Part shown: positions 1 through 64,000 of the stretch, one piece after another
Layout: each line of letters starts with the position of its first letter
How positions within the stretch are numbered: position 1 is the first letter of the stretch
Assembly: GCF_036321535.1 (NCBI RefSeq)
Contig: NC_087436.1
Span: 2,356,001-2,420,000 of the forward strand
Direction: 5' to 3'
Length of the DNA: 64,000 nucleotides
DNA from: Camelus dromedarius
Taxonomy: Eukaryota
Notes under the pieces: model-generated
Seen by the model: only the letters and a program-made list of their open reading frames with translations
Told to the model about the DNA's origin: nothing
The model's database searches: none
Position numbers and translations under genes: made by a program

Positions 1-940
1 TTACTCTGGTTTCTCAGTCTGTTTCCTAGTGCCGGTTTGAAGTTCCTGCAGTTTTCACTGTAAAACCGAGGTGGAGCTAGTACCTTCCCATATATATGTA
101 TGGAGTTAAGTTTGCAAGTGAAAAGAAACTATGTGTTCCCAAGAAGCTACGTGAAGGACGGCTTTCACACACACATATCTCTCAGAACTGAGCATGTGGA
201 GAGACGTTCTTTCATCAAGCACAAAGGGAACGGGTTGCAGGAGAAACTTTTACTCTGGTTTCTCAGTCTGTTTCCTAGTGCCGGTTTGAAGTTCCTGCAG
301 TTTTCACTGTAAAATCGAGTTGGAGCTAGTACCTCCCCATATATATGTATGGAGTTTAGTTTGAAATTGAAAAGAGCTTTGTGTTAACAACAAGCTAGGT
401 GAAGGACGGCTTTCACACACACTTATCTCTCAGAACTGAGCATTTGGAGAGACTTTCGTTCATCTACCACAAAGGGAACGGGTTGCAGGAGAAACTATTT
501 CTCTGGTTTCTCAGTCTGTTTCCTGTTGCCGGTTTGAAGTTCCTGCAGTTTTCACTGTACAACCGAGTTGGTGCTAGTACCTCCCCATATATATGTATGG
601 AGTGGAGTTTCAACTGAAAAGAAACTTTGTGTTCCCAAGAGGCTAGGTGAAGGACGGCTTTCACACACACTTATCTCTCTGAACTGACAATGTGTAGAGA
701 GCTTCGTTCATCTAGCACAAATTGAACGGGTTGCAGGAGAAACTTTTCTCTGGTTTCTCAGTCTGTTTCCTAGTGCCGCTTTGAAGTTCCTGCAGTTTTC
801 ACTGTAAAACCGAGTTGGAGCTAGTACCTCCCCATATATATGTATGGAGTTTACTTTGCAAGTTAAAAGAAACTTTGTGTCCCCAACAAGCTAGTTGAAG
901 GATGGCTTTCACTCACACTTATCTCTCTGAACTGAGCATG

Positions 941-3900
941 GGTAGAGAGCTTCGTTCATCTAGCACAAAGGGAACGGTTTGCAGGAGAAACTTATCTCTG
1001 TTTTCTCAGTCTGTTTCCTAGTGCCGGTTTCAAGTTCCTGCAGTTTTCACTGTAAAATCGAGTTGGAGCTAGTACCTCCCCATATATATGTATGGAGTGG
1101 AGTTTGCAACTGAAAGGAACTATGTGTTCCCAAGAAGCTAGGTGAAGGACGGCTTTCACACACACTTATCTCTCAGAACTGAGCATGTGGAGAGACGTTC
1201 GTTCTTCTAGCACAAAGGGAACGGGTTGCAGGAGAAACTTTTACTCTGGTTTCTCAGTCTGTTTCCTAGTGCCGGTTTGAAGTTCCTGCAGTTTTCACTG
1301 TAAAACCGAGTTGGAGCTTGTACCTCCCCATATATATGTATGGAGTGGAGTTTGCAAGTGAAAAGAAACTTTGTGTTCCCAACAAGCTAGTTGAAGGACG
1401 GCCTTCACACACACTTATCTCTCAGAACTGAGCATGTGGAGAGACGTTCGTTCATCTAGCACAAATGGAACGGATTGCAGGAGAAACTTTACTCTGGTTT
1501 CTCAGTCTGTTTCCTAGTGCCGGTTTGAAGTTCCTGCAGTTTTCACTGTAAAACCGAGTTGGAGCTTGTACCTTCCCATATATATGTATGGAGTTAAGTT
1601 TGCAAGTGAAAAGAAATTTTGTGTTCCCAAGAAGCTACGTGAAGGACGGCTTTCACACACACTTATCTCTCAGAACTGAGCATGTGGAGAGACTTTCGTT
1701 CATCTAGCACAAAGGGAACGGGTTGCAGGAGAAACTTTTACTCTGGTTTCTCAGTCTGTTTCCTAGTGCCGGTTTGAAGTTCCTGCAGTTTTCACTGTAA
1801 AATCGAGTTGGAGCTAGTACCTCCCCATATATATGTATGGAGTTTAGTTTGAAAATGAAAAGAAACTTTGTGTTCACAACAAGCTAGGTGAAGGACGGCT
1901 TTCACACACACTTATCTCTCAGAACTGAGCATTTGGAGAGACTTTCGTTCATCTACCACAAAGGGAACGGGTTGCAGGAGAAACTTTTTCTCTGGTTTCT
2001 CAGTCTGTTTCCTGTTGCCGGTTTGAAGTTCCTGCAGTTTTCACTGTACAACCGAGTTGGTGCTAGTACCTCCCCATATATATGTATGGAGTGGTGTTTC
2101 AACTGAAAAGAAAATTTGTGTTCCCAAGAGACTAGGTGAAGTACGGCTTTCACACACACTTATCTCTCTGAACTGACAATGTGTAGAGAGCTTCGTTCAT
2201 CTAGCACAAAGTGAACGGGTTGCAGGGGAAACTTTTCTCTGGTTTCTCAGTCTGTTTCCTAGTGCCGGTTTGAAGTTCCTGCAGTTTTCACTGTAAAACC
2301 GATTTGGAGCTAGTACCTCCCCATATATATGTATGGAGTTTAGTTTGCAATTTAAAAGAATCTTTGTGTCCCCAACAAGCTAGGTGAAGGACGGCTTTCA
2401 CTCACACTTATCTCTCTGAACTGAGCATGGGTAGAGAGCTTCGTTCATCTAGCACAAAGGGAACGGTTTGCAGGAGAAACTTATCTCTGTTTTCTCAGTC
2501 TGTTTCCTAGTGCCGGTTTCAAGTTCCTGCAGTTTTCACTGTAAAACAGAGTTGGAGCTAGTACCTCCCCATATATATGTATGGAGTGGAGTTTGCAATT
2601 GAAAAGAAACTTTGAGTTCCCAACAAGCTATGTGAAGGACGGCTTTCACAAACAATTATCTCTCAGAACTGAGCAAGTGGAGAGACGTTCGTTCATCTAG
2701 TACAAAGGGAACGGGTTGCAGGTGAAACTTTTTCTCTTGTTTCTCAGTCTGTTTCCTGTTGCCGGTTTAAAGTTCCTGCAGTTTTCACTGTAAAACCGAG
2801 TTGGAGCTAGTACCTCCCCATATGTATGTATGGATTGGAGTTTGCAACTGAAAGGAACTTTGTGTTCCCAAGAAGCTAGGTGAAGGACGGCTTTCACACA
2901 CACTTATCTCTCAGAACTGAGCATGTGGAGAGACGTTCGTTCATCTAGCACAAAGGGAACGGGTTGCAGGAGAAACTTTTACTCTGGTTTCTCAGTCTGT
3001 TTCCTAGTGCCGGATTGAAGTTCCTGCAGTTTTCACTGTAAAACCGTGTTGGAGCTTGTACCTCCCCATATATATGGATGGAGTGGAGTTTGCAAGTGAA
3101 AAGAAACTTTGTGTTCCCAACAAGCTAGGTGAAGGACCGCCTTCACACACACTTATCTCTCAGAACTGAGCATGTGGAGAGACGTTCGTTCATCTAGAAA
3201 ATGGGAACGGGTTGCAGGAGAAACTTTACTCTGGTTTCTCAGTCTGTTTCCTAGTGCCGGTTTGAAGTTCTTGCAGTTTTCACTGTAAAACCGAGTTGGA
3301 GCTAGTACCTCCCCATATATATGTATGGAGTTTAGTTTGCAATTGAAAAGAAACTTTGTGTTCCCAACAAGCTAGGTGAAGGACGGCTTTCACACACAAT
3401 TATCTCTCAGAACTGAGCAAGTGGAGAGACGTTCGTTCATCTAGCACAAAAGGAAAGGTTTGCAGGAGAAACTTTTTCTCTGGTTTCTCAGTCTGTTTCC
3501 TGTTGCCGGTTTAAAGTTCCTGCAGTTTTCACTGTAAAACCGAGTTGGAGCTAGTACCTCCCCATATATATGTATGGAGTGTAGTTTGCAACTGAAAGGA
3601 ACTTTGTGTTCCCAAGAATCTATGTGAAGGTCGGCTTTCACACACACTTATCTCTCAGAACTGAGCATGTGGAGAGACGTTCGTTCATCTAGCAAAAATG
3701 GAACGGGTTGCAGGAGAAACTTTTACTCTGGTTTCTCAGTCTGTTTCCTAGTGTCGGTTTGAAGTTCCTGCAGTTTTCACTGTAAAATCGAGTTGGAGCT
3801 AGTACCTCCCCATATATATGTATGGAGTTTAGTTTGCAATTGAAAAGAAACTTTGTGTTCCCAACAAGCTAGTTGAAGGACGGCTTTCACACACAATTAT

Positions 3901-6900
3901 CTCTCAGAACTGAGCAAGTGGAGAGACGTTCGTTCATCTAGCACAAAAGGAACGGTTTGCAGGAGAAACTTTTTCTCTGGTTTCTCAGTCTGTTTCCTGT
4001 TGCCGGTTTAAAGTTCCTGCAGTTTTCACTGTGAAACCGAGTTGGAGCTAGTACCTCCCCATATATATGTATGGAGTGTAGTTTGCAACTGAAAGGAACT
4101 TTGTGTTCCCAAGAATCTATGTGAAGGTCGGCTTTCACACACAATTATCTCTCAGAACTGAGCATGTGGAGAGACGTTCGTTCATGTAGCAAAAATGGAA
4201 CTAGTTGCAGGAGAAACTTTTACTCTGGTTTCTCAGTCTGTTTCCTAGTGCCGGTTTGACGTTCCTGCAGTTTTCACTGTAAAACCGATTTGGATCTAGT
4301 ACCTCCCCAAATATATGTATGGAGTGGGGTTTGCAAGTGAAAAGAAACTTTGTGTTCCCAAAAAGCTGGTTGAAGGACGGCTTTCACACACACTTATCTC
4401 TCAGAACTGAGCATGTGGAGAGACGTTCGTTCATCTAGCAAAAATGGAACGGGTTGCAGGAGAAACTTTTACTCTGGTTTCTCAGTCTGTTTCCTAGTGC
4501 CGGTTTGAAGTTCCTGCAGTTTTCACTGTAAAATCGAGTTGGAGCTAGTACCTCCCCATATATATGTATGGAGTTTAGTTTGAAAATGAAAAGAAACTTT
4601 GTGTTCACAACAAGCTAGGTGAAGGACGGCTTTCACACACACTTATCTCTCAGAACTGAGCATTTGGAGAGACTTTCGTTCATCTACCACAAAGGGAACG
4701 GGTTGCAGGAGAAACTTTTTCTCTGGTTTCTCAGTCTGTTTCCTGTTGCCGGTTTGAAGTTCCTGCAGTTTTCACTGTACAACCGAGTTGGTGCTAGTAC
4801 CTCCCCATATATATGTATGGAGTGGAGTTTCAACTGAAAAGAAACTTTGTGTTCCCAAGAGACTAGGTGAAGGACGGCTTTCACACACACTTATCTCTCT
4901 GAACTGACAATGTGTAGAGAGCTTCGTTCATCTAGCACAAAGTGAACGGGTTGCAGGGGAAACTTTTCTCTGGTTTCTCAGTCTGTTTCCTAGTGCCGGT
5001 TTGAAGTTCCTGCAGTTTTCACTGTAAAACCGATTTGGAGCTAGTACCTCCCCATATATATGTATGGAGTTTAGTTTGCAATTTAAAAGAATCTTTGTGT
5101 CCCCAACAAGCTAGGTGAAGGACGGCTTTCACTCAAACTAATCTCTCTGAACTGAGCATGGGTAGAGAGCTTCGTTCATCTAGCACAAAGGGAACGGTTT
5201 GCAGGAGAAACTTATCTCTGTTTTCTCAGTCTGTTTCCTAGTGCCGGTTTCAAGTTCCTGCAGTTTTCACTGTAAAATCGAGTTGGAGCTAGTACCTCCC
5301 CATATATATGTATGGAGTGGAGTTTGCAACTGAAAGGAACTATGTGTTCCCAAGAAGCTAGGTGAAGGACGGCTTTCACACACACTTATCTCTCAGAACT
5401 GAGCATGTGGAGAGACGTTCGTTCTTCTAGCACAAAGGGAACGGGTTGCAGGAGAAACTTTTACTCTGGTTTCTCAGTCTGTTTCCTAGTGCCGGTTTGA
5501 AGTTCCTGCAGTTTTCACTGTAAAACCGAGTTGGAGCTTGTACCTCCCCATATATATGTATGGAGTGGAGTTTGCAAGTGAAAAGAAACTTTGTGTTCCC
5601 AACAAGCTAGTTGAAGGACGGCCTTCACACACACTTATCTCTCAGAACTGAGCATGTGGAGAGACGTTCGTTCATCTAGCACAAATGGAACGGATTGCAG
5701 GAGAAACTTTACTCTGGTTTCTCAGTCTGTTTCCTAGTGCCGGTTTGAAGTTCCTGCAGTTTTCACTGTAAAACCGAGTTGGAGCTTGTACCTTCCCATA
5801 TATATGTATGGAGTTAAGTTTGCAAGTGAAAAGAAACTTTGTGTTCCCAAGAAGCTACGTGAAGGACGGCTTTCACACACACTTATCTCTCAGAACTGAG
5901 CATGTGGAGAGACTTTCGTTCATCTAGCACAAAGGGAACGGGTTGCAGGAGAAACTTTTACTCTGGTTTCTCAGTCTGTTTCCTAGTGCCGGTTTGAAGT
6001 TCCTGCAGTTTTCACTGTAAAATCGAGTTGGAGCTAGTACCTCCCCATATATATGTATGGAGTTTAGTTTGAAAATGAAAAGAAACTTTGTGTTCACAAC
6101 AAGCTAGGTGAAGGACGGCTTTCACACACACTTATCTCTCAGAACTGAGCATTTGGAGAGACTTTCGTTCATCTACCACAAAGGGAACGGGTTGCAGGAG
6201 AAACTTTTTCTCTGGTTTCTCAGTCTGTTTCCTGTTGCCGGTTTGAAGTTCCTGCAGTTTTCACTGTACAACCGAGTTGGTGCTAGTACCTCCCCATATA
6301 TATGTATGGAGTGGTGTTTCAACTGAAAAGAAAATTTGTGTTCCCAAGAGACTAGGTGAAGTACGGCTTTCACACACACTTATCTCTCTGAACTGACAAT
6401 GTGTAGAGAGCTTCGTTCATCTAGCACAAAGTGAACGGGTTGCAGGGGAAACTTTTCTCTGGTTTCTCAGTCTGTTTCCTAGTGCCGGTTTGAAGTTCCT
6501 GCAGTTTTCACTGTAAAACCGATTTGGAGCTAGTACCTCCCCATATATATGTATGGAGTTTAGTTTGCAATTTAAAAGAATCTTTGTGTCCCCAACAAGC
6601 TAGGTGAAGGACGGCTTTCACTCACACATATCTCTCTGAACTGAGCATGGGTAGAGAGCTTCGTTCATCTAGCACAAAGGGAACGGTTTGCAGGAGAAAC
6701 TTATCTCTGTTTTCTCAGTCTGTTTCCTAGTGCCGGTTTCAAGTTCCTGCAGTTTTCACTGTAAAACAGAGTTGGAGCTAGTACCTCCCCATATATATGT
6801 ATGGAGTGGAGTTTGCAATTGAAAAGAAACTTTGAGTTCCCAACAAGCTATGTGAAGGACGGCTTTCACAAACAATTATCTCTCAGAACTGAGCAAGTGG

Positions 6901-9300
6901 AGAGACGTTCGTTCATCTAGTACAAAGGGAACGGGTTGCAGGTGAAACTTTTTCTCTTGTTTCTCAGTCTGTTTCCTGTTGCCGGTTTAAAGTTCCTGCA
7001 GTTTTCACTGTAAAACCGAGTTGGAGCTAGTACCTCCCCATATGTATGTATGGATTGGAGTTTGCAACTGAAAGGAACTTTGTGTTCCCAAGAAGCTAGG
7101 TGAAGGACGGCTTTCACACACACTTATCTCTCAGAACTGAGCATGTGGAGAGACGTTCGTTCATCTAGCACAAAGGGAACGGGTTGCAGGAGAAACTTTT
7201 ACTCTGGTTTCTCAGTCTGTTTCCTAGTGCCGGATTGAAGTTCCTGCAGTTTTCACTGTAAAACCGTGTTGGAGCTTGTACCTCCCCATATATATGGATG
7301 GAGTGGAGTTTGCAAGTGAAAAGAAACTTTGTGTTCCCAACAAGCTAGGTGAAGGACCGCCTTCACACACACTTATCTCTCAGAACTGAGCATGTGGAGA
7401 GACGTTCGTTCATCTAGAAAATGGGAACGGGTTGCAGGAGAAACTTTACTCTGGTTTCTCAGTCTGTTTCCTAGTGCCGGTTTGAAGTTCTTGCAGTTTT
7501 CACTGTAAAACCGAGTTGGAGCTAGTACCTCCCCATATATATGTATGGAGTTTAGTTTGCAATTGAAAAGAAACTTTGTGTTCCCAACAAGCTAGGTGAA
7601 GGACGGCTTTCACACACAATTATCTCTCAGAACTGAGCAAGTGGAGAGACGTTCGTTCATCTAGCACAAAAGGAAAGGTTTGCAGGAGAAACTTTTTCTC
7701 TGGTTTCTCAGTCTGTTTCCTGTTGCCGGTTTAAAGTTCCTGCAGTTTTCACTGTAAAACCGAGTTGGAGCTAGTACCTCCCCATATATATGTATGGAGT
7801 GTAGTTTGCAACTGAAAGGAACTTTGTGTTCCCAAGAATCTATGTGAAGGTCGGCTTTCACACACACTTATCTCTCAGAACTGAGCATGTGGAGAGACGT
7901 TCGTTCATCTAGCAAAAATGGAACGGGTTGCAGGAGAAACTTTTACTCTGGTTTCTCAGTCTGTTTCCTAGTGTCGGTTTGAAGTTCCTGCAGTTTTCAC
8001 TGTAAAATCGAGTTGGAGCTAGTACCTCCCCATATATATGTATGGAGTTTAGTTTGCAATTGAAAAGAAACTTTGTGTTCCCAACAAGCTAGTTGAAGGA
8101 CGGCTTTCACACACAATTATCTCTCAGAACTGAGCAAGTGGAGAGACGTTCGTTCATCTAGCACAAAAGGAACGGTTTGCAGGAGAAACTTTTTCTCTGG
8201 TTTCTCAGTCTGTTTCCTGTTGCCGGTTTAAAGTTCCTGCAGTTTTCACTGTGAAACCGAGTTGGAGCTAGTACCTCCCCATATATATGTATGGAGTGTA
8301 GTTTGCAACTGAAAGGAACTTTGTGTTCCCAAGAATCTATGTGAAGGTCGGCTTTCACACACAATTATCTCTCAGAACTGAGCATGTGGAGAGACGTTCG
8401 TTCATGTAGCAAAAATGGAACTAGTTGCAGGAGAAACTTTTACTCTGGTTTCTCAGTCTGTTTCCTAGTGCCGGTTTGACGTTCCTGCAGTTTTCACTGT
8501 AAAACCGATTTGGATCTAGTACCTCCCCAAATATATGTATGGAGTGGGGTTTGCAAGTGAAAAGAAACTTTGTGTTCCCAAAAAGCTGGTTGAAGGACGG
8601 CTTTCACACACACTTATCTCTCAGAACTGAGCATGTGGAGAGACGTTCGTTCATCTAGCAAAAATGGAACGGGTTGCAGGAGAAACTTTTACTCTGGTTT
8701 CTCAGTCTGTTTCCTAGTGCCGGTTTGAAGTTCCTGCAGTTTTCACTGTAAAATCGAGTTGGAGCTAGTACCTCCCCATATATATGTATGGAGTTTAGTT
8801 AGAAAATGAAAAGAAACTTTGTGTTCACAACAAGCTAGGTGAAGGACGGCTTTCACACACACTTATCTCTCAGAACTGAGCATTTGGAGAGACTTTCGTT
8901 CATCTACCACAAAGGGAACGGGTTGCAGGAGAAACTTTTTCTCTGGTTTCTCAGTCTGTTTCCTGTTGCCGGTTTGAAGTTCCTGCAGTTTTCACTGTAC
9001 AACCGAGTTGGTGCTAGTACCTCCCCATATATATGTATGGAGTGGAGTTTCAACTGAAAAGAAACTTTGTGTTCCCAAGAGACTAGGTGAAGGACGGCTT
9101 TCACACACACTTATCTCTCTGAACTGACAATGTGTAGAGAGCTTCGTTCATCTAGCACAAAGTGAACGGGTTGCAGGGGAAACTTTTCTCTGGTTTCTCA
9201 GTCTGTTTCCTAGTGCCGGTTTGAAGTTCCTGCAGTTTTCACTGTAAAACCGATTTGGAGCTAGTACCTCCCCATATATATGTATGGAGTTTAGTTTGCA
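941..9300. repeat. Higher-order repeat, 4220 bp period (17 monomers), two near-identical copies
   Basis: Identical ORFs recur at a 4220 offset: 1888/6108, 2697/6917, 3441/7661, 3938/8158, 4619/8839. Private variants recur too, e.g. GGAACTATGTG near 1116 and 5336. Sequence before ~940 differs from its offset partner, which sets the left edge. Confidence 0.92.
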
Positions 9301-10790
9301 ACTGAAAGGAACTTTGTGTTCCCAAGAATCTATGTGAAGGTCGGCTTTCACACACACTTATCTCTCAGAACTGAGCATGTGGAGAGACGTTCGTTCATCT
9401 AGCAAAAATGGAACGGGTTGCAGGAGAAACTTTTACTCTGGTTTCTCAGTCTGTTTCCTAGTGTCGGTTTGAAGTTCCTGCATTTTTCACTGTAAAATCG
9501 AGTTGGAGCTAGTACCTCCCCATATATATGTATGGAGTTTAGTTTGCAATTGAAAAGAAACTTTGTGTTCCCAACAAGCTAGTTGAAGGACGGCTTTCAC
9601 ACACAATTATCTCTCAGAACTGAGCAAGTGGAGAGACGTTCGTTCATCTAGCACAAAAGGAACGGTTTGCAGGAGAAACTTTTTCTCTGGTTTCTCAGTC
9701 TGTTTCCTGTTGCCGGTTTAAAGTTCCTGCAGTTTTCACTGTGAAACCGAGTTGGAGCTAGTACCTCCCCATATATATGTATGGAGTGTAGTTTGCAACT
9801 GAAAGGAACTTTGTGTTCCCAAGAATCTATGTGAAGGTCGGCTTTCACACACAATTATCTCTCAGAACTGAGCATGTGGAGAGACGTTCGTTCATGTAGC
9901 AAAAATGGAACTAGTTGCAGGAGAAACTTTTACTCTGGTTTCTCAGTCTGTTTCCTAGTGCCGGTTTGACGTTCCTGCAGTTTTCACTGTAAAACCGATT
10001 TGGATCTAGTACCTCCCCAAATATATGTATGGAGTGGGGTTTGCAAGTGAAAAGAAACTTTGTGTTCCCAAAAAGCTGGTTGAAGGACGGCTTTCACACA
10101 CACTTATCTCTCAGAACTGAGCATGTGGAGAGACGTTCGTTCATCTAGCAAAAATGGAACGGGTTGCAGGAGAAACTTTTACTCTGGTTTCTCAGTCTGT
10201 TTCCTAGTGCCGGTTTGAAGTTCCTGCAGTTTTCACTGTAAAATCGAGTTGGAGCTAGTACCTCCCCATATATATGTATGGAGTTTAGTTTGAAAATGAA
10301 AAGAAACTTTGTGTTCACAACAAGCTAGGTGAAGGACGGCTTTCACACACACTTATCTCTCAGAACTGAGCATTTGGAGAGACTTTCGTTCATCTACCAC
10401 AAAGGGAACGGGTTGCAGGAGAAACTTTTTCTCTGGTTTCTCAGTCTGTTTCCTGTTGCCGGTTTGAAGTTCCTGCAGTTTTCACTGTACAACCGAGTTG
10501 GTGCTAGTACCTCCCCATATATATGTATGGAGTGGAGTTTCAACTGAAAAGAAACTTTGTGTTCCCAAGAGACTAGGTGAAGGACGGCTTTCACACACAC
10601 TTATCTCTCTGAACTGACAATGTGTAGAGAGCTTCGTTCATCTAGCACAAAGTGAACGGGTTGCAGGGGAAACTTTTCTCTGGTTTCTCAGTCTGTTTCC
10701 TAGTGCCGGTTTGAAGTTCCTGCAGTTTTCACTGTAAAACCGATTTGGAGCTAGTACCTCCCCATATATATGTATGGAGTTTAGTTTGCA
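7811..10790. repeat. 6-monomer tandem duplication (1490 bp), junction near 9292-9301
   Basis: ORF pairs 8158/9648 and 8839/10329 are offset by 1490. ACTGAAAGGA...AAGAATCTATG at 7811 restarts at 9301 inside a monomer whose 5' part is the CGATTTGG/TTTAGT type. The expected continuation (ATTTAAAAGAATC) resumes at 10791. Confidence 0.88.
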
Positions 10791-13700
10791 ATTTAAAAGA
10801 ATCTTTGTGTCCCCAACAAGCTAGGTGAAGGACGGCTTTCACTCAAACTAATCTCTCTGAACTGAGCATGGGTAGAGAGCTTCGTTCATCTAGCACAAAG
10901 GGAACGGTTTGCAGGAGAAACTTATCTCTGTTTTCTCAGTCTGTTTCCTAGTGCCGGTTTGAAGTTCCTGCAGTTTTCACTGTAAAACAGAGTTGGAGCT
11001 AGTACCTCCCCATATATATGTATGGAGTGGAGTTTGCAACTGAAAAGAAACTTTGAGTTCCCAACAAGCTATGTGAAGGACGGCTTTCACAAACAATTAT
11101 CTCTCAGAACTGAGCAAGTGGAGAGACGTTCGTTCATTTAGCACAAAAAGAACGGTTTGCAGGAGAAACTTTTTCTCTGGTTTCTCAGTCTGTTTCCTGT
11201 TGCCGGTTTAAAGTTCCTGCAGTTTTCACTGTAAAACCGAGTTGGAGCTAGTACCTCCCCATATATATGTATGGAGTGTAGTTTGCAACTGAAAGGAACT
11301 TTGTGTTCCCAAGAATCTATGTGAAGGTCGGCTTTCACACACACTTATCTCTCAGAACTGAGCATGTGGAGAGACGTTCGTTCATCTAGCAAAAATGGAA
11401 CGGGTTGCAGGAGAAACTTTTACTCTGGATTCTCAGTCTGTTTCCTAGTGTCGGTTTGAAGTTCCTGCAGTTTTCACTGTAAAACCGAGTTGGAGCTTGT
11501 ACCTCCCCATATATATGTATGGAGTGGAGTTTGCAAGTGAAAAGAAACTTTGTGTTCCCAACAAGATAGGTGAAGGACCGCCTTCACACACACTTATCTC
11601 TCAGAACTGAGCATGTGGAGAGACGTTCGTTCATCTAGCAAAAATGGAACGGGTTGCAGGAGAAACTTTTACTCTGGATTCTCAGTCTGTTTCCTAGTGT
11701 CGGTTTGAAGTTCCTGCAGTTTTCACTGTAAAACCGAGTTGGAGCTTGTACCTCCCCATATATATGTATGGAGTGGAGTTTGCAAGTGAAAAGAAACTTT
11801 GTGTTCCCAACAAGATAGGTGAAGGACCGCCTTCACACACACTTATCTCTCAGAACTGAGCATGTGGAGAGACGTTCGTTCATCTAGAAAATGGGAACGG
11901 GTTGCAGGAGAAACTTTACTCTGGTTTCTCAGTCTGTTTCCTAGTGCCGGTTTGAAGTTCTTGCAGTTTTCACTGTAAAACCGAGTTGGAGCTAGTACCT
12001 CCCCATATATATGTATGGAGTTTAGTTTGCAATTGAAAAGAAACTTTGTGTTCCCAACAAGCTAGGTGAAGGACGGCTTTCACACACAATTATCTCTCAG
12101 AACTGAGCAAGTGGAGAGACGTTCGTTCATCTAGCACAAAAGGAAAGGTTTGCAGGAGAAACTTTTTCTCTGGTTTCTCAGTCTGTTTCCTGTTGCCGGT
12201 TTAAAGTTCCTGCAGTTTTCACTGTAAAACCGAGTTGGAGCTAGTACCTCCCCATATATATGTATGGAGTGTAGTTTGCAACTGAAAGGAACTTTGTGTT
12301 CCCAAGAATCTATGTGAAGGTCGGCTTTCACACACACTTATCTCTCAGAACTGAGCATGTGGAGAGACGTTCGTTCATCTAGCAAAAATGGAACGGGTTG
12401 CAGGAGAAACTTTTACTCTGGTTTCTCAGTCTGTTTCCTAGTGTCGGTTTGAAGTTCCTGCAGTTTTCACTGTAAAATCGAGTTGGAGCTAGTACCTCCC
12501 CATATATATGTATGGAGTTTAGTTTGCAATTGAAAAGAAACTTTGTGTTCCCAACAAGCTAGTTGAAGGACGGCTTTCACACACAATTATCTCTCAGAAC
12601 TGAGCAAGTGGAGAGACGTTCGTTCATCTAGCACAAAAGGAACGGTTTGCAGGAGAAACTTTTTCTCTGGTTTCTCAGTCTGTTTCCTGTTGCCGGTTTA
12701 AAGTTCCTGCAGTTTTCACTGTGAAACCGAGTTGGAGCTAGTACCTCCCCATATATATGTATGGAGTGTAGTTTGCAACTGAAAGGAACTTTGTGTTCCC
12801 AAGAATCTATGTGAAGGTCGGCTTTCACACACAATTATCTCTCAGAACTGAGCATGTGGAGAGACGTTCGTTCATGTAGCAAAAATGGAACTAGTTGCAG
12901 GAGAAACTTTTACTCTGGTTTCTCAGTCTGTTTCCTAGTGCCGGTTTGACGTTCCTGCAGTTTTCACTGTAAAACCGATTTGGATCTAGTACCTCCCCAA
13001 ATATATGTATGGAGTGGGGTTTGCAAGTGAAAAGAAACTTTGTGTTCCCAAAAAGCTGGTTGAAGGACGGCTTTCACACACACTTATCTCTCAGAACTGA
13101 GCATGTGGAGAGACGTTCGTTCATCTAGCAAAAATGGAACGGGTTGCAGGAGAAACTTTTACTCTGGTTTCTCAGTCTGTTTCCTAGTGCCGGTTTGAAG
13201 TTCCTGCAGTTTTCACTGTAAAATCGAGTTGGAGCTAGTACCTCCCCATATATATGTATGGAGTTTAGTTTGAAAATGAAAAGAAACTTTGTGTTCACAA
13301 CAAGCTAGGTGAAGGACGGCTTTCACACACACTTATCTCTCAGAACTGAGCATTTGGAGAGACTTTCGTTCATCTACCACAAAGGGAACGGGTTGCAGGA
13401 GAAACTTTTTCTCTGGTTTCTCAGTCTGTTTCCTGTTGCCGGTTTGAAGTTCCTGCAGTTTTCACTGTACAACCGAGTTGGTGCTAGTACCTCCCCATAT
13501 ATATGTATGGAGTGGAGTTTCAACTGAAAAGAAACTTTGTGTTCCCAAGAGACTAGGTGAAGGACGGCTTTCACACACACTTATCTCTCTGAACTGACAA
13601 TGTGTAGAGAGCTTCGTTCATCTAGCACAAAGTGAACGGGTTGCAGGGGAAACTTTTCTCTGGTTTCTCAGTCTGTTTCCTAGTGCCGGTTTGAAGTTCC

Positions 13701-14618
13701 TGCAGTTTTCACTGTAAAACCGATTTGGAGCTAGTACCTCCCCATATATATGTATGGAGTTTAGTTTGCAATTTAAAAGAATCTTTGTGTCCCCAACAAG
13801 CTAGGTGAAGGACGGCTTTCACTCAAACTAATCTCTCTGAACTGAGCATGGGTAGAGAGCTTCGTTCATCTAGCACAAAGGGAACGGTTTGCAGGAGAAA
13901 CTTATCTCTGTTTTCTCAGTCTGTTTCCTAGTGCCGGTTTGAAGTTCCTGCAGTTTTCACTGTAAAACAGAGTTGGAGCTAGTACCTCCCCATATATATG
14001 TATGGAGTGGAGTTTGCTACTGAAAAGAAACTTTGAGTTCCCAACAAGCTATGTGAAGGACGGCTTTCACAAACAATTATCTCTCAGAACTGAGCAAGTG
14101 GAGAGACGTTCGTTCATTTAGCACAAAAAGAACGGTTTGCAGGAGAAACTTTTTCTCTGGTTTCTCAGTCTGTTTCCTGTTGCCGGTTTAAAGTTCCTGC
14201 AGTTTTCACTGTAAAACCGAGTTGGAGCTAGTACCTCCCCATATATATGTATGGAGTGTAGTTTGCAACTGAAAGGAACTTTGTGTTCCCAAGAATCTAT
14301 GTGAAGGTCGGCTTTCACACACACTTATCTCTCAGAACTGAGCATGTGGAGAGACGTTCGTTCATCTAGCAAAAATGGAACGGGTTGCAGGAGAAACTTT
14401 TACTCTGGATTCTCAGTCTGTTTCCTAGTGTCGGTTTGAAGTTCCTGCAGTTTTCACTGTAAAACCGAGTTGGAGCTTGTACCTCCCCATATATATGTAT
14501 GGAGTGGAGTTTGCAAGTGAAAAGAAACTTTGTGTTCCCAACAAGATAGGTGAAGGACCGCCTTCACACACACTTATCTCTCAGAACTGAGCATGTGGAG
14601 AGACGTTCGTTCATCTAG
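9301..14618. repeat. 12-monomer duplication (2980 bp offset) = 11-mer plus one duplicated monomer
   Basis: ORF pairs 9648/12628, 10329/13309 and 11138/14118 are all offset by 2980. Shared private variants include TTCATTTAGCACAAAAAG and ACTCAAACTAATC. Confidence 0.88.
11345..11885. repeat. Single-monomer tandem duplication (249 bp)
   Basis: The private variants ACTCTGGATT and CAAGATAGGTGAAGGACCGCC occur in two adjacent monomers (CGGG at 11401 and 11650) but only once in the paralogous block at 14381-14570. Confidence 0.85.
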
Positions 14619-15204
14619 AAAAAGGGAACGGGTTGCAGGAGAAACTTTACTCTGGTTTCTCAGTCTGTTTCCTAGTGCCGGTTTGAAGTTCTTGCAGTTT
14701 TCACTGTAAAACCGAGTTGGAGCTAGTACCTCCCCATATATATGTATGGAGTTTAGTTTGCAATTGAAAAGAAACTTTGTGTTCCCAACAAGCTAGGTGA
14801 AGGACGGCTTTCACACACAATTATCTCTCAGAACTGAGCAAGTGGAGAGACGTTCGTTCATCTAGCACAAAAAGAACGGTTTGCAGGAGAAACTTTACTC
14901 TGGTTTCTCAGTCTGTTTCCTAGTGCCGGTTTCAATTTCCTGCAGTTTTCACTGTAAAACCGAGTTGGAGCTAGTACCTCCCCATATATATGTATGGAGT
15001 GGAGTTTGCAACTGAAAAGAAACTTTGAGTTCCCAACAAGCTAGGTGAAGGACGGCTTTCACACACAATTATCTCTCAGAACTGAGCAAGTGGAGAGACG
15101 TTCGTTCATCTAGTACAAAGGAACGGGTTGCAGGTGAAACTTTTTCTCTAGTTTCTCAGTCTGTTTCCTGTTGCCGGTTTAAAGTTCCTGCAGTTTTCAC
15201 TGTA

Positions 15205-18200
15205 AAACCGAGTTGCAGCTAGTACCTCCCCTTATATATGTATGGATTGGAGTTTGCAACGGAAAGGAACTTTGTGTTCCCAAGAAGCTAGGTGAAGGAC
15301 GGCTTTCACACACACTTATCTCTCAGAACTGAGCATGTGGAGACACGTTCGTTCATCTAGCACAAAGGGAACGGGTTGCAGGAGAAACTTTTACTCTGGT
15401 TTCTCAGACTGTTTCCTAGTGCCTGTTTGAAGTTCCTGCAGTTTTCACTGTAAAACCGAGTTGGAGCTTGTACCTCCCCTTATATATGTATGGAGTGGAG
15501 TTTGCAAGTGAAAAGAAACTTTGTGTTCCCAACAAGCTAGGTGAAGGACGGCTTTCACACACACTTATCTCTCAGAACTGAGCATGTGGAGAGACGTTCG
15601 TTCATCTAGAAAAAGGGAACGGTTTGCAGGAAAAACTTTACTCTGGTTTCTCAGTCTGTTTCTTAGTGCCGGTTTGAAGTTCCTGCAGTTTTCACTGTAA
15701 AACCGAGTTGGAGCTATTACCTTCCCATATATATGTATGGAGTTAGGTTTGCAAGTGAAAAGAAACTTTGTGTTCCCAAGAAGCTACGTGAAGGACGGCT
15801 TTCACACACACTTATCTCTCAGAACTGAGCATGTGGAGACACGTTCGTTCAGATAGCACAAAGGGAACGGGTTGCAGGAGAAACTTTTACTCTGGTTTCT
15901 CAGTCTGTTTCCTAGTGTCGGTTTGAAGTTCCTGCAGTTTTCACTGTAAAATCGAGTTGGAGCTAGTACCTCCCCATATATATGTATGGAGTTTAGTTTG
16001 CATTTGAAAAGAAACTTTGTGTTCCCAACAAATTAGGTGAAGGACGCCTTTCACACACAATTATCTCTCAGAACTCAGCAAGTGGAGAGACGTTCGTTCA
16101 TCTAGCACAAAAGGAACGGTTTGCAGGAGAAATTTTTTCTCTGGTTTCTCAGTCTGTTTCCTGTTGCCGGTTTAAAGTTCCTGCAGTTTTCACTGTAAAA
16201 CCGAGTTGGAGCTAGTACCTCCCCATATATATGTATGGATTGGAGTTTGCAACTGAAAGGAACTTTGTGTTCCCAAGAAGCTAGGTGAAGGACGGCTTTC
16301 ACACACACTTATCTCTCTGAACTGAGCATGTGGAGAGACGTTCGTTCATCTAGCACAAAGGGAACGGGTTGCAGGAGAAACTTTTACTCTGGTTTCTCAG
16401 TCTGTTTCCTAGTGCCGGATTGAAGTTCCTGCAGTTTTCACTGTAAAACCGAGTTGGAGCTTGTACCTCCCCATATATATGTATGGAGTGGAGTTTGCAA
16501 GTGAAAAGAAACTTTGTGTTCCCAACAAGCTAGGTGAAGGACGGCCTTCACACACACTTATCTCTCAGAACTGAGCATGTGGAGAGACGTTCGTTCATCT
16601 AGAAAAAGGGAACGGGTTGCAGGAGAAACTTTACTCTGGTTTCTCAGTCTGTTTCCTAGTGCCGGTTTGAAGTTCTTGCAGTTTTCACTGTAAAACCGAG
16701 TTGGAGCTAGTACCTCCCCATATATATGTATGGAGTTTAGTTTGCAATTGAAAAGAAACTTTGTGTTCCCAACAAGCTAGGTGAAGGACGGCTTTCACAC
16801 ACAATTATCTCTCAGAACTGAGCAAGTGGAGAGAGGTTCGTTCATCTAGCACAAAAGGAACGGTTTGCAGGAGAAACTTTTTGTCTGGTTTCTCAGTCTG
16901 TTTCCTGTTGCCGGTTTAAAGTTCCTGCAGTTTTCACTGTAAAACCGAGTTGGAGCTAGTACCTCCCCATATATATGTATGGAGTGTAGTTTGCAACTGA
17001 AAGGAACTTTGTGTTCCCAAGAATCTATGTGAAGGTCGGCTTTCACACACACTTATCTCTCAGAACTGAGCATGTGGAGAGACGTTCGTTCATCTAGCAA
17101 AAATGGAACGGGTTGCAGGAGAAACTTTTACTCTGGTTTCTCAGTCTGTTTCCTAGTGTCGGTTTGAAGTTCCTGCAGTTTTCACTGTAAAATCGAGTTG
17201 GAGCTAGTACCTCCCCATATATATGTATGGAGTTTAGTTTGCAATTGAAAAGAAACTTTGTGTTTCCAACAAGCTAGTTGAAGGACGGCTTTCACACACA
17301 AATATCTCTCAGAACTGAGCAAGTGGAGAGACGTTCGTTCATCTAGCACAAAAGGAACGGTTTGCAGGAGAAACTTTTTCTCTGGTTTCTCAGTCTGTTT
17401 CCTGTTGCCGGTTTAAAGTTCCTGCAGTTTTCACTGTGAAACCGAGTTGCAGCTAGTACCTCCCCTTATATATGTATGGATTGGAGTTTGCAACGGAAAG
17501 GAACTTTGTGTTCCAAAGAAGCTAGGGGAAGGACGGCTTTCACACACACTTATCTCTCAGAACTGAGCATGTGGAGACACGTTCGTTCATCTAGCACAAA
17601 GGGAACGGGTTGCAGGAGAAACTTTTACTCTGGTTTCTCAGACTGTTTCCTAGTGCCTGTTTGAAGTTCCTGCAGTTTTCACTGTAAAACCGAGTTGGAG
17701 CTTGTACCTCCCCTTATATATGTATGGAGTGGAGTTTGCAAGTGAAAAGAAACTTTGTGTTCCCAACAAGCTAGGTGAAGGACGGCTTTCACACACACTT
17801 ATCTCTCAGAACTGAGCATGTGGAGAGACGTTCGTTCATCTAGAAAAAGGGAACGGTTTGCAGGAAAAACTTTACTCTGGTTTCTCAGTCTGTTTCCTAG
17901 TGCCGGTTTGAAGTTCCTGCAGTTTTCACTGTAAAACCGAGTTTGAGGTAGTACCTTCCCATATATATGTATGGAGTTAGGTTTGCAAGTGAAAAGAAAC
18001 TTTGTGTTCCCAAGAAGCTACGTGAAGGACGGCTTTCACACACACTTATCTCTCAGAACTGAGCATGTGGAGACACGTTCGTTCAGCTAGCACAAAGGGA
18101 ACGGGTTGCAGGAGAAACTTTTACTCTGGTTTCTCAGTCTGTTTCCTAGTGTCGGTTTGAAGTTCCTGCAGTTTTCACTGTAAAATCGAGTTGGAGCTAG

Positions 18201-19680
18201 TACCTCCCCATATATATGTATGGAGTTTAGTTTGCATTTGAAAAGAAACTTTGTGTTCCCAACAAACTAGGTGAAGGACGCCTTTCACACACAATTATCT
18301 CTCAGAACTCAGCAAGTGGAGAGACGTTCGTTCATCTAGCACAAAGGGAACGGTTTGCAGGAGAAATTTTTTCTCTGGTTTCTCAGTCTGTTTCCTGTTG
18401 CCGGTTTAAAGTTCCTGCAGTTTTCACTGTAAAACCGAGTTGGAGCTAGTACCTCCCCATATATATGTATGGATTGGAGTTTGCAACTGAAAGGAACTTT
18501 GTGTTCCCAAGAAGCTAGGTGAAGGACGGCTTTCACACACACTTATCACTCTGAACTGAGCATGTGGAGAGACGTTCGTTCATCTAGCACAAAGGGAACG
18601 GGTTGCAGGAGAAACTTTTACTCTGGTTTCTCAGTCTGTTTCCTAGTGCCGGATTGAAGTTCCTGCAGTTTTCACTGTAAAACCGAGTTGGAGCTTGTAC
18701 CTCCCCATATATATGTATGGAGTGGAGTTTGCAAGTGAAAAGAAACTTTGTGTTCCCAACAAGCTAGGTGAAGGACGGCCTTCACACACACTTATCTCTC
18801 AGAACTGAGCATGTGGAGAGACGTTCGTTCATCTAGAAAAAGGGAACGGGTTGCAGGAGAAACTTTACTCTGGTTTCTCAGTCTGTTTCCTAGTGCCGGT
18901 TTGAAGTTCTTGCAGTTTTCACTGTAAAACCGAGTTGGAGCTAGTACCTCCCCATATATATGTATGGAGTTTAGTTTGCAATTGAAAAGAAACTTTGTGT
19001 TCCCAACAAGCTAGGTGAAGGACGGCTTTCACACACAATTATCTCTCAGAACTGAGCAAGTGGAGAGAGGTTCGTTCATCTAGCACAAAAGGAACGGTTT
19101 GCAGGAGAAACTTTTTGTCTGGTTTCTCAGTCTGTTTCCTGTTGCCGGTTTAAAGTTCCTGCAGTTTTCACTGTAAAACCGAGTTGGAGCTAGTACCTCC
19201 CCATATATATGTATGGAGTGTAGTTTGCAACTGAAAGGAACTTTGTGTTCCCAAGAATCTATGTGAAGGTCGGCTTTCACACACACTTATCTCTCAGAAC
19301 TGAGCATGTGGAGAGACGTTCGTTCATCTAGCAAAAATGGAACGGGTTGCAGGAGAAACTTTTACTCTGGTTTCTCAGTCTGTTTCCTAGTGTCGGTTTG
19401 AAGTTCCTGCAGTTTTCACTGTAAAATCGAGTTGGAGCTAGTACCTCCCCATATATATGTATGGAGTTTAGTTTGCAATTGAAAAGAAACTTTGTGTTCC
19501 CAACAAGCTAGTTGAAGGACGGCTTTCACACACAAATATCTCTCAGAACTGAGCAAGTGGAGAGACGTTCGTTCATCTAGCACAAAAGGAACGGTTTGCA
19601 GGAGAAACTTTTTCTCTGGTTTCTCAGTCTGTTTCCTGTTGCCGGTTTAAAGTTCCTGCAGTTTTCACTGTGAAACCGAG
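15205..19680. repeat. 9-monomer duplication (2234 bp period), two copies
   Basis: ORF pairs 16102/18336 and 16846/19080 are offset by 2234. The private string AGTTGCAGCTAGTACCTCCCCTTA...CAACGGAAAGG occurs at 15211 and 17445. Confidence 0.88.
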
Positions 19681-20330
19681 TTGGAGCTAGTACCTCCCCA
19701 TATATATGTATGGAGTGTAGTTTGCAACTGAAAGGAACTTTGTGTTCCCAAGAATCTATGTGAAGGTCGGCTTTCACACACACTTATCTCTCAGAACTGA
19801 GCATGTGGAGAGACGTTCGTTCATCTAGCAAAAATGGAACGGGTTGCAGGAGAAACTTTTACTCTGGTTTCTCAGTCTGTTTCCTAGTGTTGGTTTGATG
19901 TTCCTGCAGTTTTCACTGTAAAATCGAGTTGGAGCTAGTACCTCCCCATATATATGTATGGAGTTTAGTTTGCAATTGAAAAGAAACTTTGTGTTCCCAA
20001 CAAGCTAGTTGAAGGACGGCTTTCACACACAATTATCTCTCAGAACTGAGCAAGTGGAGAGACGTTCGTTCATCTAGCACAAAAGGAACGGTTTGCAGGA
20101 GAAACTTTTTCTCTGGTTTCTCAGTCTGTTTCCTGTTGCCGGTTTAAAGTTCCTGCAGTTTTCACTGTGAAACCGAGTTGGAGCTAGTACCTCCCCATAT
20201 ATATGTATGGAGTGTAGTTTGCAACTGAAAGGAACTTTGTGTTCCCAAGAATCTATGTGAAGGTCGGCTTTCACACACAATTATCTCTCAGAACTGAGCA
20301 TGTGGAGAGACGTTCATTCATCTAGCAAAA
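19080..20330. repeat. Run of 2-monomer units (497 bp period)
   Basis: ORFs at 19080, 19577 and 20074 are spaced by 497. A TGTTGCCGGTTTAAAG/AAGAATCTATG monomer alternates with an AAAAATGGAA/AAATCG/GCAATTG monomer. The same dimer spacing occurs at 3441/3938, 7661/8158 and 12131/12628. Confidence 0.82.
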
Positions 20331-23300
20331 ATGGAACGAGTTGCAGGAGAAACTTTTACTCTGGTTTCTCAGTCTGTTTCCTAGTGCCGGTTTGACGTTC
20401 CTGCAGTTTTCACTGTAAAACCGATTTGGATCTAGTACCTCCCCAAATATATGTATGGAGTGGGGTTTGCAAGTGAAAAGAAACTTTGTGTTCCCAAAAA
20501 GCTGGTTGAAGGACGGCTTTCACACACACTTATTTCTCAGAACTGAGCATGTGGAGAGATGTTCGTTCATCTAGCAAAAATGGAACGGGTTGCAGGAGAA
20601 ACTTTACTCTGGTTTCTCAGTCTGTTTCCTAGTGCCGGTTTCAAGTTCCTGCAGTTTTCGCTGTAAAACCGAGTTGGAACTAGTACCTCCCCATATATAT
20701 GTATGGAGTGGAGTTTGCAAGTGAAAAGAAACTTTGTGTTCCCAACAAGCTAGGTGAAGGACGGCTTTCACACACACTTATCTCTCAGAACTGAGCATGT
20801 GGAGAGACGTTCGTTCATCTAGAAAAAGGGAACGGTTTGCAGGAAAAACTTTACTCTGGTTTCTCAGTTTGTTTCCTAGTGCCGGTTTGAATTTCCTGCA
20901 GTTTTCACTGTAAAACCGAGTTGGAGCTAGTACCTTCCCATATATATGTATGGAGTTAGGTTTGCAAGTGAAAAGAAACTTTGTGTTCCCAAGAAGCTAC
21001 GTGAAGGACGGCTTTCACACACACTTATCTCTCAGAACTGAGCATGTGGAGACACGTTCGTTCAGCTAGCACAAAGGGAACGGGTTGCAGGAGAAACTTT
21101 TACTCTGGTTTCTCAGTCTGTTTCCTAGTGTCGGTTTGAAGTTCCTGCAGTTTTCACTGTAAAATCGAGTTGGAGCTAGTACCTCCCCATATATATGTAT
21201 GGAGTTTAGTTTGCATTTGAAAAGAAACTTTGTGTTCCCAACAAACTAGGTGAAGGATGGCTTTCACACACAATTATCTCTCAGAACTGAGCAAGTGGAG
21301 AGACGTTCGTTCATCTAGCACAAAAGGAACGGTTTGCAGGAGAAATTTTTTCTCTTGTTTCTCAGTCTGTTTCCTGTTGCCGGTTTAAAGTTCCTGCAGT
21401 TTTCAGTGTAAAATCGAGTTGGAGCTAGTACCTCCCCATATATATGTATGGAGTGTAGTTTGCAACTGAAAGGAACTTTGTGTTCGCAAGAATCTATGTG
21501 AAGGTCGGCTTTCACACACACTTATCTCTCAGAACTGAGCATGTGGAGACACGTTCGTTCATCTAGCACAAAGGGAACGGGTTGCAGGAGAAACTTTTAC
21601 TCTGGTTTCTCAGACTGTTTCCTAGTGCCTGTTTGAAGTTCCTGCAGTTTTCACTGTAAAACCGAGTTGGAGCTTGTACCTCCCCTTATATATGTATGCA
21701 GTGGAGTTTGCAAGTGAAAAGAAACTTTGTGTTCCCAACAAGCTAGGTGAAGGACGGCTTTCACACACACTTATCTCTCAGAACTGAGCATGTGGAGAGA
21801 CGTTCGTTCATCTAGAAAAAGGGAACGGTTTGCAGGAAAAACTTTACTCTGGTTTCTCAGTCTGTTTCCTAGTGCCGGTTTGAAGTTCCTGCAGTTTTCA
21901 CTGTAAAACCGAGTTGGAGCTAGTACCTTCCCATATATATGTATGGAGTTAGGTTTGCAAGTGAAAAGAAACTTTGTGTTCCCAAGAAGCTACGTGAAGG
22001 ACGGCTTTCACACACACTTATCTCTCAGAACTGAGCATGTGGAGACACGTTCGTTCAGCTAGCACAAAGGGAACGGGTTGCAGGAGAAACTTTTACTCTG
22101 GTTTCTCAGTCTGTTTCCTAGTGTCGGTTTGAAGTTCCTGCAGTTTTCACTGTAAAATCGAGTTGGAGCTAGTACCACCCCATATATATGTATGGAGTGG
22201 AGTTTGCAAGTGAAAAGAAACTTTGTGTTCCCAACAAGCTAGGTGATGGACGGCTTTCACACACACATATCTCTCAGAACTGAGCATGTGGAGACACGTT
22301 CGTTCAGCTAGCACAAATGGAACGGGTTGCAGGAGAAAGTTTTACTCTGGTTTTTCAGTCTGTTTCCTAGTGTCGGTTTGAAGTTCCTGCAGTTTTCACT
22401 GTAAAATCGAGTTGGAGCTAGTACCTCCCCATATATATGTATGGAGTTTAGTTTGCATTTGAAAAGAAACTTTGTGTTCCCAACAAGCTAGGTGAAGGAC
22501 GGCTTTCACACACAATTATCTCTCAGAACTGAGCAAGTGGAGAGACGTTCGTTCATCTAGCACAAAAGGAACGGTTTGCAGGAGAAACTTTTTCTCTGGT
22601 TTCTCAGTCTGTTTCCTGTTGCCGGTTTAAAGTTCCTGCAGTTTTCACTGTAAAACCGAGTTGGAGCTAGTACCTTCCCATATATATGTATGGAGTTTAG
22701 TTTGCAATTGAAAAGAAACTTTGTGTTCCCAACAAGCTAAGTGAAGGACGGCTTTCACACACAATTATCTCTCAGAACTGAGCAAGTGGAGAGACGTTCG
22801 TTCATCTAGCACAAAAGGAAAGGTTTGCAGGAGAAACTTTTTCTCTGGTTTCTCAGTCTGCTTCCTGTTGCCGGTTTAAAGTTCCTGCAGTTTTCACTGT
22901 AAAAGCGAGTTGGAGCTTGTACCTCCCCATATATATGTATGGAGTGTAGTTTGCAACTGAAAGGAACTTTGTGTTCCCAAGAAGCTATGTGAAGGTCGGC
23001 TTTCACACACACTTATCTCTCAGAACTGAGCATGTGGAGAGACGTTCGTTCATCTAGCAAAATGGGAACGGGTTGCAGGAGAAACTTTTACTGTGGTTTC
23101 TCAGTCTGTTTCCTAGTGCTGGTTTGACGTTCCTGCAGTTTTCACTGTAAAACCGAGTTTGAGGTAGTACCTCCCCGTATATATGTATGGAGTGGAGTTT
23201 GCAACTGAAAAGAATGTTTGTGTTCCCAACAAGCTAGGTGAAGGACGGCTTTCACACACACTTATCTCTCAGTAATGAGCATGTGGAGAGACGTTCGTTC

Positions 23301-26004
23301 ATCTAGCAAAAATGGAATGGGATGCAGGAGAAACTTTTACTCTGGTTTCTCAGTCTGTTTCCTGTTGCCGGTTTAAAGTTCCTGCAGTTTTCACTGTAAA
23401 ACCGAGTTGGAGATAGTACCTCCCCTTATATATGTATGGATTGGAGTTTGCAACTGAAAGGAACTTTGTGTTCCCAAGAAGCTAGGTGAAGGACGGCTTT
23501 CACACACACTTATCTCTCAGAACTGAGCATGTGGAGAGACGTTCGTTCATCTAGCACAAAGGGAACGGGTTGTAGGAGAAACTTTTACTCTGGTTTCTCT
23601 GTCTGTTTCCTACTGCCGGTTTGAAGTTCCTGCAGTTTTCACTGTAAAACCGAGTTGGAGCTTGTACCTCCCCTTATATATGTATGGAGTGGAGTTTGCA
23701 AGTGAAAAGAAACTTTGTGTTCCCAACAAGCTAGGTGAAATACGGCTTTCACACACACTTATCTCTCAGAACTGAGCATGTGGAGAGACGTTCGTTCATC
23801 TAGAAAAAGGGAACGGTTTGCAGGAAAAACTTTACTCTGGTTTCTCAGTCTGTTTCCTAGTGCCGGTTTGAAGTTCCTGCAGTTTTCACTGTAAAACCGA
23901 GTTGGAGCTAGTACATTCCCATATATATGTATGGAGTTAAGTTTGCAAGTGAAAAGAAACTTTGTGTTCCCAAGAAGCTACGTGAAGGACGGCTTTCACA
24001 CACACTTATCTCTCAGAACTGAGCATGTGGAGAGACGTTCGTTCATCTAGCACAAAGGGAACGGGTTGCAGGAGAAACTTTTACTCTGGTTTTCAGTCTG
24101 TTTCCTAGTGTCGGTTTGAAGTTCCTGCAGTTTTCACTGTAAAATCGAGTTGGAGCTAGTACCTCCCCATATATATGTATGGAGTTTAGTTTGCAATTGA
24201 AAAGAAACTTTGTGTTCCCAACAAGCTAGGTGAAGGACGGCTTTCACACACAATTATCTCTCAGAACTGAGCAAGTGGAGAGACGTTCGTTCATCTAGCA
24301 CAAAAGGAACGGTTTGCAGGAGAAAGTTTTTCTCTGGTTTCTCAGTCTGTTTCCTGTTGCCGGTTTAAAGTTCCTGCAGTTTTCACTGTAAAACCGAGTT
24401 GGAGCTAGTACCTCCCCATATATATGTATGGAGTGTAGTTTGCAACTGAAAGGAACTTTGTGTTCCCAAGAAGCTATGTGAAGGTCGGCTTTCACACACA
24501 CTTATCTCTCAGAACTGAGCATGTGGAGAGACGATCGTTCATCTAGCAAAATGGGAACGGGTGGCAGGAGAAACTTTTACTGTGGTTTCTCAGTCTGTTT
24601 TCTACTGCTGGTTTGACGTTCCTGCAGTTTTCACTGTAAAACCGACTTTGAGGTTGTACCTCCCCATATATATGTATGGAGTGGAGTTTGCAACTGAAAA
24701 GAAAGTTTGTGTTCCCAACAACCTAGGTGAAGGACGGCTTTCACACACACTTATCTCTCAGAACTGAGCATGTGGAGAGACGTTCGTTCATCTAGCAAAA
24801 ATGGAATGGGATGCAGGAGAAACTTTTACTCTGGTTTCTCAGTCTGCTTCCTAGTGCCGATTTGGAGTTCCTGCAGTTTTCACTGTAAAACCGAGTTGGA
24901 GCTAGTACCTCCCCAACTATATGTATGGAGTGGGGTTTGCAAGTGAAAAGAAACTTTGTGTTCCCAAAAAGCTGGTTGAAGGACGGCTTTCACACACACT
25001 TATCTCTCAGAACTGAGCATGTGGAGAGACGTTCGTTCATCTAGCAAAAATGGAACGGGTTGCAGGAGAAACTTTACTCTGGTTTCTCAGTCTGTTTCCT
25101 AGTGCCGTTTTGAAGTTCCTGCAGTTTTCACTGTAAAACCGAGTTGGAGCTAGTACCTCCCCATATATATGTATGGAGTTTAGTTTGCAAGTGAAAAGAA
25201 GCTTTGTGTCCACAACAAGCTAGGTGAAGGACGGCTTTCACACACACTTATCTCTCAGAACTGAGCATGTGGAGAGACGTTCGTTCATCTAGCACAAAGG
25301 GAACTGTTTGAAGGGGAAACTTTTACTCTGGTTTCTCAGTCTGTTTCCTGTTGCCGGTTTGAAGTTCCTGCAGTTTTCACTGTACAACCCAGTTGGTGCT
25401 AGTACCTCCCCATATAAAATTATGGAGTGGAGTTTCAACTGAAAAGAAACTTTGTGTTCCCAAGAGGCTAGGTGAAGGACGGCTTTCACACACACTTATC
25501 TCTCTGAACTGAGCATGGGTAGAGAGCTTCGTTCATCTAGCACAAAGGGAACGGTTTGCAGGAGAAACTTTACTCTGGTTTCTCAGTCTGTTTCCTAGTG
25601 CCGGTTACAAGTTCCTGCAGTTTTCACTGTAAAACCGAGTTGGAGCTAGTACCTCACCATATATAGGTATGGAGTGGAGTTTGCAACTGAAAAGAAACTT
25701 TGAGTTCCCAATAAGCAAGTTGAAGGACGGCTTTCACACACATTTATCTCTCAGAACTGAGCAAGTGGAGAGACGTTCATTCATCTAGTACAAAGGGAAC
25801 GGGTTGTAGGTGAAACTTTTTCTCTAGTTTCTCAGTCTGTTTCCTACTGCCGGTTTAAAGTTCCTGCAGTTTTCACTGTAAAACCGAGTTGGAGCTAGTA
25901 CCTCCCCATATATATTTATGGATTGGAGTTTGCAAATGAAAGGAACTTTGTGTTCCCAAGAAGCTAGGTGAAGGACGGCTTTCACACACACTTATCTCTC
26001 AGAA

Positions 26005-29000
26005 CTGAGCATGTGGAGAGACGTTCGTTCATCTAGCACAAAGGGAACGGCTTGCAGGAGAAACTTTTACTCTGGTTTCTCAGTCTGTTTCCTGTTGCCG
26101 GTTTGAAGTTCCTGCAGTTTTCACTGTAAAACCGAGTTGGAGCTTGTACCTCCCCTTATATATGTATGGAGTGGAGTTTGCAAGTGAAAAGAAACTTTGT
26201 GTTCCCAACAAGCTAGGTGAAGGACGGCTTTCACACACACTTATCTCTCAGAACTGAGCATGTGGAGAGACGTTCGTTCATATAGCACAAATGGAACGGT
26301 TTGCAGGAAAAACTTTACTCTGGTTTCTCAGTCTGTTTCCTAGTGCCGGTTTGAAGTTCCTGCAGTTTTCACTGTAAAACCGAGTTGGAGCTAGTACCTT
26401 CCCATATATATGTATGGAGTTAAGTTTGCAAGTGAAAAGAAACTTTGTGTTCCCAAGAAGCTACATGAAGGACGGCTTTCACACACACTTATCTCTCAGA
26501 ACTGAGCATGTGGAGAGACGTTCGTTCATCTAGCAGAAAGGGAACGGGTTGCAGGAGAAACTTTTACTCTGGTTTCTCAGTCTGTTTCCTAGTGTCGGTT
26601 TGAAGTTCCTGCAGTTTTCACTGTAAAATCGAGTTGGAGCTAGTACCTCCCCATATATATGTATGGAGTTTAGTTTGCAATTGAAAAGAAACTTTGTGTT
26701 CCCTACAAGCTAGGTGAAGTACGGCTTTCACACACAATTCTCTCTCAGAGCTGAGCAAGAGGAGAGACGTTCGTTTATCTAGCACAAAAGAACGGTTTGC
26801 AGGAGAAAGTTTTTCTCTGGTTTCTCAGTCTGTTTCCTTTTGCCGGTTTAAAGTTCCTGCAGTTTTCACTGTAAAACCGAGTTGGAGCTAGTACCTCCCC
26901 ATATATATTTATGGAGTGTAGTTTGCAACTGAAAGGAACTTTGTGTTCCCAAGAAGCTATGTGAAGGTCGGCTTTCACACACACTTATCTCTCAGAACTG
27001 AGCATGTGGAGAGACGATCGTTCATCTAGCAAAATGGGAACGGGTTGCAGGAGAAACTTTTATTGTGGTTTCTCAGTCTGTTTCCTAGTGCTGGTTTGAC
27101 GTTCCTGCAGTTTTCACTGTAAAACCGAGTTTGAGGTAGTACGTCCCCATATATATGTATGGAGTGGAGTTTGCAACTGAAAAGAAAGTTTGTGTTCCCA
27201 ACAAGCTAGGTGAAGGACGGCTTTCACACACACTTATCTCTCAGTACTGAGCATGTGGAGAGACGTTCGTTCATCTAGCAAAAATGGAATGGGATGCAGG
27301 AGAAACTTTTACTCTGGTTTCTCAGTCTGTTTCCTGTTGCCGGTTTAAAGTTCCTGCAGTTTTCACTGTAAAACCGAGTTGGAGGTAGTACCTCCCCTTA
27401 TATATGTATGGATTGGAGTTTGCAACTGAAAGGAACTTTGTGTTCCCAACAAGCTAGGTGAAGGACGGCTTTCACACACACTTATTTCTAAGATCTGAGC
27501 ATGTGGAGAGACGTTCGTTCATCTAGCACAAAGGGAACGGGTTGCAGGAGAAACTTTTACTCTGGTTTCTCAGTCTGTTTCCTAGTGCCGGTTTGAAGTT
27601 CCTGCAGTTTTCACTGTAAAACCGAGTTGGAGCTTGTACCTCCCCTTATATATGTATGGAGTGTAGTTTGCAAGTGAAAAGAAACTTTGTGTTCCCAACA
27701 AGCTAGGTGAAGGACGGCTTTCACACACACTTATCTCTCAGAACTGAGCATGTGGAGAGACGTTCGTTCATCTAGAAAAAGGGAACGGTTTGCAGGAAAA
27801 ACTTTACTCTGGTTTCTCAGTCTGTTTCCTAGTGCCGGTTTGAAGTTCCTGCAGTTTTCACTGTAAAACCGGGTTGGAGCTAGTACCTTCCCATATATAT
27901 GTATGGAGTTAAGTTTGCAAGTGAAAAGAAACTTTGTGTTCCCAAGAAGCTACGTGAAGGACGGCTTTCACACACACTTATCTCTCAGAACTGAGCATGT
28001 GGAGAGACGTTCCTTCATCTAGCACAAAGGGAACGGGTTGCAGGGGAAACTTTTACTCTGGTTTCTCAGTCTGTTTCCTAGTGTCGGTTTGAATTTCCTG
28101 CAGTTTTCACTGTAAAATCGAGTTGGAGCTAGTACCTCCCCATATATATGTATGGAGTTTAGTTTGCAATTGAAAAGAAACTTTGTGTTCCCAACAAGCT
28201 AGGTGAAGGACGGCTTTCACACAAAATTATCTCTCAGAACTGAGCATGTGGAGAGACTTTCGTTCATCTAGCACAAAAGGAACGGTTTGCAGGAGAAACT
28301 TTTTCTCTGGTTTCTTAGTCTGTTTCCTGTTGCCGGTTTAAAGTTCCTGCAGTTTTCACTGTAAAACCGAGTTGGAGCTAGTACCTTCCCATATATATGT
28401 ATGGAGTTATGTTTGCAAGTGAAAAGAAACTTTGTGTTCCCAAGAAGCTACGTGAAGTACGGCTTTCACACACACTTATCTCTCAGAACTGAGCATGTGG
28501 AGAGACGTTCGTTCATCTAGCACAAAGGGAACGGGTTGCAGGAGAAACTTTTACTCTGGTTTCTCAGTCTGTTTCCTAGTATCGGTTTGAAGTTCCTGCA
28601 GTTTTCACTGTAAAACCGAGTTTGAGGTAGTACCTCCCCATATATATTTATGGAGTGGAGTTTGCAACTGAAAAGAAAGTTTGTGTTCCCAACAAGCTAG
28701 GTGAAGGACGGCTTTCACACACACTTATCTCTCAGTACTGAGCATGTGGAGAGACGTTCGTTCATCTAGCACAAAGGGAACGGCTTGCAGGAGAAACTTT
28801 TACTCTGGTTTCTCAGTCTGTTTCCTGTTGCCGGTTTGAAGTTCCTGCAGTTTTCACTGTAAAACCGAGTTGGAGCTTGTACCTCCCCTTATATATGTAT
28901 GGAGTGGAGTTTGCAAGTGAAAAGAAACTTTGTGTTCCCAACAAGCTAGGTGAAGGACGGCTTTCACACACACTTATCTCTCAGAACTGAGCATGTGGAG

Positions 29001-32000
29001 AGACGTTCGTTCATATAGCACAAATGGAACGGTTTGCAGGAAAAACTTTACTCTGGTTTCTCAGTCTGTTTCCTAGTGCCGGTTTGAAGTTCCTGCAGTT
29101 TTCACTGTAAAACCGAGTTGGAGCTAGTACCTTCCCATATATATGTATGGAGTTAAGTTTGCAAGTGAAAAGAAACTTTGTGTTCCCAAGAAGCTACGTG
29201 AAGTACGGCTTTCACACACACTTATCTCTCAGAACTGAGCATGTGGAGAGACGTTCGTTCATCTAGCACAAAGGGAACGGGTTGCAGGAGAAACTTTTAC
29301 TCTGGTTTCTCAGTCTGTTTCCTAGTATCGGTTTGAAGTTCCTGCAGTTTTCACTGTAAAACCGAGTTTGAGGTAGTACCTCCCCATATATATGTATGGA
29401 GTGGAGTTTGCAACTGAAAAGAAAGTTTGTGTTCCCAACAAGCTAGGTGAAGGACGGCTTTCACACACACTTATCTCTCAGTACTGAGCATGTGGAGAGA
29501 CGTTCGTTCATCTAGCACAAAGGGAACGGCTTGCAGGAGAAACTTTTACTCTGGTTTCTCAGTCTGTTTCCTGTTGCCGGTTTGAAGTTCCTGCAGTTTT
29601 CACTGTAAAACCGAGTTGGAGCTTGTACCTCCCCTTATATATGTATGGAGTGGAGTTTGCAAGTGAAAAGAAACTTTGTGTTCCCAACAAGCTAGGTGAA
29701 GGACGGCTTTCACACACACTTATCTCTCAGAACTGAGCATGTGGAGAGACGTTCGTTCATATAGCACAAATGGAACGGTTTGCAGGAAAAACTTTACTCT
29801 GGTTTCTCAGTCTGTTTCCTAGTGCCGGTTTGAAGTTCCTGCAGTTTTCATTGTAAAACCGAGTTGGAGCTAGTACCTTCCCATATATATGTATGGAGTT
29901 AAGTTTGCAAGTGAAAAGAAACTTTGTGTTCCCAAGAAGCTACGTGAAGGACGGCTTTCACACACACTTATCTCTCAGAACTGAGCATGTGGAGAGACGT
30001 TCGTTCATCTAGCAGAAAGGGAACGGGTTGCAGGAGAAACTTTTACTCTGGTTTCTCAGTCTGTTTCCTAGTGTCGGTTTGAAGTTCCTGCAGTTTTCAC
30101 TGCAAAATCGAGTTGGAGCTAGTACCTCCCCATATATATGTATGGAGTTTAGTTTGCAATTGAAAAGAAACTTTGTGTTCCCAACAAGCTAGGTGAAGTA
30201 CGGCTTTCACACACAATTCTCTCTCAGAGCTGAGCAAGAGGAGAGACGTTCGTTTATCTAGCACAAAAGAACGGTTTGCAGGAGAAAGTTTTTCTCTGGT
30301 TTCTCAGTCTGTTTCCTTTTGCCGGTTTAAAGTTCCTGCAGTTTTCACTGTAAAACCGAGTTGGAGCTAGTACCTCCCCATATATATTTATGGAGTGTAG
30401 TTTGCAACTGAAAGGAACTTTGTGTTCCCAAGAAGCTATGTGAAGGTCGGCTTTCACACACACTTATCTCTCAGAACTGAGCATGTGGAGAGACGATCGT
30501 TCATCTAGCAAAATGGGAACGGGTTGCAGGAGAAACTTTTATAGTGGTTTCTCAGTCTGTTTCCTAGTGCTGGTTTGACGTTCCTGCAGTTTTCACTGTA
30601 AAACCGAGTTTGAGGTAGTACGTCCCCATATATATGTATGGAGTGGAGTTTGCAACTGAAAAGAAAGTTTGTGTTCCCAACAAGCTAGGTGAAGGACGGC
30701 TTTCACACACACTTATCTCTCAGTACTGAGCATGTGGAGAGACGTTCGTTCATCTAGCAAAAATGGAATGGGATGCAGGAGAAACTTTTACTCTGGTTTC
30801 TCAGTCTGTTTCCTGTTGCCGGTTTAAAGTTCCTGCAGTTTTCACTGTAAAACCGAGTTGGAGCTAGTACCTCCCCTTATATATGTATGGATTGGAGTTT
30901 GCAACTGAAAGGAACTTTGTGTTCCCAACAAGCTAGGTGAAGGACGGCTTTCACACACACTTATTTCTAAGATCTGAGCATGTGGAGAGACGTTCGTTCA
31001 TCTAGCACAAAGGGAACGGGTTGCAGGAGAAACTTTTACTCTGGTTTCTCAGTCTGTTTCCTAGTGCCGGTTTGAAGTTCCTGCAGTTTTCACTGTAAAA
31101 CCGAGTTGGAGCTTGTACCTCCCCATATATATGTATGGAGTGTAGTTTGCAAGTGAAAAGAAACTTTGTGTTCCCAACAAGCTAGGTGAAGGACGGCTTT
31201 CACACACACTTATCTCTCAGAACTGAGCATGTGGAGAGACGTTCGTTCATCTAGAAAAAGGGAACGGTTTGCAGGAAAAACTTTACTCTGGTTTCTCAGT
31301 CTGTTTCCTAGTGCCGGTTTGAAGTTCCTGCAGTTTTCACTGTAAAACCGGGTTGGAGCTAGTACCTTCCCATATATATGTATGGAGTTAAGTTTGCAAG
31401 TGAAAAGAAACTTTGTGTTCCCAAGAAGCTACGTGAAGGACGGCTTTCACACACACTTATCTCTCAGAACTGAGCATGTGGAAAGACGTTCCTTCATCTA
31501 GCACAAAGGGAACGGGTTGCAGGGGAAACTTTTACTCTGGTTTCTCAGTCTGTTTCCTAGTGTCGGTTTGAATTTCCTGCAGTTTTCACTGTAAAATCGA
31601 GTTGGAGCTAGTACCTCCCCATATATATGTATGGAGTTTAGTTTGCAATTGAAAAGAAACTTTGTGTTCCCAACAAGCTAGGTGAAGGACGGCTTTCACA
31701 CAAAATTATCTCTCAGAACTGAGCATGTGGAGAGACTTTCGTTCATCTAGCACAAAAGGAACGGTTTGCAGGAGAAACTTTTTCTCTGGTTTCTTAGTCT
31801 GTTTCCTGTTGCCGGTTTAAAGTTCCTGCAGTTTTCACTGTAAAACCGAGTTGGAGCTAGTACCTTCCCATATATATGTATGGAGTTATGTTTGCAAGTG
31901 AAAAGAAACTTTGTGTTCCCAAGAAGCTACGTGAAGTACGGCTTTCACACACACTTATCTCTCAGAACTGAGCATGTGGAGAGACGTTCGTTCATCTAGC

Positions 32001-32250
32001 ACAAAGGGAACGGGTTGCAGGAGAAACTTTTACTCTGGTTTCTCAGTCTGTTTCCTAGTATCGGTTTGAAGTTCCTGCAGTTTTCACTGTAAAACCGAGT
32101 TTGAGGTAGTACCTCCCCATATATATGTATGGAGTGGAGTTTGCAACTGAAAAGAAAGTTTGTGTTCCCAACAAGCTAGGTGAAGGACGGCTTTCACACA
32201 CACTTATCTCTCAGTACTGAGCATGTGGAGAGACGTTCGTTCATCTAGCA
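26005..32250. repeat. 11-monomer duplication with a nested 3-monomer duplication (net 3479 bp offset, 14 monomers)
   Basis: ORFs 26775/30254 are offset by 3479. The marker CGGCTTGCAG lies at 26048, 28781 (+2733, 11 monomers) and 29527 (+746, 3 monomers). Shared private variants include CAATTCTCTCTCAGAGCTGAGCAAGAG and TTATTTCTAAGATC. Confidence 0.88.
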
Positions 32251-34479
32251 AAAATGGAATGGGATGCAGGAGAAACTTTTACTCTGGTTTCTCAGTCTGT
32301 TTCCTAGTGCCGGTTGAAGTTCCTGCAGTTTTCACTGTAAATCCGAGTTGGAGCTATTACCTCCCCATATATATGTATATAGTGGTGTATGCAAGTGAAA
32401 AGAAACTTTGTGTTCCCAAAAAGCTGGTTGAAGGAAGGCTTTCACACACACTTATCTCTCAGTACTGAGCATGTGGAGAGACGTTCGTTCATCTAGCACA
32501 AAGGGAACGGGTTGCAGGAGAAACATATACTCTGGTTTCTCAGTCTGTTTCCTGTTGCCGGTTTGAAGTTCCTGCATTTTTCACTGTAAAACCGATTTGG
32601 AGCTAGTACCTCCCCATATATATGTATGGAATGGAGTTTCCAACTGAAAACAAACTTTGTGTTCCCAACAAGCTAGGTGAAGCACGGCTTTCACACACAA
32701 TTATCTCTCAGAACTGAGCAAGTGGAGAGACGTTCTTTCATCTAGCACAAAGGGAACGGATTGCAGGAGAAACTTTTTCTCTTGTTTCCCAGTCTGTTTC
32801 CTGTTGCCGGTTTAAAGTTCCTGCATTTTCACTGTAAAACCGAGTTGGAGCTTGTACATCCCCATATATATGTATGGACTGGCGTTTGCAACTGAAAGGA
32901 ACTTTGTGTTCCCAAGGAGCTAGGTGAAGGACGGCTTTCACACACACTTTTCTCTCTGAACTGACAATGTGTAGAGAGCTTCGTTCATCTAGCACAAGGG
33001 AACGGTTTGCAGGAGAAACTTTTACTCTGGTTTCTCAGTCTGTTTCCTAGTATCGGTTTGAAGTTCCAGCAGATTTCACTGTAAAACCGAGTTGGAGCTA
33101 GTACCTCCCCATATATATGTATGGAGTTTAGTATGCAAGTTAAAAGAAACTTTGTGTTCCCAACAAGCTAGGTGAAGGATGGCTTTCACATACACTTATC
33201 TCTCTGAACTGAGCATGCGTAGAGAGCTTCGTTCATCTAGCACAAGGGAACGGTTTGCAGGAGAAACTTTTCTCTGTTTTCTCAGTCTGTTTCCTAGTGC
33301 CGTTTTGAAGTTACTGCAGTTTTCACTGTAAAACCGATTTGGAGCTAGTACCTCCCCATATATATGTATGGAGTGGAGTTTGCAACTGAAAAGAAACTTT
33401 GTGTTCCCAACAAGCTAGGTGAAGGACGGCTTTCACACACATTTATCTCTCAGAACTGAGCAAGTGGAGAGACGTTCGTTCATCTAGTACAAAGGGAACG
33501 GGTTGCAGGTGAAACTTTTTCTCTAATTTCTCAGTCTGTTTCCTAGTGCCGTTTTGAAGTTCCTGCAGTTTTCACTGTAAAACCGAGTTGGAGCTAGTAC
33601 CTCCCCATATATATGTATGGATTGGAGTTTGCAACTGGAAGGAACTTTGTGTTCCCAAGAAGCTAGGTGAAGGACGGCTTTCACACACACTTATCTCTCA
33701 GAACAGAGCATGTGGAGAGACGTTCGTTCATCTAGCAAAAAGGGAACGGGTTGCAGAAGAGACTTTACTCTGGTTTCTCAGTCTGTTTCCTAGTGCCTGT
33801 TTGAAGTTCCTGCAGTTTTCACTGTAAAACCGAGTTGGAGCTAGTACCTCCCCATATATATGTATGGAGTTTAGTTTGCAATTGAAAAGAAACTTTGTGT
33901 TCCCAACGAGCTAGGTGAAGGACGGCTTTCACACACACATATCTCTGAGAACTGAGCATGTGGAGAGACGTTCGTTCATCTAGCACAAAGGGAACGGGTT
34001 GCAGGAGAAACATATACTGTGGTTTCTCAGTCTGTTTCCTGTTGCCGGTTTGAAGTTCTTGCAATTTTCACTGTAAAACCGAGTTGGTGCTATTACCACC
34101 CATATATATGTATGGAGTGGAGTTTCAAGTGAAAAGAAACTTTGTGTTCCCAAGAGGCTAGGTGAAGGACGGCATTCACACACAATTATCTCTCTGAACT
34201 GACCATGCGTAGAGAGCTTCGTTCATCTAGCACAAAGGGAAAGGTTTGCAGGAGAAACTTTTCTCTGTTTTCTCAGTCTGTTTCCTAGTGCCGGTTTGAA
34301 GTTCCTGCAGTTTTCACTGTAAAACCGATTTGGAGCTAGTACCTCCCCATATATATGTATGGAGTGGGGTTTCCAACTGAAAAGAAACTTTGTGTTCCCA
34401 ACAAGCTAGGTGAAGGACGGCTTTCACACACAATTATCTCTCAGAACTGAGCAAGTGGAGAGACGTCCGTTCATCTAGC

Positions 34480-34975
34480 ACAAAGGGAACGGATTGCAGG
34501 AGAAACTTATCTCTTGTTTCCCAGTCTGTTTCCTGTTGCCGGTTTAAAGTTCCTGCATTTTCACTGTAAAACTGAGTTGGAGCTTGTACCTCCCCATATA
34601 TATGTATGGAGTGGCGTTTGCAACTGAAAGGTACTTTGTGTTCCCAAGGAGCTAGGTGAAGGACGGCTTTAACCCACACTTATTTCTCAGAATTGAGCAT
34701 GAGGAGAGATGTTCGTTCAAATAGCACAAAGGGAACGGATTGCAGGAGAAACTTTTTCTCTTGTTTCCCAGTCTGTTTCCTGTTGCCGGTTTAAAGTTCC
34801 TGCATTTTCACTGTAAAACTGAGTTGGAGCTTGTACCTCCCCATATATATGTATGGAGTGGCGTTTGCAACTGAAAGGAACTTTGTGTTCCCAAGGAGCT
34901 AGGTGAAGGACGGCTTTAACCCACACTTATCTCTCAGAATTGAGCATGAGGAGAGATGTTCGTTCAAATAGCACA
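34480..34975. repeat. Single-monomer tandem duplication (247 bp variant monomer)
   Basis: ORF ends 34679 and 34926 are 247 apart. Adjacent monomers share CGGATTGC, GCATTTTCAC, AAACTGAG, GGCGTTTG, CTTTAACCCAC and CAAATAGC. Confidence 0.83.
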
Positions 34976-35530
34976 AAGGGAACGGGTTGCAGGAGAAACT
35001 TTTACTCTGTTTTCTCAGTCTGTTTCCTAGTGTCGGTTTGAAGTTCCTGCAGTTTTCACTGTAAAATCGAGTTGGAGCTAGTACCATCCCATATATATGT
35101 ATGGAGTTTAGTTTGCAATTGAAAAGAAACTTTGTGTTCACAACAAGCTAGGTGTAGGACGGCTTTCACACACACTTATCTCTCAGAACTGAGCATGTGT
35201 AGAGACTTTGGTTCATCTAGCACAAAGGGAACGGGTTGCAGGAGAAACTTTTACTCTGGTTTCTCAGTCTCTTTCCTGTTGCCGGTTTGAAGTTCCTGCA
35301 GTTTTCACTGTATAACCGAGTTGGTGCTAGTACTTCCCCATATATATCTATGGAGTGGAGTTTCAACTGAAAAGAAACTTTGTGTTCCCAAGAGGATAGG
35401 TGAAGGACGGCTTTCACACACACTTATCTCTCTGAACTGACAATGTGTAGAGAGCTTCGTTCATCTAGCACAAACGGAACGGGTTGCAGGAGAAACTTTT
35501 CTCTGTATTCTCAGTCTGTTTCCTGTTGCC

Positions 35531-38500
35531 GGTTTGAAATTCCTGCAGTTTTCACTGTAAAACCGAGTTGGTTCTAGTACCTCCCCATATATATTTATGG
35601 AGTGGAGTTGGCAAGTGAAAAGAAACTTTGTGTTCCCAACAAGCTAGGTGAAGAACGTCTTTCACACACACTTATTTCTTCAGAACTGAGCATGTGGAGA
35701 GACGTTCGTTCATCGAGCACAAAGGGAACGGTTTGCAGGAGAAACTTTTACTCTTTTCTCAGTTTGTTTCCTGTTGCCGGTTTGAAGTTTCTGCAGTTTT
35801 CACTGTACAACCGATTTGGTGCTAGTACCTCCCCATATATATGTATGGAGTGGAGTTTCAAGTGAAAAGAAACTTTGTGTTCCCAAGAGGCTAGGTGAAG
35901 GAGGGCTTTCACACACACTTATCTGTCTGAAATGAGCATGTGTAGAGAGCTTCGTTCATCTAGCACAAAGGGAACGGTTTGCAGGAGAAACTATTCTTTG
36001 TTTTCTCATTCTGTTTCTTACTGCCGGTTTGAAGTTCCTGCAGTTTTCACTGTAAAACCGAGTTGGAGCTAGTACCTCCCCATATATATGTATGGAGTTT
36101 AGTATGCAAGTGAAAAGAAACTTTGTGTTCCCAACAAGCTAGGTGAAGGACGGCTTTCACACACACTTATCTCTCTGAACTGAGCATGCGTAGAGAGCTT
36201 CGTTCATCTAGCACAATGTGAACGGATTGCAGGAGAAACTTTTTCTCTTATTTCCCAGTGTGTTTCCTGTTGCCGGTTTAAAGTTCCTGCATTTTCACTG
36301 TAAAACTGTGTTGGAGCTTGTACCTCCCCATATATATGTATGGAGTGGCGTTTGCAACTGAAAGGAACTTTGTGTTCCCAAGGAGCTAGTTGAAGGACGG
36401 CTTTAACCCACAATTATCTCTCAGAACTGAGCGTGAGGAGAGATGTTCGTTCAACTAGCACAAAAGGAACGGGTTGCAGGAGAAACTTTTACTCTGGTTT
36501 CTTAGTCTGTTTTCTAGTGCCGGTTTGAAGTTCCTGCAGTTTTCACTGTAAAACCGAGTTGGAGCTTGTACCTCCCCATATATATGTATGGATTGGAGTT
36601 TGCAAGGAAAAAAAACTTTGTGTTCCCAACAAGCTAGTTGAAGGAAGGCTTTCAAACACACATATCTCTCAGACCTGAGCATGTATAGAGACGTTCGTTC
36701 ATCTAGCACAAAGGGAACGTGTTGCAGGGGAATCTTTACTCTGGTTTCTCAGTGTGTTTCCTAGTGTAGGTTTGAATTTCCTGCAGTTTTCACTGTAAAA
36801 CCGAGTTGGAGCTAGTACCACCCCATATATATGTATGGATTTTAGTTTGCAATTGAAAAGAAACTTTGTGTTCACAACAAGCTAGTTGAAGGACGGCTTT
36901 CACACACACTTTTCCCTCAGAACTGAGCATGTGGAGAGACTTTCGTTCATCTAGCACAAAGGGAACGGGTTGCAGGAGAAACTTATACTCTGGTTTCTCA
37001 GTCTGTTTCCTGTTGCCGGTTTGAAGTTCCTGCAGTTTTCACAGTACAACCGAGTTGGTGCTAGTACTTCCCCATATATATGTATGGAGTGGAGTTTCAA
37101 CTGAAAAGAAACTTTGTGTTCCCAAGAGGCTAGGTGAAGGACGGCTTTCACACACACTTTTCTCTCTGAACTGACAATGTGTAGAGAGCTTCGTTCATCT
37201 AGCACAAAGGGAACGGTTTGCAGGAGAAACTTTTCTCTGTTTTCTCAGTCTGTTTCCTAGTGCCGTTTTGACGTTCCTGCAGTTTTCACTGTAAAACCGA
37301 GTTGGAGCTAGTACCTCCCCATATATATGTATGGAGTGGAGTTTGCAACTGAAAAGAAACTTGGTGTTCCCAACATGTTAGGTGAAGGTCGGCTTTCACA
37401 CTCAATTATCTCTCAGAACTGAGCAAGTGGAGAGACGTTCGTTCATCTAGCACAAATGGAACGGGTTGCAGGAGAAACTTTTTCTCTTGTTTCCCAGTCT
37501 GTTTCCTGTTGCCGGTTTAAAGTTCCTGCAGTTTTCACTGTAAATCCGTGTTGGAGTTAGTACCTCCCCATATATATGTATGGAGTGGTGTTTGAAACTG
37601 AAAGGAACATTGTGTCCCAAGAAGCTAGGTGAAGGATGGCTTTCACACACACTTATCTCTCAGAACTGAGCATGTGGAGAGACGTTCGTTCATCTAGCAC
37701 AAAGGGAACGGGTTGGAGGAGAAACTTTTACTCTGGTTTCTCAAGTCTGTTTCCTAGTGCCGGTTTGAAGTTCCTGCATTTCCACTGTAAAACCGAGTTG
37801 GAGCTTGTACCCCACCATATATATATATGGAGTGGAGTTTGCAAGTGAAAAGAAACTTTGTGTTCCCAACAAGCTAGGTTAAGGACGGCTTTCAAACAAA
37901 CTTATCCCTCAGAACTGAGCATGTGGAGAGAAGTTCGTTCATCTAGCAAAAAGGGAACGGGTTGCAGGAGAAACTTTACTCTGGTTTCTAAGTCTGTTTC
38001 CTAGTGCCAGTTTGAAGTTCCTGCAGATTTCACTGTAAAACCGAGTTGGAGCTAGTACCTCCCCATATATATGTATGGAGTTTAGTATGCAAGTGAAAAG
38101 AAACTTTGTGTTTCCAACAAGCTAGGTGAAGGACGGCTTTCACATACACTTATCTCTCTGAACTGAGCATGCGTAGAGAGCTTCGTTCATCTAGCACAAA
38201 GGGAACGGTTTGCAGGAGAAACTTTTCACTGTTTTCTCAGTCTGTTTCCTAATGCCGGTTTGAAGTTACTGCAGTTTTCACTGTAAAACCGATTTGGAGC
38301 TAGTACCTCCCCATATATATGTATGGAGTGGAGTTTGCAACTGAAAAGAAACTTTGTGTTCCCAACAAGCTAGGTGAAGGACGGCTTTCACACACACTTA
38401 TCCCTCAGAACTGAGCATGTGGAGAGACTTTCGTTAACCTAGCACAAAGGGAACGAGTTGCAGGAGAAACTTTTACTCTGGATTCTCAGTCTGTTTCCTG

Positions 38501-41500
38501 TTGCCGGTTTGAAGTTCCTGCAGTTTTCACCGTACAACCGAGTTGGTGCTAGTACTTCCCCATATATATGTATGGAGTGGAGTTTCAACTGAAAAGAAAC
38601 TTTGTGTTCCCAAGAGGCTAGGTGAAGGACGGCTTTCACACACACTTTTCTCTCTGAACTGACAATGTGTAGAGAGCTTCGTTCATCTAGCACAAAGGGA
38701 ACGGTTTGCAGGAGAAACTTTTCTCTGTTTTCTCAGTCTGTTTCCTAGTGCCGGTTTGAAGTTCCTGCAGTTTTCACTGTAAAACCGAGTTGGAGCTAGT
38801 ACCTCCCCATATATATGTATGGAGTGGAGTTTGCAACTGAAAAGAAACTTTGTGTTCCCAACAAGCTAGGTGAAGGTCGGCTTTCACACACAATTATCTC
38901 TCAGAACTGAGCAAGTGGAGAGACGTTCGTTCATCTAGCACAAATGGAACGGGTTGCTGGAGAAAATTTTTCTCTTGTTTCCCAGTGTGTTTCCTGTTGC
39001 CGGTTTAAAGTTCCTACATTTTCACTGCAAAAACGCGTTGGAGTTATTACCTCCCCATATATATGTATGGAGTGGAGTTTGCAAGTGAAAAGAAACTTTG
39101 TGTTCCCAACAAGCTAGGTGAAGTACGGCTTTCAAACACACATATCTCTCAGAAATGAGCATGAATAGAGACGTTCGTTCATCTAGCACAAAGGTAACGG
39201 GTTGCAGGTGAAACTTTACTCTGGTTTCTCAGTCTGTTTCCTAGTGTCGGTTTGAAGTTCCTGCAGTTTTCACTGTCAAATCGAGTTGGAGCTAGTACCT
39301 CCCCATATATATGTATGGAGTGGAGTTTGCAACTGAAAAGAAACTTTGTGTTCACAACAAGCTAGGTGAAGGACGGCATTCACACACAATTATCTCTCAG
39401 AACTGAGCAAGTGGAGAGACGTTCGTTCATCTAGCACAAAGGGAACGGGTTGCAGGAGAAACTTTTTCTCTTGTTTCCCAGTCTGTTTCCTGTTGCCGGT
39501 TTAAAGTTCCTGCATTTTCACTGTAAAAACGAGTTGGAGCTAGTACCTCCCCATATATATGTATGGAGTGGCATTTGCAACTTAAAGGAACTTTGTGTTC
39601 CCAAGGAGCTAGGTGAAGGACGGCTTTAACACACACTTATCTCTCAGAAGTGAGCATGAGGGAGATGTTCGTTCAACTAGCACAAAGGGAACTGGTGCAG
39701 GAGAAACTTTTACTCTGGTTTCTCAGTCTGTTTCCTAGTGCAGGTTTGAAATTCCTGCAGTTTTCACTGTAAAACCGAGTTGGTTCTAGTACCTCCCCAT
39801 ATATATTTATGGAGTGGAGTTGGCAAGTGAAAAGAAACTTTGTGTTCCCAACAAGCTAGGTGAAGAACGTCTTTCACACACACTTATTTCTTCAGAACTG
39901 AGCATGTGGAGAGACGTTCGCTCATCGAGCACAAAGGGAACGGTTTGCAGGAGAAACTTTTACTCTTTTCTCAGTCTGTTTCCTGTTGCCGGTTTGAAGT
40001 TTCTGCAGTTTTCACTGTACAACCGATTTGGTGCTAGTACCTCCCCATATATATGTATGGAGTGGAGTTTCAAGTGAAAAGAAACTTTGTGTTCCCAAGA
40101 GGCTAGGTGAAGGAGGGCTTTCACACACACTTATCTCTCTGAAATGAGCATGTGTAGAGAGCTTCGTTCATCTAGCACAAAGGGAACGGTTTGCAGGAGA
40201 AACTATTCTTTGTTTTCTCATTCTGTTTCTTACTGCCGGTTTGAAGTTCATGCAGTTTTCACTGTAAAAACGAGTTGGAGCTAGTAACTCCCCATATATA
40301 TGTATGGAGTTTAGTATGCAAGTGAAAAGAAACTTTGTGTTCCCAACAAGCTAGGTGAAGGACGGCTTTCACACACACTTATCTCTCTGAACTGAGCATG
40401 CGTAGAGAGCTTCGTTCATCTAGCACAAAGTGAATGGATTGCAGGAGAAACTTTTTCTCTTATTTCCCAGTGTGTTTCCTGTTGCCGGTTTAAAGTTCCT
40501 GCATTTTCACTGTAAAACTGTGTTGGAGCTTGTACCTCCCCATATATATATATGGAGTGGCGTTTGCAACTGAAAGGAACTTTGTGTTCCCAAGGAGCTA
40601 GTTGAAGGACGGCTTTAACCCACAATTATCTCTCAGAACTGAGCATGAGGAGAGATGTTCGTTCAACTAGCACAAAAGGAACGGGTTGCAGGAGAAACTT
40701 TTACTCTGGTTTCTCAGTCTGTTTCCTAGTGCCGGTTTGAAGTTCCTGCAGTTTTCACTGTAAAACCGAGTTGGAGCTTGTACCTCCCCATATATATGTA
40801 TGGATTGGAGTTTGCAAGAGAAAAGAAACTTTGTGTTCCCAACAAGCTAGTTGAAGGAAGGCTTTCAAACACACATATCTCTCAGAACTGAGCATGTATA
40901 GAGACGTTCGTTCATCTAGCACAAAGGGAACGTGTTGCAGGGGAATCTTTACTCTGGTTTCTCAGTCTGTTTCCTAGTGTCGGTTTGAAGTTCCTGCAGT
41001 TTTCACTTTAAAACCGAGTTGGAGCTAGTACCACCCCATATATATGTATGGATTTTAGTTTGCAATTGAAAAGAAACTTTGTGTTCACAACAAGCTAGTT
41101 GAAGGACGGCTTTCACACACACTTATCTCTCAGAACTGAGCATGTGGAGAGACTTTCGTTCATCTAGCACAAAGGGAACGGTTTGCAGGAGAAACTTTTC
41201 TCTGTTTTCTCAGTCTGTTTCCTAGTGCCGTTTTGACGTTCCTGCAGTTTTCACTGTAAAACCGAGTTGGAGCTAGTACCTCCCCATATATATGTATGGA
41301 GTGGAGTTTGCAACTGAAAAGAAACTTGGTGTTCCCAACATGATAGGTGAAGGTCGACTTTCACACACAATTATCTCTCAGAACTGAGCAAGTGGAGAGA
41401 CGTTCGTTCATCTAGCACAAATGGAACGGGTTGCAGGAGAAACTTTTTCTCTTGTTTCCCAGTCTGTTTCCTGTTGCCGGTTTAAAGTTCCTGCAGTTTT

Positions 41501-43465
41501 CACTGTAAATCCGTGTTGGAGTTAGTACCTCCCCATATATATGTATGGAGTGGTGTTTGAAACTGAAAGGAACATTGTGTCCCAAGAAGCTAGGTGAAGG
41601 ATGGCTTTCACACACACTTATCTCTCAGAACTGAGCATGTGGAGAGACGTTCGTTCATCTAGCACAAAGGGAACGGGTTGGAGGAGAAACTTTTACTCTG
41701 GTTTCTCAAGTCTGTTTCCAAGTGCCGGTTTGAAGTTCCTGCATTTCCACTGTAAAACCGAGTTTGAGCTTGTACCCCACAATATATATATATGGAGTGG
41801 AGTTTGCAAGTGAAAAGAAACTTTGTGTTCCCAACAAGCTAGATTAAGGACGGCTTTCAAACAAACTTATCCCTCAGAACTGAGCATGTGGAGAGAATTT
41901 CGTTCATCTAGCAAAAAGGGAACGGGTTGCAGGAGAAACTTTACTCTGGTTTCTAAGTCTGTTTCCTAGTGCCAGTTTGAAGTTCCTGCAGATTTCACTG
42001 TAAAACCGAGTTGGAGCTAGTACCTCCCCATATATATGTATGGAGTTTAGTATGCAAGTGAAAAGAAACTTTGTGTTTCCAACAAGCTAGGTGAAGGACG
42101 GCTTTCACATACACTTATCTCTCTGAACTGAGCATGCGTAGAGAGCTTCGTTCATCTAGCACAAAGGGAACGGTTTGCAGGAGAAACTTTTCTCTGTTTT
42201 CTCAGTCTGTTTCCTAGTGCCGGTTTGAAGTTACTGCAGTTTTCACTGTAAAACCGATTTGGAGCTAGTACCTCCCCATATATATGTATGGAGTGGAGTT
42301 TGCAACTGAAAAGAAACTTTGTGTTCCCAACAAGCTAGGTGAAGGACGGCTTTCACACACACTTATCCCTCAGAACTGAGCATGTTGAGAGACTTTCGTT
42401 AACCTAGCACAAAGGGAACGGGTTGCAGGAGAAACTTTTACTCTGGATTCTCAGTCTGTTTCCTGTTGCCGGTTTGAAGTTCCTGCAGTTTTCACCGTAC
42501 AACCGAGTTGGTGCTAGTACTTCCCCATATATATGTATGGAGTGGAGTTTCAACTGAAAAGAAACTTTGTGTTCCCAACAAGCTAGGTGAAGGTCGGCTT
42601 TCACACACAATTATCTCTCAGAACTGAGCAAGTGGAGAGACGTTCGTTCATCTAGCACAAATGGAACGGGTTGCAGGAGAAAATTTTTCTCTTGTTTCCC
42701 AGTGTGTTTCCTGTTGCCGGTTTAAAGTTCCTACATTTTCACTGCAAAAACGCGTTGGAGATATTACCTCCCCATATATATGTATGGAGTGGAGTTTGCA
42801 AGTGAAAAGAAACTTTGTGTTCCCAACAAGCTAGGTGAAGTACGGCTTTCAAACACACATATCTCTCAGAAATGAGCATGTATAGAGACGTTCGTTCATC
42901 TAGCACAAAGGTAACGGGTTGCAGGTGAAACTTTACTCTGGTTTCTCAGTCTGTTTCCTAGTGTCGGTTTGAAGTTCCTGCAGTTTTCACTGTCAAATCG
43001 AGTTGGAGCTAGTACCTCCCCATATATATGTATGGAGTGGAGTTTGCAACTGAAAAGAAACTTTGTGTTCACAACAAGCTAGGTGAAGGACGGCATTCAC
43101 ACACAATTATCTCTCAGAACTGAGCAAGTGGAGAGACGTTCGTTCATCTAGCACAAAGGGAACGGGTTGCAGGAGAAACTTTTTCTCTTGTTTCCCAGTC
43201 TGTTTCCTGTTGCCGGTTTAAAGTTCCTGCATTTTCACTGTAAAAACGAGTTGGAGCTAGTACCTCCCCATATATATGTATGGAGTGGCATTTGCAACTT
43301 AAAGGAACTTTGTGTTCCCAAGGAGCTAGGTGAAGGACGGCTTTAACACACACTTATCTCTCAGAAGTGAGCATGAGGGAGATGTTCGTTCAACTAGCAC
43401 AAAGGGAACGGGTGCAGGAGAAACTTTTACTCTGGTTTCTCAGTCTTTTTCCTAGTGCAGGTTTG
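35531..43465. repeat. Older 17-monomer duplication whose second copy is two monomers shorter (offsets 4212, 3965, 3717 bp)
   Basis: ORF pairs 35602/39814 and 36204/40416 (4212), 37447/41412 and 38439/42404 (3965), 39427/43144 (3717). The copies differ at many scattered substitutions. Confidence 0.87.
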
Positions 43466-46400
43466 AAGTTCCTGCAGTTTTCACTGAAAAATCGTGTTGG
43501 AGCTTGTAGCTCCCCATATATATGTATGGAGTGGAGTTTGTAAGTGAAAAGAAACTTTGTGTTCCCAACAAGCTTGGTGAAGGACGGCTTTCACACACAA
43601 TTATATCTCAGAACTGAGCAAGTGGAGAGACGTTCGTTCATCTAGCACAAATGGAACTGTTTGCAGGAGAAACTTTTTCTCTGGTTTCTCAGTCTGTTTC
43701 CTGTTGCCGGTTTAAATTTCCTGCAGTTTTCACTGTAAAACCGAGTTGGAGCTTGTACCTCCCCAAATATATATATGGAGTGGGGTTTGCAATTGAAAAG
43801 AACCTTTGTGTTCCCAAAAAGCTAGTTGAAGTACGGCTTTCAAACACACTTATCTCTCAGTACTGAGCATGTGGAGAGACGTTCGTTCATCTAGCAAAAA
43901 AGGAACGGGTTGCAGGAGAAACTTTACTCTGGTTTCTAAGTCTGTTTCCTAGTGCCAGTTTGAAGTTCCTGCAGTTTTCACTGTACAACAGAGTTGGTGC
44001 TAGTACTTCCCCATATATATGTATGGAGTGGAGTTTCAACTGAAAAGAAACTTTGTGTTCCCAAGAGGCCAGGTGAAGGACGGCTTTCACACACACTTAT
44101 CTCTCTGAGCTGACAATGTGTAGAGAGCTTCGTTCATCTAGCACAAAGGGAACGGTTTGCAGGAGAAACTTTTCTCTGTTTTCTCAGTCTGTTTCCTAGT
44201 GCCGGTTTGAAATTTCTGCAGTTTTCACTGTAAAACCGAGTTGGATCTAGTACCTCCCCATATATATGTATGGAGTGGAGTTTGCATCTGAAAAGAAACT
44301 TTGTGTTCCCGACAAGCTAGGTGAAGGACGGCTTTCACACCTAATTATCTCTCAGAACTGAGCAAGTGGAGAGACGTTCGTTCATCTAGCACGAAGGGAA
44401 CTGTTTGCAGGAGTAACTTTTTCTCTGGTTTCTCAGTCTGTTTCCTGTTGTCGGTTTAAAGTTCCCTCAGTTTTCACTGTAAAACCGAGTTGGAGCTTGT
44501 ACCTCACCAAATATATATATGGAGCGGAATTTGCAAGGTAAAAGAAACTTTGTGTTCCCAAAAAGCTAGTTGAAGGACGGCTTTCACACACACTTATCTC
44601 TGAGAACTTCGCATGTGGAGAGACATTCGTTCATCTAGTACAAATGGAACGGGTTGCAGGTGAAACTTTTTCTCTGGTTTCTCAGTCTGTTTCCTGTTGT
44701 CGGTTTAAAGTTCCCTCAGTTTTCACTGTAAAACCGAGTTGGAGCTTGTACCTCCCCATATATATGTATGGAGTGGAGTTTGTAAGTGAAAAGAAACTTT
44801 GTGTTCCCAACAATCTAGGTGAAGGACGGCTTTCACACACACTTATCTTTCAGAAATTACCATGTGGAGAGACGATCGTTCATCTAGTACAAAGGGAACG
44901 GGTTGCATGTGAAACTTTTTCTCTGGTTTCTCAGTCTGTTTCCTGTTGCCGGTTTAAAGTTCCTGCAGTTTTCACTGTAAAACCGAGTTGGAGCTTGTAC
45001 CTCCCCATATATATGTATGGAGTGGAGTTTGCAAGTGAAAAGAAAATTTGTGTTCCCAACAAGCTAGGTGAAGGACGGCTTCAAACACACATATCTCAGA
45101 AATGAGCATGTATAGAGACGTTCGTTCATCTAGCACAAAGGGAACGGGTTGCAGGAGAAACTTTTCTCATTTTTCTCAGTCTGTTTCCTAGTGCCGTTTT
45201 GAATTTCCTGCAGTTATCACTGTAAAACCAAGTTGGAGCTAGTACTTCCCCATATATATGTATAGAGTGGAGTTTGCAAGTGAAAAGAAACTTTGTGTTC
45301 CCTACAAGCTAGGTGAAGGACGGCTTTCAAACACACATATCTCAGAACTGAGCATGTATAGAAACGTTCGTTCATCTAGCACAAAGGGAACGGGTTGCAG
45401 GAGAAACTTTACTCTGGTTTCTCAGTCTGTTTCCTAGTGTCGGTTGAAGTTCCTGCAGTTTTCACTGTAAAATCAAGTTGGAGCTAGTACCACCCCATAT
45501 ATATGTATGGAGTTTAGTTTGCAATTGAAAAGAAACTTTGTGTTCACAACAAGCTAGGTGAAGGACGGCTTTCACACAAACTTATCCCTCAGAACTGAGC
45601 ATGTGGAGAGACTTTCATTCATCTAGCACAAAGGGAACGGGTTGCAGGAGAAACTTTTACTCTGGTTTCTCAGTCTGTTTCCTGTTGCCGGTTTGAAGTT
45701 CCTGCAGATTTCACTGTACAACCTAGTTGGTGCTAGTACTTCCCCATATATATGTATGGAGTTGAGTTTCAACTGAAAAGAAACTTTGTTTTCCCAAGAG
45801 GCTAGGTGAAGGACGGCTTTCACACACACTTTTCTCTCTGAACTGACAATGTGTAGAGAGCTTCGTTCATCTAGCACAAAGGGAACGGTTTGCAGGAGAA
45901 ACTATTCTCTGTTTTCTCAGTCTGTTTCCTAGTGCCGGTTTGAAGTTCCTGCAGTTTTCACTGTAAAACCGAGTTCGAGCTAGTACCCCCCCATATATAT
46001 GTATGGAGTGGAGTTTGCAACTGTAAAGAAACTTTGTGTTCACAACAAGCTAGTTGAAGTACGGCATTCACACACAATTATCTCTCAGAACTGAGCAAGT
46101 GGAGAGACGTTCGTTCATCTAGCAAAAAGGGAACGGGTTGCAGGAGAAACTTGTTCCCTTGTTTCCCAGTCTGTTTCCTGTTGCCTGTTTAAAGTTCCTG
46201 CATTTTCACTGTAAAAACTAGTTGGAGCTAGTACCTCCCCATATATATGTATGGAGTGGCATTTGCAACTGAAAGGAACTTTGTGTTCCCAAGGAGCTAG
46301 GTGAAGGACGGCTTTAACACACACTTATCTCTCAGAATTGAGCATGAGGGAGATGTTCGTTCAACTAGCACAAAGGGAACGGGTTGCAGGAGGAACTTTT

Positions 46401-47187
46401 ACTCTGGTTTCTCAGTCTGTTTCCTAGTGCAGGTTTGAAGTTCCTGCAGTTTTCACTGTAAAACCGTGTTGGAGCTTGTACCTCCCCATATATATGTATG
46501 GAGTGGAGTTTGTAAGTGAAAAGAAACTTTGTGTTCCCAACAATCTAGGTGAAGGAAGGCTTTCACACACACTTATCTTTCAGAACTTACCATGTGGAGA
46601 GACGTTCGTTCATCTAGTACAAAGGGAACGGGTTGCATGTGAAACTTTTTCTCTGGTTTCTCAGTCTGTTTCCTGTTGCCGGTTTAAAGTACCTGCAGTT
46701 TTCACTGTAAAACCGAGTTGGAGCTTGTACCTCCCCATATATATGTATGGAGTGGAGTTTGCAAGTGAAAAGAAACTTTGTGTTCCCAACAAGCTAGGTG
46801 AAGGACGGCTTTCACACACACTTATCTCTGAGAACTGAGCATGTGGAGAGATGTTCGTTCATCTAGCACAAAGGGAACTGGTTGCAGGGGAAATTTTTTT
46901 GTGGTTTCTCAGTCTGTTCCTGTTGCCGGTTTAAAGTTCCTGCATTTTTCACTGTAAAACCGAGTTGGAGTTAGTACGTCCCCATATATATGTATGGAGA
47001 TTAGTTTGCAAGTGAAAAGTAACTTTGAGTTCCCAACAAGCTAGGTGAAGAACGTCTTCACACACACTTATCTCTCAGAACTGAGCATGTGGAGAGACGT
47101 TCGTTTATCGAGCACAAAGGGAACGGTTTGCAGGAGAAACTTTTACTCTTTTCTCAGTCTGTTTCCTGTTGCCGGTTTGAAGTTTCT

Positions 47188-50100
47188 GCAGTTTTCACTG
47201 TACAACCGAGTTGGTGCTTGTACCTCCCCATATATATGTATGGAGTGGAGTTTCAAGTGAAAAGAAACTTTGTGTTCCCAAGAGGCTAGGTGAAGGACGG
47301 CTTTCACACACACTTATCTCTCAGAACTGAGCATGTGTAGAGAGCTTCGTTCATCTAGGACAAAGGGAACGGTTTGCAGGAGAAACTATTCTTTGTTATC
47401 TCATTCTGTTTCCTAGTGCCGGTTTGAAGTTCCTGCAGTTTTCACTGTAAAACCGAGTTGGAGCTAGTACCTCCCCATATATATGTATGGAGTGGAGTTT
47501 GCATCTGAAAAGATACTTTGTGTTCCCAAAAAGCTAGGTGAAGGACGGCTTCTCACACACTTATCTCACAGAACTGAGCATGTGGAGAGACGTTCGTTCA
47601 TCTAGCACAAAGGGAACGGGTTGCAGGAGAAATATTTACTCTGGTTTCTCAGTCTGTTTCCTAGTGCCGGTTTGAAGTTCCTGCAGTTTCCACTGTAAAA
47701 CATAGTTGGAGCTTGTACCTCCCCATATATATATATGGAGTGGAGTTTGCAAGTGAAAAGAAACTTTGTGTTCCCAACAAGCTAGGTGAAGGACGGCTTA
47801 AAAACACACTTATCTCTTAGAACTGAGCATGTGGAGAGAAGTTCGTTCATCTAGCAAAAAGGGAACGGGTTGCAGGAGAAACTTTACTCTGGTTTCTAAG
47901 TCTGTTTCCTAGTGCCAGTTTGAAGTTCCTGCAGTTTTCACTGTAAAACCGAGTTGGAGCTAGTACCTCCCCATATATAGGTATAGAGTTTAGTATGCAA
48001 GTGTAAAGAAACTTTGTGTTCCCAACAAGCTAGGTGAAGGACGGCTTTCACACACAATTATCTCTCAGAACTCAGCATGTGGAGAGACGTTCGTTCATGT
48101 AGCACAAAGGGAACGGGTTGCAGTTTAAACTTTTACTCATTTTTCTCAGTCTGTTGCTTAGTGCCGGTTTGAAGTTCCTGCAGTTATCACTGTAAAACCG
48201 AGTTGGAGCTAGTTCTTCCCCATATATATGTATAGAGTGGAGTTTGCAAGTGAAAAGAAACTTTGTGTTAGCAACAAGCTAGGTGAAGTACGGCTTTCAC
48301 ACACAATTATCTCTCAGAACTGAGCAAGTGGAGAGACGTTCGTTCATCTAGCACAAAGGGAACGGGTTGCAGGAGAAACTTTTTCTCTGGTTTCTCAGTC
48401 TGTTTCCTGTTGCCGGTTTAAAGTTCCTGCAGTTTTCACTGTAAAACCGAGTTGGAGCTAGTACCTCCCCATATATATGTATGGAGTGGAGTTTGCAAAT
48501 GAAAAGAAACTTTGTGTTCCCAAGAAGCTAGGTGAAGGACGGCTTTCACACACACTTATCTCTCAGAACTGAGCATGTGGAGAGACGTTCGTTCATCTAG
48601 TTCAAAGGGAACGGGTTGCAGGAGAAACATTTACTCTGGTTTCTCAGTGTGTTTCCTAGTGCCGGTTTTAAGTTCCTGCAGTTTTCACTGTAAAACAGAG
48701 TTGGAGCTATTACCTCCCCAAATATATGTATGGATTGGAGATTGCAAGTGAAAAGAAACTTTGTGTTCCCAACAAGCTACGTGAAGGACGGCTTTCACAC
48801 AAACTTATCTCTCAGAACTCAGCATGTGGAGAGACGTTCGTTCATCTAGCGCAAATGGAACGTGTTGCAGGAGAAACTTTTACTCATTTTTCTCAGTCTG
48901 TTTCCTAGTGCCGGTTTGAAGTTCCTGCAGTTTTCACTGTAAAACCGTGTTTGAGCTAGTACCTACCCATATATATGTATAGAGTGGAGTTGGCAAGTGA
49001 AAAGAATCTTTGGGTTCCCAACAAGCTAGGTGAAAGGACGGATTTCACAGACACTTATCTCTCAGAACTGAGCATGTGGAGAGACGTTCGTTCATCTAGC
49101 ACAAAGGGAACGGTTTGCAGGAGAAACTTTTTTTGTGGTTTCTCAGTCTGTTTCCTGTTGCCGGTTTGAAGTACCTGCAGTTTTCACTGTACAACCGAGT
49201 TGGTGCTTGTACCTCCCCATATATATGTATGGAGTGGAGTTTCAAGTGAAAAGAAACTTTGTGTTCCCAAGAGGCTAGGTGAAGGACGGCTTTCACACAC
49301 ACTTATCTCTCAGAACTGAGCATGTGTAGAGAGCTTCGTTCATCTAGGACAAAGGGAACGGTTTGCAGGAGAAACTATTCTTTGTTATCTCATTCTGTTT
49401 CCTAGTGCCTGTTTGAAGTTCCTGCAGTTTTCACTGTAAAACCGAGTTGGAGCTAGTACCTCCCCATATATATGTATGGAGTGGAGTTTGCATCTGAAAA
49501 GATACTTTGTGTTCCCAAAAAGCTAGGTGAAGGACGGCTTCTCACACACTTATCTCACAGAACTGAGCATGTGGAGAGACGTTCGTTCATCTAGCACAAA
49601 GGGAACGGGTTGCAGGAGAAATATTTACTCTGGTTTCTCAGTCTGTTTCCTAGTGCCGGTTTGAAGTTCCTGCAGTTTCCACTGTAAAACATAGTTGGAG
49701 CTTGTACCTCCCCATATATATATATGGAGTGGAGTTTGCAAGTGAAAAGAAACTTTGTGTTCCCAACAAGCTAGGTGAAGGACGGCTTAAAAACACACTT
49801 ATCTCTTAGAACTGAGCATGTGGAGAGAAGTTCGTTCATCTAGCAAAAAGGGAACGGGTTGCAGGAGAAACTTTACTCTGGTTTCTAAGTCTGTTTCCTA
49901 GTGCCAGTTTGAAGTTCCTGCAGTTTTCACTGTAAAACCGAGTTGGAGCTAGTACCTCCCCATATATAGGTATAGAGTTTAGTATGCAAGTGTAAAGAAA
50001 CTTTGTGTTCCCAACAAGCTAGGTGAAGGACGGCTTTCACACACAATTATCTCTCAGAACTCAGCATGTGGAGAGACGTTCGTTCATGTAGCACAAAGGG

Positions 50101-51180
50101 AACGGGTTGCAGTTTAAACTTTTACTCATTTTTCTCAGTCTGTTGCTTAGTGCCGGTTTGAAGTTCCTGCAGTTATCACTGTAAAACCGAGTTGGAGCTA
50201 GTTCTTCCCCATATATATGTATAGAGTGGAGTTTGCAAGTGAAAAGAAACTTTGTGTTAGCAACAAGCTAGGTGAAGTACGGCTTTCACACACAATTATC
50301 TCTCAGAACTGAGCAAGTGGAGAGACGTTCGTTCATCTAGCACAAAGGGAACGGGTTGCAGGAGAAACTTTTTCTCTGGTTTCTCAGTCTGTTTCCTGTT
50401 GCCGGTTTAAAGTTCCTGCAGTTTTCACTGTAAAACCGAGTTGGAGCTAGTACCTCCCCATATATATGTATGGAGTGGAGTTTGCAAATGAAAAGAAACT
50501 TTGTGTTCCCAAGAAGCTAGGTGAAGGACGGCTTTCACACACACTTATCTCTCAGAACTGAGCATGTGGAGAGACGTTCGTTCATCTAGTTCAAAGGGAA
50601 CGGGTTGCAGGAGAAACATTTACTCTGGTTTCTCAGTGTGTTTCCTAGTGCCGGTTTTAAGTTCCTGCAGTTTTCACTGTAAAACAGAGTTGGAGCTATT
50701 ACCTCCCCAAATATATGTATGGATTGGAGATTGCAAGTGAAAAGAAACTTTGTGTTCCCAACAAGCTACGTGAAGGACGGCTTTCACACAAACTTATCTC
50801 TCAGAACTCAGCATGTGGAGAGACGTTCGTTCATCTAGCGCAAATGGAACGTGTTGCAGGAGAAACTTTTACTCATTTTTCTCAGTCTGTTTCCTAGTGC
50901 CGGTTTGAAGTTCCTGCAGTTTTCACTGTAAAACCGTGTTTGAGCTAGTACCTACCCATATATATGTATAGAGTGGAGTTGGCAAGTGAAAAGAATCTTT
51001 GGGTTCCCAACAAGCTAGGTGAAAGGACGGATTTCACAGACACTTATCTCTCAGAACTGAGCATGTGGAGAGACGTTCGTTCATCTAGCACAAAGGGAAC
51101 GGTTTGCAGGAGAAACTTTTTTTGTGGTTTCTCAGTCTGTTTCCTGTTGCCGGTTTGAAGTACCTGCAGTTTTCACTGTA
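47188..51180. repeat. 8-monomer duplication (1989 bp period)
   Basis: ORF pairs 48726/50715 and 48975/50964. TACAACCGAGTTGGTGCTTG occurs at 47201 and 49190, and both copies share CTAGGACAAAG, GCTTAAAAAC and GTTAGCAAC. Confidence 0.9.
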
Positions 51181-54100
51181 AAACCGAGTTGGAGCTAGTA
51201 TGTCCCCATATATATGTATGGAGTGGTGTTTGCAACTGAAAGGAACTTTGTGTTCCCAAGAAGCTAGGTGAAGAACGTCTTTCACACACACTTTTCTCTC
51301 AGAACTGAGCATGTGGAGAGACGTTCATTCTTCTAGCACAAAGGGAACGGGTTGCAGGAGAAACTTTTACTCTGGTTTCTCAGTCTGTTTCCTATTGCCG
51401 GTTTGAAGTTCCTGCAGTTTTCACTGTAAAACCGAGTTCGAGCTTGTAACTCCCCATATATATGTATGGAGTGGATTTTCAAGTGAAAAGAAACTTTGTG
51501 TTCCCAACAAGCTACGTGAAGTACGGCTTTCACACACAATTTTCTCTCAGAACTGAGCATGTGGTGAGACGTTCGTTCATCTAGCACAAAGGGAACGGGT
51601 TGCAGGAGAAACTTTTCTCATTTTTCTCAGTCTGATTCCTAGTGCCGTTTTGAAGTTCCTGCAGTTATCACTGTAAAACCGAGTTGGAGCTAGTACTTCC
51701 CCATATATATGTATAGAGTGGAGTTTGCAAGTGAAAAGAAACTTTGGGTTCCCAACAAGCTAGGTGAAGGACGGCTTTCACACACACTTATCTCTGAGAA
51801 CTGAGCATGTGGAGAGATGTTCGTTCATCTAGCACAAAGGGAACTGGTTGCAGGGGAAATTTTTTTGTGGTTTCTCAGTCTGTTCCTGTTGCCGGTTTAA
51901 AGTTCCTGCATTTTTCACTGTAAAACCGAGTTGGAGTTAGTACGTCCCCATATATATGTATGGAGATTAGTTTGCAAGTGAAAAGTAACTTTGAGTTCCC
52001 AACAAGCTAGGTGAAGAACGTCTTTCACACACACTTATCTCTCAGAACTGAGCATGTGGAGAGACGTTCGTTCATCTAGCACAAAGGGAACGGTTTGCAG
52101 GAGAAACTTTTACTCTTTTCTCAGTCTGTTTCCTGTTGCCGGTTTGAAGTTTCTGCAGTTTTCACTGTAAAACATAGTTGGAGCTTGTACCTCCCCATAT
52201 ATATATATGGAGTGGAGTTTGCAAGTGAAAAGAAACTTTGTGTTCCCAACAAGCTAGGTGAAGGACGGCTTTCAAACACATTTATCTCTCAGAACTGAGC
52301 ATGTGGAGAGAAGTTCGTTCATCTAGCAAAAAGGGAACGGTTTGCAGGAGAAACTTTACTCTGGTTTCTAAGTCTGTTTCCTAGTGCCAGTTTGAAGTTC
52401 CTGCAGTTTTCACTGTAAAACCGAGTTGGAGCTGTAACTCCCCATATATAGGTATAGAGTTTAGTATGCAAGTGTAAAGAAACTTTGTGTTCCCAACAAG
52501 CTACGTGAAGGACGGCTTTCACACAAAATTATCTCTCAGAACTCAGCATGTGGAGAGACGTTCGTTCATCTAGTGCAAAGGGAACGTGTTGCAGGAGAAA
52601 CTTTTACTCATTTTTCTCAGTCTGTTTCCTAGTGCCGGTTTGAATTTCCTGCAGTTTTCACTGTAAAACCGTGTTTGAGCTAGTACCTACCCATATATAT
52701 GTATAGAGTGGAGTTGGCAAGTGAAAAGAAACTTTGGGTTCCCAACAAGCTAGGTGAAAGGACGGATTTCACAGACACTTATCTCTCAGAACTGAGCATG
52801 TGGAGAGACGTTCGTTCATCTAGCACAAAGGGAACGGGTTGCAGGAGAAACTTTACTCTGGTTTCTCAGTCTGTTTCCTGTTGCCGGTTTGAAGTACCTG
52901 CAGTTTTCACTGTAAAACCGAGTTGGAGCTAGTACGTCCCCATATATATGTATGCAGTGGTGTTTGCAACTGAAAGGAACATTGTGTTCCCAAGAAGCTA
53001 GGTGAAGAACGTCTTTCACACACACTTTTCTCTCAGAACTGAGCATGTGGAGAGACGTTCGTTCTTCTAGCACAAAGGGAACGGGTTGCAGGAGAAACTT
53101 TTACTCTGGTTTCTCAGTCTGTTTCCTATTGCCGGTTTGAAGTTCCTGCAGTTTTCACTGTAAAACCGAGTTCGAGCTAGTACCTCCCCTTATATATGTA
53201 TGGAGTGGATTTTCAAGTGAAAAGAAACTTTGTGTTCCCAACAAGCTACGTGAAGTACGGCTTTCACACACACTTTTCTCTCAGAACTGAGCATGTGGAG
53301 AGACGTTCGTTCATCTAGCAAAAAGGGAACGGGTTGCAGGAGAAACTTTTACTCATTTTTCTCAGTCTGTTTCCTAGTGCCGGTTTGAAGTTCCTGCATT
53401 TTTCACTGTAAAACCGAGTTTGAGCTAGTACCTACCCATATATATGTATACAGTGGAGTTTGCAAGTGAAAGGATACTTTGGGTTCCCAACAAGCTAGCT
53501 GAAAAGACGGATTTCACAGACACTAATCTCTTAGAACTGAGCATGTGGAGAGACGTTCGTTCATCTAGCACAAAGGGAACGGGTTGCAGGAGAAACTTTT
53601 TTGGGGTTTCTCAGTCTGTTTCCTAGTGCCGGTTTGAAGTTCCTGCAGTTTCCACTGTAAAACATAGTTGGAGCTTGTACCTCCCCATATATATATATGG
53701 AGTGGAGTTTGCAAGTGAAAAGAAACTTTGTGTTCCCAACAAGCTAGGTGAAGGACGGCTTAAAAACACACTTATCTCTTAGAACTGAGCATGTGGAGAG
53801 AAGTTCGTTCATCTAGCAAAAAGGGAACGGGTTGCAGGAGAAACTTTACTCTGGTTTCTAAGTCTGTTTCCTAGTGCCAGTTTGAAGTTCCTGCAGTTTT
53901 CACTGTAAAACCGAGTTGGAGCTAGTACCTCCCCATATATAGGTATAGAGTTTAGTATGCAAGTGTAAAGAAACTTTGTGTTCCCAACAAGCTAGGTGAA
54001 GGACGGCTTTCACACACAATTATCTCTCAGAACTCAGCATGTGGAGAGACGTTCGTTCATGTAGCACAAAGGGAACGGGTTGCAGTTTAAACTTTTACTC

Positions 54101-57100
54101 ATTTTTCTCAGTCTGTTGCTTAGTGCCGGTTTGAAGTTCCTGCAGTTATCACTGTAAAACCGAGTTGGAGCTAGTTCTTCCCCATATATATGTATAGAGT
54201 GGAGTTTGCAAGTGAAAAGAAACTTTGTGTTAGCAACAAGCTAGGTGAAGTACGGCTTTCACACACAATTATCTCTCAGAACTGAGCAAGTGGAGAGACG
54301 TTCGTTCATCTAGCACAAAGGGAACGGGTTGCAGGAGAAACTTTTTCTCTGGTTTCTCAGTCTGTTTCCTGTTGCCGGTTTAAAGTTCCTGCAGTTTTCA
54401 CTGTAAAACCGAGTTGGAGCTAGTACCTCCCCATATATATGTATGGAGTGGAGTTTGCAAATGAAAAGAAACTTTGTGTTCCCAAGAAGCTAGGTGAAGG
54501 ACGGCTTTCACACACACTTATCTCTCAGAACTGAGCATGTGGAGAGACGTTCGTTCATCTAGTTCAAAGGGAACGGGTTGCAGGAGAAACATTTACTCTG
54601 GTTTCTCAGTGTGTTTCCTAGTGCCGGTTTTAAGTTCCTGCAGTTTTCACTGTAAAACAGAGTTGGAGCTATTACCTCCCCAAATATATGTATGGATTGG
54701 AGATTGCAAGTGAAAAGAAACTTTGTGTTCCCAACAAGCTACGTGAAGGACGGCTTTCACACAAACTTATCTCTCAGAACTCAGCATGTGGAGAGACGTT
54801 CGTTCATCTAGCGCAAATGGAACGTGTTGCAGGAGAAACTTTTACTCATTTTTCTCAGTCTGTTTCCTAGTGCCGGTTTGAAGTTCCTGCAGTTTTCACT
54901 GTAAAACCGTGTTTGAGCTAGTACCTACCCATATATATGTATAGAGTGGAGTTGGCAAGTGAAAAGAATCTTTGGGTTCCCAACAAGCTAGGTGAAAGGA
55001 CGGATTTCACAGACACTTATCTCTCAGAACTGAGCATGTGGAGAGACGTTCGTTCATCTAGCACAAAGGGAACGGTTTGCAGGAGAAACTTTTTTTGTGG
55101 TTTCTCAGTCTGTTTCCTGTTGCCGGTTTGAAGTACCTGCAGTTTTCACTGTAAAACCGAGTTGGAGCTAGTATGTCCCCATATATATGTATGGAGTGGT
55201 GTTTGCAACTGAAAGGAACTTTGTGTTCCCAAGAAGCTAGGTGAAGAACGTCTTTCACACACACTTTTCTCTCAGAACTGAGCATGTGGAGAGACGTTCA
55301 TTCTTCTAGCACAAAGGGAACGGGTTGCAGGAGAAACTTTTACTCTGGTTTCTCAGTCTGTTTCCTATTGCCGGTTTGAAGTTCCTGCAGTTTTCACTGT
55401 AAAACCGAGTTCGAGCTTGTAACTCCCCATATATATGTATGGAGTGGATTTTCAAGTGAAAAGAAACTTTGTGTTCCCAACAAGCTACGTGAAGTACGGC
55501 TTTCACACACAATTTTCTCTCAGAACTGAGCATGTGGTGAGACGTTCGTTCATCTAGCACAAAGGGAACGGGTTGCAGGAGAAACTTTTCTCATTTTTCT
55601 CAGTCTGATTCCTAGTGCCGTTTTGAAGTTCCTGCAGTTATCACTGTAAAACCGAGTTGGAGCTAGTACTTCCCCATATATATGTATAGAGTGGAGTTTG
55701 CAAGTGAAAAGAAACTTTGGGTTCCCAACAAGCTAGGTGAAGGACGGCTTTCACACACACTTATCTCTGAGAACTGAGCATGTGGAGAGATGTTCGTTCA
55801 TCTAGCACAAAGGGAACTGGTTGCAGGGGAAATTTTTTTGTGGTTTCTCAGTCTGTTCCTGTTGCCGGTTTAAAGTTCCTGCATTTTTCACTGTAAAACC
55901 GAGTTGGAGTTAGTACGTCCCCATATATATGTATGGAGATTAGTTTGCAAGTGAAAAGTAACTTTGAGTTCCCAACAAGCTAGGTGAAGAACGTCTTTCA
56001 CACACACTTATCTCTCAGAACTGAGCATGTGGAGAGACGTTCGTTCATCTAGCACAAAGGGAACGGTTTGCAGGAGAAACTTTTACTCTTTTCTCAGTCT
56101 GTTTCCTGTTGCCGGTTTGAAGTTTCTGCAGTTTTCACTGTAAAACATAGTTGGAGCTTGTACCTCCCCATATATATATATGGAGTGGAGTTTGCAAGTG
56201 AAAAGAAACTTTGTGTTCCCAACAAGCTAGGTGAAGGACGGCTTTCAAACACATTTATCTCTCAGAACTGAGCATGTGGAGAGAAGTTCGTTCATCTAGC
56301 AAAAAGGGAACGGTTTGCAGGAGAAACTTTACTCTGGTTTCTAAGTCTGTTTCCTAGTGCCAGTTTGAAGTTCCTGCAGTTTTCACTGTAAAACCGAGTT
56401 GGAGCTGTAACTCCCCATATATAGGTATAGAGTTTAGTATGCAAGTGTAAAGAAACTTTGTGTTCCCAACAAGCTACGTGAAGGACGGCTTTCACACAAA
56501 ATTATCTCTCAGAACTCAGCATGTGGAGAGACGTTCGTTCATCTAGTGCAAAGGGAACGTGTTGCAGGAGAAACTTTTACTCATTTTTCTCAGTCTGTTT
56601 CCTAGTGCCGGTTTGAATTTCCTGCAGTTTTCACTGTAAAACCGTGTTTGAGCTAGTACCTACCCATATATATGTATAGAGTGGAGTTGGCAAGTGAAAA
56701 GAAACTTTGGGTTCCCAACAAGCTAGGTGAAAGGACGGATTTCACAGACACTTATCTCTCAGAACTGAGCATGTGGAGAGACGTTCGTTCATCTAGCACA
56801 AAGGGAACGGGTTGCAGGAGAAACTTTACTCTGGTTTCTCAGTCTGTTTCCTGTTGCCGGTTTGAAGTACCTGCAGTTTTCACTGTAAAACCGAGTTGGA
56901 GCTAGTACGTCCCCATATATATGTATGCAGTGGTGTTTGCAACTGAAAGGAACATTGTGTTCCCAAGAAGCTAGGTGAAGAACGTCTTTCACACACACTT
57001 TTCTCTCAGAACTGAGCATGTGGAGAGACGTTCGTTCTTCTAGCACAAAGGGAACGGGTTGCAGGAGAAACTTTTACTCTGGTTTCTCAGTCTGTTTCCT

Positions 57101-60100
57101 ATTGCCGGTTTGAAGTTCCTGCAGTTTTCACTGTAAAACCGAGTTCGAGCTAGTACCTCCCCTTATATATGTATGGAGTGGATTTTCAAGTGAAAAGAAA
57201 CTTTGTGTTCCCAACAAGCTACGTGAAGTACGGCTTTCACACACACTTTTCTCTCAGAACTGAGCATGTGGAGAGACGTTCGTTCATCTAGCAAAAAGGG
57301 AACGGGTTGCAGGAGAAACTTTTACTCATTTTTCTCAGTCTGTTTCCTAGTGCCGGTTTGAAGTTCCTGCATTTTTCACGGTAAAACCGAGTTTGAGCTA
57401 GTACCTACCCATATATATGTATACAGTGGAGTTTGCAAGTGAAAGGATACTTTGGGTTCCCAACAAGCTAGCTGAAAAGACGGATTTCACAGACACTAAT
57501 CTCTTAGAACTGAGCATGTGGAGAGACGTTCGTTCATCTAGCACAAAGGGAACGGGTTGCAGGAGAAACTTTTTTGGGGTTTCTCAGTCTGTTTCCTAGT
57601 GCCGGTTTGAAGTTCCTGCAGTTTCCACTGTAAAACATAGTTGGAGCTTGTACCTCCCCATATATATATATGGAGTGGAGTTTGCAAGTGAAAAGAAACT
57701 TTGTGTTCCCAACAAGCTAGGTGAAGGACGGCTTAAAAACACACTTATCTCTTAGAACTGAGCATGTGGAGAGAAGTTCGTTCATCTAGCAAAAAGGGAA
57801 CGGGTTGCAGGAGAAACTTTACTCTGGTTTCTAAGTCTGTTTCCTAGTGCCAGTTTGAAGTTCCTGCAGTTTTCACTGTAAAACCGAGTTGGAGCTAGTA
57901 CCTCCCCATATATAGGTATAGAGTTTAGTATGCAAGTGTAAAGAAACTTTGTGTTCCCAACAAGCTAGGTGAAGGACGGCTTTCACACACAATTATCTCT
58001 CAGAACTCAGCATGTGGAGAGACGTTCGTTCATGTAGCACAAAGGGAACGGGTTGCAGGTTAAACTTTTACTCATTTTTCTCAGTCTGTTGCTTAGTGCC
58101 GGTTTGAAGTTCCTGCAGTTATCACTGTAAAACCGAGTTGGAGCTAGTTCTTCCCCATATATATGTATAGAGTGGAGTTTGCAAGTGAAAAGAAACTTTG
58201 TGTTAGCAACAAGCTAGGTGAAGTACGGCTTTCACACACAATTATCTCTCAGAACTGAGCAAGTGGAGAGACGTTCGTTCATCTAGCACAAAGGGAACGG
58301 GTTGCAGGAGAAACTTTTTCTCTGGTTTCTCAGTCTGTTTCCTGTTGCCGGTTTAAAGTTCCTGCAGTTTTCACTGTAAAACCGAGTTGGAGCTAGTACC
58401 TCCCCATATATATGTATGGAGTGGAGTTTGCAAATGAAAAGAAACTTTGTGTTCCCAAGAAGCTAGGTGAAGGACGGCTTTCACACACACTTATCTCTCA
58501 GAACTGAGCATGTGGAGAGACGTTCGTTCATCTAGTTCAAAGGGAACGGGTTGCAGGAGAAACATTTACTCTGGTTTCTCAGTGTGTTTCCTAGTGCCGG
58601 TTTTAAGTTCCTGCAGTTTTCACTGTAAAACAGAGTTGGAGCTATTACCTCCCCAAATATATGTATGGATTGGAGATTGCAAGTGAAAAGAAACTTTGTG
58701 TTCCCAACAAGCTACGTGAAGGACGGCTTTCACACAAACTTATCTCTCAGAACTCAGCATGTGGAGAGACGTTCGTTCATCTAGCGCAAATGGAACGTGT
58801 TGCAGGAGAAACTTTTACTCATTTTTCTCAGTCTGTTTCCTAGTGCCGGTTTGAAGTTCCTGCAGTTTTCACTGTAAAACCGTGTTTGAGCTAGTACCTA
58901 CCCATATATATGTATAGAGTGGAGTTGGCAAGTGAAAAGAATCTTTGGGTTCCCAACAAGCTAGGTGAAAGGACGGATTTCACAGACAATTATCTCTCAG
59001 AACTGAGCATGTGGAGAGACGTTCGTTCATCTAGCACAAAGGGAACGGTTTGCAGGAGAAACTTTTTTTGTGGTTTCTCAGTCTGTTTCCTGTTGCCGGT
59101 TTGAAGTACCTGCAGTTTTCACTGTAAAACCGAGTTGGAGCTAGTATGTCCCCATATATATGTATGGAGTGGTGTTTGCAACTGAAAGGAACTTTGTGTT
59201 CCCAAGAAGCTAGGTGAAGAACGTCTTTCACACACACTTTTCTCTCAGAACTGAGCATGTGGAGAGACGTTCATTCTTCTAGCACAAAGGGAACGGGTTG
59301 CAGGAGAAACTTTTACTCTGGTTTCTCAGTCTGTTTCCTATTGCCGGTTTGAAGTTCCTGCAGTTTTCACTGTAAAACCGAGTTCGAGCTTGTAACTCCC
59401 CATATATATGTATGGAGTGGATTTTCAAGTGAAAAGAAACTTTGTGTTCCCAACAAGCTACGTGAAGTACGGCTTTCACACACAATTTTCTCTCAGAACT
59501 GAGCATGTGGTGAGACGTTCGTTCATCTAGCACAAAGGGAACGGGTTGCAGGAGAAACTTTTCTCATTTTTCTCAGTCTGATTCCTAGTGCCGTTTTGAA
59601 GTTCCTGCAGTTATCACTGTAAAACCGAGTTGGAGCTAGTACTTCCCCATATATATGTATAGAGTGGAGTTTGCAAGTGAAAAGAAACTTTGGGTTCCCA
59701 ACAAGCTAGGTGAAGGACGGCTTTCACACACACTTATCTCTGAGAACTGAGCATGTGGAGAGATGTTCGTTCATCTAGCACAAAGGGAACTGGTTGCAGG
59801 GGAAATTTTTTTGTGGTTTCTCAGTCTGTTCCTGTTGCCGGTTTAAAGTTCCTGCATTTTTCACTGTAAAACCGAGTTGGAGTTAGTACGTCCCCATATA
59901 TATGTATGGAGATTAGTTTGCAAGTGAAAAGTAACTTTGAGTTCCCAACAAGCTAGGTGAAGAACGTCTTTCACACACACTTATCTCTCAGAACTGAGCA
60001 TGTGGAGAGACGTTCGTTCATCTAGCACAAAGGGAACGGTTTGCAGGAGAAACTTTTACTCTTTTCTCAGTCTGTTTCCTGTTGCCGGTTTGAAGTTTCT

Positions 60101-61570
60101 GCAGTTTTCACTGTAAAACATAGTTGGAGCTTGTACCTCCCCATATATATATATGGAGTGGAGTTTGCAAGTGAAAAGAAACTTTGTGTTCCCAACAAGC
60201 TAGGTGAAGGACGGCTTTCAAACACATTTATCTCTCAGAACTGAGCATGTGGAGAGAAGTTCGTTCATCTAGCAAAAAGGGAACGGTTTGCAGGAGAAAC
60301 TTTACTCTGGTTTCTAAGTCTGTTTCCTAGTGCCAGTTTGAAGTTCCTGCAGTTTTCACTGTAAAACCGAGTTGGAGCTGTAACTCCCCATATATAGGTA
60401 TAGAGTTTAGTATGCAAGTGTAAAGAAACTTTGTGTTCCCAACAAGCTACGTGAAGGACGGCTTTCACACAAAATTATCTCTCAGAACTCAGCATGTGGA
60501 GAGACGTTCGTTCATCTAGTGCAAAGGGAACGTGTTGCAGGAGAAACTTTTACTCATTTTTCTCAGTCTGTTTCCTAGTGCCGGTTTGAATTTCCTGCAG
60601 TTTTCACTGTAAAACCGTGTTTGAGCTAGTACCTACCCATATATATGTATAGAGTGGAGTTGGCAAGTGAAAAGAAACTTTGGGTTCCCAACAAGCTAGG
60701 TGAAAGGACGGATTTCACAGACACTTATCTCTCAGAACTGAGCATGTGGAGAGACGTTCGTTCATCTAGCACAAAGGGAACGGGTTGCAGGAGAAACTTT
60801 ACTCTGGTTTCTCAGTCTGTTTCCTGTTGCCGGTTTGAAGTACCTGCAGTTTTCACTGTAAAACCGAGTTGGAGCTAGTACGTCCCCATATATATGTATG
60901 CAGTGGTGTTTGCAACTGAAAGGAACTTTGTGTTCCCAAGAAGCTAGGTGAAGAACGTCTTTCACACACACTTTTCTCTCAGAACTGAGCATGTGGAGAG
61001 ACGTTCGTTCTTCTAGCACAAAGGGAACGGGTTGCAGGAGAAACTTTTACTCTGGTTTCTCAGTCTGTTTCCTATTGCCGGTTTGAAGTTCCTGCAGTTT
61101 TCACTGTAAAACCGAGTTCGAGCTAGTACCTCCCCTTATATATGTATGGAGTGGATTTTCAAGTGAAAAGAAACTTTGTGTTCCCAACAAGCTACGTGAA
61201 GTACGGCTTTCACACACACTTTTCTCTCAGAACTGAGCATGTGGAGAGACGTTCGTTCATCTAGCAAAAAGGGAACGGGTTGCAGGAGAAACTTTTACTC
61301 ATTTTTCTCAGTCTGTTTCCTAGTGCCGGTTTGAAGTTCCTGCATTTTTCACTGTAAAACCGAGTTTGAGCTAGTACCTACCCATATATTTGTATACAGT
61401 GGAGTTTGCAAGTGAAAGGATACTTTGGGTTCCCAACAAGCTAGCTGAAAAGACGGATTTCACAGACACTTATCTCTTAGAACTGAGCATGTGGAGAGAC
61501 GTTCGTTCATCTAGCACAAAGGGAACGGGTTGCAGGAGAAACTTTTTTGGGGTTTCTCAGTCTGTTTCCT
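49632..61570. repeat. Higher-order repeat, 3973 bp period (16 monomers), three near-identical copies (~49632-53604, 53605-57577, 57578-61550)
   Basis: ORF triplets 50715/54688/58661, 51333/55306/59279, 52095/56068/60041, 52699/56672/60645 and 53444/57417/61390 are all spaced by 3973. Confidence 0.95.
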
Positions 61571-64000
61571 GTTGCCGGTTTGAAGTACCTGCAGTTTTCA
61601 CTGTAAAACCGAGTTGGAGCTAGTACGTCCCCATATATATGTATGGAGTGGGGTTTGCAACTGAAAGGAACTTTGTGTTCCCAAGAAGCTTGGTGAAGTA
61701 CGGCTTTCACACACACTTATCTCTCAGAACTGAGCATGTGGAGAGACGTTCGTTCATCTAGCACAAAGGGAACGGGTTGCAGGAAAAACTTTTACTCTGG
61801 TTTCTCAGTCTGTTTGTTAGTGCCGGTTTGAAGTTCCTGCATTTTTCACTGTAAAACCGAGTTGGAGCTAGTACCTCCCCATATATATGTATGGATTGGA
61901 GTTTGCAAGTGAAAAGAATCTTTGTGTTCCCAACAAGCTAGGTTAAGGACGACATTCACACACACTTATCTCTCAGAACTGAGCATTTTGAGAGTCGTTC
62001 TTTCATCTAGCACAAAGGGAATGGGTTGCAGGAGAAACTTTTACTCTGTTTTCTCAGTCTGTTTCCTATTGCCGGTTTGAAGTTCCTGCAGTTTTCACTG
62101 TAAAACCGAGTTGGAGCTGGTACCTCCCTATATATATGTATGGAATGGAGTTTGCAACTGAAAAGAAACTTTGTGCTCCCAACAAGCTAGTTGAAGGACG
62201 GTTTTCACACACACTTATCTCTCAGAACTGAGCATGTGGAGAGACGTTCGTTCATCAAGCACAAAGGGAACGGGTTGCAGGAGAAACTTATACTCTGGTT
62301 TCTCAGTCTGATTCCTCTTGCCGGTTGAAGTTCCTGCAGTTTTCACTGTAAAACCGAGTTGGAGCTAGCACTTCCCCATATATATATATATGGAGTGGAG
62401 CTTGCAACTGAAAAGAAACTTTGTGTTCCCAACAAGCTAGGTGAAGGACGGCTTTCACACACACTTATCTCTCAGAACTGAGCATGTTGAGAGACGTTCG
62501 TTCATCTAGCACAAAAGGAACGGGTTGCATTAGAAACTTTTACTCTGATTTCTCAGTCTGTTTCCTAGTGCCGGTTTGAAGTTCCTGCAGTTTTCACTGT
62601 AAAACCGAGTTGGAGCTAGTACATCCCTATATATATATATGGACTGGAGTTTGCAACTGAAAGTAACATTGTGTTCCCAAGAAGCTAGGTGAAGGACGGC
62701 TTTAACACACACTTATCTCTCAGAACTGAGCATGTGGAGAGTCGTTCTTTCATCTAGCACAAAGGGAATGGGTTGCAGGAGAAACTTTTTCTCTGGATTC
62801 TCAGTCTGTTTCCTGTTGCCGGTATAAAGATCCTGCAGTTTTCACTGTAAAACCGAGTTGGAGCTTGTATCTCCCCATATATATGTATGGAGTGGAGTTT
62901 GCAACTGAAAGGAACTTTGTGTTCCCAAGAAGCTAGGTGAAGGACGGCTTTCACACACACTTATCTCTCAGAAATGAGCATGTGGAGAGACGTTCGTTCA
63001 TCTAGCACAAAGGGAACGGTTTGCAGAAGAAACTTTTACTCTTTTCTCAGTCTGTTTCCTGTTGCCGGTTTGAAGTTTCTGCAGTTTTCACTGTACAACC
63101 GAGTTGGTGCTTGTACCTCCCCATATATATGTATGGAGTGGAGTTTCAAGTGAAAAGAAACTTTGTGTTCCCAAGAGGCTAGGTGAAGGACGGCTTTCAA
63201 ACACACTTATCTCTCAGAACTGAGCATGTGTAGAGAGCTTCGTTCATCTAGCACAAAGGGAAAGGTTTGCAGGAGAAACTATTCTTTGTTTTCTCATTCT
63301 GTTTCCTAGTGCCGGTTTGAAGTTCCTGCAGTTTTCACTGTAAAACCGAGTTGGAGCTAGTACCTCCCCATATATATGTATGGAGTGGAGTTTGCAACTG
63401 AAAAGATACTTTGTGTTCCCAACAAGCTAGGTGAAGGACGGCTTCACACACACTTATCTCACAGAACTGAGCATGTGGAGAGACGTTCGTTCATCTAGCA
63501 AAAAAGGGAACCGGTTGCAGGAGAAATATTTACTCTGGTTTCTCAGTCTGTTTCCTAGTGCCGGTTTGAAGTTCCTGCAGTTTCCACTGTAAAACATAGT
63601 TGGAGCTTGTACCTCCCCATATATATATATGGAGTGGAGTTTGCAAGTGAAAAGAAACTTTGTGTTCCCAACAAGCTAGGTGAAGGACGGCTTTCAAACA
63701 CACTTATCTCTCAGAACTGAGCATGTGGAGAGAAGTTCGTTCATCTAGCAAAAAGGGAACGGGTTGCAGGAGAAACTTTACTCTGGTTTCTAAGTCTGTT
63801 TCCTAGTGCCAGTTTGAAGTTCCTGCAGTTTTCACTGTAAAACCGAGTTGGAGCTGTAACTCCCCATATATAGGTATAGAGTTTAGTATGCAAGTGTAAA
63901 GAAACTTTGTGTTCCCAACAAGCTACGTGAAGGACGGCTTTCACACAAAATTATCTCTCAGAACTCAGCATGTGGAGAGACGTTCGTTCATCTAGTGCAA

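Follow-up and report, generated by a model that had tools for sequence, protein, structure and literature searches.

The question which this locus raises is whether the monomer of a long satellite array carries, besides its sequence, a folded shape on which selection acts. The earlier note had read three consecutive inverted repeats in one monomer of the dromedary genome and had proposed that each copy could fold into a three-armed single-stranded DNA or RNA structure. The window, by which we mean the whole stretch of 64,000 nucleotides that was analysed, is filled without a break by a tandem array with a period of 248 bp (TRF) and 257.9 copies. Full monomers could be cut in 257 cases, intervals of 247-249 bp were found in 252 of 258, and the mean identity of monomers to the consensus is 94.4%. 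The features discussed below are collected in Table 1.

Table 1. Features of the camel satellite array, in coordinates of the window.
Feature	Position	Strand	Intact copies	Remarks
Camelid 248/249-bp satellite array, head-to-tail	1..63995	+		runs past both window ends
Example monomer	2864..3112	+		consensus position p = window 2863+p
Stem 1	2864..2960			arms ~2864-2906 and 2918-2960; decayed long inverted repeat; no other part clearly exceeds chance by itself
Short dyad, 5-bp arms, 2-nt spacer	2910..2921		182/257	rivals stem 1 apex; pair probability 0.00-0.17
Stem 2, 7-bp helix enclosing 50 nt	2965..3028		192/257	two pairs broken in llama
7-bp dyad, 10-nt spacer	2970..2993		126/257	longest short-spacer dyad; pair probability 0.51-0.96
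Stem 3, 8-bp helix enclosing 57 nt	3030..3102		82/257 (8/8 pairs)	
AT-rich perfect palindrome, 10 bp	3067..3076		194/257	unpaired in predicted folds (0.00-0.01)
Local higher-order duplication, 17 monomers	879..9070	+		identity at least 98%
Local higher-order duplication, 12 monomers	9318-14533			identity at least 98%
Local higher-order duplication, 9 monomers	15276-19495			identity at least 98%
Local higher-order duplication, 14 monomers	25952-32163			identity at least 98%
Local higher-order duplication, 8 monomers	47274-51002			identity at least 98%
Local higher-order repeat, 16 monomers, about three copies	49759..61428	+		identity at least 98%

The supplement of Melters 2013 (PMC4053949) holds for Lama glama a candidate centromere repeat of 248 bp, which makes up 2.9% of the llama genome. 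Compared by eye, the camel consensus is identical to this llama unit (one published sequence, which may be idiosyncratic) at 234 of 249 positions, with 14 substitutions and one deletion, and the match confirms that both belong to the same satellite family. Judged by this likeness, the repeat in the window is the camelid candidate centromere satellite that has been in print since 2013, so that the earlier description of it as a candidate centromeric satellite stands; the array itself probably lies at a centromere. The repeat is very abundant: contigs matching one monomer number 413,091 in the DNA run X1 and 782,426 in X2, and the loose ends of DNA contigs, among the matches listed, were all satellite sequence. 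Of the 46 common variants in these two runs, the 40 that were listed include no llama-specific letter, as would fit an Old World camel. A 23-mer of the satellite gave no match in metagenomes, and the 18-mer matches that did appear (120 metagenome loci and one viral) align over at most 30 bp in 121 of 121 cases and are unrelated to the satellite.

The literature searched contained no description of the hairpin, of the local higher-order duplications or of the transversion-rich spectrum that are reported here, nor any record of CENP-A occupancy or of FISH signal at the primary constriction for this repeat; the 1987 and 1994 papers on camelid satellites, cited by PMC13751797, lie outside it. The words 'palindrom' and 'secondary structure' do not occur in the main text of PMC4053949, as far as that text was accessible. 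In the accessible parts of the 2026 alpaca survey (PMC13751797) centromeric satellites are set aside, and its spreadsheet has none of four satellite motifs.

All motifs of the example monomer were recovered where they had been described, and the three spans (97+64+73) indeed cover 234 of its 249 bp. In the consensus, three spans tile 235 of 249 positions when every span must have a perfect closing helix of at least 6 bp, a threshold that was picked once the stems were known; 14 of 1500 shuffles tile as well (4/1500, 11/1000, 6/300 and 5/200 in four other settings), and with 5-bp closing helices at least 234 nt are tiled in 25 of 60. The example monomer is a favourable case. The tiling is retained in 122 of the 257 monomers, the outer stems are all perfect in 15, and all nine listed elements are present in two. 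Compared with shuffles, the fold of the example monomer has z -2.7 for DNA (0/200 as good) and z -3.7 for RNA (1/200); the + strand of the consensus is matched by 0/60 shuffles for RNA and 1/60 for DNA, and the - strand is weak, at 4/60 and 9/60. The expectation that folding energy and dyad density would rise above shuffled sequence was borne out.

The three-armed structure itself, supposed to be repeated about 258 times, is not supported by the analysis. With 125-nt neighbours attached on each side, stem 1 has a pair probability of 0.94-0.99 in + strand RNA, about 0 in - strand RNA and 0.33-0.65 in DNA. Stem 2 mostly gives way to the local 7-bp dyad (pair probability 0.03-0.32 in the array context), and stem 3 ranges between 0.00 and 0.68, varying with strand and molecule. 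A fixed three-armed fold is not predicted, since stems 2 and 3 pair so poorly in the presence of neighbours. In addition, consensus position 233 (window 3096) is C at 71% of depth in X1 and 70% in X2, so that in about 70% of copies across the genome the eighth pair of stem 3 is broken and its closing helix reduced to 6 bp. Perfect helices of at least 7 bp within 100 nt number four in the consensus against 1.6 expected (11/100 shuffles), and those of at least 8 bp one against 0.57 (41/100); taken singly, stems 2 and 3 are chance-level helices.

Stem 1 is of a different kind, and we regard it as a genuine, partly decayed hairpin. The earlier note was right that it exists and gave it too small an extent: consensus positions 1-43 pair with 55-97, forming arms of about 43 bp, and the 42 oppositions comprise 30 Watson-Crick pairs, 4 G.T, 4 A.C and 4 other. 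Folded alone as RNA, 2864-2960 reaches -41.9 kcal/mol (z -6.0, 0/200 shuffles), and sliding windows place nearly all the excess folding signal of the monomer in positions 1-97. When stem 1 was compared with whichever 97-nt window folded best in each shuffled monomer, no shuffle was as good with RNA energies (0/110), nor, on both strands, with RNA energies without G.U (0/60); with DNA energies without G.U or G.T ten of 60 were. By an einverted-like score it does not stand out (29/60 and 10/60 shuffles equal or better).

It could be argued that any 249-mer inspected post hoc would give such stems. The level of stems 2 and 3, the einverted-like scores, the DNA best-window result and the tiling with 5-bp closing helices would all agree with this, but with RNA energies stem 1 beat the best windows of all 110 and all 60 shuffles, and the tiling with longer closing helices was seldom matched, so that we hold mere chance to be highly improbable.

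The mismatches of stem 1 carry some information on its history. Wobble-type mismatches are balanced (G.T as frequent as A.C), which fits decay at the DNA level, and 8 of 12 mismatches are of the transition type against a Ti/Tv of 0.37-0.56 in the array, which hints that the decay preceded amplification (binomial ~0.02, in a register biased to G.T). Two llama changes in the internal loop might, by eye, add pairs; this is a weak hint that the ancestral arms may have been better matched. As for known mobile sources, stem 1 lacks the target-site duplication of a MITE or fold-back element: the sequences on either side of consensus 1-97 do not repeat each other directly, and pairing stops there. Ends of the piggyBac type are expected to be flanked by TTAA, and by eye no TTAA flanks stem 1. 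A 7-bp helix over the monomer junction, in which consensus 244-1 pairs with 86-92 (window 3107-3113 with the region 3198-3204 of the next monomer), was also observed; in the consensus it is an alternative base for stem 1, and ten perfect helices of at least 6 bp compete overall.

If pairing mattered to the cell, it should have left a trace in the variation among monomers. A tree of 186 distinct monomers with 1021 changes was used for this purpose; gene conversion makes such a tree approximate, and the tests were many and of limited power. The stem sites of the earlier note took 3.7 changes per site against 4.4 elsewhere (permutation p 0.01-0.20 over four measures), and stem sites and short-dyad sites alike are about 15-25% less variable than others (further permutation p 0.03-0.04). 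Under a circular-shift null the stem sites ranked at 9-17/248 (7-25/248 with substitutions only) and the short-dyad sites, with a similar trend, at 9-21/248, while six control sets of direct, mirror and complement repeats displayed no such trend (93-242/248). The paired sites of stem 1 had no deficit of change by the shift test (37-116/248), and one of eight permutation tests gave p 0.048. In 93 of the 186 distinct monomers the mean stem-1 energy was -34.5, against -32.1 +/- 1.2 in a site-permuted null that preserves relatedness (6/200).

Compensation between paired positions, the other trace that had been proposed, stayed at the level of controls. Among 69 Watson-Crick pairs, 10 types of pair-restoring double change were found where matched controls gave 7.5 (p 0.22), or 13 against 16.7 when counted by cells; this comparison used 7574 control pairs and has limited power at ~6% divergence. 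One-sided changes that keep a pair made up 13% of types against 18% in controls. Seven of the 15 differences from the llama unit, which was compared by eye, fall inside the stems of the earlier note (6.1 expected) and 7/7 break a pair; 3/15 fall inside short dyads against 5.6 expected (p 0.12). The fair reading is that pairing is accompanied by no compensation and by a borderline conservation trend only (p 0.03-0.10), so that, of the two traces expected, conservation of paired sites is borderline and covariation is lacking; the outcome on this window is mostly negative.

This model, as formulated by Kasinathan and Henikoff 2018 (PMC5889037), measures dyad density from arms longer than 4 bp with spacers up to ~20 nt, as given in the accessible text, in which the word 'llama' does not occur. 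With spacers of 50-85 nt, stems 1-3 fall outside its class of spacers under 20 nt. By its metric short perfect dyads (at least 5 bp, spacer at most 20) are enriched about twofold: the consensus has 10 against 4.7, a number reached by 2/200 dinucleotide shuffles and 3/200 permutations, with a dyad density of 0.43 against 0.18-0.20 in shuffled or permuted sequence; for real monomers (86 of the 257) the density is 0.39 against 0.23. The excess is significant in one of ten parameter settings, the next best giving 13/200 and the remainder 47-200 of 200. The supposed lack of a CENP-B box was upheld, the best match to its core motif having 7 of 9 core bases in the 64 kb and 6 in the consensus. Two motifs quoted in the accessible text of PMC11343032, by which the satellite could have been a non-B substrate of CDCA7, are by eye absent from both strands of the consensus.

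One could suggest from these data that purifying selection preserves the short dyads because the transient hairpins or cruciforms which they form help to seed CENP-A; the dyads with short spacers would then matter, and not the three long-spacer stems. The dyad excess (density 0.43 against 0.20), the lack of a CENP-B box, the lower variability of dyad sites, the shortage of llama differences within dyads and a transversion-rich spectrum like that of active human arrays all point in this direction. Yet the excess depends on the parameter setting, the individual dyads are intact in just 126-211 of 257 monomers, no covariation was seen in a test that took in 22 of 52 short-dyad pairs, DNA folding of the - strand is unremarkable, and in grasshopper satellites short inverted repeats are common whatever the location, according to the accessible part of PMC8822648. 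We regard selection for dyad symmetry as an unlikely explanation of the array, albeit one with real points in its favour.

Over the 64 kb, perfect arms with loops of at most 10 nt include 137 cases at 7 bp, 10 at 8 bp and a single one at 9 bp. Arms of such length extrude poorly out of duplex DNA.

Another possibility is that stem 1 functions as RNA, as a + strand hairpin resembling a pri-miRNA or as a structural part of a centromeric RNA, made from satellite transcripts. The folding energy of its 97 nt is that of a long stable hairpin, it is predicted to pair almost completely in + strand RNA of the array and hardly ever in the - strand, and two single-cell RNA runs contain satellite reads, 301 and 214 out of 12,895,792 records each (~17-23 per million), counted in 1-2% of each run of single-cell cDNA. 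In run X21, 22 and 5 reads run into poly(A) at window 1354-1357 (consensus 229-232), an A-rich tract, which is consistent with internal priming by oligo-dT on + strand satellite RNA. Against such a function, these few reads have both orientations, span monomer junctions, show allele frequencies similar to those of the DNA runs and have no ends at the hairpin borders; in run X24, 18 molecules start at window 1430, away from these borders. The satellite RNA is at most low-level read-through, with DNA carry-over as a possible source. A search of two stretches against Rfam with E up to 10 gave 4 and 6 weak matches, none near the gathering score, and ARAGORN found no genes. The balance of G.T and A.C in stem 1 and the low share of one-sided changes that keep a pair also speak against an RNA hairpin, as does the fact that 41 of 186 distinct monomers fold stem 1 weaker than -30. 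A functional RNA hairpin is, in our opinion, very improbable indeed.

The array itself displays a spectrum of change that deserves attention. Between 135 and 63910 of the window the tree holds 266 transitions and 711 transversions (Ti/Tv 0.37), rare alleles give 0.49-0.56 and nearest neighbours 49:117, a spectrum for which assembly error is a possible source. CpG sites are not hypermutable, with 5.3-6.0 changes against 5.2-6.2 at other C and G. The accessible text of PMC13684623 gives a Ti/Tv of 0.55 for active human alpha satellite, and the nearness of the camel values lends support to an active centromeric array. We also observed an asymmetry of the + strand over the same positions, with 220 G>T events at 61 G sites and 108 C>A events at 51 C sites. 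Patches of more divergent monomers lie between the homogeneous blocks, at ~32164-35631 and 43561-46532, where the nearest neighbour is mostly 92-97% identical. An internal sub-repeat of the monomer (a dimer of ~125 bp or a trimer of ~83 bp) was sought and dismissed, 45/300 shuffles being as good.

We propose, with a probability of roughly 0.63, that the satellite descends from a founder with a fold-back and surplus short dyads, which were passively copied and are now eroding without compensation. The founder monomer would have carried one fold-back, probably an inverted duplication of ~43 bp that was already partly decayed, mainly by transitions, as well as somewhat more short dyads than average. 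Amplification and block duplication would have spread both passively to every monomer, and the array would now diversify by transversion-rich substitution and block duplication, with stems and dyads lost to point mutation; any selection on pairing may be weak, and the structures probably have no function. In duplex chromatin the long-spacer stems would stay unextruded, and DNA that is single-stranded or transcribed could form stem 1 as well as the local 7-bp dyad, with no fixed three-armed shape.

This proposal of passive copying is favoured because no covariation is seen, the stem-1 sites vary like others, every llama difference within the stems breaks a pair, and perfect arms with short spacers do not exceed 9 bp throughout the 64 kb. 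What counts against it is the reduced variation at stem and dyad sites while the controls are flat, and the stem-1 energy being slightly better than its null. These latter observations would suit a satellite founded on a fold-back whose dyad positions still feel measurable purifying selection, a combination that we find doubtful and that would, if true, put the dyad-symmetry model directly to the test. The variation among monomers would then record selection, either for non-B DNA or for a hairpin in + strand RNA, at a mammalian centromere free of CENP-B boxes. The satellite is a usable test case for whether DNA shape, as opposed to sequence, helps to specify centromeres without CENP-B boxes, since it has ~94% identity between camel and llama, its hairpin is defined and its variant copies run into thousands. 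Taken as a whole, this is a known satellite with a real decayed hairpin and an excess of dyads that is modest and of a kind already known, and a three-armed functional structure is not supported.

Among known systems the closest is the llama repeat, equal in length and, apart from the few differences seen by eye, in sequence, in which pairs of stems 1, 2 and 3 are broken; its higher-order structure is entered as 'not found' in the part of PMC4053949 that describes it, whereas the camel array has local duplications of 6 to 17 monomers. The satellites treated in the accessible text of PMC5889037 (Old World monkey alpha satellite, horse, chicken, stickleback) likewise lack the CENP-B box and have a ~2-fold excess of short dyads, but dyads under 10 nt are what is catalogued there, in contrast to the decayed fold-back with 43-bp arms and the long stem spacers of the camel satellite. 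With satellites derived from fold-back elements or MITEs, as far as the accessible sources describe them, the camel monomer has in common a long imperfect inverted repeat. Active human alpha-satellite arrays, in the accessible text of PMC13684623, share with it block duplications of near-identical multimers and a Ti/Tv near 0.5; the camel array differs from them in its 248-bp monomer, in the lack of a CENP-B box and in multimer periods that are local and varied.
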